64,000 bases of DNA from positions 12,736,161-12,800,160 of the forward strand of contig CAVNZM010000001.1 in the NCBI GenBank assembly GCA_963693365.1. Direction: 5' to 3'. The notes under the pieces were generated by a model that made no database searches, was not told where the DNA came from, and saw nothing but the letters and a program-made list of their open reading frames with translations. This DNA is from Amoebidium appalachense. Its lineage: Eukaryota > Protista > Ichthyosporea. This document shows positions 1 to 64,000 of the stretch, piece after piece. The position numbers were made by a program, and so were the translations under genes. Within the stretch, counting starts at the first letter, position 1; every line of letters begins with the position of its first letter.

Positions 1-20
1 AACTAGTCCAACTGTTTACA

Positions 21-3000
21 CACAGTACACCGGAGTCGGGGCAAGCATGGGACAGCCGAGTTCCTTGAAGAGGTCACGGACCCAAGCAACTTCTTGGGTG
101 CCAGCATTGAGAGCAATCAGCTCAGCTTCAGTGGTGCTGGTGGCCGTGATGGGCTGGAGCTTGGAGTACCAGATGATGGGCATACCAGCAAACTCGATAA
201 TGTAGCCGGTGGTAGACTTCTTGCTGTCGGCACAACCAGCAAAGTCAGCATCCGTGTAGCATTCGAGTATGGGGGACTGGGTGGCCGAGTACTTGTAGTC
301 AATGCCAAGGTCAATGGTGCCGAGCAGGTACCGGGCCACACGACGGAGAAGGTCCCAGTGAGTCTTGCCGGGGTTGGTGCTGAACCGACCAAGGAAGCCG
401 ATGGCATAGGCAATGTCGGGACGTGTGCACCGGGCCACCCAGAGGAGACGGCCGAGTAACTCACGGTAGGGCACGGTGAACGGTTGGGGGGGGCAGTCAG
501 CCAGGGAGACGGTGGTGCCTGCAGGGATGGGGGTAGACTTGGACTTGGCATCATGGTGAGGTTGAAGTCGTGGATGATATCCATGATGTAAGACCTCTGG
601 TGCATGTGGAGGTGATGGGGATCAGAGTGATTAAAATCAACACCGAGCATACGGTCAAATGGACTCATACGACAGCTGGCCATCTTGCTGATGTGGGCAG
701 CCAGGTCACTGGCAGCAGTAGAACCCCGGGTGTTGGTGATGGTGGAGTCGTCGACGTAGTTACCAGCCCGAACCACATCGTTGTTGGGGAAGAACCGGAG
801 GTAGATGCACGGGTCGGTCTTAGTACGGGTCAGGCCATGGGCAAGAAGAATGCCGTCGAGGAAGTCGTACCAAGCCTTGGAGGCTTGCTTGAGGCCGTAC
901 AGGGCTTTCTTGAGTCTCCAGACCTTGCCAAGTGTGGCCATGGTGATGAATCCCGGGGGTTGTTTCATGTAGATGGTCTCGGTGAGTGGGCTGTTGAGAA
1001 AGGCCGTAGACACGTCGAGTTGATGGATGTCATGACCTTCAACAACGGCCAGAGCTAGGATGGCACGGAGAGCAGCCGGACGGATGACAGGGCTCTCAAT
1101 CAACTCATAGTCAACACCGTATTGCTGACTGAAGCCTTGAGCAACACCACGTGCCTTGATCTTGGTGTCACCAGCCGAGTTGAGAGTTTTCTCGGAGACA
1201 ATCCACTTGAAGCCGACGATGTTAGCACCAGGGGGAGGGTCAACAAGTTCAAAGATGTCTTTGTCGACGAAGGCTTGATACTCAGCAGTCAGGGCTGACT
1301 TGACCTGGTCACCATTGGGTCCGGAACACAGTTGACGGACAAGTTTGGGTAGTTGGTCGATGTTGATGGGGGGACCGGGGGGACTGGGAGGGTGGTGGTG
1401 GCTTGAAGTCCAACCTTGCCCTGTAGACGGGCAGAACGACGGGGTGCAGGAACCGGGGGAGGTGGAGACGGTGGGGGGGGAACTTGGAAGTTCGGAAGTG
1501 CAGGGGGGGCAACCTCCGGGCTGGACGGGGCCGAGTGGAAGTTGTCGGGGGTGCCGGGTCGGATGGGTGTGACGTTGCCAGGGGCAGGATGAGGGTCGGC
1601 AGGCTGGACGGGCACGGGGGCAGGGGGGCCGGTGGGGGGGGGTGTCGGGGGAACTACGATGGCAGGAGGGGGGCCAGAGTACACCAGACAAACATCATCT
1701 TCAGTGTCAACTGTGGGGGGTGGGGTGGTCGAGGTAGCAGTGGTGTCGGGGGTCGGAAGTGTTGATGGAATGTCGGACGGGAGATAAGCTGATTCGTCGA
1801 AAATCACATCACGGAAGAGGCCGACACGATGGGTGGTGGGATTGAAAATCCGGTGGCAGTGTGATTGAAGATCATAGCCGATATACATGCCGAGTTTGAC
1901 GGTGGGGGCCAGCTTGTTCCGTTTAGAGGCTGGCACGTGAGTGTAGGCAGGGCAACCGAACACTTTGAGCTCGGAGATGTCGGGCTTGACACCGTAGAAA
2001 ACCTCGAATGGTGTACGACCATTGGCAGTCGTGGACGGGGTGACGTTGATGATGTAGGCGGCATGTTGGAGGGCCTCAGCCCACAGTTTGGGGGACAGAG
2101 ACTGATCTTGGACTTGATGGAGGAGGCAACGGACAATCTCTTGGAGGAACCGCATACGACGTTCAACATAGCCGTTCAGTTGAGGGCAGTCCACCGGAGC
2201 ATAGCTGGCCTTGATGCCCTGGGAGAGGCAAAAAGCACGGGTAGCCTTGGAGGTGAACTCAGAGCGGGAGTCGAAGTGGTAGACACCAACTTTGGAGGGG
2301 GCATGGGTGGCAACGAGGTTGGTGTGAGCTGTGAGAATGTCCAGGGTGGTGGTACGGTCGGCCATCGGGTAGATCTTGACGAGTCCAGAGGCACGGCAGA
2401 CAGTGACGAGAGCAACCTTGGAACCTCCGTACGATGTTGTGGTAGGCTCAAAAAAATCCCAATGCCATTCATGACCGGGGATGTTGGAGTGAGGACAGTC
2501 ACCCTTGAACGGAGCCTTGGTGGTTTTACCCATAATGCAGCCATGACAATCAGGAACATCACAGTCGAGGACAGAGGAGGGGAGACCAATAACAAGGTCG
2601 TGTTTCACCATGTCCTTGATGCTGGTCATAGCACGGTGCCCCAGACGATGGTGCCAGATGGATGGGTTAACACTGGTGGTGGCAGCCAGAGCCACAGGAC
2701 GAGTGGGTGGTTGAATGGTGTAGTCCTTGAAGTAATACAGACCGTTGTGTAGACGGAGGTTGACGAGATGACGGCCGGTGAGTCGGTCGAAGAGGAATGA
2801 CGGAGTGGAGGCATCGTTCAAATCACCCTTGATGTATTCGGCAGCAGCTTGGGATGTTGAAATGAGGAAGGCTTGGCCAGACGGGGTGTAGTAGGCTTCA
2901 ATGGTAAGGGTGGCAGTGCCATGGTCGGTGGTGGTGTTGATGACGATATGGCCGGTGTGAGTGGCCAAGACGGGGGTGCCATTGAAGGCAGCAACGGGAG

Positions 3001-4201
3001 TCGGTGTCGGAAGGGGAGTGAGGTCATGGAAGAACTCACGGGTGGGGCAGACAGTCATGTTGCACCCGGAATCCCAGGCAGGGTCCGGGGACACGGGGAC
3101 GGAGCTAGCATTGTATGCCGAGAAAGCAAAGGAGACAGATTTCTCACTGCCTTGACGGGAACGGTTGTGTCTGGACATACGGCATTTCGGCTCAGGGCAA
3201 TCGATGATCGTGTGATCAGGCTCGTGGCAGTAGGAGCATTCTTTCACGGACGGGGTGTTAGAACGAGCCGGGGAATCAGAACGACGGGAACCCGAGAAAC
3301 GGGAACGACTGGGGGAACGAGACGTGGACCGGAAGGCAGGCCGGTGGGGGGAACGGGATCGGGTGTGCTGACGGGAGAGACGAGTTCGGAGGTCCGTACC
3401 AGGGGTACGGTCAAGTCGGTTGCGTAAGTCACGGCGAGGAAGATCACGGGGGGGAGCACTGGCATTTAATGCCATGCTGGACTTGGAGGCACGGTGGGCA
3501 CGGTTGCTCCGGAGTTGCATCTTGAGGTCTTGACGTAACTCGATGCCCTTGACGTGGTTGTGGAGGGACTCGAAGTCGGGGAATAGCTTATCACCGAAGT
3601 GATAGTCTTCGATAAGACGGTTGAACTCAGGGGTGAGGTCGTCTCTGGTGGTGAGTTCATTGAAGAACTTCTCAGCTAGACGAGTGAAGTGAATGGACTC
3701 ATCTTGGAGGGACTGGAGCTGGTTCACGATGGTCTGCAGACGGCTCAGGTAGGTGGTGAATGATTCACCGGGCTGAAGGGCACAGGCATCCCACTGACGG
3801 TGAAGGATGCGGATCTGATCGGGTTTGCCTTGGAGATAGTGTTGACGGAATTTCCACATGGCCCGTTCAGGGTCCATGCCAATACGGTACTGGGCAACGG
3901 TGGTGAGGACGGAAGGGTCGATGTTCTGTATCATATGGAGCAGGAGGCAATTGCGGGCCTCCTTGAGTTCCGCGGTAGTGCCGTAGCCAAAGAAGGGGGG
4001 TTCACCGTCAACCGCGACGGTGGTAGGGGGGACGTAGTTGTCAGCAAGTACAACATCCACGAGTCGGACACCTTTAGTGCCGGTCATCATGCCGAGAAAA
4101 ATGATTTCCCATTGAAAATAGGTGGTTTTGCTATCGGGACCAGTCTTCCCTTCACCTTTCCACATGGTTATTTTGTTGACGCCAGTTTTGTTTGGATCCA
4201 T
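21..4201 (-). pseudogene. Copia gag-pol polyprotein with two frameshifts (~1380 and ~553)
   Basis: ORFs 1289-4390, 117-1691 and 16-474. Motifs: Zn knuckle CSYCHEPDHTIIDC, protease WDSGC, WHHRLGH, integrase WHWDF...VERR, RT HQLDVSTAFLN / LKKALYGLKQA / YVDD, RNase H YTDADFAG. ATG at 4201. Confidence 0.95.
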
Positions 4202-4267
4202 GATTGAAAAAAAAACGAGCGCTAGTTCTAGATGTGTGTAGGGAGCGTGCAAAAGGGCTGCATAACC

Positions 4268-5202
4268 TGTTAAATTGTATAAGTAATTTGAGATGAAAGC
4301 AGAGACACAGTGGTGCAGTGTGAAAACACCACAGACACACACAACAACAAAACACGGAACGATCGGAGCAGTGTACACAACAGACATCAATGTTTAGACA
4401 CGACTAAACTCAATTTATTTTGATCTCGAATAAATACCTGAAATTCCCTTAAGTTAAATCCATACATGATTTCCGACCAGTCGGAAATCAGATCTATGTC
4501 TAAAATAACCAATCACAATTAACTGATTATTTCCCGGATAGATCCGGAGACACAGGAACGCACACCATAGGTCACAGCTATAAGAAAGAAATGAGGTGAA
4601 GAGTAACGAGGAAAGAGGTGATGTTTCTAACCTATCATCGGCTACAAAGACTCAGACATTTTCTGACTAAGTCCACTGATTGGATATAGTACGGCAACAC
4701 ACAAAACAAAAGTGGTTGACTAAGCTATGAATCATACCTGACAAGCTAAAGTGTAACCTAAGTGTTTTTCTACCAATCAAAACATAACGAGTAATATAAA
4801 TCTACTCAACGTATATTAGTGAGAGAGAAATATAATTATGTGAAAGGAAACAAGAGAAGAAAGAAAGAGAAAAGAAAGAAGAAGAAAGAGGAAAAAGAAA
4901 AGAAAGCAGGACAGAAAACACGAACATGAAAACACAGTTATAACCGAAGATATTCATGTACACATAACATGTACACGTTTCTCCCTCACTGGGTAGACTC
5001 GTGTACCTATAATCAGTTGCTGTAATCGATATCTAAACACACGAATATAGCCGACACAACACGATTACAAGTACTCAAATACACTGGAGATCGATGTCAT
5101 AATTTACGTACAAGGAGCACATCTCTTTCACTAAGTAAATGAATGAAAACATAACACGAACTGAGAAGATCTTACAATATGTGAATACTACGTATTACAA
5201 CA
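4268..5202 (-). repeat. 5' LTR of copia family 1 copy A (divergent LTR variant)
   Basis: TG...CA termini and an adjacent PBS. Homologous to LTRs at 37217, 43036, 45001 and 57000. Confidence 0.95.
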
Positions 5203-5470
5203 GTGCCTGTGTGTGTGAGTTTGTGTGTGTGTGTGTAGTGTGCCGGCCACTGTGTGCTGAGCCTGGGGGGAGGGAGAGGGGGCAAGAGAAAGCGAAGGGG
5301 TCGGGACGGGGTGGTTGAAGGATGGGGTTGTGCCGGAAACTTTCTGATAAACGGTTTTCAGATAACCTGTACGAGTGTTCGCATAGAAAGCTTGTCACAG
5401 TGCTTGCTATGTGCATCTATTCCCCTGAAACTGCCGGACACGACCATACTAGGACAAGCCGGGCGTGTGT

Positions 5471-5512
<42 letters not shown>

Positions 5513-5597
5513 GGGGTGGACATCACCACGTATGTTGAACTTGCAAACTGCAAGCTCTCTATACCGGTACCGTAGATCCTCTTAGTAGTGTCTGTGT

Positions 5598-5598
<1 letters not shown>

Positions 5599-5653
<55 letters not shown>

Positions 5654-5654
5654 G

Positions 5655-5710
<56 letters not shown>
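5599..5710. repeat. (CT)n microsatellite
   Basis: Directly visible. Similar CT/poly-C arrays at 7355-7925 and 17464-17630. Confidence 0.95.
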
Positions 5711-5714
<4 letters not shown>

Positions 5715-6667
5715 TCTATCTATCTATCTATCTCTCTTCTCCTCCCTTTCGAGTCTCTATATCATCGTCTCCTTTCTGTCTTCTCTCGTTTTCTCTCTCT
5801 GTGGGGTTGGGGCCCCGGGGGGGGGGGGGGGGGGGAGGGGGGGGGCAGCTAGTAATAGGGATAGAGAGCCTTGCGGACGAGCAGCTGGCTGCTGCACATT
5901 CAAACATAACATGTTTAGGGGAGTGGAACTGTTCAAGTTGGACTGGTTGAAGGGGAAGGGAGAGAGCGGGGGGAGGGGGAGGAGGAGGGGGGGGGGGGGG
6001 TTGCTGGGGGTCCCGAGATCTCAAGAGGAGATGCACAGTGTTGAAGTCTATGTATTGCATGTTACCGTTTACTGGTTTCATCGGAGCACAAGCGTGTTTG
6101 TGTGCGTACAGTGCAAGGCGGGAAAGCGGACGGTGCCGGTGTAAGGAAAAGGGAGAGGCTGGTAATAGAAAAGACTCCTAAAAATCACAGTGCTGGAAAA
6201 GTGCTTCCTCTTAGGGGACGTAAGGATTCCGCAGGGATGAGGGGGGGGGGGGGGGGGGGTACAGGAAAGCAGGCTCTGCAGCCCCAGCCTCCTTGGTCAC
6301 TATTGTGGCCTCCTGCGTTATCAGCAAAGGCGTTTCTGTCCTCCTTTCTATTTTCCGTTGAACATAAAGCCTACGGCTTGTGTCAAGAAACGAACCAAGC
6401 TCGTTTTGCTTTAGCCCCTCCACCCAAGTTGCCAAAACCGTGAGGGGCAAAAAAAAAAAAAAAAAAAAAGTTTAGCAAGGTTATCCAAGCATTCAGCCTG
6501 TGTAGTTTTAAGTTAGCCAAACCTGGCACTGCGGTACGGTGACGAAAATTTGACCCGTGAGAAGGTAGCTGTGCCTTTGTCGTGCTCGAGATCTCTGGGC
6601 AAACACAAACTACCCCCCCCCCCCCCCCCCCCCCCCCCGCCGGGCCCATATGGCCATATGCCCCCCC

Positions 6668-6698
<31 letters not shown>

Positions 6699-7351
6699 CT
6701 CTCCACCCGGCTTGTTTTGTTACATCCTTAGGCTTCACATACAGAAAATGCAGGAGCAAAGCACGTAACTTAGACCGTTAACAAAAAGATGGGGAACGGT
6801 AGGGGTAATGATCATGATATCCTCCGGGTACTACGCGGGTATATCATCGGCGTATGTAGGGCCGCCACGCGCTGTGAATGATCCGCCGCCCGCAAAAGAT
6901 CCTTCGTCCGCCAAAAGTCGGTGACGTCACCATTCGCCGATGCAGGGAAGCGAACTTTTTCAACCGTCACGCTCGACTCGGTCCCGCCGCGCGACCTTGA
7001 CAACTTATGCGCACCGTGACGTCATTGGCCCGATGACGTCAACAGCCTGGCGGTGGGCCAGTTGGCCCGATACGTGAGAGGGCCGTGCCTGATATCGCCG
7101 ATCGTGTTTGTACCGTGTGTGCAGTAGTGTGCACTGAAAAAGTTCAAACATCCCGAGTCTGTACACGGATGGAGACCGAGTAGCCATACATAAGTCTCTC
7201 TTAGGGTTTCATGAGGGGTTGTGGGCAAAGATGACCAAGCCAAAGGTGCAGCCTGCAGCCTCAAAGCTCAAGGCATCGCTCAAGGGTGGGCACATACCTT
7301 CCCTGTATGAAGTTACCCAAGTCACACGGATTCCCCCACCTACCAATTGGC

Positions 7352-7386
<35 letters not shown>

Positions 7387-7583
7387 GTCTCCCCCCCCCC
7401 CCCCTCCCCCCCCTCCCCCCTCTCCCCGCCTCTCTCCCGGTCGGGGCCCGAGGCTCTCCCTCTCCGCCCTCTCTCCCCCCCCCCCCCCCCACCCCCCCCC
7501 CCCTTCTCCCCCCCCCCCCCCCCTCTCCTCTCTCCCGGGTATGCTTTCTCTTTCATTCACACAATTTCAAGCACGCACACACT

Positions 7584-7640
<57 letters not shown>

Positions 7641-7861
7641 TCCCTCCCCTCCCTCCCTCCCTCCCTCCCTCCCTCCCTCCCTCCCCCCCCCCTCTCACCC
7701 GCCCTCCCCCCCCCCCCCCCCCCCCCCTCCCTCCCCCCCTCCCTTCCACCCTCCCTCCCTCCCTCCTTCCCTCCCTCCCTCTCTCTCCCTCTAGCCCCCC
7801 CCCCCCCCTCTCCCCCCTCCCCCTTTCCCTCTCTCCCTCTCTCCCTCTCTCTCGCTCTCTC

Positions 7862-7898
<37 letters not shown>

Positions 7899-8211
7899 CC
7901 CCCCTCTCTCTCTCTCGCTCTCTGTCCCTCCCTTGCTCTTCCCCTCCCCCTCCCACCTCTGTCTCTTTCACTCTCCACCACCTCACCGTTGCCGTCGTTC
8001 TTCTGTCTTTCCCTTTATCTCACGCTTATCACCTTCCTCCCCCCTCCACCCACCCTTCTTCCTCTAAGCCTCTCTCTATCGCTGTTCCCCTCCCCTCCCC
8101 TACCCCCTTCTCCTCTTCCCTCATAGCTCCCCAAGGCTTTGAGTCTTTGCATTCCCTTCTTGGCCTTGCCTTTTGCATTGTTAATACTGATTGTTGCGTT
8201 CTTCGGGGTCT

Positions 8212-8250
<39 letters not shown>

Positions 8251-9650
8251 CCTCCGATGGGCCACGCTTATATAATGTTTATTCTTACTTATGCTCTGCA
8301 AATCTTCATTTGTGTTGTCGGTCGTGAGTAATTTCTTCGTTCTCTTAAACACGCCCCCTCCCCCCTCCCTGCCCGTCCCCCTCTCCCCTTCACCCCCCCC
8401 CCCCCCCCCCCTCCGCGTGTTTTTACCTGAGTCACTAGGATCACTCCTTCTCCCTCCCTCTCCTCTCTGGGGGCCCCCCGCCCGCGCCCCCTTCGCCACG
8501 CTTCCCCCTCCCCCCCCCCCCCCCCCTCCCCCCCCTCCCCCCCTTCCTTCGTCACCTTGCACTGTTCTTCACACGAGCGGTGCCAGGCCATTGTGGACGT
8601 GGAAGTCATGGTGGCCACCGTGTGTGTGTGTGTGGTGTGTGCTGATGGGTGGGTGCTTGGTACAGGCACCAAGAAGAAGAAGAAAATGCCGGCCCCAAAC
8701 AAACCCGCTGCGCCTGTGCGCAAGACAGGCCCCACCTTCAGGTGTGCTCTCTCTGTCCTGTGTGTGCGCTTGTGTTGTAGCTGTCTTGGCTTCATACCCT
8801 AAACCCTGTCTGTGGATATGCACCTCTCTCATGAAACCCTGTTATCCACCCACACACCGTTGTTGTTTTGATTTTCACTTTCACCCACACATGCACATAC
8901 AATGTCGTCTTGTCTTTATGTCATGCTTTGTCTCCTGGTTCTTGCCTGTGGTTTCTTGTTTCTTCCGTGTTCGTCGTTGCTTTTCTCGATTTCTTGGAAG
9001 CCCCCCGGGGGGGGGGGGGGGGGGTGGAGGGGGGTTAGGGAAGGGAGGGGGGGGGGGGGCTGGAGGAGGAAGTGGAGCACGATAAGTAGGAACAGTGGCT
9101 GATATATAAGAATAAAGGGGGCGAGATAACGACACACTATGTACGTCCTACGTGTCTTGCCCACATACGTTCACATGCCAAGCAACTCAGCCCCCATCCC
9201 CTCCTCCCCTCCCCCCTCCCCCTGCACGGCTCCCCTTCTCTCTGCCACTGCCACCCCAGGTTTCTCCGGTATGGTGTGGTGCACACATACACACATGCAC
9301 ACAAGCATACACCCTCTCATCAACAACAATGTGTATACAAAACACGCAAAGGTAGACGCAGACGGACTCTTGCACACGTGTGCACGTGCACACACAAAAA
9401 CACACCCACTCATATGCACTTGCACACACGCTAAACCGCATACGCACTTGCTTGCTCAATCACATTTCAGCATGTCTGTGATTACACACACACAAATACA
9501 CACACACACACAGACTCACACACACTAATCCCCCATCCTTCCCTTCCAACACACACCCACACCCACACCCACACCGACACCCACACACACAAACACCCAC
9601 ACATGCACACATGCACATTCACTCTCTCCATTTGTCTGCATAAACGCACG

Positions 9651-9737
<87 letters not shown>

Positions 9738-9847
9738 CATGTCGTCCCTTCCACAGCAGCAGAAGAAAGATGACCCCCCCACCCCTGCATCCCCCACACC
9801 AGCCCAGGGAGACCCCCAGCCCCAGCGACCAGTGCAGCAACCAGGTC

Positions 9848-9878
<31 letters not shown>

Positions 9879-10696
9879 AAAAAAAAAAGTTTCAGTGCAT
9901 AGTCTGTTCTTGGTGTTGTGCTGTGATGTTGCGTCCTATCTGCATGCACAGGCACGAAGATGGCAAGTGCTTGCTTAGGAGGGGAGAGGCAATCAATGTG
10001 AGGGAGGCTTGAGGGCTGATGTATATGCCTTTTAATGCATAGGTGGCCTAGGGCACCTGCTGAGTGACCGGCATCAATGCGCACATGTAACTCTATGTGT
10101 CTGCTTCGACCACCGCAAATGTGTGGTTCTGGTGGGGCAGTGTGAGCATATGTGCAGGAAACCTGTAGTGGAAGCACACGGCTAATGGGGCAGGCAGGTG
10201 GGCCAACAGGTAGTGGCGACGGTGGCCAGGCAGGGACCCCCGGCACTGCTCCAGCCCACCAGGCACGTGCATGCCTTTCTGTGACCTCTCCGTGTGCCTG
10301 TGGCAAACCCCCCCCCCCCCCCCCCCCCCCAAACACACCCCTCCCCAGCCCCCCCCCCCACCCCCCATCCCCCCCCCCCCCCCCCCCCCCACAGGGGCTT
10401 AGCTCTGCCTACTATGCATACTCTTTATGTGTGGTGTGCACTCTACAATGTGTTGTCCGTTGTCAGTGTACTTCGTACTTTATAGCGCCATTCAACCCCC
10501 CCCCCCCCCCCCCCCCCCCGGCACCCCCCGGACACCCGCCCCTCACTCGATGCCACACAACACCCTGCTGCATAGCAGACACACAATACTAGTCATGTGT
10601 GTGTGCACTCTTGGCTATTTCACCCGACTGGCATGTACACATGTCCACCCACCTGCTATGTGCCCTCTGCTAACGTGTGCCCTTCCGTGCACACAG

Positions 10697-11398
10697 CAAG
10701 CCCCGGCACCCACCCGGCCAGCCAGCCCCACGCACGTGCCGACATTGGACACCGAGGGGGGACCATTGCCTTCCATCAGCTGTGTGCTGGACGTTGAGGC
10801 CCCCCCACCACAGCACCATGGGAGCATAGCAGCTATGATGCATGTGGCGGGGGACAGGGCATACCCGCACCCCCTGACCGTGCACTATGTGGAGAGCGTG
10901 CTGAGAGACCAGCTGCTGATGCTGGTGGGTGGCCCAATAGGGAAAGTGTGTGTGTTTTATTGGTGTCTAATCCAATATTAGTTTTGCAAATGATTGGAAA
11001 GGAGAGAGAGAGGACCCAGGCTCGATAGGCTCGTGTGTAGGTGGCCAGTAGGTGGGTTGATCACAGACTGGTGTCCATGGGGAATGATGGAATAGTTGGT
11101 GTCGTGTCTGTTTATGTTGCATTGATAGTCAGTCGGCAGAGGTGCCGTCGAAGCATCAGCCCATGGTGCAACATGCAGCTAACAAACACTCACATCGTGC
11201 TGGGGGGGTTGTGGGCCTTACATTTTGGAGAGTACCTGCGTGGCGGGGACAAGGAGGTGGGGTGTGTGTTTGTGTGTTTGGGGAGGGAGTGGGGAGGCAC
11301 CGCGGAGATCTCTGCACACACACCAACACATGTTCAACCACACATATCTAGGAATGATTAAGTACGAATGGCTTGGAGATCTAGCACATCCGTGTGCA

Positions 11399-11430
<32 letters not shown>

Positions 11431-11963
11431 GGCGTGGGCGTGGGCGTGGGCGTGGGCGTGGGCGTGGGCGTGGGTGTGGGCGTGGGCGTGGGCGTGGGCG
11501 TGTGCGTGTGCGTGTGTGTGTGTGCTCTCACGCGCACACGTGACTGTGTGTGTCAAAGCACACACACAAACGCGATATTATGAACGGCAAACCAGGTGTG
11601 TGTGCGTATTTACGGTCGCACGCACTTGCATGCATGCACACATTGTAGCTTTGTTGTGCCAGTGACACCCACTCTCCGGATCCCGTCATGGGGCCTGACA
11701 CATGCATGCTTTCATAGGCTTAGGGTACCTTTGTGTCCGGCACACTGACCCATTGCTATGGTGTGTGGCGCAGTATCTGCTAGCCGTGGACAGCATGCGC
11801 CAGCGCCGGGGCAAAATGCTGAATCTGGAAGACCTGCTGGTGCCTGTGCGCAGAAACACGGTGCGAATCTTATGTGGTGGTGATGGTGGTGTGTGTGCCC
11901 GGGGCGGGTGGGGGGGGGGGGCTCCATACCATTGTTGCTTGTTTCTGTGCTTTTATGGTGTGT

Positions 11964-11994
<31 letters not shown>

Positions 11995-12387
11995 GGGGAG
12001 GGGGGAGGGGGGGGGGGGGGGTTGGCTGGTTTTTCCATACCATGGTTTCTTTTCTTTTCTTTTTTCTTTTTTTTTTCCTTGGTGGTGATGGTGGTGTGGG
12101 TGTCTGGGTTGGGTGTGGGGGGGGCGGGTGGGGGTTGTGTGTGTGTGTGTGTGGGGGGGAGGGGGGGGGGGGGGGGGGGGGAGGCTTAGGCAACAGGAGT
12201 CAGGGCCTGTGGTGTTGCTGCTGACTGAGCACATTGCAGGGGCTCATGGCACGGCTGACGGCCTACCTCAATGTGGCTAATGTGCGCCCTCTGTGGGACG
12301 ACACCCACCACCCACACACCCACGGTACTTGTTACTCCCCCCCTCCCCCCCTTTTTCACCACCACCACCACCAACACACACACGCCC

Positions 12388-12459
<72 letters not shown>

Positions 12460-12523
12460 GTGGCACACGCACACGCACACACACACACACAGTGGCGCAC
12501 ACACACACACACACACACCGTGG

Positions 12524-12593
<70 letters not shown>

Positions 12594-12642
12594 GTGGCAC
12601 ACACACACACACAGTGGCACACACACACACACACACACCGTG

Positions 12643-12706
<64 letters not shown>

Positions 12707-13507
12707 CAATACACATCCCGTAAGCTTTAGAGGAAATGCATAGGGCTGGAATCTGGTACATACACGCCAGCATGCTCGGGTTGGCATGGGCTACTAGAGT
12801 GAGCCCCGCCCTCCCCGTCCCCCCTCCCCTCCCCCCCCCCCCCCCCCCCCTCCCCCGCCTCCCCCGGTGTTTCACACATACACACCTCCCCGCTACAGCA
12901 CACACCCCTTTTGCCTACGTGGAAACACATGTGGCATGCACGTGGCTGACCAATGGCAGCAGGGCCCATTGGTGATGACGACCTAGTGCCGCTAGATCTG
13001 CCCACAGGCCCTACAGACATGGGCCCATACCGCCGCAGGGTCTGTGGCTGGGACTTGGTGCGCGCCCATGCAGACGTGCTGCCAGGTAATCCCCCTCCTC
13101 CCCTCCCCCCCCCCCCCTTCCCCCCCCCCGTCCCCTTCCCCACCTCCCCCTTCCCCGCCGGCCCTGCCCCACCACCATCATCACCACCACCACCACCACC
13201 ACACACACACACACACACCACACGCCAAAACCCCCACGGGGCACAGGTGAAGGTGTGGTGACTTCACGGAATCAAACCTTGCTAAGCACATGCAGCCAAA
13301 GAATTGGATGCAGCACACATCCCTCCGTGACAGTTGTGTTTCCCCACCCAATCTCCTCGTTCTGCCGGTGAACCTGTGGCTGCTTGGGGGGTATGGGGGC
13401 TCTGACTTGTTGGTGGGGGCAGACATGGGCATCGACAGCCTCAGACCACACGACCCAGACAGGATGCAGCGCATGCAGGTAAGCCCAGGGCCTGCTTTGG
13501 TGGTGGT

Positions 13508-13541
<34 letters not shown>

Positions 13542-13957
13542 GTGGGGGAGGTGGGGGGCTGCTTGTCGTGCCGGAGGTGGGGGGGGGATTGGGGAAGGCG
13601 ACCGGCTACTGTGGGAGCTGTGGGGGGAGAGGGTGAACCCACTGCCACGTGTGTGTGTGTGTGTATGTGTGGGAGGGGGGGAGGGAATGCTTGCGGTTGG
13701 GGCAGGGAAAGAGGGAGAGGGGAAGGGGGACTGCCTTCCTTTGGGGGGAGGAAAGGGGGGAGGGAGGGAGGGGGAGGGGACTGACAGAGGGGCAGATGGC
13801 AGAGCTGCGCACCCGAGACATGGGCCTGGAGGGGTATCTGCACTACAGCCAGTGCTGGGACAGGAACCTGCCTGCTGCGGTGTGTGGGTGTGTGGGTGTG
13901 TGGGTGTGGTGTATGTGTGGTTCACGCTTGTGTGTGTTCATGTGTCTCTGTGCGTGT

Positions 13958-14004
<47 letters not shown>

Positions 14005-14291
14005 AGGGTGTTTGCTTGATCGTGTTTCGTGTTTGTGTGGTACGGGGAAGCACGGAAATGTGTTTGCGTTCCGAAAGCTCATACAGGCAGGCATGTTATG
14101 TATGGTTGCTGAGGCCACTGTCAGTGGCCGTACCAAACAACCTGCCACATGCCATTGATCTCCTGTGCCGGCCTATGTGCTATGTGGTGCGGGGTAGGTG
14201 GCTGTGCATGCATGTGTGTGCATGTGCCTTGTTGCGATGAAGGGAACGTGGGGCATTGCCGTGCACTCCGTCGGCTGGTTTCAATTCATCG

Positions 14292-14327
<36 letters not shown>

Positions 14328-15457
14328 TCCCCTCCTTTCCCCCTCTGTGTCATGTCTGTCGTGAATGTGTACCTTTTTACTCCATATGAATTCTAACCCC
14401 CCCCCCCCCCCCCCCCAGATCGACCCGTTTGCACAGTGGATCACCCCAGCCACCATACGGGACTACGTGCAGCCCTCCACCCAGGTTGCTGCTGTGTTCC
14501 GGTTCCTGGCCTGGGAGACAGTCAGGACGGTGGGTGAACGCAACAGCCACAGTGCACGTGTGTCTGGCAAAGAGTTGTTTATGATTGATTGGATTGATGG
14601 ATATCCAAATTGTAGTGTGGAGTATGGTGTGGGTGCATGTATGGTGTGAGTGCACGTATGGTGTGAGTGCATTATGATGTGCATGTATGGTGTGTGTTTG
14701 TGTTTATGCAAGCAACTCTTTGGTTCGTTGCCGACTGATGTTGGGGAATGCAGCTGACAGAGAGGGCTCTGGAGCTCAAACACAGCAGGCAGCAGCGGGA
14801 TATGGAGGTGGGTGGAGGGGTGTGGTGTCGTAGTGGTTCCCATGCAGTTGTTGTTTTCCTGCGTATGGCTGTGGGTACGTGGGTGTGTAGATGTGTGTGT
14901 GGGCGGTTGACTGAAAGGGTGCCATGACGACGATTTGTATGTATGTAAGGAACCAAAAAGGTATTGGGCTATGTTACGGGAGTCCGAGAGGGAGAAAGTG
15001 TATATGTTTGAGACTTGGTAGTGAGCTTGGTGCATGGCTGGGGGGTCGGGTAGCTGAGACATGCGGGGTTGTCTAAGGGATGACAAGGCATGGCTCTTTG
15101 CTGGGCACGTGTGTGTGGCTGCTTTGTATGTTTTGTGATGGTGGTCGTGGTTTTTTTTTTTTTTTTTGTTTTGTTTTTTGTTGGGGGAGAAGGGGGGGGG
15201 GGGGGGGGGGGGGGGGGGGGGCTGCTGCTTGTCGGGTATCTGGGCTTGGGAGGGGAGGGAAAGGGCAGATGGGTGGAGGGGGCATGCTGACAGGGGGGAC
15301 TTTGTGGGTTGGCAGCAGCATGTGCAGCAGCCCCCACCCAGCCACCCCCTTTTCCAGCCACGGCAGGTGTGTGCATCGGTCCTCTCTCCCCCCCCCCCCC
15401 TCCCCCCCCCCCCCCCCCCCCCCTTCCCCGCTTTCCTCGCCCGGCACCCTCCCTCCC

Positions 15458-15488
<31 letters not shown>

Positions 15489-15585
15489 ACACACCACCCC
15501 ACCCACCCACCCACCCATCCAACCGCGCAGGCGCTGATAAAAGTTGATGATATATAGGGGGGGAAGGAAGGGGTGACTTGTGTGT

Positions 15586-15637
<52 letters not shown>

Positions 15638-15736
15638 TTCTCCAGGGAGTGCACCACTCTTGACACTCAAGTATATGCAGCGTGCTGGGTAATCCTTTTA
15701 CCTAGGAGAGCTTGGGTTTGAAACGCCCCGGGGGAA

Positions 15737-15769
<33 letters not shown>

Positions 15770-15932
15770 GGGAGGGAGGGGGGAGGAGGGGGGGGGGGGG
15801 GGGGGTTGCCGAAGTTAGTGGGAAACCGCAGACGAACTACGGTGGGTGGTGGCCAACATGCATACCTCCAAGCATGACCCGTGGCTGCAACAGCCTGAAC
15901 ACTGCCATGCCCTAAGTTTACTGAACCAACCA

Positions 15933-15970
<38 letters not shown>

Positions 15971-16091
15971 TCCCCCACCACCACCACCGACACACACACA
16001 ACCACCCACACACACACACACACACACCCACAGACACACACACACACGCGCACATGCACACCCACACCCACACCCACCCCCCCTCCCCCCC

Positions 16092-16131
<40 letters not shown>

Positions 16132-16283
16132 CCACGGCCGGCTGTGTTTCACCTTCACTCACGGTGCAGGACATACGTCTTGCGCTAGAGATGCACAACA
16201 CAAGGCCAATGTCCCTACTGCCTGGTATTGGCCCAAAAAGGCCCCAGCCCCCAGGCAGTCTGCTGCTCCTGTGTCCGGCCTGA
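10697..16283 (+). CDS. SPT3: SPT3/SUPT3H-like SAGA histone-fold subunit (multi-exon; 5' end undetermined)
   Basis: Phase-consistent GT-AG exons ~10697-10924, 11774-11860, 12240-12324, 12963-13085, 13423-13478, 13796-13879, 14419-14529, 14754-14807 and 16131-16283. They give [76 protein letters not shown] and [10 protein letters not shown], matching the Spt3 motif order. Confidence 0.85.
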
Positions 16284-16531
16284 TCGGTTTTGGGCAGGGG
16301 AGTGTGTCGTGGTGGGAAGGGCGATAGTCTCGTTGGCCATACGGCTGCTGGAACATCGTGTTGCTGGGCTGGCTAAGGTGTGGTTTACGAAAGCAATCTA
16401 GGTCCCAAATGATTCTCACGACAGGCAGTGCAGATGCGGCACACGTGCGTGCGATTGATACAATTGGGCAACATGGGTGACCGGTGGGTATTGTGCACGG
16501 TGGGGAGCAGTGCCGCACAGGTACTTTGTAG

Positions 16532-16730
16532 GTGGCAGTGCGAGAGTAGAATATGCTTGTTGAATGAGTGGCGGCAATGCGAGAGTAGAATATGCATGTT
16601 AAAATGAATGGTGGCAATGCGAGGGTAGAATAATTATGCATGTTGAATGAATGGTGGCAATGTGAGAGTAGAATATCATGTTGAATGTTGGTGGCAATGC
16701 GAGAATAGAATATGCATGTTGAATGAATGC
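16532..16730. repeat. Degenerate ~40-bp minisatellite (GTGGCAATGCGAGAGTAGAATATGCATGTTGAATGAATG), ~5 copies
   Basis: Directly visible tandem units downstream of the SPT3 stop. Confidence 0.9.
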
Positions 16731-17015
16731 ACCTGGAGGAAGACGCAAATGCCAAAAGTTTTGGATGTTTAGCTCATATATCATATAAAGATCAAGAGCC
16801 CAAAACAACTTGGTCTGTGGCATAGAGTGCTAATAGCACCATAAATGGTAAATACAGTCACGTCGTGCCTATCGGATTGACCATGAGTACACATAACACC
16901 ACACATCTGCTATGACGTGGCGCACACCAACACACACACACACAGTGCACACACACACACACAAACCACACACGTGCAGGTGCACAACTAACTAGTAACT
17001 CATCCATACACGCAC

Positions 17016-17257
17016 AGAGAGACCAAGCATCACACATGCGGACATCGTGCCACTAGAACGTGGCTATAGGGCCTCCACGTCACATACTACACGCCACACC
17101 CCGTAGCGGGCACACACGCGGACGCAGTCACTGGGGCACGTGTGTGCCCCCAATACAATACAGGGGAGCAGGGCTGTGCAGTCTATGTGACGTGGATGCT
17201 TAGCCATGTTCTAGTGCTAAGATGTGCATGCATGCATATGTGTGATGCTTTGTCTCT
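17016..17257. repeat. Imperfect ~240-bp fold-back (long inverted repeat)
   Basis: Collinear arm pairs AGAGACCAAGCATCACACAT/ATGTGTGATGCTTTGTCTCT, CACTAGAACGTGGCTA/TAGCCATGTTCTAGTG, TCCACGTCACATA/TATGTGACGTGGA and GGGCACACACG/CGTGTGTGCCC. Confidence 0.85.
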
Positions 17258-17463
17258 ATGAGCACGTATTGTCAGGATGGATTACTAATATAGTTGTGCA
17301 TCACTCGCGGCCGTTCTCCCTCTCCCTCTCTCTTCTTGAGAGAAACCGGTCGAGAGGGAGACAGAAAGCCGCAGAGAGAGAGAGCAATATATATTAATTG
17401 CATGACATTGTGTGCATTAACACAGGTGTGCGCTCGTTGAGCATATTTTGCATTGGACCAGCT

Positions 17464-17560
<97 letters not shown>

Positions 17561-17574
17561 CCTCTCCCCCCCCC

Positions 17575-17607
<33 letters not shown>

Positions 17608-17801
17608 ACCCACCCCCACCCCTCTCTCACTCTCAGCCTGCCTCTCTCTCAAAGTTTGCTACGGAGCCATCTAAGCCATCTACCTGACATGTATCCACCT
17701 AACCGGGTCAGGCTGAGTGAGACGACCAGCTGCGGCTGGCCAGGCTGATTCATGAGCCTGGCAGCGGCTAGGATACATAGGAAGATAGATCACGTACTGT
17801 A

Positions 17802-19907
17802 TAGGCCCTTGCAAAAGTATTCCAATTTTTGCCCTGAATATCATTTGGGATATATCACGAAATGTTGCCGTGAATATCCAAAAAAGTATCCCGGCAAAAG
17901 CCCCTGAATATCATTTGAAAATATCTTAAAGGCCCCTTAGTATCACGGGATACATCCAAAATATCTCGACTTTGACCTGAATATCAAGTCGAAATATCCC
18001 GGGGACTTCACTTTTACTTCGATCTCTTAGCTGTCACATCAATTTTTTTTCCCGATTCTTCACCATGGCAGGTATATAAAGGCTTTCGTTTTTTCTTTTT
18101 GTGGTGGGAAGGGGTCCCACTTAGGGGAATGTGACACTGTGTGTGTGTAGTGTGACCTTGTCTATTCCTACTGCTGTGAGAGTGTGGGGACATCTCCCTT
18201 CCGCGGAGTTTCTCGCTTGAGGAGTGGTTTCTTCGACATCTGGTGGCCCACTGCAACTTACGGAGACTTCTACACGCTATCTACGCTTCTACGCGAGCTA
18301 TTGGCGGTGGGCTGCTGCAACTTCTTCAACTGCTTCTGCGCTGCGTGAGTAGAGGGGTAGCTACTGGGTCGTCGAGGAGCACATTTCCTTGACAACTGCC
18401 GTGTTTTCAGCCTTCAACAGTATGGCAATGAGTGGGTTTGCTTGCGTGCATTCTGTAGTTGTGTTTTCCTGTGTGTCCTGCAACAACTAGGCTACCATAT
18501 CAAAGAGTTAGAGACAGCTTCTGCGGGTTTTCTAGGGGACGGGCCCGTGGGGATTGTTTTCTCGCTCGGATTTGGTCTGCATTGCTCTTTAACTGAAAGG
18601 GCTGACTTGCTTGCTGTGCCCCGGTAGGTTTTGAGGGGGGCCGGTTGGGGGGCAGCAGTAATGATGTCTTCTTGCAGAGTGTGGCCTGGTCATCATGATC
18701 GCTGCAGATGACTAGTTGAAGCAAACTAGTTTCACGCATATACGTGCACTTGACAAGTACCTTTGCCCGCTGGTGTCCTTTGGTCACTTGTTGTTTTATT
18801 TTTTATTTCATCGCTGTGGCTCTTTTGAAGTCGGTTATTTTGGTGGTCATGTAGCCTGTGGCTGCACGTTGCCTTCATATCCACTGGACCACTGATCAAT
18901 AAATCCCAGCCAAGAGAAAATATATCCTGCCTAGTCCCTGAATATCACGAGATATATCATATTTCGGACTTCACTTTCACTTTGATGTCTTAGCTGTCAC
19001 GTCAACTTTTTTTTCCCGATTCTTCACCATGGCAGGTATATAAGGGCTTTCGTTTCTTCTTTTTGTGGTGGGAGGGAGTCCCACTCGGGGAAACGTGACT
19101 GCAGCGTGTGTGTGGTGTGGCCTGGTGTATTCCTACTGCTGTGAGAGTGTGGGGGCATCTCCCTTTCGCGGAGTTTCTCGCTTGAGAAGTGGTTTCTTCA
19201 ACGCCTGGTGGTCCACTGCAACCTATGGTAACTTCTACACGCTGTCTATGCTTCTACGCGACCTATTGGCGGTGGGCTGCTGCAACTTCTTCAGCTACTT
19301 CTGCGCTGCGTGAGTGGAGGGGCGGCTACTTGGTCGTCGGGGAGCTTTCCAAGTGACTGCCAGTCCTTAGCCTCCAGTCGTATGGCAATGACCGGGTTTG
19401 CTTGCATGCATTCTGTAATTGTGTTTTTCTGTGTGTCCTGCCACAACTAGACCACCTTATCAGAGAGCTAGATGCAGTTTCTCCGCGTTATCTAGGGGCC
19501 GGGCCCGTTGGGATTGTTTTTTAGCTCAGATTTGGTCTGCATTGCTCTTTTAGAGGCTGACTTGCTTGCTGTGCCTCGGTAGGTTTTGAGGGGGGCCTGT
19601 TGGGAAGCAGCAGTAATGATGTCTTCTTGCGGAGTGTGGTCTGGTCAACATCAATGCATATGACTAGTTGGAGCAAACTAGTTTCACGCATACACGTACA
19701 CTTAAGGGTTTGCCCGCTGGTGTCCTTTGTCACTTGTCGCTTTATTTTTATTTCGTAGCTTTGGCTTTTTCAGTTCTATTGGTGGTTATGTAGCCTGTGG
19801 CTGCACGTTGCCTTCATCAACGGATCAATAAAACCGAGTCAAAAGAAAATATTTCGAATTGGCCCCTGAATATCAAAAGATATTCGGGATATTTTTGCAA
19901 GGGCCTA
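17802..19907. mobile_element. Non-autonomous TIR DNA transposon, hAT-like, with an internal ~960-bp tandem duplication
   Basis: TIR TAGGCCCTTGCAAAA (17802) / TTTTGCAAGGGCCTA (ends 19907). Repeated subterminal CCTGAATATCA motifs. ATCACGTA on both flanks, the left copy separated from the TIR by CTGTA. Duplicated units start at ~18003 and ~18966. Confidence 0.8.
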
Positions 19908-19944
19908 ATCACGTACCAGCAGGGTAAACTGATCGGTCTCCGGT

Positions 19945-20025
19945 AGTGACCAATCACAAACCGCAAAACCCAGTGTGTAGCCAATCACTAAGGACTTACC
20001 TGAGTCGCCTCCCTGATTGGACAAC
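19945..20025. promoter_or_regulatory. CCAAT-box cluster, probable promoter of the OCA2-like gene
   Basis: GACCAATCA (~19949), GCCAATCA (~19980) and TGATTGGAC (~20015), about 0.5 kb upstream of the ATG at 20482. Confidence 0.5.
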
Positions 20026-20481
20026 CAGATCAGGGTGTGAAACTACACTTTCGGTTCACCGGTCCGCGGGGGTTATGGCATTGAGGGGAAGATTTCTTGG
20101 CGGCGGCCTTGCTTGCACTGCTGTTTGGTTCTGAGAGGGCCACCGACCTTCCTGATATGTGTCTCTGCGCTGTGCATGCATGAGAAATCGGCGGACGTGT
20201 CTCAGACCCCGGTGACATTACAGTACTATTGTACTACTTGAACACGCAGGCTCGCCAGTGTGCTCACGTACCAGGTACTTTTGTGGATGTGCCATATGCG
20301 CTGTTGATTGGTCACCGGTCACTCGCATGTATGCATTGCGCAATGCATCAACAGCTCGTTCGCTGTCACAGCGCGGCCGTAAAAAGCGGCCCTGTTTATT
20401 TTTCCAAAGGAGAATTCTCTGGCCGTGCAGATGGCTGCAAGTGTGCAAACGAACACGGGCCTCCCGTCCCACAAGCTGGAT

Positions 20482-22392
20482 ATGGCGGATGCCACGGCTA
20501 ACCGTACGGACGATGACAAGAAGGCGACCCTCACGGACCTCCCTCCCATCGATGATGAGCTAAGCGTGGATGGGGTGATCAACAGTGATAGGTGCGTGCC
20601 CATGGGCATTCATGCCACAGAGGTGTCGGCAAGGTCAACGCGGAGTGGGCGGCACGTGTATATACGCGATGAGATCGGGCACGAGGTGCGTGCAAACGTG
20701 TTATATCTAAGTTGGGCAGGGGGACCTGTCCGTGCAAGGTGCCACTGGGGCAATGTGCATCGTTGGGTGGCAGGATCACATGTGCCTCACTTTGCGGTGA
20801 CAAATCTAGATTCTTGATGCTAGAAAGTTTGGGCGGTTGCACACTAACCGACCACATAACTGTAAGATGTTCTCTAAAGATTTTACGTGGATCACCACTC
20901 GACCCTGTAAGCCCACTTGTACAGCTATTACTGTCTGCGGACCTGCACTGGCCTATTCAGCCCGCATGTCTGTCTGTCTGTGGGGACCATCGGCACCTCA
21001 TGTTGTTATGCTGCAGATGCTTGTCCATGTCAGTGCCCCCACCGTGCAGTCTTACGTATTGTCGTATGTGGCCATGCTGGCAGCGCCTACTCAACGCTAC
21101 TATGAAAGTCTTGTTTCATTGCATGCTGTGCGAGAGATTGTCGCAACAGTGAGTGTCAACGCTTGCACACACCCGCCTGATTGTTAACACTGACGACTCC
21201 TTGCAGGGCGGCCATGACCATGGGTTTCTGGACCAGCCCATGTACGAGCACTCGTACTCGCGCTCGCGGGTGCGCCAACACCACGAGGCCGTAGTGCCCT
21301 TCCGCGAGAGCAAAGTCGACCCAAGCCAGAAACTGGGGCCCAGGGCATACCTGCGGGCGGCGGTGGTGGCGGTGGTGGCCATAGCCATTGTGGTGTGCTA
21401 TCTGACCCTGGGAAAGACCGTGCACCACCCGGACCACGAATTGGAGCACATGATGGTGCGTGCTGTGCGTGTTTTTTGTGTGCATGGTCTGTGTGGTGGT
21501 GCATGGTGGATGCAAATGCTTGCATGTTCCCTACTAGGAAATGTGGTGCTCTGCATGGTGTTTATGTGGAGTGCATCGCAGGTGGTTGCGTTGCATTTTG
21601 CAATTGCCAGTGGTTTACCTTGCCTGAAAGTGTTAAATTGCGGTGCTGTAGCATGTCTGTGCTGCTGGCTACACGTGATTCCGAGCAAGTAAACAGGTGG
21701 GCCCTCCATGCACAACATACCGCTCACCGCGAGCATGCAGGCACTTCTGCCGAATGCGCCAACGTACTACCCGCTGGAGACTGGGCGGCCACTTTCTCAT
21801 GTGGAGTATCTTGTGCGGGTGGACTTTGGCCCGCCTGCTGCTGACGGCCCACCCCCCATGCTGCTGGTGGACGTGGTGCAGCGGCAGACAGCAGGAGACA
21901 ACTGGGCGCCAGTGCCGGGCATGCAGACGCAGACAGCACAGCAGTATGGTGGTGACCTGGTGGGTCTATGCCTTGTCTAAATGAGGAAAAATATTGACTT
22001 GATTGATGAAGGGTCTAAAACTAAGTCGGATGGGATGAATGGGTGAAGGTTTCTGCGACCTTTCGTGCTAGGGAAAACGGGGTGAAGAGCCTATATAACC
22101 TGGCATTGCTCAATCTGGTGTCGAATTGTGAGCACATCTTCGCCATTCAGACACGCATGCACTTTCCTACCATATACACGGGGGACATAACTTTTGCACC
22201 CCCTTGCACATGCTGCACCCTCTGACCACGTATCTGTGCCCCTGCAGCTGCGGGCACTAGGGTCGTTTGATGTGGCATGTGCCAACTGCACGGGCCCAAA
22301 GTTTGCCCTGCGATTTGGCGGCAGCACAGGCAGCCCGGCAGCAATGTGGCTGCATGTCGTGCAGCTGGGACCTATTGGAAGGTGGGTGTGGG

Positions 22393-22432
<40 letters not shown>

Positions 22433-24286
22433 ACTGCTTGTGTGTGCCCCCGGGCACTCGGGTATGTGTGTGCGCATGTGTGTGTGTGTGTGCACTGCGT
22501 GTGTGTGCCCCCCAGGCACTCGGGTATGTGTGTGCGCATGCGTGTATTTGTGTGTGTGTGTGCCAGCGTGCGTGCATCGGCGTGCGTGCTTCTATATGTA
22601 TGTGCATGAGCACACTTTCTTGTATGGATGTGATGTGTGCTGCATGTGCCTGTGCTGACCCATGGTAGAACACAACATGATGTGAATGATACACCGTGGG
22701 CCCTTGTATGTTTGTGCTGAGCGTGTGTGGTGCAGGTACCAGGTGGCCATAGCCGGGACCTTGCTGCTGCTCATGTATGTGGGCATAGCCACCGATGTGG
22801 TGCACCGTACCCTGCTGGCCCTGGTTGCTATGTTTGTCACCATCCTGTTTTTGACCGTCCTCGGCAAGTCCCCGATGCTGGCTGTGGTGCGCACCTCCAC
22901 CCATCCCCCCCCCCCCCCCATCCCCCCCCCCCCCCCCCCCCCCTCCCCCCCCCCCCCCCACCCCCCCCCCCTCCCCCCCCCCCCCCCCCCCCCCCCCCGC
23001 CCGCCCGGACAATGACCCCATATGTGTAGTAGCAATCCTTGGTTACAGTTATGACATCTAAAAAGACATACAGTGTGACATTGGCATTGAAGTGAATTTG
23101 CAGTGGTTTGGATGTGTGCTGTGTGACACTTCGGCACGACGGCCAATCTGTGCACTGCCACGTGCAGCAATTGCACTCCAGCCATAAATGCACACATTTA
23201 TGTGCACATGCAGACACCAAGATAAACATTCACACACACCTACATTTGCATAGAACATAACACAAGTACACACATGCATACGTCGACCTTCACATGCACA
23301 CACACACACACACACAGAAGCACGGGATGTTACATACGTGGAACACACAATGGCAGGGCACACTTACTCACAGGCATACAGCCATAGGCATGCACCTACA
23401 CACAAACACACACACACCACAGCATGCATGTAGGTCAAAACACAATCTCTTCTCGAGCACTCAGGATCATATACACGTGCATATTGGTACACCACACATG
23501 CACAACCAGACAGATGCATACCCCCAACACATGCATTACCCACACACACATGCATGCCCACACACACATGCATGTCCACACACACATGAATTACCCACAC
23601 ACACATGCATGTCCACACACACATGCATGCCCACACACACATGCATGCCCACACACACATGCATGCCCACACACACATGCATGCCCACACACACATGCAT
23701 GCCCACACACACATGCATGCCCACACACACATGCATGCCCACACACACACACATGCATGCCCACACACACACACATGCATGCCCACACACACATGCATGC
23801 CCACACACACATGCATGCCCACACACACATGCATGCCCACACACACACACACACATGCATGCCCACACACACACACATGCATGCCCACACACACATGCAT
23901 GCATGCCCACACACACATGCATGCCCACACACACATGCATACCCACACACACATGCATGCCCACACACACACACACACACATGCATGCCCACACACACAT
24001 GCATACCCACACAGACTAAAGCTGTGTCATGCAGGCTGTGATGATGCACAGGGTTAGGAACAGGAACCATGTACAACCAAGCGCACAGACTCATACAAAC
24101 CACACACAAACACAGACATGTAGCCCACATTTGCACACGTGCACACACACACACACACACCGTTACACGGTGTGGTATTCACTCAAAATGTGTTCATACA
24201 AAAAAAAAAATGAATCACAGTGCACCTATACGTCGCGCTCGAGGATGCACACACACACAGACACACACACACATGCGCGCGCGCAC

Positions 24287-24325
<39 letters not shown>

Positions 24326-24406
24326 CACACACGCACGCACACACACACACACGCACACACACACACACACAAACACTCATGCGCACACACTCACGCGCAC
24401 CGTGTG

Positions 24407-24448
<42 letters not shown>

Positions 24449-24543
24449 ACACACCGACATCATTGCGCGCCACGCGAGGCCCACACAACGTTGTGCGCAC
24501 ATACACCCACACCTTCAGTGGGGGCCCCTAACCCTCCCCCCCC

Positions 24544-24574
<31 letters not shown>

Positions 24575-27500
24575 ACCACAGGCGTTTAGCTGGCTGGACG
24601 AGGGTGTGCTGACGCTGCTGTTTGGGATGATGGTGGTGGTCAACGTGTACAGTGAGACGGGCATGTTTGAGTGGATCGCCATCAGAGCATATGTGCTGTC
24701 TGGCCAGAAGTATGTCCTGTTCTCCTAGGCCTGCATGCATGCATTGTGGCCTGCATAGTTTACATTCCTGCTATTTCTGCCCCTAATTAAATTTATTACT
24801 TTTGCATACTTGACATTCCATCACCACCGTGAGTGTATAAGTTCTGCATGCTTGGCATTCCTGCACCCACACAAATGCATGGATTGCTCTGCGTACTCGT
24901 CATGCCGGCACATATAAGCACATTGGCGCTGCATACCTACCCTTTGTGAACACGTTGCCTCTGCATACTTAACATTCCTGCATGTATATAAACACTTTGA
25001 CTCTGCATATTTTGCATTCCTGCCTATATATTAACACACCCTGCACCTACATATCATAATGCATACATTTTTGTTCTAACACCACCCCACAGCTACACCC
25101 GGCTGATGGTGCTACTCACCCTAGCCACTGCCCTCCTATCCGCCTTCCTTGACAACGTGACGACCATGCTGCTCATTGCCCCTGTGACCATCAGGCTGGC
25201 CAAGGACCTGTTGCACTTGGACCCAAGACCCCTGCTGATGGCCGAGTGTATCATGTCGAATATTGGCGGCACAGCTACCATGATCGGTGGGTGTACTGCC
25301 ATAGCCCCCACCCCCCCCTCTTTGTACACCGGTTCCTGATTATTTTGCCCGCAGGGGGACGAGGGGGAGGGCTGGGGGGGGGGGGGGGGGGGGGGGGAAG
25401 AGGGGGGAGAGGGGGGTTACAAGAATATGCACACAGATTGCAAGAAGCCGTGCAGCTTGTATTGGAGGGGGAGGGGGGGGGGGGGGGGGAGGGGGATCGG
25501 AAGATGTGGGGGGAGGAGGGGGGGGAAGGGGGCGGAGAGGAAGGCGGAGAGGGGGAGTGGGGAGGAAAGGGAATAAGCACAAGCACGTGGATTGCAAGAG
25601 CCCATGCAGCTTGTATATATTGAAACGGGGCCTAGGGCACAAACTAACAGGTTGACTTATTAACACTGGTGACATACTCATGCACACATGCGCGCCCAGG
25701 CATATGCACCCCCCCCCCCCCCCCCCCACCCACCCACCCACCCACCCACACACACACACACACAGGTGACCCCCCCAACATCATCATTGGTGCACGGCTA
25801 CGTGGCACCATTGGCTTTGTGGACTTTATCATCAACCTTGCCCCCTGTGTGGTGTTCCTCTATGGTTTCTGCCTGGCCTTCCTGCTGTTCTACTACAGAA
25901 CGGAGCTCAAGTATGCAACCCCCCTCCCCCCCCCTCCCCCCCCCCCCCCCATCCATCGTCCCCCCTCCCCCCCCCCCCCCCCCCACCCCACCCTCACCCA
26001 CTCACCCACTTACAACACTACCTCCCCCTCCCCCATCCCCCCCTCCCCCCCCCACTATCTTCCAAAAAAGGGACCCAAATCAAAAGGCATAGAAATCCCA
26101 CATGCAAAACCGGCCAATAATTAGCAGGGTGGGTGGCCTGCATCCACCATGTCTGACCTATGTGCTTGCAGGCAGCCCCTCCTTGCCCTGGACGTATCAG
26201 CGCTCAAGCAGGAGTACTGCATCAGGCAGCCGGCCCTCCTGCTTGATGTCAGCATAGTCTTTGGTGCGGTGCTGCTCTTGTTCTTCACCGAGCCCCTGCA
26301 CCATGTGAGTGTGGCTTGGTCGGCCCTGCTAGGTGCCGTGCTGATGCTGCTGCTGGCACACCCCCACGACATCGTGCACACCCTGGAGCATGTGGAGTGG
26401 GACACGCTGGTGTTCTTCTCGGCCCTGTTCATCATGATCGAGGGTGTGTGCATGCAGTTATGATCGAGGGTGTGTGCATGCAGTCATGATCGATGGTGTG
26501 TGCATTGATCGAGGGTGTGTGCGTGCAGTCATGATCGAGGGTGTGTGCATGCAGTCATGATCGAGGGTGTGTGCATGCAGTCATGATCGAGGGTGTGTGC
26601 ATGCAGTCATGATCGAGGGTGTGTGCATGCAGTCATGATCGAGGGTGTGTGCATGCAGTCATGCGCGTGGGTCCATGCATGCCTGTGTGTGCACATGCAC
26701 GTGTCTGCATGCCTGTGTGCCTGTGTTTGCATATCTGTGTGCCTGTGTGCCTGTGCGCCTGTGTGCCTGTGTTTGCATATCTGTATGCCTGTGTGCCTGT
26801 GTGCCTGTGTTTGCATATCTGTGTGCCTGTGTGCCTGTGTGCCTGTGTGCCTGTGTGCCTGTGTTTGCATATCTGTGTGCCTGTGTGCCTGTGTGCCTGT
26901 GTGCCTGTGTGCCTGTGTTTGCATATCTGTGTACCTGTGTGCCTGTGTGCCTGTGTGCCTGTGTGCCTGTGTGCCTGTGTGCCTGTGTTTACATATTTGT
27001 GTGCCTGTGTGCCTGTGTGCCTGTGTTTGCATATCTGTGTGCCTGTGTGCTCGTGTGCCTGTGTATGTGTGCCTGTGTACCTGTGTTTGCATATCTGTGT
27101 GCCTGTGCACCTGTGTCTGCCTATCTGTGTGCCTGTGCACCTGTGTTTGCATATCTGTGTGCCTGTTCACCTGTGTTGCACATTCGTGTGCCTGTGCACA
27201 TGTGTTTGCATATCTGTGTGCCTGTCTACCTGTGTTTGCATATCTGTGTGCCTGTGTACCTGTGTTTGCATATCTGTGTGCCTGTGTACCTGTGTTTGCA
27301 CAATTGTGTGCCTCTGTGACTCTGTTTGCATATCTGGGTGCCCGTGTACCTGTGTTTGCATATCTGTGTGCCTGTGTGCCTGTGTTTGCATATCTGTGTC
27401 CGTGCACCCGTGTCACTGTGTGCCTGTGTGCCTCTGTTTGCATGTCATTGTGGTTGTTGCCTGCAGCACACATGCTGCACAGCTGAATGGCTGTGTGACT

Positions 27501-28265
27501 CTTTTCCGTGCTGACCGTGCCACGCAGGGCTTGCCGAGATGGGGCTTATCCTGTGGATTGGGGACACTGTACGGGGCTGGGTTGGTGCCGTGCCTGAGGA
27601 CATGCGGCTGGCCGTAGCCATCCTGATCCTGCTGTGGGTGTCGGGCATAGTCAGTGCTTTTCTGGACAACATACCATACACGGCCACCATGGTGCCTGTG
27701 GTGCTTGCACTGGGCAACGACCCAAACCTTAATCTGCCTCTAAAGCCCCTGGCCTGGGCCCTGGCACTGGGTGCTTGTCTGGGCGGTAACGGCACCCTGG
27801 TATGCAACCCCCTCCCCCTACACGCCCCCCCCTCCCCCTCCCCCCCCCCCCCCCCCCCCCTCCCTCCCTCCCCTCCCTCCTCCCCTCCCGCGCGCCCATA
27901 AAAAACCACACACACATACGCGCGCGCGCGCAAATACACACACACATGCGCGCGCGCACGCACACACACACACACACACAACACACATACACACACACAC
28001 AGAGAGAGAGAGAGAGGGAGGGAGATAGAGAGAGCTTGAATCAGATATTGCATGGGGGGTGGCTGCATGCATTATATGGTGCTGACCATGGGCACAGATT
28101 GGAGCGTCAGCCAACGTGGTGACGGTGGGGCTAGCTGGGCGGCATGGGTACCCTATCAGCTTCATGCTGTGGCTGAGGGCGGGCTTCCCGGTGGTGCTGC
28201 TGTCCCTGCTGCTGGCCACCGCATACTGCATGGTCGTATATGTGGCTGTGGGGTTTGGCGGGTAG
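20482..28265 (+). CDS. OCA2: P-protein/OCA2-like ArsB/NhaD-superfamily membrane transporter (~11 exons)
   Basis: Exons encode VVHRTLLAL (22736-22886), [24 protein letters not shown] (~24582-24710), [32 protein letters not shown] (25094-25286), DPPNIII (25766-25911), [17 protein letters not shown] (26172-26442), [28 protein letters not shown] (27527-27799) and [12 protein letters not shown] (28098-28265). The N-terminal exons are less certain. Confidence 0.92.
23540..24012. repeat. Intronic 16-bp minisatellite (CACACACATGCATGCC)n
   Basis: Directly visible. Confidence 0.95.
26432..26662 (+). repeat. 26-bp tandem repeat (TCATGATCGAGGGTGTGTGCATGCAG), ~9 copies, spanning an exon/intron junction
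   Basis: The first unit is the exon end (IMIEG) plus the GT donor. Confidence 0.93.
26690..27445. repeat. Compound intronic minisatellite (GCCTGTGT)n / GTTTGCATATCTGTGT
   Basis: Directly visible. Confidence 0.93.
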
Positions 28266-29235
28266 ATTTACCGCTTGGTACTTTTCCTAGTAGTATCATA
28301 TAATGTAGGCGGGCCTTGGCATGTGGCCGAGATATGCTCGATGTAACATGTGGTACAGTATGGAGATGTTTGGCCCCATATACCCGCCTGCAGAACCTCA
28401 TGTACATAGCACTGGGCACACTCGATTGGCGGGCAGCCTAGTCTTTTATTCACACAACCAACTCGCCTTCACACGACATAGCAACACCATTCTCTTTTCC
28501 TTGCCACCACGACCACTATGCCTGCACACGTACACATGCGCAAGCTTTTGAGACAAAGGTCCTCGGGCACATGTTATCGTGTACACACTCATTTTTTCTT
28601 TTCTGACATTTTTTTTTGTGCACATGCTGCACATAGCGGCTCTACACAGGGCCATTCTTTTTACCCTCTCTCTGTGCCACAATGCAAAGACTGGCCTTCC
28701 TTTTGGTTATTGATGTCTTTTGAAATCTTCTCCCCACGTATTTTTTCATTGGCTGGCACAGGCTGGGCCGTGCAGCCATTACCTAATCAAAAAGTGCGAC
28801 CATGTGCGCACTAGTATCGAACACAGTGTCAAATCAAGACTTATGCATGCCATTGCTCCATGCACACCTCCACCACCCTCCTGTCAGCTGGTCCCCCCAC
28901 TATTGTGGTGGGAAGGGAAGCGCATACACCCAGTCGCATATATGTCAGCACACATGCATGCACTCAACCGTCTAGCTCAGACACACATGGACACATCCCC
29001 TCCTTATTGTATGTGTCTGCACAGCACACATACACGCTCATATGTGCGCACACCTCCATCCTCCCTCCCTTTTCTCAGACCACCTTCATGATCATGTTTA
29101 TGTTTCAAGGCTGGTCCGATATGCCTGCAGGCAGCAGGAATTCTGCTAAACAGGGAGTTTTGGTGCGCAGTAGCAGCAGTTCCCTCTGTTCCGGGCGCAG
29201 GACCCCTATTAACACACACCGTGACACACACACAA

Positions 29236-29288
<53 letters not shown>

Positions 29289-30722
29289 TGCACACACACC
29301 ACCCAACCGAGCCCCAAATGCCTCCCCTCCCTCCCCCCCCCTCCCCTCCCCCCCCCCCCCCCTCCCCCCCCCCCCCCCCCCCCCCCCCACACACACACAC
29401 ATACACACTTAACATGCCCCCCCCCCCCCCCCCCTCCCTCCCTTACTGTCCCGGCCTCCCTCCCCCCTCCCTTCCTCTCTCTTTCTCTCTCTCTCCAACC
29501 CCCTTCCCCCCCCAGGTGCGCCGATCGCCCCAAACAACACTAAACCTTATACGGTACACTTCAAAATGAACATTGGTTCTAGAAAGAGTTGTAGCCGAGC
29601 GCGATTAGGCACATCTATGGCAAGACGAACTAAGTGCTCCCCCTACCCCTACCCCTTTCCCCCATATACCCCCCTCCCCCCCTCCCCCCAAACCCCCCCT
29701 TCTCCCCCCCGGGTTTTTTTTCACCCATTATCCCCCCCACCCCCTACCCCTCCAAACACCTCCCTCCCCCACACGCCAATCCCTCCTACCAAACACCACT
29801 ACCACCGCCAACACCCACCAAACACCCACAACCACTTAAATCAAAACTGCACACAAACACACATGGCTGGGAAAATGAACAAAAAAAGATGCACATGTTC
29901 GGAGATACATCTTGCAGAATAGGCAGGAGGGGCTGGACTGAAAGCGAGACAATTGTAGCCATCATCACCTTTTCCTAATCCCCCCCCCCCCCCCCCCCCC
30001 CCCCCCCGTCCACCCAACCACCACCACCACCAAGGACATGCAAAATTCGTGGGGGGCACGATGAACCTGAACAAAATATATCACGAGGGTTTCCTTGATA
30101 ATGTCAGTAACTATCTGTATAGGGCTATTTCCCGCTTCCTCCGCATTGTTATTCGATGCTAGCCTCTGCTTACCCATAATATGTATCAGGGGTGTCATAT
30201 ACTACGATGGCGCTCATTGTTGCCTAGCATGTACATATGTCACTGGCTGCATTTGATTGGCTGCGCTGGAAAACGCAGTAGGCCGTCGAATGTGGCTGGG
30301 CCTCCGGCAGTGTCCACGCAATAAAAAGTGTGTAAACCCCATTGTTATTCCACCTCCAGGGACTGCTTTGGACAATCTAGGGAGATCACAGCCGATTGGT
30401 GCCCCAATCAAATAACTCGAATGGCTGTCACACTGAACTTGCAGTGCACGGTTGTAGTAAAATCAAGTTTGCAGACACGTTAACTGAGTCAACCGTATTG
30501 TTTCTCCCCCCCCACCACCGCCGGCCTCCACCCCCCAAACACCTACACACACGGCAAACAAGTGCCAGAACCCCGGCCTTTCCCTGACACTCCCATCGAG
30601 ATGGTCCTGTTTCGTTCCAACTGCCCCCACCTCCCCCCTCCCCCCCCCCCCCCCATACACACACACACACACACCACCACCACCACCGCCACCAAAAATA
30701 CCGTCGCACACACACATTCAGA

Positions 30723-30754
<32 letters not shown>

Positions 30755-31417
30755 CCCCCCTCCTTTCCTCCACTTAAAATGGACTTCCCCACCTCCCCAG
30801 CCCCTCCCCCAGCCCCCCCCCCCCCCCCCCCCTCCCCCCTCCCCCCCGCCTGAGAAGGAGATCCAAACTCGGAAATCAACCATCATGTAATTCAAGGGTG
30901 CCTAGGCGCATTGGAAAATATAGGGAATGAAATGGGGTCATTTAAAGCCTTTGCACACAGTACTAAGATTATTCAAGCTGAACAGTATAGATGCAGTCAG
31001 ATATTGGGTGTGGATGCTGATTAACACAGGCACCACCTCAGATACGACTGATTCACGTTGGCATTTAATTCGCAACCAGCATGTGCTACCGTAAACCCCT
31101 CCGGATCTACCAGCTAGGGGATGTGAAGATTAAATCTAATCTTCATACATTCCACAGTTTGCTTCATCAGATACTTTGCGCAACTAAATATACGTCATTC
31201 AGCAAGCAGCACAGCCTAAACAGACCGGGTAGGAGTATACACTACTGAGCTACATCAGATCGACACTCATCAGGAGTTTCATATATGGCAATCAACAGCA
31301 ATATTAACCTTTTACAGCCAGCCTCATGAGTGCAAATTTAGCACATTCACCAAAAGCCGTGGCGACATTCGAGCATTTTAAATACTAATTAGGTTTTTGG
31401 TATAACTAGGGGCACCT

Positions 31418-32074
31418 CTAAAAGGCCATGGTTACAACCCGTGGGTCCCACCCTCTGCTGTTCGACCTATGGTGTGTTGCACGTGGTCTCCACACCAGTG
31501 GGGAGAGGGCACGGCGTGGGGATACAGGCAGCTGCAATTCGATCAATGATTGGTCCTGTGAGCTGGCCCCACTGCTTGCACTCGACCGTGCAGACGACCG
31601 GGGGGACGGGCAGGGTGTGTGCAGGCCCAGGTGGGGGTTGCGGGCTGGGTCTGCGGCCACACAGGTCTGCAGCTCCAGCACGGGCATGGCGGTGTCGTGC
31701 AGAGTGATGTGCACTGTGGGGGTGCTGTTGTGGATCATGGCCGACACCTCCTCCGCAGTCAGCATGGTGGGCTCGCGCATGTTTACCTCGTTCACCTGCT
31801 CTATCCGGTCCCCCACGCTAATGCCTAGCTTCCATGCGCGGGACTTCTTCTCCACCGCGTATACGTATATGTGCCCTCGCACCTGGCACAGAGTCAGGCC
31901 CAAGCCACCGCTTTCCTGCTTGCGGCAAATGCGCAACTCCCTGCGATATCCGCCTTGCTGCGAGCCACAAGTGGGCTCAAAGCTAAAGTCAAAATATTTA
32001 CAGCCCCCTGAGCTGACTGACCGTGCTGATCCGCAGCTGTGCGAGGACCGCAGGCTACTAGTGTCATCAAACAT
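31418..32074 (-). CDS. Single-exon PDZ-domain protein (~218 aa)
   Basis: RRELRICRKQESGGLGLTL...IYVYAVEKKSRAWKLGISVGDRIEQVNEV...TAEEVSAMI...VHITL is a canonical PDZ (GLGL loop, GD.I..VN). ATG at 32074, with TATATAAA about 70 bp upstream on the minus strand. Confidence 0.85.
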   Translation of the reverse strand: MFDDTSSLRSSHSCGSARSVSSGGCKYFDFSFEPTCGSQQGGYRRELRICRKQESGGLGLTLCQVRGHIYVYAVEKKSRAWKLGISVGDRIEQVNEVNMREPTMLTAEEVSAMIHNSTPTVHITLHDTAMPVLELQTCVAADPARNPHLGLHTPCPSPRSSARSSASSGASSQDQSLIELQLPVSPRRALSPLVWRPRATHHRSNSRGWDPRVVTMAF

Positions 32075-32525
32075 TCTCCTCGTATACGAAAGCAAGCACG
32101 TCTCCGTCGCTAATTTTTGGTCTGTGCTTATCCTCGGAGCCAGTTTATATACTCCCCCCAGGGTGCACGTTTCTGGCCAGGCTGGCCCGGGCAAAGTCGC
32201 ACGGTGATAAGCGCCCGACACACCAATCAGCATACGGCATCAAGGTGCACTCCCGCCGGGTTTTCACCTGGGCCACACCAAAGCCATGTTTTATTGGCAT
32301 ACGATCACGGCAGTGAAAAACCACATTCCTCGGCCACACCGCGATTTAGAATTGCGCCAATCTGATGCGGCCAGCTGTGGAGCTGATAGTCTGATACGAG
32401 GCCGTCCCGGCGGCTGCAGGCGGCATCGTTGCCAGCTTGAGATCGAGCCATGGCCGCTCTGTCGAGTCCGCTAACTCTTGGCCATATGGTTAATCTAGGG
32501 GGAGCCCCTGGCGGGCCGAGACAAT

Positions 32526-32834
32526 CAGGGGTTTACACACTTATATTGCGTGGACATTCAAGGGGGTCCAGCCACCGGCTCAATATTGGAAACTGGGCCA
32601 AATCCTATGATCGGCTCTTTAGAACGAACAAATTTAAAAGAACCGCTCGTTTTCGTGCCACCCTTGAGATCCAAGCATCCGTGCGGAAGGCCCAGTCCAT
32701 GGAACGTGAGGAAACTATAATGCAACTCAAAGTGATACCGAGCACCTCGTATTTATCGATTTTAAGAACGCGTACGGCACGGTCGACCTCCCTCGCCTGT
32801 GGGCCAAGTTGGCCACTCGCGGTGTAAACCCCTA
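32526..32834. mobile_element. Possible ~310-bp MITE with hAT-like CAG/TAG termini
   Basis: 12-bp inverted repeat AGGGGTTTACAC (32527) / GTGTAAACCCCT (32822). No clean TSD. Confidence 0.4.
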
Positions 32835-33173
32835 ACGAGATACGTCATGTATGTAGGTGTATAGGTATTGAACCCCGAAACAAAACTTATATATATATGT
32901 ATGCCCGAGAGACAAAACTTATTATATGCCGGGGCACCGGGTCCATAGGTCTACCTTGGCCTTGCAGGGTAGACCCGGGGAGCTACTGTACGTATAGCTA
33001 TGTGGCATGCGCTCACTCAGCCCGTGACATGCAACATGATGCACGATGCATGCATATGAGCGGTTTCCGATCGTACAATAGTTTTCCTCAGTGAATTCAG
33101 TGAGGGGTCCTGAGTATCCAAATAGATATTTTTTAAATAATCAGAGTTTTTACACACACACACACACACACAG

Positions 33174-33217
<44 letters not shown>

Positions 33218-33594
33218 AAAACCAGGGTGTGTATACACTAATACTATGCCCTAGTTAACATATGAAGGTAGGAGAACCACGTAAGTATAGAGACAAGAAA
33301 GCGGGTGCTACAGCTAGTCTGACACCGCACGACTAGTGTAACGTTTACTCGGACACACAGCCCCGCCCAAGTGACCAAAGTCTGGAATGTACCAGCCTTT
33401 TATAGTCCCTTGGTTTCCGCCGGTCCGGAGAGCACTGCTCACATACTTTTGTAAGGCGACAGCCATTAGGCATGTGGCCCTACTTATAATAACGTACATG
33501 ACATATACATGAGTACATGATCTTCTCCTGCCAGTGGGTGATCATAATATAGCTTCACGTTATACTACAGTGCTACATGTGTATGCTAGTGCCC

Positions 33595-34883
33595 TCAAGC
33601 ACCCTCAAGCAAATGCCATCTCTGAACGTGTGCATGCAGTGTTTCAGAAGTCCTTTGGCAAAATGGTGGATGTGGAGGCTAATGATTGGGATCATATGTC
33701 TAGGTTTATTGCTCATTCATATAATTCTACCCCTCATGCTGTGACTGGTTTTTCTCCGTTTTATTTGGTCTATGGGCAGGAGGATATTAGTTTGTTAGAT
33801 ACGGCACTTTTGCCGATGGGGGGGGCTGACCGACTAACTTATCCCCACTGGACTGAGTTCCGGGAGCAGCTACTAACCCGGGCCCGGGCTGCACGTGATG
33901 CAGCTCTGGCCCGTACACAGCAGGCACAGACACGTGCAGACGTGTCCACACGTCCGTTACGTGAATTTGCCGAGGGTACTTTAGTTTTAATTAGGGATCA
34001 TACTAGGAAAAAGAGATATAAGCAGGAGCAGGAAGGTAAGGGTGAAGGTGAAGGTCTTCGTAAGTATGGTAAGAAATGGTTGCCTCTTTTCATTGGCCCG
34101 TATAAAATAGTGGCTAGGTTAGGTCCGACGGAATATAAGGTGCAGAGGTTAGATAATGAGAGTGATGTTAGATTTTATAATGTAGATGATATAAAGGAAT
34201 ATTATGATAGGGCCCTTAGGGTTAAACGGCCGGAGGGCCGTCGAGTGTTAGATGCATTCACCCCCGACTATGACGGGTCGGTGGATGTATCGGAGGCTGC
34301 AGTAGATAAAATTATGGATAAAAAGGTTATCGAAGGTAAGGAAGGTAAGGTAAATTATTATTTAATTCGTTTTGAGGGAGGTTATCAGGAAGATCAGTGG
34401 TTGCCTGAGTTTCATTTGGATTGCCCGTTTTCTATTCGTGCTTATGAGGCTAGATTAGTGCAGAGGGAGTTGCCTAGTGCTCCCTCTAGGCCAAAGAGAG
34501 TTATTCCTCAGTTTAATCGTGGTGTGAAAAAGTCGGTGGGGGAGGGGGCCGGGGGGGGAGTGATGCAAATACGCGTAGACACACGGGGGAAGGGGGAGGG
34601 GGGGGGAGGAGACCGAGGAGGAGTGTGAACGTAGTCGTAGGAATTTAATTTATTATCATAGGTGTCTCCGTAGGTATCAAGCTTATGGTGTAGATTAATT
34701 TATTATTTTCTTCGTAATTTATTTAATTTAATTTTTTTCTTAGGAGACTGATTAGTCTATGTCTTTTTAGGGGGTGTTAGATGTAATGTGACTGAGGTGG
34801 GACTCAGCTTTTCCGGGGGCCGGGGGGGGAGTTGACATATACTAATCCGTCTCAGCAGATCAGCCTAAGTCTACGATCGAGAT

Positions 34884-34915
<32 letters not shown>

Positions 34916-35261
34916 GGCCCGGGTCCACAGATCATCAAGATCAAGTCCGAGGCCTCAAGATAGCTGTACAGCTGCGTGCATCTTGCCTCTGCCGGCGCAG
35001 GGCATTGGACCACGTCAGCCGGGGCAGCCGACCAATAGAATTCTAATTAGTGTGTAGGATAAATCGTAGGAGGACTTAGGAATGTGATTGTTCGGGCAGA
35101 AGCCCTTTTGTAAGTATTGGCAAGGTTTGATAGTGTATGTTGCCAAACGTATTTATATATTTAGATGTAGAGGAAAGGGGGGAGGGAGGGAGGGGGAGGA
35201 TAGTATGAAATGTAGATTTAGACTCTGCGGTGCCACTAGGGGGAGGGTGAGGGGTGAGACA
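33595..35261 (+). mobile_element. Ty3/gypsy chromovirus 3' remnant: integrase C-terminus, chromodomain, PPT and probable LTR
   Basis: ORF 33534-34628 contains HPQANAISERVH, YNSTPHAVTGFSPFYLVYG, FIGPYKIV (GPY/F) and chromodomain VDKIMDKK..YYLIRFEG..DQWLPEFHL. PPT at 34815-34831, TG at 34833. The LTR end is uncertain. Confidence 0.9.
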
Positions 35262-37216
35262 TGGATAAATATATTGGTTTGACCTGGTCACCATTGGGTC
35301 CGGAACACAGTTGACGGACAAGTTTGGGTAGTTGGTCGATGTTGATGGGGGGACCGGGGGGGACTGGCAGGGTGGTGGTGGCTTGAAGTCCAACCTTGCC
35401 CTGTAGACGGGCAGAACGACGGGGTGCAGGAACCGGGGGAGGTGGAGACGGGGGGGGGGAACTTGGAAGTTCGGAATTGCAGGGGGGGCAACCTCCGGGC
35501 TGGACGGGGCCGAGTGGAAGTTGTCGGGGGAGCCGGGTCGGATGGGTGTGACGTTGCCAGGGGCAGGAGGAGGGTCGGCAGGCTGGACGGGCACGGGGGC
35601 AGGGGGGCCGGTGGGGGGGGGTGTCGGGGGAACGACGATGGCAGGAGGGGGGCCAGAGTACACCAGACAAACATCATCTTCAGTGTCAACTGTGGGGGTT
35701 GGGGTGGTCGAGGTAGCAGTAGTGTAGGGGGTCGGAAGTGTTGAGGGAATGTCGGACGGGAGATAAGCTGATTCGTCGAAAATCACGTCACGGAAGAGGC
35801 CGACACGATGGGTGGTGGGGTTGAAGATCCGGTGGCAGTGTGATTGAAGATCATAGCCGATATACATGCCGAGTTTGACGGTGGGGGCCAGCTTGTTCCG
35901 TTTCAGAGGCTGGCACATGAGTGTAGGCAGGGCAACCGAACACTTTGAGCTCGGAGATGTCGGGCTTGACACCGTAGAAAACCTCGAATGGTGTACGACC
36001 ATTGGCAGTCGTGGACGGGGTGACGTTGATAATGTAGGCGGCCTGTTGGAGGGCCTCAGCCCACAGTTTGGGGGACAGAGACTGATCTTGGACTTGATGG
36101 AGGAGGCAACGAACAATCTCTTGGAGGAACCGCATACGACGTTCAACACAGCCGTTCAGTTGAGGGCAGTCCACCGGAGCATAGCTGGCCTTGATGCCCT
36201 GGGAGAGGCAAAAAGCACGGGTAGCCTTGGAGGTGAACTCAGAGCCGGAGTCGAAGTGGTAGACACCAACTTTGGAGGGGGCATGGGTAGCAACGAGGTT
36301 GGTGTGAGCTGTGAGAATGTCCAGGGTGGTTGTACGGTCGGGCATCGGGTAGATCTTGACGAGGCCAGAGGCACGGCAGACAGTGACGAGAGCAACCTGG
36401 GAACCTTTGTACGATGTTGTGGTAGGCTCAAAAAAATCCCAATGCCATTCATGACCGGGGATGTTGGAGTGAGGACGGTCACCCTTGAACGGAGCCTTGG
36501 TGGTTTTACCCATAATGCAGCCATGACAATCAGGAACATCACAGTCGAGGACAGACGAGGGGAGACCAATAACAAGGTCGTGTTTCACCATGTCCTTGAT
36601 GCTGGTCATAGCACGGTGCCCCAGACGATGGTGCCAGATGGATGGGTTAACACTGGTGGTGGCAGCCAGAGCCACAGGACGAGTGGGTGGTTGAATGGTG
36701 TAGTCCTTGAAGTAATACAGACCGTTGTGGAGACGGAGGTTGACGAGATGACGGCCGGTGAGTCGGTCGAAGAGGAATGACGGAGTGGAGGCATCATTCA
36801 AATCACCCTTGATGTATTCGGCAGCAGCTTGGGATGTTGAAATGAGGAAGGCTTGGCCAGACGGGGTGTAGTAGGCTTCAATGGTAAGGGTGGCAGTGCC
36901 ATGGTCGGTGGTGGTGTTGATGACGATATGGCCGGTGTGGGTGGCCAAGACGGGGGTGCCATTGAAGGCAGCAACGGGAGTCGGTGTCGGAAGGGGAGTG
37001 AGGTCATGGAAGCCGTGACTCACGGGTGGGGCAGACAGTCATGTTGCACCCGGAATCCCAGGCAGGGTCGGAGGACACGGGGACGGAGCTAGCATTGTAT
37101 GCCGAGAAAGCAAAGGAGACAGATTTCTCATTGCCTTGACGGGAACGGTTGTGTCTGGACATACGGCATTTCGGCTCGGGGCAATCGATGATCGTGTGAT
37201 CAGGCTCGTGGCAGTA

Positions 37217-40200
37217 TGTTGTAATACGTAGTATTTACATATGGTAAGATCTTCTCAGTTTGTGTTATGTTTCAGTTCATATGCTTAGTGTAAATGCCAC
37301 ACTCCTATTATGTAAAGTGTAGCATCGATCTCCGATATGCTCGTATACTTGTAATCGTGTTGTATCGGCTCTAATCGTGTATTGTAAAATCGATTAGAAT
37401 ATTTATATGTGTGTACACGGATCCACCCACTCAGGGAGAGATGTGTACATGTTCGTGTGTACATAAATATCTCTGGTTATAGTTATGCTATTACTATCTT
37501 GTTTGTTGATCTGTGCTCTCTTTTCCTTTCTCTTTCTCCTTCCTTATTTTCTTTTCTTTCTCTCCTTGTCTTCATGTGTATAATCGTGTTTCTTTTCTAC
37601 TAATATATGTTAGGTAGATTTGTGTTACTTAATACGTGTTCATTGGACGATGACACACTTAGGCTACACTTAGATTAGCATGTGTGTTTAGACTTCGTTA
37701 ATTTACTTTAGTTTTCATGTGTTGCCGGGCTTTAACCAATCATCAAGGTTAAGTGTGATATGTCTGAGTCTTTGCAGTATGTCATAGGTTAGAACTTCCT
37801 TGATGATGACACGAGTTGACCTTAACTAGTGTCTGTGTCCTATCATGTACGTCTCCGCGTACCGGATCTCTCTGAAAGCAATTGGTTCTTAGTGATTGGT
37901 TTCTATTAGAGATAGATCTGATTTCCGACTGGTCGGAAATCATGTATGGATTGGACTTAGAGGAATTTCAGGTATTTATTCGAAGATCAGAATAAATTCA
38001 GTCTAGTCGTGTCTAAACATTGATGTCTGTTGTGTACACTGCTCCGATCGTTCCGTGTTTTGTTGTTGTGTGTGTCTGTGGTGTTTTCACACTGCACCAC
38101 TGTGTCTCTGCTTTCATCCCAAATACTTATACAATTTAACAGGTTATGCAACCCTTTTGCACGCTCCCTACACACATCTAGAACTAGCGCTCGTTTTTCA
38201 ATCATGGATCCAAACAAAACTGGTGTAAACAAAATAACCATGTGGAAAGGTGAAGGGAAAACTGGTCCCGATAGCAAAACCACCTATTTTCAATGGGAAA
38301 TCATTTTTCTCGGCATGATGACCGGCACTAAAGGTGTCCGACTCGTCTCGATGTTGTACTTGCTGACAACTACGTCCCCCCTACCACCGTCGCGGTTGAC
38401 GGTGAACCCCCCTTCTACGGCTACGGCACTACCGCGGAACTCAAGGAGGCCCGCAATTGCCTCCTGCTCCATATGATACAGAACATCGACCCTTCCGTCC
38501 TCACCACCGTTGCCCAGTACCGTATTGGCATGGACCCTGAACGGGCCATGTGGAAATTCCGTCAACACTACCTCCAAGGCAAACCCGATCAGATCCGCAT
38601 CCTTCACCGTCAGTGGGATGCCTGTGCCCTTCAGCCCGGTGAATCATTCACCACCTACCTGAGTCGTCTGCAGACCATCGTGAACCAGCTCCAGTCCCTC
38701 CAAGATGAGTCCATTCACTTCACTCGTCTAGCTGAGAAGTTCTTCAATGAACTCACCACCAGAGACGACCTCACCCCTGAGTTCAACCGTCTTATCGAAG
38801 ACTATCACTTCGGTGATAAGCTATTCCCCGACTTCGAGTCCCTCCACAACCACGTCAAGGGCATCGAGCTACGTCAAGACCTCAAGATGCAACTCCGGAG
38901 CAACCGTGCCCACCGTGCCTCCAAGTCCAGCATGGCATTAAATGCCAGTGCTCCCCCCCGTGATCTTCCTCGCCGTGACTTACGCAACCGACTTGACCGT
39001 ACCCCTGGCACGGACCTCCGAACTCGTCTCTCCCGTCAGCACACCCGATCCCGTTCCCCCCACCGGCCTGCCTTCCGGTCCACGTCTCGTTCCCCCAGTC
39101 GTTCCCGTTTCTCGGGTTCCCGTCGTTCTGATTCCCCGGCTCGTTCTAACACCCCGTCCGTGAAAGCATGCTCCTACTGCCACGAGCCTGATCACACGAT
39201 CATCGATTGCCCTGAGCCGAAATGCCGTATGTCCAGACACAACCGTTCCCGTCAAGGCAGTGAGAAATCTGTCTCCTTTGCTTTCTGGGCATACAATGCT
39301 AGCTCCGTCCCCGTGTCCTCCGACCCTGCCTGGGATTCCGGATGCAACATGACTGTCTGCCCCACCCGTGAGTTCTTCCATGACCTCACTCCCCTTCCGA
39401 CACCGACTCCTGTTGCTGCCTTCAATGGTACCCCCGTCTTGGCCACTCACACCGGCCGTATCGTCATCAACACCACCACCGACCATGGCATTGCCACCCT
39501 TACCATTGAAGCCTACTACACCCCGTCTGGCCAAGCCTTCCTCATTTCAACATCCCAAGCTGCTGCCGAATACATCAAGGGTGATTTGAATGATGCCTCC
39601 ACTCCGTCATTCCTCTTCGACCGACTCACCGGCCGTCATCTCGTCAACCTCCGTCTACACAACGGTCTGTATTACTTCAAGGACTACACCATTCAACCAC
39701 CCACTCGTCCTGTGGCTCTGGCTGCCACTACCAGTGTTAACCCATCCATCTGGCACCATCGTCTGGGGCACCGTGCTATGACCAGCATCAAGGACATGGT
39801 GAAACACGACCTTGTTATTGGTCTCCCCTCGTCTGTCCTCGACTGTGATGTTCCTGATTGTCATGGCTGCATTATGGGTAAAACCACCAAGGCTCCGTTC
39901 AAGGGTGACCGTCCTCACTCCAACATCCCCGGTCATGAATGGCATTGGGATTTTTTTAAGCCTACCACAACATCGTACGGAGGTTCCAAGGTTGCTCTCG
40001 TCACTGTCTGCCGTGCCTCTGGTCTCGTCAAGATCTACCCGATGGCCGACCGTACAACCACCCTGGACACTCTCACAGCTCACACCAACCTCGTTGCTAC
40101 CCATGCCCCCTCCAAAGTTGGTGTCTACCACTTCGACTCCGGCTCTGAGTTCACCTCCAAGGCTACCCGTGCTTTTTGCCTCTCCCAGGGCATCAAGGCC

Positions 40201-43200
40201 AGCTATGCTCCGGTGGACTGCCCTCAACTGAACGGCTGTGTTGAACGTCGTATGCGGTTCCTCCAAGAGATTGTTCGTTGCCTCCTCCATCAAGTCCAAG
40301 ATCAGTCTCTGTCCCCCAAACTGTGGGCTGAGGCCCTCCAACAGGCCGCCTACATTATCAACGTCACCCCGTCCACGACTGCCAATGGTCGTACACCATT
40401 CGAGGTTTTCTACGGTGTCAAGCCCGACATCTCCGAGCTCAAAGTGTTCGGTTGCCCTGCCTACACTCATGTGCCAGCCTCTAAACGGAACAAGCTGGCC
40501 CCCACCGTCAAACTCGGCATGTATATCGGCTATGATCTTCAATCACACTGCCACCGGATCTTCAATCCCACCACCCATTGTGTCGGCCTCTTCCGTGATG
40601 TGATTTTCGACGAATCAGCTTATCTCCCGTCCGACATTCCATCAACACTTCCGACCCCCGACACCACTGCTACTTCGACCACCCCACCCCCCACAGTTGA
40701 CACTGAAGATGATGTTTGTCTGGTGTACTCTGGCCCCCCTCCTGCCATCGTCGTTCCCCCGACACCCCCCCCCCACCGGCCCCCCTGCCCCCGTGCCCGT
40801 CCAGCCTGCCGACCCTCATCCTGCCCCTGGCAACGTCACACCCATCCGACCCGGGTCCCCCGACAACTTCCACTCGGCCCCGTCCAGCCCGGAGGTTGCC
40901 CCCCCTGCAATTCCGAACTTCCAAGTTCCCCCCCCCCCCGTCTCCACCTCCCCCGGTTCCTGCACCCCGTCGTTCTGCCCGTCTACAGGGCAAGGTTGGA
41001 CTTCAAGCCACCACCACCCTGCCAGTCCCCCCCGGTCCCCCCATCAACATCGACCAACTACCCAAACTTGTCCGTCAACTGTGTTCCGGACCCAATGGTG
41101 ACCAGGTCAAGTCAGCCCTCACTGCTGAGTATCAAGCCTTCGTCGACAAAGACATCTTTGAACTTGTTGACCCTCCCCCTGGTGCTAACATCGTCGGCTT
41201 CAAGTGGATTGTCTCCGAGAAAACTCTCAACTCGGCTGGTGACACCAAGATCAAGGCCCGTGGTGTTGCTCAAGGCTTCAGTCAGCAATACGGTGTTGAC
41301 TATGAGTTGATTGAGAGCCCTGTCATCCGTCCGGCTGCTCTCCGTGCTATCCTAGCTCTGGCCGTTGTTGAAGGTCATGACATCCATCAACTCGACGTGT
41401 CTACGGCCTTTCTCAACAGCCCACTCACCGAGACCATCTACATGAAACAACCCCCGGGATTCATCACCATGGCCACACTTGGCAAGGTCTGGAGACTCAA
41501 GAAAGCCCTGTACGGCCTCAAGCAGGCCTCCAAGGCTTGGTACGACTTCCTCGACGGCATTCTTCTTGCCCATGGCCTGACCCGTACTAAGACAGACCCG
41601 TGCATCTACCTCCGGTTCTTCCCCAACAACGATGTGGTTCGGGCTGGTAACTACGTCGACGACTCCACCATCACCAACACCCGGGGTTCTACTGCTGCCA
41701 GTGACCTGGCTGCCCACATCAGCAAGATGGCCAGCTGTCGTATGAGTCCATTTGACCGTATGCTCGGTGTTGATTTTAATCACTCTGATCCCCATCACCT
41801 CCACATGCACCAGAGGTCTTACATCATGGAATCCGATATCATCCACGACTTCAACCTCACCGATGCCAAGTCCAAGTCTACCCCCATCCCTGCAGGCACC
41901 ACCGTCTCCCTGGCTGACTGCCCCCCCCAACCGTTCACCGTGCCCTACCGTGAGTTACTCGGCCGTCTCCTCTGGGTGGCACGGTGCACACGTCCCGACA
42001 TTGCCTATGCCATCGGCTTCCTTGGTCGGTTCAGCACCAACCCCGGCAAGACTCACTGGGACCTTCTCCGTCGTGTGGCCCGGTACCTGCTCGGCACCAT
42101 TGACCTTGGCATTGACTACAAGTACTCGGCCACCCAGCCCCCCATACTCGAATGCTACACGGATGCTGACTTTGCTGGTTGTGCCGACAGCAAGAAGTCT
42201 ACCACCGGCTACATCATCGAGTTTGCTGGTATGCCCATCATCTGGTACTCCAAGCTCCAGCCCATAACGGCCACCAGCACCACTGAAGCTGAGCTGATTG
42301 CTCTCAATGCTGGCACCCAAGAAGTTGCTTGGGTCCGTGACCTCTTCAAGGAACTCGGCTGTCCCATGCTTGCTCCGACTCCGGTGTACTGTGACAACCA
42401 CTGGCAGTCGACCATTGCCATCGTCAACTCCACCGGCATCAAGCACCGTACCAAACACATTGCCGTCCGGTATCACAACACCAAGGACTACATTGCAAGT
42501 GGGGACGTGGTTGTCCACTACGTTGAGTCAGCCCACAACTTAGCTGACATCCTCACCAAACCCCTCCCCGGCCCGAGTCATGTCAACCATCGTGCTCGAC
42601 TTTGTTTACCGGATATTGTGGATTGACCCGTCCTACTTCAAGAGTGATTTTCTAATGTTTACTACTTCCTTTATCATAATCATTATTTCATATGAATATT
42701 GCCTTTGTGGGTATGCCCACTTAGGGTTTATATGTAAGGTTTGACCTGTACCATGACTCTACTCTATCTTTCACTGGTTTAAAACCCAGTTAATCAAACC
42801 CCGACTATACACGTTATACATATTCGTTGTTTTGGTTCCTTCCCCCCCCCCCCCCTCCCCCCCCCCCTTTCCCCCCCCTTCCCCCCCCCCTCCCCCCCCC
42901 TTCTCCCCCCCCCCCCCCCCCCCCCCGGGAAAAGTACACACTTTAATTTTTTTTTTCGTTTCTGTTCTCAAGTGGGGAGATTTCACTAGTTCAGTGGGGA
43001 TATGATAACACAAACTTCAAAGTCTTAAGTGGGGATGTTGTAATACGTAGTATTTACATATGGTAAGATCTTCTCAGTTTGTGTTATGTTTCAGTTCATA
43101 TGCTTAGTGTAAATGCCACACTCCTATTATGTAAAGTGTAGCATCGATCTCCGATATGCTTGTATACTTGTAATCGTGTTGTATCGGCTCTAATCGTGTA

Positions 43201-43964
43201 TTGTAAAATCGATTAGAATATTTATGTGTGTACACGGATCCACCCACTCAGGGAGAGATGTGTACATGTTCGTGTGTACATAAATATCTCTGGTTATAGT
43301 TATGCTATTACTATCTTTTTTGTTGATCTGTGCTCTCTTTTCCTTTCTCTTTCTCCTTCCTTATTTTCTTTTCTTTCTCTCCTTGTCTTCATGTGTATAA
43401 TCGTGTTTCTTTTCTACTAATATATGTTAGGTAGATTTGTGTTACTTAATACGTGTTCATTGGACGATGACACACTTAGGCTACACTTAGATTAGCATGT
43501 GTGTTTAGACTTCGTTAATTTACTTTAGTTTTCATGTGTTGCCGGGCTTTAACCAATCATCAAGGTTAAGTGTGATATGTCTGAGTCTTTGCAGTATGTC
43601 ATAGGTTACTAATAGAACTTCCTTGATGATGACACGAGTTGACCTTAACTAGTGTCTGTGTCCTATCATGTACGTCTCCGCGTACCGGATCTCTCTGAAA
43701 GCAATTGGTTCTTAGTGATTGGTTTCTATTAGCGATAGATCTGATTTCCGACTGGTCGGAAATCATGTATGGATTGGACTTAGAGGAATTTCAGGTATTT
43801 ATTCGAAGATCAGAATAAATTCAGTCTAGTCGTGTCTAAACATTGATGTCTGTTGTGTACACTGCTCCGATCGTTCCGTGTTTTGTTGTTGTGTGTGTCT
43901 GTGGTGTTTTCACACTGCACCACTGTGTCTCTGCTTTCATCCCAAATACTTATACAATTTAACA
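37217..43964 (+). mobile_element. Copia family 1, copy B, full length, TSD CAGTA
   Basis: LTRs at 37217-38141 and 43036-43964 (~5 differences by eye). PBS GGTTATGCAACCC at 38142. PPT AAGTGGGGA before 43036. CAGTA at 37212-37216 and 43965-43969. Confidence 0.98.
38204..42626 (+). pseudogene. Copia gag-pol of copy B; frameshifts at ~38347 and in poly-C tracts ~40770-41040, plus two 6-bp insertions
   Basis: ORFs 38030-38476, 38473-41310 and 40716-42626 carry all copia motifs through NLADILTKPL. Confidence 0.95.
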
Positions 43965-45925
43965 CAGTAGGAGCATGCTTTCACGGACGGGTTGTTAGAA
44001 CGAGCCGGGGAATCAGAACGACGGGAACCCGAGAAACGGGAACGACTGGGGGAACGAGACGTGGACCGGAAGGCAGGCCGGTGGGGGGAACGGGATCGGG
44101 TGTGCTGACGGGAGAGACGAGTTCGGAGATCCGTGCCAGGGGTACGGTCAAGTCGGTTGCGTAAGTCACGTTGAGGAAGATCACGGGGGGGAGCACTGGC
44201 ATTTAATGCCATGCTGGACTTGGAGGCACGGTGGGCACGGTTGCTCCGGAGTTGCATCTTGAGGTCTTGACGTAACTCGATGCCCTTGACGTGGTTGTGG
44301 AGGGACTCGAAGTCGGGGAATAGCTTATCACCGAAGTGATAGTCTTCGATAAGACGGTTGAACTCAGGGGTGAGGTCGTCTCTGGTGGTGAGTTCATTGA
44401 AGAACTTCTCAGCTAGACGAGTGAAGTGAATGGACTCATCTTGGAGGGACTGGAGCTGGTTCACGATGGTCTGCAGACGACTCAGGTAGGTGGTGAATGA
44501 TTCACCGGGCTGAAGGGCACAGGCATCCCACTGACGGTGAAGGATGCGGATCTGATCGGGTTTGCCTTGGAGGTAGTGTTGACGGAATTTCCACATGGCC
44601 CGTTCAGGGTCCATGCCAATACGGTACTGGGCAACGGTGGTGAGCACGGAAGGGTCGATGTTCTGAATCATATGGAGCAGGAGGCAATTGCGGGCCTCCT
44701 TGAGCTCCGCGGTAGTGCCGTAGCCGTAGAAGGGGGGTTCACCGTCAACCGCGACGGTGGTAGGGGGGACATAGTTGTCAGCAAGTACAACATCCACAAG
44801 TCGGACACCTTTAGTGCCGGTCATCATGCCGAGAAAAATGATTTCCCATTGAAAATAGGTGGTTTTGCTATCGGGACCAGTCTTCCCTTCAGCTTTCCAC
44901 ATGGTTATTTTGTTTACACCAGTTTTGTTTGGATCCATGATTGAAAAACGATCGCTAGTTCTAGATGTGTGTAAGGAGCGTGCAAAAGGGCTGCATAACC
45001 TATAAAATTATATAAGTATTTGGGATGTAAGCAGAGACACAGTGGTGCAGTGTGAAAACACCACAGACACACACAACAACAAAACACGGAACGATCGGAG
45101 CAGTGTACACAACAGACATCAATGTTTAGACACGACTGAACTGAATTTATTCTGATCTGCGAATAAATACCTGAAATTCCTCTAAGTCCAATCCATACAT
45201 GATTTCCGACCAGTCGGAAATCAGATCTATCTCTAATAGAAACCAATCACTAAGAACCAATTGCTTTCAGAGAGATCCGGTACGCGGAGACGCACACGAT
45301 AGGACACAGACACTAGTTAAGGTCAACTCGTGTCATCATCAAGGAAGTTCTAACCTATGACATACTGCAAAGACTCAGACATATCACACTTAACCTTGAT
45401 GATTGGTTAAAGCCCGGCAACACATGAAAACTAAAGTGAATTAATGAAGTCTAAACACACATGCTATTCTAAGTGTAGCCTAAGTTTGTTACCGTCCAAT
45501 GAACATGTATTAAGTAACACAAATCTACCTAACATATATTAGTAGAAAAGAAATACGATTATACACATGAAGACAAAGAGAGAAAGAAAAGAAAATAAGG
45601 AGGGAGAAAGAGGAAGGAAAAGAGAGCACAGATCAACAAACAAGATAGTAATAGCATAACTATAACCAGAGATATTTATGTACACACGAACATGTACACG
45701 TCTCTCCCTGAGTGGGTGGATCCGTGTACACACATATAAATATTCTAATCGATATTACAACACACGATTAAAGCCGATACAACACGATTACAAGTATACA
45801 AGCATATCGGAGATCGATGCCACAATTTACATAATAGGAGTGTGGCATTTACACTAAGCATATGAACTGAAACATAACACAAACTGAGAAGATCTTACCA
45901 TATGTAAATACTACGTATTACAACA

Positions 45926-47630
45926 AACAGATGGGCCCTGGCAGGCTGGCGTCTTTGGGCGGGACCGCAAGAGCCGGCGCCAGACTCTTTCCCAGGCACC
46001 TGCGACAACTGCAAGGCGCGGGGGCAACGTGTGGTGTAAACAGCCCCGTCGTGGGGGGCAGGGACGTCAGTGACCGTGTTGCTGGTATGAAGGTTTTATT
46101 AGGGGGTAGGCCGTCTCTTGGGTTGTTGTTGTTGTATGGGAGTTGTGTGGTGTTATTTTTCGGCGAGTTTTCTACTGGTGCCTGGCGTTTTCGACGTGTG
46201 TATGAGTCCTGTGTTGGCGACGTGTGTGGTTAGGGTCAGTGGAATAGAAAGTCCTGCTGCTGTCTGGGAGCTCGGCCCCCTGACGAGGGGGCTGGGGGGG
46301 GGTCGAAGTGTAGTCATGGCAGTGGCAGGCCCCCACTGTTGTGAACCCCCGTCGTCAAAGGGCCTGGTGCTGAGGCCCCTTGGAGTGGCTGCCCTGGGCC
46401 TGGTGTTGAGGCCCTTTGGAGTGGCTGCCCGTAGTGTTGTTGAGTAGTGTTGTGGTGCCCAGTGCAGCAGTAGGCCTTAGACACACCGCTGGGTAGGGCA
46501 CGGTTCAAGGCGGAGGCATTCCCAAACCACCGGGACCTACGTAGTAGGTGTCTTTGTCGGGTAGGGGAATGGCCAGCAAGAGAGTCTGGAGGTGTACGTC
46601 ACATGAGTCTGGAGGTGTTCGTCACGGCATGTTTGGTTGTGTTAGGAATTCTTTGTGGATGGGGCATGCTGAGTGTGGTTGTATGGATGGCGTCTGGCAT
46701 CATGTCTGTTGCTATGTTCCACTCGATATAACATGGTGCCAGGGGCATGGGGTTTTGGGTGCAGGTTGTGGACGGGGGCAGAGGTGCATCTACAGGGCAA
46801 CGTCAGTGGCGGTTCATATTATCCTTGTTTTGGGGTTGGGTTGGGTACTAACCATGCTGGGGTGGTGCGGGGATGCATGTATATGTTTTTTATGTTATAT
46901 GTTATATGTTGCTTCCTGCATGGTTAGCGGTAGTTGTAGTCGCTCAGCACATAACTTTATTTTGTTTTTAGGTAGTTTTTACTGAGGTGGAACTCAGTTA
47001 TTTTTTGTGCGAGGGGGGAGTTGTCATGTGCTGAGCTGATTCGTATTAGTTTGCTTCTATATTTTGTGTTTTGGTGAGTGAATTTCGGGGGTTTTCTTGC
47101 ATAGTGATGCCGGGGTCTAAGTGGGGTATGAGGAGATTTATCAGTGGTATGGGGAGAACCTGATGCGGCGGCGGCTGATTGTTAAAGCTGCGCAGCGTGC
47201 ATGCGCCACGCCTCTGCGTACTCTCCATGTTAAATGTTGTATTGCTTCTTGCTGTGTGCTTGGCGAGACCCATGTTGCCTGCTCGCGTGTGTGTATGCTT
47301 ATATGTATTGTGAGTAAAGGTGTGTACGTGTTGTAGTGCTGTAGGGGTGTCTGAGGTGGCGGTAGCCAATGGTGTGGAGTGCGTGTAGTCTGTGGGGGAG
47401 GGAGTGTTGTGATTGGCTGAATGTCACTGTGGTATTTGTCTGGCCAGTGGGCCGCGTGTCTGTGAAGTGTCTCGCGGGGTCGCGGGCTTTTCGAAGTTCT
47501 TCTAAGAACACGTTTTGTCTCGCTTCCCACCCAACTCAAAGAAAAGTTTATAGGTATACACGGTTTTAAGCCCCTTTAAGCGTGCAGATAGTTAGAGTAG
47601 TTCGTGTACACTCTGTTTGTTGCCACGACA
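45926..47630 (+). mobile_element. 3' end of a second gypsy-like LTR element (non-coding tail, PPT, LTR 47022-47630)
   Basis: ACTGAGGTGGAACTCAG hairpin plus GAGGGGGGAG PPT, as at 34791-34831. LTR termini TGTCATG...CACGACA (6/7 inverted match). Confidence 0.7.
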
Positions 47631-47648
47631 GGGGGGGGGGGGGGGGGG

Positions 47649-47686
<38 letters not shown>

Positions 47687-47807
47687 AAAGAGAAAGGGGA
47701 GAGAGGGGGGAGAGCACAAAGAAGGGGAGCAGACACGAACACAAACAAAGCTAAGACACATACATACTTCAAGACTCGTGCTGTCCTACGTAGTGACGTA
47801 TTCCAAC
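47631..47807 (-). repeat. 5' fragment of a diverged copia family 2 LTR
   Basis: Reverse complement matches GTTGGAATACGTCAC...CTTGAAGTATGTATGTGTC...CTTCTTTGTGCTCTC(CT)n poly-C of the LTR at 48611. It is cut inside the poly-C tract. Confidence 0.9.
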
Positions 47808-48610
47808 TAAACATGGGGAAGGGGGTCATCATGGGCTAACCAAACATAAACATGGGGAAGGGGGTCATCATGGGCCCACTCATGTTAGTGTTAAGCCCCC
47901 CTGCAGGCATGGCCGGGAAACCAAAAGGCCACTGCTGCACCGGCCTGACCCACAACCCCGGTGGTTACACCCACAGTTAGATGGTGTTGTACAGTCCCGA
48001 CCCCGTGGTGAATGGTCACGGGTGCGTGCGCGAGAAGACTCCCGTTCTGGAGTGCGGTTGCGCTGGGGAGAGCGGTTGCGCGAGCGAGCACGCTCGTGCA
48101 CACACCCGCGCTCCTTGCTGCGCTCATGCGCTCACCACCGCGCTCGCGCTCACGCACACGCACACGCTCAGGGGACCGGCTACGACGAGAAGGAGAACGG
48201 CGCCGCGGGCGAGGGGAGCGGGAACGGTCGGCATCACGGTCAGGTGATGGTGAACGGTACTCACGGCCAGGGGTGGGCGGGTTGTAGTTGTATCCCCACT
48301 GGTCATCTGCCAAAACCCCATAATAGTTATTCCGTAAGTAAACATCACCCTCCTGGGTCTCACCCTGATTGCCAACTGCCTGTTTATTCCCACCAGCCTG
48401 GCTGCCAACACCACGTGCACCCCTCTTTTTAACAGGAACCCACCCAGCTTCTCTCAGGGCTTGGAATGCACGCAATGCCTCAGTCTGCCGGCGCAACACT
48501 TCCTCCGTGTTGCTAGCATCTACCCCCATAACCTCAGCGGCATGATCAAGTAAAGAACGTTCCTGTGTGCTAGGGTCACGTGCATGTGGGGGTACAGTCA
48601 GGTCAGGCTC

Positions 48611-48760
48611 TGTTGGAATACGTCACCATGTATGACAGCAAGAGCCTTGAAGTATGTATGTGTCCTAGCTTGTTTGTATTCGTGTCTGCTTTCCTTCTTT
48701 GTGCTCTCTCTCTCTCTCTCTCTCTCTTTCTCCCTCTCCCTCTCTCTCTCTCTCTCTCTT

Positions 48761-48838
<78 letters not shown>

Positions 48839-51800
48839 CCCCCCCCCCCCCCGTATCTCTCTCTCCCTAAGGCTTGTTTCTGTGGGCACAGATATCTGTA
48901 GATCTGTGCACACCTGGCTCTCTTGCCTGATAAGAACTTATTGTATTTTATTTCTGTTTGCTCTCCTCTGTTTATCTGAGAGGTAGCGTGATTGGCTAGC
49001 CTCACTGGTTGTCTTTCCTTTATTTCAAAATGGCTTAGTTTTGTTCTCAAAAGGATGGCTCGCCAATAGTCGCGAGCGAGTACATCTGTAGATTGTGTTG
49101 TGCATTCCTGTCTATTAATATATGTGTGTTGTGATTGGACAATAGATATATATGGAATTCGGTTTATTGCAAAGTGTCTTCACTTTGAGAGTGTCGACTA
49201 TTAGGAAATATATGTATTTAAATAAGTTTCTTTATAGAGACGAACATAAATATATATGTGAGTTAATAGTGACTAGATGTATAATTACTTAATTTATTTA
49301 AGTAAGAGTTTCTAAACTTTAGTTTAATCGGAAGTTGGAATGCGTATGCTCTGTCGGAATGTGTTTTTCTATCTTCTGATAGAACCGATTGGTTCTCCCT
49401 CTTTAGTTGTGATAAGGTGATAAGTCGCAAGTACAAAAGGAACCGAGAGCACAATAAAGATTCAGTTGTTGTTTGAAATCTTTCAATGTCTCGTGAACAA
49501 CTCCGATTGCCCTCTCATTAATGTGTTAGTCGTGTTTTACATGACACCTCTGTGCACTCTGCTCCCTTAGACCCGTACAAAACAACAGGTTAAAGGCCCA
49601 GTTTTCGCACGCTCTCGCAACACATACTCTCGCTGCAATCGAAAATATTCAAATTTGAATACCGATCTGATTCCTCTCTCACGCATCATCTGACTGATTG
49701 ATCACCATGTCGGAGAAACCTGCGTATCTCAACCTCACCCCCTGGAAAGGGGATGACACCACGGACAAGAAGTCCGGCAAACGTCTCACCTATTATGAGT
49801 GGGAACCCGTCATCTTCCGGTACCTACGTACTACCACCGCGGCCAAGTTAGTGCCCGTCATCAAGGCCCCCGAGTGGGTCGACCCTTCCGACGAGAACGA
49901 GTGGCACGGCTATGACACTGAGGAGGCCTACACCGAGGCTTCCAACTTCCTTGAACAGATGTTTACTCAACTCGTCTCCAATGATGAGCTGTATAACTCT
50001 GGTCAAATCCACGATGATGTGTCACCTGCCCAAGCTTTCCACAACCTCCGTATGACCTATGCGGCTGAACGTGAAGATCGTGCTCGTCAAATCCTCCTCG
50101 ACTACCATGAGCTTGAACTCAAGGACTTCAAGACCGTCACGGCCTACCTCACCATGGCACGCCGTCTGTGCACTACCCTGCACATCCTCGAAGAGCCCAT
50201 CCCCCACAAGACTATGGTTGATAACTTCTTCATCCACCTCAAGAAGAACCGTAAGTTAGTTTGTACCGACATCCAGGCCATGATTGCCGACTACTTCCGT
50301 CGTACCATCAACTACGAGACCTACAACCGTCTAATCAGTGACATCCGAGCTGCAGAGATCCGTGAAGGTCTCATCGACTCTGGGTCCGGGTCCTCCTCCA
50401 CCGTCCGAACAGCACGTGCCCTGCAAAGCCGTGTCCTCACCAAGGACGACCTCAGACACCGGATCCCCCGACGTGACAGCTCCGTCTCCCGTCACCCCCG
50501 TGGTCGTCCCACCGATCGATCCCCCTCAGTTGACCGTGATTACTCCCGGTCCCGTTCCCCCGGCTATCGTTCCCGGTCACCCTACCCCCCACGTAAAGGG
50601 GGTAACCGTCATTCCCAGCCACCCTGAGCCAAGACCACTGGCTCCCTCGACTGTGCCTACTGTCACGAAGACCATCATGTCACACAGTGTGACAAACCTG
50701 GCTGCTCAATTGCCCGTCGTCATCGTGCCAGCACCAAGTCTGGAAAAGAGGTGCATTTTGCCCTCGTGTCCACCACGGCCTCCCTACCCATGGACCCCTG
50801 CTGGGACTCGGCTTCAAACGTCCACGTGTGCCCAGTAAAGGAGTACTTCTCTACTCTTGAGCCATGCCCCCCGACTGACGTCCACGGCCTCGGCATCGTC
50901 ACTGCACATCACCGTGGTGTCATCAACCTGGCCGTCACCTACAACGGAGTAACATCAGTACTGAGCCTCAACACCCTCTATGTACCCGACTCCCCAGCCT
51001 TCCTGATTTCACCCTCAATGGCCTCCAAGTCGGGTCTCCGTGCCCACCTCGATGATGAGGATGAATTCCCATCCTACCTCTACACTCGTGGTGGCAACAT
51101 CGTGTGTTCCCTCACAGGCACAGATGGACTGTACTTCATCACCGACTATGAGATACGTCCCTCCATCCCTCGGACCGTCACTGCTCTGGTAGCCAACGTC
51201 AAGGTCAACAATGATCCTCAGCTCTGGCACCACCGTCTCGGCCATCGTGCCCTGTCCACCCTCACCAAGATGGTGAGAGGTGACCTCGTGACAGGCCTCC
51301 CCTCATCCCTCTCAGTGGCTGACACCACTGACTGCTTCGGTTGTGTCTCCGGCAAGACCACCAAGGCCCCATTCTCCGGCACCAGAACCCAGTGCCCCTT
51401 CCCCGGTGCCAAGTGGCACATGGACTTCTTCGAGCCTCCCTGTGCCTCCTATGGTGGCTACAAGGTGGCCCTCGTGTGTACCTGTGATGCCTCCGGCTAC
51501 ACCATCGTGTACCTCCTCCGTGATCGATCCGAAAGTCTCGAATACGTCAAGGCCCTGGTTGAGACTACTGACAAGCAACCCGACAAGGTGGTGACCCACT
51601 TCCGATCAGACTCTGGGTCCGAGTTCACCTCCCATGCTATGGAGCAGTACTGCCAGTCCAAGGGCATCATACAGGAATTTGCCCCGGTTGACTGCCCCCA
51701 ACTCAACGGCTTCGTTGAACGTAAGATGAGGGATCTGCAGGAGATCGTTCGGTGCTTCCTTCATCAGGACAAGGCCGACTCCCTTTCCCCCAAGCTGTGG

Positions 51801-54800
51801 GGAGCTGCTCTCAAGCATGCTGCCTACATCATCAACGTGACCCCGGCCAGAGCTGCCAATGGCCGTACCCCGTTTGAAATTTTCTACGGTGTCAAGCCTG
51901 ACATCTCCCACCTGCACGTGTTCGGCTGCCCAGCCTCATTCTATGTACACGTCCCTGCATCCAAACGAGACAAGTTGGCCTCTACCGTCACACTCGGCAC
52001 CTACGTGGGCTGGGATATCACCAACAAAGCCCACAAGATCATGAATCTACGTGGCAACACGGTCAACCTCTACCGCGATGTCGTCTTCGACGAATCACAA
52101 TTCACCACGGCATCCAATCAGATTTCTGTGCAGGCCACCAATCAGACGACCTCAATCGATCCATCCCTGCATTCCGGAAATTCCAATTCCGATGACGATG
52201 AAATTCCGTCGGTGATTATCCGTCGTTCCCCCCGTCGTGTACCTGCCCCCGTGGCTCCACCCACCCCCCCCCCCCCACCGGCCAGCAACCCCTGCTGCCG
52301 GCCCCTGCCGTCAATGACCACGTACCTGGTCATCTCACCCCGGTTCGTCCTGGGTCTCCGGAGTTCCACTCGGCCCCGTCCAGCCCCGTGTTATCCGACT
52401 CCCCCCTCAACACGGCACCAATCCCTGGCTTCCAGGCCCCCATCCCCGACCACCGAGTGTCTGTCCCAGACACCCCCCCGGCCCCTGAGCCCCTCCGTAC
52501 CGTCCCCCGTCGTTCCTCCCGTCTCTCCTCCCGGCCTGCCATGGCTATGGTGAGCATCTCCCGACCCAGCCTTGATGTGTCTCAGCTGCCCCGGTCAATT
52601 CAGAAGCTGTGCTCCGGCACCAAGGGTGATGAAGTGGTGACTGCCCTCACTGCCGAGTACAAGGCTTTCATCGACAAGGACATCTTCGACGTAGTTGAGC
52701 CCCCCTCCGATGCCAACATCATCCGATTCAAGTGGATTGTCACGGAGAAGGTCCTCAACTCTGCTGGTGACACCAAGATCAAGGGTCGTGGTGTGGCCAA
52801 GGGTTTCACCCAAGTCTACGGTGTTGACTATGGTGAAAACTCTTCCCCCGACGTCGTCATGTCCTCCTCCGTCCGTGCCCTGCTTGCCCTCGGTGTGCAA
52901 CAGGACCACGAGATCCATCAACTCGACATCAGCACGGCCTTCCTCAACAGCCCCCTCGACGAGACTTTGTACATGGAGCAACCTCCTGGTTTTATCCTCC
53001 CTGGCAATGAACACAAAGTCTGGAAACTCAAGAAGGCCATCTACGGACTCAAGCAGGCATCCCTGGCATGGTACGAGTTCTTCAACTCCATTCTCATTGC
53101 CCACGGCCTCACCCGTCTCCGTTCCGATCCGTGTGTCTACTTCCGTCAGTTCCCCAACGGGCACATCATCCGTTCGGGCAACTACGTTGATGATGCCATC
53201 ATCACCTGCACACGGCACTCCACCATCATGCAGGGGCTTGTTCGTCACATCACGAAGTCTGCCGAGTGCAAGGTCGGTCTGCCAGACATCTTCCTCGGCA
53301 CCCAACTGCTGTACACCCGTGACTCCCTCAAGCTGCTGCAGTCCTCCTACATCAAGGACATCATCACCGACTTCAACCTAGTCGATGCCAAGCCTAAGGC
53401 CACCCCTATTCCCGTGGGCACCATCATCAACGAGACCTCCCTCTCATCCCTGCCCACCACCGTCCCCTACCGTGAACTCCTCGGCCGTCTGCTGTGGGTT
53501 GCTCGATGCTCCCGGCCTGACATCTCGTATGCCATTGGCTACCTCGGCCGATTCAGCTCCAAGCCCACCAAGACTGCCTGGGAGCTTCTCCTCCGTGTCG
53601 TTCGTTACCTGCTCGGCACCATCAACCTCGGCCTCTACTACAAGAAGAAGGCCCCCAACAGCAAGGTGCCCATCCTTGAGTGCTACTTGGATTCTGACTT
53701 TGCTGGTTGCCCCACCACCCGTCGTTCCACGTCTGGGTACGTCATCCTCCTCGAAGGCACCCCCGTCACCTACCACTCCAAGCTGCAGACGATCACTGCA
53801 ACTTCCACCTGTGAGGCCGAGCTCCTGGCCCTCAATGCTGCCGTGCAAGATGTTGTCTGGCACCGTGATCTACTAAAGGAGCTGGGCTACCCCATGACCG
53901 AGCCCACCCCCGTGTACTGTGACAATCAGTCCACCATTGCTCTGGTCCACTCCAACACCATCAAGCACCGGACCAAGCACATTGCCGTTCGTTACTTCAA
54001 CACCAAGGACTACATCAACAGTGGGGACGTCACTGTCACCTACATCGACACCAAGAAGAACCTGGCCGACATCTTCACCAAGCCTCTGGCTGGTCCGGCC
54101 CACGACACACACCGTGCCAACCTCAGTCTCCGTGACTGACCCGTGCACTGGTGTTCATCATCGAGTGGTTTCTGAGTAGGTTGGGGCCCTGGACAGCAGT
54201 TGACACACCTACGGTGATCAAGATGCCTCCCAACGAAAGTCTACTACTCCTCATCGTTTCTCTTCATCAGTGGGGACTCTGTCTTACATCGTCATGTGTG
54301 TGCATCTTCAGTGGGGATTATTCTCCACCATCCGTCGTTTATTTATATTCATATCCCACCATATATTGGTTTTCTTCTATATTCGACTTTATATATATGT
54401 CGAACTGGGATGGCGTCCCAGTATAAATAATTATCTATAGCCATGGCGTGCTGGTTGACTGCCAGTCTAAACCTAGTCCACGGGATGCACCTTCCCCGTG
54501 TCTTAACTGGTTGACTACCAGTCTATAAATCAGTCCACAAGATGTTCATGCCTTGTGTTTACCTGGGTGGTCCCCAGTATAAAACATTAGCCACCAACAC
54601 GTCACACATACACTAGTGTTTCCTCTATATATATATATCGACAATAATGAACCACCATGATTTATTGTTCCGAGTCTTCAGAGGCAACCGTCGTTGTGTG
54701 CCTCTTCAGTTTTGATTCTCTCCTTCCCACCTCAAGGATCTTCGGTTTGCATCCTCGAGTGGGGAAACTTGAGTGTGACGGCCCCTCCTGTGTTTGGACC

Positions 54801-55042
54801 TCATCTACCGTCACATCAACAGACACGAGAACACAAACTTCAACCCCTTGAGTGGGGATGTTGGAATACGTCACCATGTATGACAGCAAGAGCCTTGAAG
54901 TATGTATGTGTCCTAGCTTGTTTGTATTCGTGTCTGCTTTCCTTCTTTGTGCTCTCTCTCTCTCTCTCTCTCTCTTTCTCCCTCCCCCCTCTCTCTCTCT
55001 CTCTCTTTCTCCCTCTCTCTCTCTCTCTCTCTCTCTCCGTCT

Positions 55043-55079
<37 letters not shown>

Positions 55080-55826
55080 CCCCCCCCCCCCCCCCCCGTA
55101 TCTCTCTCTCCCTTGTTTCTGTGGGCACAGATATCTGTAGATCTGTGCACACCTGGCTCTCTTGCCTGATAAGAACTTATTGTATTTTATTTCTGTTTGC
55201 TCTCCTCTGTTTATCTGAGAGGTAGCGTGATTGGCTAGCCTCACTCGTTGTCTTTCCTTTATTTCAAAATGGCTTAGTTTTGTTCTCAAAAGGATGGCTC
55301 GCCAATAGTCGCGAGCGAGTACATCTGTAGATTGTGTTGTGCATTCCTGTCTATTAATATATGTGTGTTGTGATTGGACAATAGATATATATGGAATTCG
55401 GTTTATTGCAAAGTGTCTTCACTTTGAGAGTGTCGACTATTAGGAAATATATGTATTTAAATAAGTTTCTTTATAGAGACGAACATAAATATATATGTGA
55501 GTTAATAGTGACTAGATGTATAATTACTTAATTTATTTAAGTAAGAGTTTCTAAACTTTAGTTTAATCGGAAGTTGGAATGCGTATGCTCTGTCGGAATG
55601 TGTTTTTCTATCTTCTGATAGAACCGATTGGTTCTCCCTCTTTAGTTGTGATAAGGTGATAAGTCGCAAGTACAAAAGGAACCGAGAGCACAATAAAGAT
55701 TCAGTTGTTGTTTGAAATCTTTCAATGTCTCGTGAACAACTCCGATTGCCCTCTCATTAATGTGTTAGTCGTGTTTTACATGACACCTCTGTGCACTCTG
55801 CTCCCTTAGACCCGTACAAAACAACA
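48611..55826 (+). mobile_element. Ty1/copia family 2, full length, TSD GGCTC
   Basis: LTRs at 48611-49587 and 54859-55826 (TGTTG...CAACA). PBS GGTTAAAGGCCCAG at 49588. PPT GAGTGGGGA. GGCTC at 48606-48610 and 55827-55831. Confidence 0.98.
49707..54139 (+). pseudogene. Copia family 2 gag-pol with an in-frame TGA (50625-50627) and frameshift(s) in the C-rich IN-RT linker (~52260-52390)
   Basis: ORFs 49698-50627 and 50751-52553 share a frame; 52388-54139 follows. Motifs WDSAS, WHHRLGH, WHMDF/RSDSGSEF/VERK, YVDD, LDSDFAG, NLADIFTKPL. Confidence 0.95.
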
Positions 55827-56999
55827 GGCTCAGACTCAGAACCATCACCCTCACGAACGTCATCCCCATCCCCCACACGATCAGACACACCAGGAGAGCG
55901 CACAGGTGACTGGGGTTCGTAATCTGAGTCACTACCCTCGTCACTCTCAGACCCCGAGCTCTCGCTAGACCCATTCTGCTCCCACTCAGAATCATCAGAT
56001 TCAGGCTCAACATGGAAAGCAGCAACATTAATAGGCCTAGTGCCCCGAAGAGTCCTGCGCCCACGCAACTGAGTAGCACTGCATAACACAACGGCCAGGT
56101 GTGTGCATGCCACGTGTCTCTGTATCGTCACAGCTTCCAGCCCAGACATGGGTGGAGCCATAATAAACACACGGTAATAATCAGCACACTCACCAGAATC
56201 ATAAGGGGAACTCTCCCGACCACCCTCACGCGTGGCCGAACGCCGGCCAGGCTCACGGCTGCGACTGCGGGAACGGCGCCCGCCTCTCTCAGCCCCAGTG
56301 CCAGCCATCTCAGCTGCACGTTCTTGCCACCACAGTGGCGCACACCAACGTGTCAAAAGGGTTCCCTACTGGTCGTGCCCACGGCCCCAACACCGTGACA
56401 GCAGCCTACTCCTCACAGTGGTCACTGTCACACAGTACCACCGGTTGCACTTGCAAAGCACAGTGCAAGCAGCTCCAGCCACGCTGGCAGCCACCCACGT
56501 TCACGGTGAAAGTCGGAACGTCGCAGTAGCACGCCCGATACCAAGTTGATGGCGCAAACATCCAAATGTGGCCAACAAATTTTAGGTATCCAATCACAGG
56601 AAAAAAGCGTGAATCGCAACCAATCACAAAGTTGTAACTAGGAGAAATTTCTTTGTCGTTCCGACTCGTTCGGATCTTGGCAACCGGGAGCGAGAGGTCC
56701 AAAGTTTCAAAGTTTCAAAGTATGTTACTGACATGCATGGTGCTCGAAGGTGAAAGCTGTAAAGGCTACCGTAGGCTACTCCTCACACTAACCAAATTAC
56801 TAACATTTTTGACTCCTAAGGGAGCAGGTCTCTGAATCCTTCGAGGACGAAGGATCTTGAGGGGGGAGTGATGTGGTGTGACTGAAGCACACGCCGTTGA
56901 GAATCCCTACCACACTATGAACCAATGATATGGATGTAATGATTACCATATATGGATAGCCTAGCTGAGCCCTGATCCCAGAGTACATGTATGACCGTC

Positions 57000-57948
57000 T
57001 GTAAATTTATATAAGTATTTGGGACTGGGAAGTAAAGCAGAGACATGCTGGTGCAGTGTAAAAACACCACAGACACACAACAACAAAACACGCGGGACGA
57101 TCGAAGCAGTGTACACAACAGACATCAATGTTTAGACACGACTAAACTAAATTTATTTCGATCTTGTTTATATATTCGAAATTCCCTTAAGTCAAACCTA
57201 TCCGTGATTTCCGACCAGTCGGAAATCAGATCTGTCAATAAAAGAAACCAATCACTAAGTACTAATTGCTTTCAGAGAGATCTGGTACGCGGATATGTAC
57301 AGGATAGGGCACAAACACTAGCGAAGATCAACTTGTGTCATTATCGAGGCCCTGGGAGCGAGGGAAAGTTCTAACCTATGACACACTGCAAAGACTCAGA
57401 CATACCACACTTAACCTTGATGATTGGTTAAAGCACGACAACACATGAAAACTAAAGTAAATTAATGAAGTCTGATCACACATGTCAACCCAAGTGTAGC
57501 CTAAGTGTGTTACCGTCCAATCAACACATATTAAGTAACACAAATCTGCCTAACATATATTGGTAGAAAAGAAATACGATTATACACATGAAAACAAGGA
57601 GAGAGAGAAAAGAAAATAAAGAAGGAGAAAGAGAAAGGAGAAGAGAGCACAGATCAACAAACGAGATAGCAATAGCATAACTATAACTAAAGATATTTAT
57701 GTACACACGAACATATACACGTCTCTCCCTGAGTGGGTGGATCCGTGTACACACATTAATATTCTAATCGATATTGCAACACACGATTAAAGCCGATACA
57801 ACACGATTACAAGTATACAAGCATATCGGAGATCGATGCTACACTTTACATAATAGGAGTGTGACATTTATACTAAGCATATGAACTGAAACATAACACA
57901 AACTGAAAAGATCTTACCTAACTAAAGTAGATACTACGTACTACAACA
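57000..57948 (-). mobile_element. Solo LTR of copia family 1, TSD CCGTC
   Basis: Full LTR homology with no internal sequence. CCGTC at 56995-56999 and 57949-57953. Confidence 0.96.
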
Positions 57949-58429
57949 CCGTCACTCCTGAGCGGGTCTCAGTTGTCAGCTGAGATCAGTTGGACACAGG
58001 CACACATAAGGTCTTGCATTAACGATGGGTCACAGGTTGAGACATTCCCGAGACTCTATAAAGAACATATAGCACACAGACCACCACAGAGAACCCGAGA
58101 ACCACATACACCCATATAACATAACATGTTTGAAGTGGTTCATATAACGGAGTTTTAGACAGGAGTTATAGATTGATAGGGTGCACGTGAAAGGCAACAC
58201 AACATGTACACCATGGTTAATCTAAGGGAAGGCTTTCGCTGACTTTAATTTATTAGTTTTTTATTGGTGTTCCATCCATAGGCAGACTCTTAAAATTCCT
58301 CGTCCATATATGGAGCACCAGGCACGTATGCTATTGGCTACTATTATACGGCTTACCGTTATACCTTGGTGCCCCTCCCCCCCCCCCCTCGTCCGCCACA
58401 CCCACCCACTCACTCATTGACTCACTCAC

Positions 58430-58742
58430 GTGTGCGCGCACACACACGTCATGTGCAAGCACACCCATAAACACGGGCATGCGCACAAGCACATATGCGG
58501 GTGCACGCGTGCGCGCGCACGCATGCACGCCCTCACGCACACACGTGCACACACGCACGCATGCACACACACAAACATGCACACAGTGTAATGCACTCCG
58601 TGACGCGCACGTACGTGTGCACACACACACAGACATACACATGCGCGCACACATGTGCACTCGCACACAAAAACACACACACGTACACACGCACACACGC
58701 AGGCGCACGCACGCACGCACCGGGTGCACACACACACACGCC

Positions 58743-58792
<50 letters not shown>

Positions 58793-58804
58793 TACACACA
58801 AACA

Positions 58805-58866
<62 letters not shown>
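58430..58866. repeat. Degenerate (CA)/(CG)-rich purine-pyrimidine microsatellite
   Basis: Directly visible. Confidence 0.9.
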
Positions 58867-58868
<2 letters not shown>

Positions 58869-60102
58869 ATGTGTCACGGTGTGTGACTCGTCTGGATGGG
58901 AAGGTTGACGAAGCCTATGTGTGGTTTAGGTTGATTGGACGGCAAAATCAGGCGCCCCCCAGGGGGGGGGGGGGGGGAGGGGGGATGATACACGAACTAC
59001 ATAGAGTCCACATAATAATGCTCACAGAGACTAGACACGATGAAATAGCAGCTATGGTTGTCCGGGATTTTTCAGGACCTTTCTCACTGAGCTAGGTTCC
59101 AACCTCCTTGCAGGGGCTACTTATTGGATGAATTGAAGCCTCTGAACTTGAAGTTACACTGTCAGGGTGGCCCCACATCGAATCGAAACACAAGTAATTT
59201 CGTTGTTGCACATGCAACGTTCGATAATTCCATCCAAAATCGCGAGGCACTCTGAACACCGGTACCAGCACACACATATCTCAGTTTTTATTTCGTTGAT
59301 ACATTTAATTAAGTATGCTTAACGTTTTGGCCTGTTTGTATCAGAGATAGCGAGGGTGACTTGCAATTGAGCTGGACAACACAGCTGGCCAGGGTTAGCG
59401 AATCTAACCAATGGGTAAAAACAAGTAAACCCCATTTTTTGCGATACTGTTGCAGGTCATGTCCAGTACCACTCCCGCATATGCATGGCCATGGTTGGGC
59501 ACAATAGGAATAGCTCACAGAAGCTCCCAGCATCCACATAACTACAACATTTGGTTATGAGCCCCATTCCATCTGGCATGGCCAATCGATCGTACTGTAT
59601 ACACCACCCAAATTTCTGTGATAATAAATGGCCATGGGTACGGTACTGTATACTGTGATGTACATGTGTTTTTGTGTAACGCCGTGGTGCTTCGGTGCCA
59701 TTGATACCCATGCAAATATTGCGAGGCTAGCCGCTAACTCATAATTACGTTCAGCATTGGTGTTGTATGGGGTATTGCTTTGTGGATCGTGGTGCATGTC
59801 TCTGTCCGTTCTTCATAAGCTCTACCGGTCTAGACAATAGGGGGTGGCCGGAACCGGTTTGTTCTAGAAATAATGCCACGAGAGATCTAGAAGTTCCCGA
59901 TCGACCGCATATCCCTACTTTTTTTCAGTTGTTTTGTAAAAACTATGTTGGCGGTCTTTCTGGTGTGTTGGTTTCCATCTGAAAACATGTGTTCGAGTTT
60001 TCAAATGTGAGATTTGAATAATTCAGAAAAAAATGCCCGTCGAGTTGGCTGCGAAGAAGCCTTGTGCTCTGTGGTTGTCCTGCAAAAAAACTTAAAAAAA
60101 AT

Positions 60103-60184
60103 TTATCTCCACATATGATGTATATCTGGTACGTTATATCTCCACATATGATGTATATCTGGTACGTTATATCTCCACATATGA
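60103..60184. repeat. 33-bp tandem repeat (TTATATCTCCACATATGATGTATATCTGGTACG), ~2.5 copies
   Basis: Directly visible. Confidence 0.9.
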
Positions 60185-60531
60185 ATTGTATGATGTAAGG
60201 TGTAACGTTGATTTTTACATGTATATCTTGTTGGGTGCTACGGTACTGTTGGCCTTGGCCCAGGTGCCGACAACTCATCACAGCTCACCTAGATACATGT
60301 CGTTAATAAACAGCACACCCCCCCCCTGCAATAACAGCATACCGGCGGTGGTAAAATTCTAGCCAGCGGAAGAGCCCATCGACAAGGGTTTATCCAAAGA
60401 TTATCCTGGGTGGTGGGTGGGGCTTCTGAGAGGCCGGTGGGGAACTGAAGGGGTGTTGCACCAATAGAGGCATTGCATTTTGCATAGACTCATGGTCCGT
60501 GGGTTGGTGGTGCAAGGGCATGAGGGGGGAA

Positions 60532-60563
<32 letters not shown>

Positions 60564-60815
60564 GTAGGCAAGGCTTACCGCAAGGGCATGCATGGGCACA
60601 CACATGTAGGCCAGTGATTTGCACTTTATGTACACCTGCGCCAGGCTGGGCCCAGCCGGGGCTGCTATACTACAATGGCACCGTGCGTGTGCATGCATCG
60701 GGCATGCGGCGGTGCCTGCCACATGCATTTGGCGTGTGTGTGCCCATTCCTGTATGTATGTGTGCGCTATTTCGATGTGGGCCGGCATGGGGCCCTAATT
60801 AGTCTACGTACACGG

Positions 60816-62882
60816 CTAGTTGTGGATCACCACGGCCTTTTCTGTGGCTGCGGTTCTGCCCGGGGTGCGTGGTGGGGGGTGGTCCAGGCCCAGCCATGCG
60901 GCGCTGTCTGGGGCCATGACGGAGTACAGCACCTCCCTCTCGTCCTCCACATAGTGTGCCCGGCCCCCAAGTATCACGGCCACCCGCCACTTGGCCAGGT
61001 CTGCTGGCTTCACCCCGGCCTCTGCTGCCAGGCGCTTCTTGGTGTCAGCCAGGGGCTCCCCCCTGCGCACGACAAAGTAGAAGGGGCTGCTGTGGGTCAG
61101 GCCGGGGGTCTTTGCAAAGTGCTTGACCTGCACCCTGCGGCCCTCCCCCGGCACTGGCTGGCCGTCCTGCTGGTCCGGTGGCACGGGCTCAGCGCGCAGG
61201 CTGAAGCCGTAGTGGGTGTCCAGGCTGTCGATGGGGGCCGTGGGCTGGGCCTCGGCCTTGATGCTGCCCCCGCTGATCTCCAGCAGCCGCAGGGGCCCGC
61301 TAACCCCCACCTGGGTGCGCACCTGGGCCAGCAGGTCGGCCACCGTGGCCGTGGCCGGCAGCAGCACGGTCAGGGTGCTGCTGTCGCTGCCGCTGCGCCA
61401 GGCCAGGCTCAGGCTGCGCATGGCCTCGACCTGGGCCAGGGGCACCCCCAGCAGCTCGTAGTACAGCATGCCCCGTGCAGCCTGCGCTGCATTTGCACTG
61501 GGCACCGTGGTGCGCAGCATCGTGCCCAGACTCTCCCCGTCCGATCCACTGCGCCGCACGGCCTGGGCCGGGCCGTTTGTCTGGGTGTCGTGCGGGTAGA
61601 AGCGCAGGTACTCGGGGTCGGCCCCCAGCCGCTCGGCCACCCGGGAAGCCACGGTGGCATAGTCCAGGCGGCAGCTCAGCTGCAGCACAAACTGGCCCCC
61701 TGCCGTGCTGCCGCCAGCCCCTCTTGGGGACCTGCTGGCCGCACTGTGGCTGTCGCTGTCGGGGCTCTGCTCTCCCTCGTGCCCCTGCTCCCCACCCTCC
61801 CCCTCTGCCTCGTGCTCCCCCTCATGGGGCGTGTCTGCTGGCGGGGCCACCCTTGGGGGGTCTGGTTGGGGCTCTGTGGCAAGGGTGTGTGTGTGGTCGT
61901 GGTAGCTCTTGAAGGTCACGTCGACCCTGTCGCTCAGCAGGCGGAAGTAGCCGGGCACGGTGCTTGCGCCACGGTCCCTGTCTCTGTCGGGCACGTGGCG
62001 CTGGAAGCACAGGATGTCCCCGTTGAGCAGCTCACACTCCACAAGGGTGCGCCCCCCCACACATGGGTCCACCATGCCCACCTGCACCACAGGTCAGTGC
62101 CTGCGCCACCACCGAGTGTCTCCACACATGGGGGAGAGGGGGGGAGGGGGGGGAGGGGTGTGGTTGTTGGAGACGGGGGAGCAAGGTGGTGCATGGCTCC
62201 TGCAGGCAGACAATGAGTGGAAAGTGGGAAAGAGCAAGTTGGATTGCTGCAGATCTTACTATGGCAAACAAAACATTGTAACGGTACCATAAAAACATGC
62301 CCCATGCAAGGCCCCGCATATTCGCAGAAGCACACAATCACAGAACGGGTGCCCCCCCCCCCCCCCCCCCCCCCCCCCTCCCCTTTCCCCCTGCCCGCCC
62401 GCCCGACCAGGCAGGCCGACCATAGCACAAGTAAGGCGAAACAACAGCGACAACAGCACAGGGCAAGCACACACGCCACACAAGGCCCATGGCCCACCTT
62501 GATCTCCTCGTACACATCGATGCGCTCATCCGGGGGCAGGCCAGCGCGGGCACACAGTGCGGGGTGCAGGCTGGTCACGGTGTCTCTGCGGTGGGCAAAC
62601 ATGTGGCCCAGGCAGCTGAGCCGCTGCTGGCTGGGCTCGTAGTACTTGATGAACAGCAGCAGCGTGTCAGAGTCCCACGGGGGAAACAACCCGTCAGGCG
62701 ACTCCTGCACCCAATTAATATGGTTTGAGCCCATAGTACCCATGTTGCACGTGTGTGTGCATGAACACACGTGTGCCCGTGCAGATTCTGGCCACCGTGG
62801 CCGTGTGCATGGGCCATGATTGTCTATAATGCCACCAGCCTGTGTATGCCACATCCATGTGCTGGTGGGGTTGGTGCAGCAG

Positions 62883-62916
<34 letters not shown>

Positions 62917-63942
62917 GTTCCCATACAGGCCCTGCCTGTGCGTTTGAGCAGTTGCATGTGTCTGCATGTACATGCAAGGCTGTGTGTGCATGCAAGTGAG
63001 AAGAGAGTAAGGGAGCACGCGCATCAGGCTGTGTGCATACAGGCAGTTGTGGGTGTGTGATGTATGTCTGTGCCCATTCTAGTGTGTCTGTATGTATGTG
63101 CACCACTGGGTATATGTACACGTGCCCATGTGTAGCCAGGTGTGTCTGTACATGTATGTATGTGTATGCATTAGGCGCGTGTACATGCAAACACATGTAG
63201 GCACCTGTGTGATGTGCACACGCACGTGCATTTGTGCATATCTGTGTGTGGTATGCGGATGCATGTGTATTTGTGCGTGGTATGCGGATGCATGTGTATT
63301 TGTGTGTGGTATGTGGATGCATGTGTATTTGTGTGTGGTATGCGGATGCATGTGTATTTGTGTGTGGTATGCGGATGCATGTGTATTTGTGTGTGGTATG
63401 CGGATGCATGTGTATTTGTGTGTGGTATGCGGATGCATGTGTATTTGTGTGTGGTATGCGGATGCATGTGTATTGTGTGTGGCAAGGCCATGCCCGTATG
63501 CGTGTGTGTCCATGCGCAGTGCACAGGCATGCATGTGGGTGTTGTGCACACACAGGCATGCATGTGGGTGTTGTGCACACACAGGCATGTCATGCGTACA
63601 GTGTGTACGTGTGTAGATGCACGTAGCATGTATGCACATGTGTACCTCGAGATACAGGCGCCACACTGCGCCTGCGCCTGATATTTTAGCCAGCTGCAGC
63701 AGGGTTGCGTCCTGCCCTGGCGGCACGGTGACCACGGCCTCGGGCCTGATTGTCTTGTTGAGGCGGTAGACCACACTCCACAGGCGCTGCTGCTGCACCC
63801 CCACCCCCGTGCTGTCTGCTATCAGGCCCTGCAGCTGGCTCCATGCCATGTCCTTGCGCACCCGCAGCGCAAGCACATCGGGCCCGTCCCAGCGGCACAG
63901 GTCGTACTCGTGCCACGCTGCAAAGTCCTTCTGCCGCGCCAC
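60816..63942 (-). CDS. USP7: USP7/UBP12-13-like deubiquitinase, C-terminal UBL domains (3' exons only; the gene continues beyond the window)
   Basis: Exons 63942-63646, 62704-62498 and 62081-60816. Motifs QRLW..RLNKTIRP, LLLFIKYYEP, YEEIK, ELLNGDILCFQ, LYYELL, PFYFVVRRGEPLADTKKRL, WLGLDHP, EKAVVIHN*. Confidence 0.93.
63243..63475. repeat. Intronic 29-bp minisatellite (GTGTGTGGTATGCGGATGCATGTGTATTT), ~8 copies
   Basis: Directly visible. Confidence 0.95.
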
Positions 63943-64000
63943 CTGCATGCAGCCCAGTCAGCCATGCCCCACAGTGACCGACTACAGACTGATACGAATC

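What the first reader, a model, noticed from the sequence alone, without database searches (positions are those of the whole stretch)
41828..43615. Fixed-geometry 6-bp inversion scar, three times in one young retrotransposon: footprint of an unseen hairpin-forming excision system?
Seen: copy B has three +6 insertions that follow one rule, XYZW -> XYZ + revcomp(XYZW) + YZW. (1) GGAT -> GGA ATCC GAT at 41831-41836, absent in copy A at ~575-585. (2) CCAG -> CCA CTGG CAG at 42401-42406, turning the conserved CDNQS into CDNHWQS; no same-family reference covers this site. (3) TTAG -> TTA CTAA TAG at 43609-43614, absent from the 5' LTR at ~37790, so it arose after insertion. The product is strand-symmetric. 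Established: hAT, CACTA and Transib/RAG enzymes leave hairpins on the flanking DNA that open into palindromic P nucleotides. Inference: with a 4-bp TSD, one base lost per flank and hairpins opened 4 nt in, the two overhangs are exactly complementary and give exactly this scar. That points to a very active cut-and-paste element with a non-specific 4-bp TSD (Chapaev/CMC-like is one candidate), or to a dedicated break-repair or template-switch activity. Because +6 is in frame, it would add dipeptides to proteins.
Basis: partly seen in the sequence, partly recalled or inferred. Interest (0 to 1): 0.88.

Follow-up and report, generated by a model that had tools for sequence, protein, structure and literature searches.

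The report
Six-base hairpin transposon excision scars
Young retrotransposon copies here carry four 6-base insertions that follow one exact forward-reverse-forward rule, likely scars left where an unseen jumping gene with a 4-base target duplication cut itself out, which would be an undescribed version of a known mechanism.

Summary
All three insertions in copia copy B obey XYZW -> XYZ + revcomp(XYZW) + YZW. Site 2, which had no reference, lacks the 6 bases in family contigs of all four runs laid. All four polarised 6-bp insertions in close copies fit; a random 6-mer fits 181 in 300,000 times, a tandem duplication 0 in 300,000. The scar equals Ac/Ds-type flank hairpins (one base lost) joined through the inverted 4-bp duplication. 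No transposase or proven 4-bp-TSD element is in the window, no genome is held, and no contig was shown to carry a filled allele. The mechanism class is published, and this scan already noted the same geometry with 8 bp in Perkinsus and related +6/+7 rules elsewhere. New here: the 4-bp version and its rate, about one scar per 5-29 substitutions in B. Chapaev is possible but not favoured over a hAT-like enzyme. Verdict: real, new variant of a known kind, culprit unidentified.

The parts
41828..41837 (.). Scar 1, GGAT -> GGA ATCC GAT; adds two residues in B's reverse transcriptase (M-D becomes M-E-S-D)
42398..42407 (.). Scar 2, CCAG -> CCA CTGG CAG; CDNQS becomes CDNHWQS in the RNase H region (motif role recalled)
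43606..43615 (.). Scar 3, TTAG -> TTA CTAA TAG, in B's 3' LTR only
48866..48875 (.). Scar 4 (new), CCTT -> CCT AAGG CTT, in the 5' LTR of copia element E, absent from its 3' LTR at about 55112
57347..57356 (.). Probable scar 5 (AGGG/CCCT) inside a 16-bp insertion of the solo LTR; the 6 bases are not separately polarised
37008..37026 (+). Imperfect fold-back in copy C: two bases replaced by a 6-base inverted copy of the neighbouring flank (+4), centre base unchanged; related but does not follow the rule
37217..43964 (+). Ty1/copia element B (LTRs 37217-38141 and 43035-43964, 4 substitutions in 930 bp; 5-bp TSD CAGTA), nested in an opposite-strand copy of the same family
21..5202 (-). Copy A of the same family, reference for scar 1 (54 substitutions in 4246 internal bases)
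35279..37216 (-). Copy C, 3' continuation of D, split by B
43965..45925 (-). Copy D (LTR plus gag), reference for scar 3
48611..55826 (+). Copia element E of a related family (about 68% to B in pol; TSD GGCTC), host of scar 4
56999..57948 (-). Solo LTR, 87% to B's LTR, host of probable scar 5

Best explanation
Each 6-base insertion is likely the repaired empty site of a cut-and-paste DNA transposon that duplicates 4 bases on insertion and would seal both chromosome ends as hairpins when it leaves. Inferred steps: (1) insertion gives XYZW-[element]-XYZW; (2) the transposase nicks one base into each flank and the freed 3'-OH attacks the opposite strand at the element border, as Ac/Ds does, so the left end reads XYZ-revcomp(XYZW) and the right end is its mirror; (3) host nucleases open the hairpins; (4) the two tails anneal through the only built-in match, revcomp(XYZW) with XYZW, and fill-in gives XYZ + revcomp(XYZW) + YZW, net +6. 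Shown: the product, its polarity at four sites, its strand symmetry, and that this model reproduces it. Not shown: the element and enzyme. My split among candidates, if an element is responsible: hAT-like enzyme with a 4-bp stagger about half, Chapaev/CMC about a third, other 4-bp superfamilies the rest.
For: Chance fit 6e-4 per event, tandem duplication 0/300,000; strand model 5 of 5. Both palindrome centres are the complement of the lost base, as in Ac/Ds footprints, where 85-100% (Arabidopsis) and 88-89% (S. cerevisiae) show microhomology (PMC5873905 passages). Flank hairpins are established for hAT, Transib, RAG and MULE (PMC5499845 passages). TSD length varies inside these groups: hAT 5, 6, 7, 8 bp; CMCT 2-5 bp (PMC12730594 passages); Chapaev 3-4 bp (PMC4079192 passages). 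Scars occur in two or three different host elements and in both coding and LTR DNA.
Against: No transposase in 142 ORFs outside the LTR elements; no unambiguous TIR element with a 4-bp TSD; no occupied allele seen among the loose ends displayed (19 of 439). No contig was shown to carry a filled allele; at 41829 all X3 depth is the gapped form (2785.7 of 2785.7) although X3 matches the window in unique DNA. Published Ac/Ds footprints are heterogeneous, with short palindromes commonest, whereas here one outcome dominates; only one imperfect fold-back (37017) and one weak classic-type +4 (16633) were seen. No 4-bp hAT was found in the passages read. Three scars in B against none in A's 4.2 kb and none perfect in C/D's 3.9 kb is uneven.
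Confidence: 0.78

Rival explanations
1. No element is involved. A 4-nt 5'-staggered break (the topoisomerase II geometry, or an aborted integration) is filled in by three bases, each end is sealed on itself, and the hairpins are opened and joined as above. The intermediate is the same as in the best explanation.
For: Top2 nicks are 4 bp apart and leave 5' overhangs (bioRxiv 2020.05.03.075358 passages). No element is in view. Targets share no clear consensus.
Against: The described Top2 product is a direct 2-4 bp duplication; that paper has 0 occurrences of 'inver' or 'hairpin'. No clean 4-bp direct duplication appears among the 10 close-pair indels. It needs an undescribed end-sealing step on both ends.
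Confidence: 0.08
2. Double template switch during replication, repair synthesis or reverse transcription: the polymerase copies 4 bases of the opposite strand and returns two bases back.
For: All verified scars lie in retroelements; motif enrichment is in B (6 vs 1.4) and E (4 vs 1.6), not in other DNA (13 vs 8.2). An imperfect fold-back exists in copy C.
Against: Priming match is 0-1 nt at the first switch and 0 at the second at 5 of 5 sites. Nothing in this route fixes the lengths 3+4+3 or the strand symmetry. Retroelements are the only close pairs in the window, so the location is partly ascertainment.
Confidence: 0.06
3. Assembly or polishing artefact.
For: No laid contig was shown to hold a filled allele; X3 shows only the gapped form at 41829 while X1 and X3 match the window in unique DNA (0 differences over 2502 bases in X1).
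Against: These contigs also lack some of B's private substitutions (39491 and 40356 absent in both runs) while holding others near single-copy depth (40344), so they drop single-copy variants of this high-copy family. I know no sequencing error that writes a reverse-complement 4-mer between offset duplicates (recalled). Comparable scars were noted in unrelated genomes (unchecked notes, not independent proof).
Confidence: 0.05

Closest known systems
Ac/Ds (hAT) excision footprints in plants, S. cerevisiae and C. albicans (PMC5873905, PMC1978519, PMC4561436; passages)
   Same: Palindromes made of flank DNA, centred on the complement of the base next to the element; hairpin opening and microhomology-guided end joining.
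   Different: Implied TSD is 4 bp, not 8 (5, 6, 7 in hAT5/6/7). One full-length symmetric product dominates instead of a spread of short palindromes and deletions. Net +6 keeps the reading frame. Element unseen.
Chapaev / CMC(T) transposons (PMC4079192, PMC12730594; passages)
   Same: 3-4 bp TSD (2-5 bp across the clade); relatives Transib and RAG make flank hairpins.
   Different: No CAC...GTG element with a matching 4-bp TSD and no transposase found here; no passage read gives Chapaev's cleavage chemistry or footprints; RAG cuts flush with no base lost (recalled), which would give +8.
Muta1 MULE (PMC5499845; passages)
   Same: Hairpins on the flanking DNA.
   Different: Long TSDs and over 90% precise excision in yeast.
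Top2-initiated de novo duplications (bioRxiv 2020.05.03.075358; passages)
   Same: 4-bp stagger, NHEJ product.
   Different: Direct duplication of 2-4 bp, no inverted copy.
Earlier notes of this scan: 8-bp scar X[1-7]+rc(X)+X[2-8] in Perkinsus (e1-9784544); XYZ-rc-XYZ +6 scars (e1-9921465, e1-7452166, e1-7450037, e1-7380848)
   Same: e1-9784544 has the same geometry with n=8; the others also add 6 bases with an inverted middle.
   Different: n=4 here; the XYZ-rc-XYZ rule fits 0 of 5 sites. These are unchecked AI notes.

Membership tests
hAT excision footprint | Palindrome of flank DNA centred on the complement of the base next to the element | tested here: met
   5 of 5 sites reproduced with one base lost per flank; feature from PMC5873905
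hAT excision footprint | 8-bp TSD (5, 6, 7 in variants) | tested here: not met
   Implied duplication is 4 bp; no 6- or 8-bp version of the motif in the window; lengths from PMC12730594
hAT excision footprint | hAT transposase and TIR element in the genome | not testable with these tools
   No genome held; none in 142 window ORFs
Chapaev / CMC | 3-4 bp TSD | tested here: inconclusive
   4 bp is inferred from the scar, not seen at an occupied site
Chapaev / CMC | TIRs with CAC...GTG termini | tested here: inconclusive
   Fold-back 16981-17300 has CAC/GTG near its ends but no TSD in that register; CA...TG with palindromic TGCA as TSD is undecidable from one copy
Chapaev / CMC | DDE transposase with C(2)C and H(3-4)H motifs | not testable with these tools
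   No transposase in the window, no genome
Kolobok / piggyBac (TTAA-specific, recalled) | TTAA target | tested here: not met
   0 of 5 targets are TTAA
MULE | Long TSD and mostly precise excision | tested here: not met
   4-bp geometry with a fixed +6 scar against PMC5499845
XYZ-rc-XYZ scars (3 bp, no base lost) | Nine-letter word, reverse complement, word | tested here: not met
   0 of 5 sites
Top2 de novo duplication | Direct 2-4 bp duplication | tested here: not met
   0 of 5 sites are tandem duplications; definition
Template-switch (quasi-palindrome) mutation | Priming microhomology at the switch points | tested here: not met
   0-1 nt at switch 1, 0 at switch 2, 5 of 5 sites

The most novel reading that the evidence does not exclude
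The scars need no transposon: this eukaryote converts 4-nt staggered breaks (topoisomerase II geometry) into hairpin-capped ends and repairs them to a fixed in-frame inverted triplication, a new mutational signature that writes dipeptides into proteins at up to a fifth of the substitution rate.
Probability: 0.08. Interest if true: 0.85.

Novelty: new variant of a known kind. Interest (0 to 1): 0.5.

Why it matters
The scar reads out enzyme chemistry from genome sequence alone: stagger 4 bp, one base lost, hairpin on the flank. If the element is found it is either a hAT-like family with a shorter TSD than the 5-8 bp in the paper read, or first evidence on how a Chapaev/CMC element with a 4-bp TSD cuts. 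The 10-letter motif is specific enough to count past excisions genome-wide. At one scar per roughly 5-29 substitutions in B, excision would be a sizeable mutation class, and being +6 it inserts residue pairs rather than frameshifts (shown twice in B's pol). Limits: the mechanism class is long established, this scan has several sister cases, and the rate rests on three events in one copy.

Tried and rejected
No whole genome is held, so the genome-wide count could not be run. No notes exist for this genome; sequence look-ups gave nothing relevant. Run search: no RNA holder listed. Viral contigs: no relative of B's RT. Metagenome contigs: 6 distant copia loci at 33-48% identity, useful only for spacing. 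Protein searches: one unnamed 47% USP7 relative, none among longer proteins, no RT relative at E<=1e-100, so neither host identity nor family-wide dipeptide insertions could be tested. Read laying on B showed 12 of 68 indel rows, none a 'put in' of 6; two X3 contigs are 6 and 7 letters longer than their span but the letters are not shown. Read laying on 17630-22380 aimed at strain differences in unique DNA, but X1 and X3 proved essentially identical to the window there; 12 of 24 indel rows shown, none of 6 bp. First TIR scan was swamped by inverted LTR copies; the filtered scans gave a TA-flanked element and no clear 4-bp one. Other motif hits rejected as chance or unpolarised: 38336/4060 and 39904/36474 are shared by copies; 39485 is not a gap against C; E's 50132, 53331, 53529 show no extra length against B by eye and; 18131 shows no gap against its internal duplicate. 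B's +2 at 38346, A's +2 at 554 and the solo LTR's +7 at 57033 fit no symmetric rule. All five targets have a doubled end base (background 0.45 each, p about 0.02-0.04, post hoc): noted, not used. Literature searches returned no paper whose listing or passages describe this 4-bp scar; the library lacks most subscription papers, Yu et al. 2004 (PMC321453) is not held, and no supplements were read. Two searches and passages of PMC11244446 followed an untested guess about the host and are not used as evidence. PMC4455052 passages gave only classification.

Full report
Setting. The window is eukaryotic, with intron-rich host genes (USP7, a CitMHS/P-protein-like transporter, a syntenin-like PDZ protein) and nested Ty1/copia elements. 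The host was not identified; the PDZ hit hints at a holozoan and is weak. Copy B (37217-43964) has LTRs with 4 substitutions in 930 bp and a CAGTA duplication, and sits inside an opposite-strand copy C/D; A is a further copy; E is a related family; a solo LTR lies at 56999-57948.

Observation. Site 1 is missing from A. Site 3 is missing from four other LTRs. Site 2 had no reference in the window, but family contigs of X1, X3, X13 and X17 leave out 6 bases at 41829 and 42399, and E and three distant copia loci lack two residues at the matching places wherever they align cleanly (L003 is ambiguous at site 2). Aligning every close pair gave a fourth case: E's 5' LTR has CCT AAGG CTT at 48866 where its 3' LTR has CCTT. 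This is an out-of-sample confirmation in another family. A fifth motif lies in a 16-bp insertion of the solo LTR and is only probable. Of 10 distinct internal indels of 2 bp or more in the five close pairs, three are 6 bp and all three fit; with site 2 the count is 4 of 4. Three 6-7 bp gaps in the 76% and 87% LTR alignments do not fit and were left out of that count because those alignments are ambiguous or compound.

Chance. Random 6-mers inserted in B and E sequence fit the rule 181 times in 300,000; tandem duplications fit it 0 times, whereas they fit the XYZ-rc-XYZ rule 3.3% of the time. The fourth event alone has p about 6e-4. The motif is enriched in B (6 against 1.4) and marginally in E (4 against 1.6), not in the remaining 36 kb (13 against 8.2), so unpolarised motif hits are mostly chance.

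Mechanism. Written as T[:-k] + revcomp(T) + T[k:], the scars have n=4, k=1, and no other +6 rule tested fits. A strand model with a nick one base into each flank, attack on the opposite strand at the element border and annealing of revcomp(T) with T reproduces all five. That is the Ac/Ds geometry: palindromes centred on the complement of the flanking base, with microhomology in most joints (PMC5873905; also PMC1978519, and PMC4561436; passages only). Flank hairpins are shown for hAT, Transib, RAG and Muta1 (PMC5499845 passages). The inverted TSD supplies a 4-nt match whatever the opening point beyond 4 nt, which would explain one dominant product (inference). Template switching lacks priming matches. 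An element-free route from a 4-nt staggered break reaches the same hairpins, but the described Top2 product is a direct duplication (passages).

The culprit. None is proven. No transposase was found in 142 ORFs outside the LTR elements. A 2.1-kb TIR element at 17804-19905 is flanked by TA and is multicopy. A 320-bp fold-back at 16981-17300 ends in TGCACAACTA...TAGTTGTGCA and could be a CA...TG element with a TGCA duplication, but TGCA is palindromic and one copy cannot decide. hAT TSDs reported are 5-8 bp and CMCT TSDs 2-5 bp (PMC12730594); Chapaev has 3-4 bp and CAC...GTG ends (PMC4079192). The lost base points to hAT-like cutting; the length points to Chapaev. That RAG-type enzymes cut flush is recalled, not read here.

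Against my reading. No contig was shown to hold a filled allele. X1 and X3 match the window in unique DNA, yet at 41829 all X3 depth is gapped. The scars are unevenly spread (three in B, none in A's 4.2 kb). Published footprints are more varied than these.

Rate. B should have gained about 15 substitutions since its LTRs were copied and differs from X17's family contigs by about 86 over its length; three scars give one per 5-29 substitutions. Only site 3 is dated after LTR copying. Sites 1 and 2 add ES and HW to pol in frame; damage to RNase H at site 2 is likely but untested.

Novelty. The class is published. This scan noted the n=8 form in Perkinsus and +6/+7 relatives in other genomes (unchecked notes). 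I found no description of the n=4 form in searches, in a library that lacks most subscription papers; no supplements were read. Verdict: real feature, new variant of a known kind, interest 0.5; best explanation 0.78.

Noticed in passing
window 16981-17300: 320-bp fold-back (about 70% arm identity) with ends TGCACAACTA...TAGTTGTGCA; MITE-like, and the only lead for a 4-bp-TSD element (TGCA, palindromic, so undecidable from one copy).
   Followed up: partly
window 17804-19905: Non-coding TIR element (GGCCCTTGCAAAA ends, TA on both sides, ATCACGTAC also on both sides) with an internal 950-bp duplication at 84%; multicopy in X1 and X3. Resembles TA-duplicating PHIS elements; several copies in the runs carry +7 to +14 insertions whose letters were not shown.
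   Followed up: partly
window 59258-59891: Seven XYZ-revcomp-XYZ 9-mers in 630 bp; 42 such motifs in masked non-LTR DNA against 11-15 from Markov nulls, some overlapping or low-complexity. Possibly a second scar class; no reference to polarise.
   Followed up: partly
window 16629-16640: In an 80-bp tandem array one unit has a +4 change readable as ATA A T TAT from ATAT, the classic short Ac-type footprint for a 4-bp duplication; AT-rich and weak.
   Followed up: partly
window 57341-57366 and 57020-57035: Solo LTR holds a 7-bp direct duplication with a 1-base spacer under scar 5, and a 5-bp duplication with a spacer (+7); possibly footprints of other elements.
   Followed up: no
window 33513-34628: Ty3/gypsy integrase and chromodomain-like fragment whose 5' part is lengthened by short duplications and palindromes.
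   Followed up: no
window 38059-38060 (run X1, table 5c): One contig carries a fold-back insertion (five letters, joint going back two), resembling a hairpin product in another copy of the LTR; not an exact fit to the rule.
   Followed up: no
window 1-21: Copy A breaks off 4 bases before the position of scar 2 into sequence starting TGT, probably another LTR insertion.
   Followed up: no
window 47891-48610 and 55827-56365: Minus-strand low-complexity ORF interrupted by element E, no Pfam hit; probably gag-like ORF of a further element.
   Followed up: partly

Follow-up and report, generated by a model that had tools for sequence, protein, structure and literature searches.

Parasites that lack a short motif targeted by a host defence are known from fungal RIP, from CpG suppression in RNA viruses (ZAP) and from restriction-site avoidance in phages. 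The elements described here are unlike all three, since RIP produces a burst of C>T changes between copies, ZAP avoidance removes the CpG dinucleotide itself and phage avoidance leaves no spared 5' end. Among retrotransposons, ONSEN/COPIA78 has a copia promoter free of CG and CHG, which was read as evasion (Cavrak et al. 2014, PMC3907296). Despite this likeness, the ONSEN LTR lacks the silencing contexts, whereas here the LTR keeps the motif and 4 kb of coding body are purged; moreover, CpG is kept here and the lost context is the default mark of active genes. An ONSEN-type methylation-free promoter was rejected, because both family 2 LTRs retain CGC/GCG. The flanking preference of DNMT3C and young mouse retrotransposons (PMC11099192) present a similar co-evolution, except that the mouse elements are rich in the context the enzyme prefers, while ours have hardly any of it left. 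CpG decay by 5mC deamination (PMC12994199) explains our host exons, while the elements differ in their loss of protected sites, their AGR codons and the CpG they keep.

The methylome of the host itself, Amoebidium appalachense (Sarre et al. 2024, PMC11244446), resembles our case in its context-specific CG methylation. In the available part of that article, methylation is about 70% at CGC/GCG and about 20% elsewhere, CGC/GCG methylation is widespread and constitutes the gene-body state of active genes, and it is treated as a non-silencing default in an intron-rich and TE-rich genome. TEs are methylated whatever the context, and non-CGC/GCG methylation tracks silencing. An earlier note on this DNA had named CGC/GCG-biased 5mC as a mark of repeats; this has to be corrected, since in the same text CGC/GCG methylation is found by default across the whole genome, active genes among it, and silencing goes with the other CG sites. 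That part of the article holds no report of CGC/GCG loss from TE sequences, a loss that the elements studied here do show. Our literature searches, which covered freely readable text, also found no report of it for Amoebidium TEs.

The window (the whole 64-kb stretch of DNA analyzed) contains the following elements and controls, where ratios are observed over expected CGC/GCG counts.

48611..55826, + strand: full Ty1/copia element of family 2, with TG...CA ends and a 5-bp target-site duplication (48606-48610 / 55827-55831)
48611..49587, + strand: family 2 5' LTR, with about as many CGC/GCG as expected (7 vs 5.6)
49588..49890, + strand: family 2 primer-binding site, leader and gag start, the spared 5' zone
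49707..50627, + strand: family 2 gag frame, partial purge (ratio 0.30)
50628..52553, + strand: family 2 pol, protease-integrase part, with Pol_BBD, gag_pre-integrs, rve and SH3_retrovirus
52202..54139, + strand: RT-RNase H part of family 2 pol (RVT_2), read in a different frame
54859..55826, + strand: family 2 3' LTR, CGC/GCG 7 vs 5.9 expected
37217..43964, + strand: full-length copy B of copia family 1, with a 5-bp target-site duplication; pol ratio 0.03
1..5202, - strand: copy A of copia family 1, truncated at the start of the window, with a ratio of 0.05 in pol
35279..37216, - strand: copia family 1 copy C, integrase side; ratio 0.05
43965..45928, - strand: copia family 1 copy C, LTR and gag
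56999..57948, - strand: family 1 solo LTR that differs from copy B by about 10%; ratio 0.85
33513..34628, + strand: gypsy-type integrase fragment, with SH3_Tf2-1 and Integrase_p58_C both under the curated cut-off
14775..15105, + strand: host non-repeat stretch used for methylation (converted runs X19 and X20)
60819..63942, - strand: host USP7 exons, control, keeping Arg CGC and G|CGN and having lost synonymous CGC/GCG
21183..28259, + strand: exons of a host CitMHS-family transporter, control, in seven stretches of which two match Pfam
31421..32080, - strand: host PDZ-domain exon, control

Family 2 was assigned to Ty1/copia by its paired TG...CA LTRs (98.4% identical), its 5-bp target-site duplication and a purine tract preceding the 3' LTR. 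Both copia families encode Pol_BBD, gag_pre-integrs, rve and SH3_retrovirus followed by RVT_2, with the integrase upstream of RT. The stop of the family 2 gag frame is private to the window copy, as 4/4 sequencing runs have a different base at 50625. Copy B of family 1 was inserted inside copy C. Pfam scans of 51 unassigned ORFs and of 47891-48619 found no DNA transposon or LINE, Rfam and ARAGORN gave no match in the window, with rRNA absent, and close relatives of the family 2 RT were not found in viral or metagenome contigs. The host USP7 protein gave no hit among longer proteins; in a HMMER search its best match reached 44%, followed by matches of 29-36% that include mites and fungi.

CGC and GCG are almost gone from three retrotransposon lineages, the two copia families and the gypsy fragment. 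Between 49707 and 54139, family 2 has 7 CGC/GCG vs 98 expected (Poisson P ~5e-33), that is 3 CGC (61.2 under the Markov expectation) and 4 GCG (36.8), in a sequence that holds 255 CG dinucleotides (CpG O/E 0.74). The earlier note had read by eye no CGC or GCG in four regions, and the counts are indeed 0 in all of them: 50761-51300 (Markov expectations 5.7 CGC and 3.2 GCG), 52561-54139 (22.0 and 13.5), the family 1 RT region at 41100-43000 (19.6 and 11.7) and the gypsy integrase. In the last, the depletion persists after codon control by synonymous shuffling (6.0 CGC and 5.6 GCG expected), and none of 35 CG sites in 33513-34550 lies within CGC/GCG. The family 2 RT region has 0 vs 29.8 expected, and the protease-integrase part of its pol a single CGCG, at 52074-52077. 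The set of purged contexts is exactly CGC/GCG, with the other CG sites kept: in pol, 7/7 target tetramers have O/E of 0.00-0.03 and the 9/9 other NCGN of 0.92-1.64. The avoidance of CGC for Arg, noticed previously by eye, also holds: CGC makes up 2/87 CGN codons in family 2 and 4/82 in copy B, whereas C-endings occur in 415/713 (P=5e-27) and 364/691 (P=4e-19) of the other four-fold codons, respectively.

The purge varies along the elements: pol has hardly any motif left (ratio 0.03-0.05), gag has lost part of it (0.30-0.45) and the LTRs show little or no loss (0.25-1.25, from small counts). The first ~300 nt past the LTR are spared, which recalls how active genes look at their 5' end. Within 300 nt of the LTR, 14/39 CG sites are in CGC/GCG (8/21 in family 2), vs 8/471 beyond 600 nt (P=4e-12). 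This sparing agrees with the rise of 5mC only beyond the 5' 6mA zone of active Amoebidium genes, as described in the available part of PMC12695648.

CG methylation of the host is trinucleotide-specific, as the earlier note had proposed, in the one stretch where it could be read. In runs X19 and X20, GCG-context cytosines were unconverted (3/3), while the other CG (7/7) and the non-CG cytosines (21/21) were converted; the contrast of 3/3 vs 0/7 methylated CG is significant (Fisher P=0.008) for a single 290-bp stretch, with GCG on the top strand only, read at contig level in two samples of one study. Run X5 had no sequence over this stretch. The methylated context is the one purged from the elements, which points to evasion of a default methylation target. 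For the resident family 2 copies, the Gs of CpG are missing from the converted rows listed (4/4) and non-CpG Gs are listed (12/12); from these 40 of 331 rows, the copies look methylated at non-CGC CG anyway, so that the purge apparently did not prevent eventual silencing.

We separated Arg CGN codons inside CGC/GCG, where deamination would alter the protein (protected sites), from synonymous sites, using host controls all drawn from the same 64-kb window. Protected sites are 2 vs 68.4 expected in pol (0.03) and 44 vs 42.1 in host exons (1.05), whereas synonymous sites are depleted in both, with 2 vs 202 (0.01) and 54 vs 189 (0.29), respectively. Host exons thus share the depletion at synonymous positions and not at protected Arg. 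The USP7 exon illustrates both: it is rich in CGC (27) and GCG (24), as claimed before, yet its synonymous positions are depleted (NNC|GC 5 vs 15.5 expected; NGC|G 10 vs 24.9). The C:T loss odds in the element body are 532 (92-21000) for target sites and 157 (41-1330) for protected Arg, against 19 (9-39) and 0.5 in host exons. Arg codons following a G-ending codon are AGA/AGG in 4/5 cases vs 5/173 otherwise (P=1.5e-5); in the gypsy fragment they are so in 4/4 vs 9/27, and the host uses CGN in 30/34. The AGR codons are thus escapes by a route other than deamination. At 17 Arg sites common to the two copia families, the third base differs in 8, yet CGC occurs in 0/34 codons. Since the elements purge Arg sites where deamination alters the protein, passive 5mC deamination alone, which fits the host exons, does not fit them, although it likely helps at their synonymous sites, as in host exons. 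No clear loss of Arg or gain of Cys/His was seen in the RT amino-acid composition compared with 32 homologs.

Among copies A, B and C of family 1, 43/74 differences are synonymous vs 21.2 expected. New synonymous CGC/GCG number 1 vs 6.4 expected (P=0.005), and past the first 500 nt 0 vs 5.1 (P=0.002). Other CG sites were gained about as often as expected (4 vs 2.9-3.8), and there is no deficit of nonsynonymous CGC/GCG gains (1 vs 1.4-1.5). The deficit is observed with small numbers, on three unrooted copies only, and the same test on 15 family 2 variants was non-significant (0 vs 1.6, P=0.17).

We give about even chances to the explanation that CGC/GCG was lost from the coding bodies because active copies carrying the motif are selected against. 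The default host methyltransferase would mark CGC/GCG sites in element bodies, and marked sites may seed the full silencing of the copy, a putative step. The lineage would pass through copies resembling active genes, with the 5' end protected and the body methylated only at CGC/GCG, so that only CGC/GCG in the body would be costly; the cost would be silencing nucleation in a body that is long, free of introns and dense in CG. According to the available part of PMC11244446, the CGC/GCG mark also sits on active host genes without silencing them, so that a cost specific to elements must be assumed. A possible but doubtful alternative is that the purge is mutation-driven: methylated CGC/GCG would deaminate fast in active bodies, possibly with enzymatic assistance and RIP-like, draining synonymous sites directly, while lineages whose Arg codons are CGC or G|CGN would die out more often, selection acting on protein integrity only. 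Deamination is strong here, as host exons show a context-biased drain (odds of 19 and 15 vs 9 and 6 at other CG), the C preceding GC is mostly changed to T, and this scenario accounts for the 5' sparing just as well. By a rough estimate, selection in a very large population could act against hypermutable Arg codons to about 40-fold, which is at the lower confidence limit of 41 for protected Arg. Against this, C>T changes affect 1/24 target positions common to A, B and C (6/311 at other CpG, 17/1313 at non-CpG), which contradicts a 30-fold hypermutation (P=0.001) and allows a 10-fold one (P=0.19); the 5' zone holds the majority of these positions, and the test has little power for the body. The dense context-specific C>T of RIP was not seen in this spectrum, and those of LTR pairs and tandem duplicates have few target sites. 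Masked host non-coding DNA (13,383 bp) has a mild extra loss (CGC O/E 0.57 vs 0.55-0.78 in other contexts). In a rough model, one rate does not explain both the missing gains and a surviving synonymous site shared in the integrase, the product of the two probabilities being at most 0.005 from 20- to 300-fold. The earlier note had left open whether the elements evade methylation or were drained by it; evasion fits better, and drain alone fails the frame and between-copy tests. The purge likely reflects selection that still acts on active copies to escape methylation of the motif, rather than passive decay alone.

It seems unlikely that default-methylated CGC/GCG acts as a self mark, as in restriction-modification, with unmethylated retro-cDNA or viral DNA flagged as new for destruction or for conversion to a fully methylated silent state, and elements deleting the site from their whole coding bodies as phages do with restriction sites. 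Such a mark would leave host genes without need to avoid the motif, as their protected sites suggest, while elements pass through unmethylated cDNA; in the available part of PMC11244446, methylation is highest in the youngest TE insertions, and the host DNMT1 has a zf-CXXC domain. However, the motif persists in the LTRs and the first ~300 nt, where a nuclease or sensor on free cDNA would not tolerate it, and a putative sensor blind to 5' regions would be needed. Still less probable is selection on RNA or translation, by a ZAP-like sensor or by codon or codon-pair preference. A protist copia may be under translational codon selection (S. rosetta, in the available part of PMC6875170), and if only the preference of Arg for CGT had to be explained, translation could be its source, but the loss spans all three frames and the codon junctions, CGC and its reverse complement GCG are lost alike on the sense strand, matching the DNA methylation context exactly, and host mRNAs favour CGC as their main Arg codon (32/60 CGN). 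General CpG suppression of the ZAP type is ruled out in pol by the retained non-target NCGN. That the composition is simply inherited or typical of copia, with no relation to the host, is highly improbable. The two families are related (64% RT identity), but their four-fold sites are near saturation (81/160 identical vs 37% random). The unrelated gypsy fragment is also purged. From 159 distant copia loci (80 + 79), 49 were dropped with fewer than 8 sites expected, and the RTs of the remaining 110 have a median ratio of 0.86 and a minimum of 0.44, none coming near the 0.00 of both families here. The purge is not a general copia trait.

There is no consensus on what gene-body methylation does outside animals and plants. 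If selection against the motif is ongoing, the CGC/GCG mark would not be inert but costly to parasites, which would support the view that, near the root of animals, gene-body methylation arose as a defence. Resolving the loss by frame is a sequence-only way to part evasion from mutational decay, and through it transposon sequences could reveal the specificity of a host methyltransferase.

In the coding body of the family 2 element (49707-54139), 255 CG dinucleotides are kept, but CGC was found only 3 times and GCG 4 times, where dinucleotide frequencies predict 61.2 and 36.8. Besides intron-rich host genes (USP7, a CitMHS-family transporter and a PDZ protein), the window contains:

48611-55826, family 2, complete Ty1/copia element, LTRs 98.4% identical, 5-bp target-site duplication
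1-5202, minus strand, copy A of family 1, a second copia family
37217-43964, plus strand, family 1 copy B
minus strand, family 1 copy C, split by copy B
family 1 solo LTR
33513-34628, gypsy-type integrase fragment

Within pol of both copia families, the 7 NCGN tetramers containing CGC or GCG all have observed/expected (O/E) ratios of 0.00-0.03, against 0.92-1.64 for the 9 others, and the trinucleotide ranking next in depletion has an O/E of 0.53. These values agree with an earlier note, made from the sequence alone, in which copia ORFs were described as keeping CpG with CGC/GCG almost purged: the counts are zero in 50761-51300, in 52561-54139 and in the family 1 reverse transcriptase (RT) from 41100 to 43000, and the gypsy integrase, also named there, has 0 of 35 CG sites in CGC/GCG. 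The purge follows a gradient, with 14 of 39 CG sites in CGC/GCG within the first 300 nt past the 5' LTR and 8 of 471 beyond 600 nt; ratios in the LTRs are 0.25-1.25, from small counts. The pol regions 39201-42626 and 50628-54139 are also short of TA (0.51) and low in the palindromes CTAG (0.25), GATC (0.52), CATG (0.58) and TGCA (0.61).

The two families share 64% RT identity, and their RTs are identical at 81 of 160 four-fold sites, near saturation (37% being random). Copy B sits inside copy C, of the same family and in opposite orientation (35279-45928), adjoined by the gypsy fragment, whose integrase end (34300-34500) resembles a chromodomain; Pfam gave no chromo match there at E<=0.001. 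The LTR of copy A is ~24% diverged from those of copies B and C (4267-5202 vs 37217-38141), with only 1.5-1.9% in the internal region, and this copy is likely an LTR swap or recombinant element. On the minus strand, Arg/Ser-rich open frames flank the family 2 insertion (47891-48622 and 55760-56365), with normal CGC/GCG (ratios 1.1 and 0.79, respectively) and no Pfam match, and are possibly one element or gene cut in two by it. At 47649-47807 lies a 160-bp inverted fragment with ~85% similarity to the beginning of the family 2 LTR. Two ~950-bp tandem units (18003-19883) are 84% identical, with normal CGC/GCG and no Pfam match, and nearly all of the ungapped differences counted between them involve a C or G in one of the two. 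Short exon-like stretches were found in 10820-14517, one with a weak TFIID-18kDa match (E=0.008).

Host methylation was read from two public cytosine-converted sequencing runs (X19 and X20), the conversion of the X19 library being deduced from one-sided G>A runs over the element. Single contigs of these runs, which represent two samples of one study, cover a host non-repeat stretch (14787-15105) on one strand, with the majority base only. In its listed part, conversion had taken place at all 21 non-CG and all 7 other-CG cytosines, but at none of the 3 in GCG context (P=0.008 vs other CG). Over 39 cytosines the contigs show 35 differences from the window sequence, which fits a fourth unconverted GCG (14796). 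The trinucleotide-specific host methylation supposed in the earlier note is thus seen at GCG, in one stretch and two runs. The read-out, which should not be counted as independent of any published methylome, matches that of Amoebidium appalachense (PMC11244446). There, methylation reaches ~70% at CGC/GCG and ~20% at other CG, lies mainly at CGC/GCG in the bodies of active genes and extends to TEs whatever the context, and silencing correlates with non-CGC/GCG methylation; PMC12344493 restates this pattern. The statement in the earlier note on CGC/GCG-biased 5mC at repeats is thereby reversed: the purged motif is the default, and the silencing mark is the other one.

Under pure decay, sites of silent deamination should be lost and those at positions 1-2 of Arg CGN codons retained, since deamination there changes the protein. 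The host exons sampled (11 stretches totalling 1220 codons, chosen by GC3 scan and tblastn, which may favour high GC3) follow this prediction, with 44 protected sites vs 42.1 expected, 54 synonymous vs 189 and 105 other CG vs 176. Element pol (2230 codons) departs from it, with 2 protected vs 68.4, 2 synonymous vs 202 and 243 other CG vs 338. The odds of C:T loss are 19 [9-39] at target sites, 9 at other CG and 0.5 at protected Arg in the host, against 532 [92-21000], 3.0 and 157 [41-1330] in the element bodies. At the 18 + 18 constrained Arg sites of the RTs there is neither CGC nor a preceding G. After a G-ending codon, Arg in the elements is AGA/AGG in 4 of 5 cases vs 5 of 173 elsewhere (P=1.5e-5), and CGN in 30 of 34 in the host; the element switch to these otherwise rare codons is not a deamination product. 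Loss of CpG outside CGC/GCG is stronger in host exons (e.g. 60819-62069; odds 9 and 6) than in elements (3 and 1.7-1.9), although other-CG sites are unmethylated in the tested host stretch.

Among copies A, B and C, which diverge by 1.5-1.9%, 43 of 74 differences are synonymous vs 21.2 expected, and by this excess they diverged largely under selection. Synonymous gains of CGC/GCG are missing between them (1 vs 6.4 expected, P=0.005; past the initial 500 nt, 0 vs 5.1, P=0.002) and other CG is gained at a normal level, which suggests that the purge is ongoing. Against this, nonsynonymous gains are not lowered (1 vs 1.5), and the 15 family 2 variants show 0 gains vs 1.6 (P=0.17).

The purge, its context, its independence of frame and its gradient were observed directly, as was context-specific host methylation, and selection accounts for the purge better than decay does. 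The lineages of these elements would run through copies in a state like that of active genes, where body methylation would fall on CGC/GCG alone, and copies bearing the motif in the body would leave fewer descendants. We give about an even chance to the cost being the seeding of silencing. PMC12695648 describes 6mA at the 5' end in Amoebidium and a 5mC peak where 6mA declines, across the first three or four nucleosomes; the spared 5' zone of the elements agrees with this. On weak evidence (40 of 331 rows listed), resident copies also seem to become methylated at other CG in the end. The weak point of silencing seeding lies with the host genes, which tolerate this mark as well.

Hypermutation, combined with selection that favours robust codons, is rather doubtful: only 1 of 24 target positions common to copies A, B and C is changed, though the spared 5' zone holds most of them, and in a rough model with rates of 20- to 300-fold the joint probability of the missing gains and of the survival of one shared synonymous integrase site is 0.005 or less at every rate, so that such rates would not account for both. 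A missing-self sensor is improbable, and RNA or translation effects quite improbable. Inheritance of composition is most improbable, since the window RTs have 0 of 29.8 and 0 of 29.3 expected CGC/GCG, whereas 110 foreign copia RTs with at least 8 sites expected, from 159 loci in metagenome and genome collections, have ratios of 0.44-1.25 (median 0.86). Pooled over all 159 loci, Arg CGC amounts to 536 of 1887 vs 484 expected, and the purge is not a general copia trait. Contigs filed as bacterial or archaeal genomes hold 79 of these loci (L081-L159), most likely eukaryotic contamination of the assemblies.

RIP, ZAP and restriction-site avoidance are further systems for comparison. In the available portions of the sources, the closest precedent is ONSEN, with a promoter without CG and CHG (PMC3907296), whereas the window elements keep the motif in the LTR and lose it from the coding body; DNMT3C (PMC11099192) presents flank-level co-evolution in the opposite direction, and passive CpG decay (PMC12994199) describes the host exons only, not the elements. 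PMC5391955 deals with APOBEC hotspots and PMC6875170 with translational selection on copia elements of protists, and the TE evasion strategies listed in the available text of a preprint on retrotransposon adenine methyltransferases (10.64898/2026.05.21.726589) do not include a motif purge. We found no report of an element-side CGC/GCG purge in a literature search that left figures, supplementary tables, bioRxiv supplements and subscription papers outside its scope. The signal is real, very strong and host-specific, and the methylation context to which it is tied was observed directly. While the methylation system was already known, the element-side loss of its default, non-silencing motif appears unreported.
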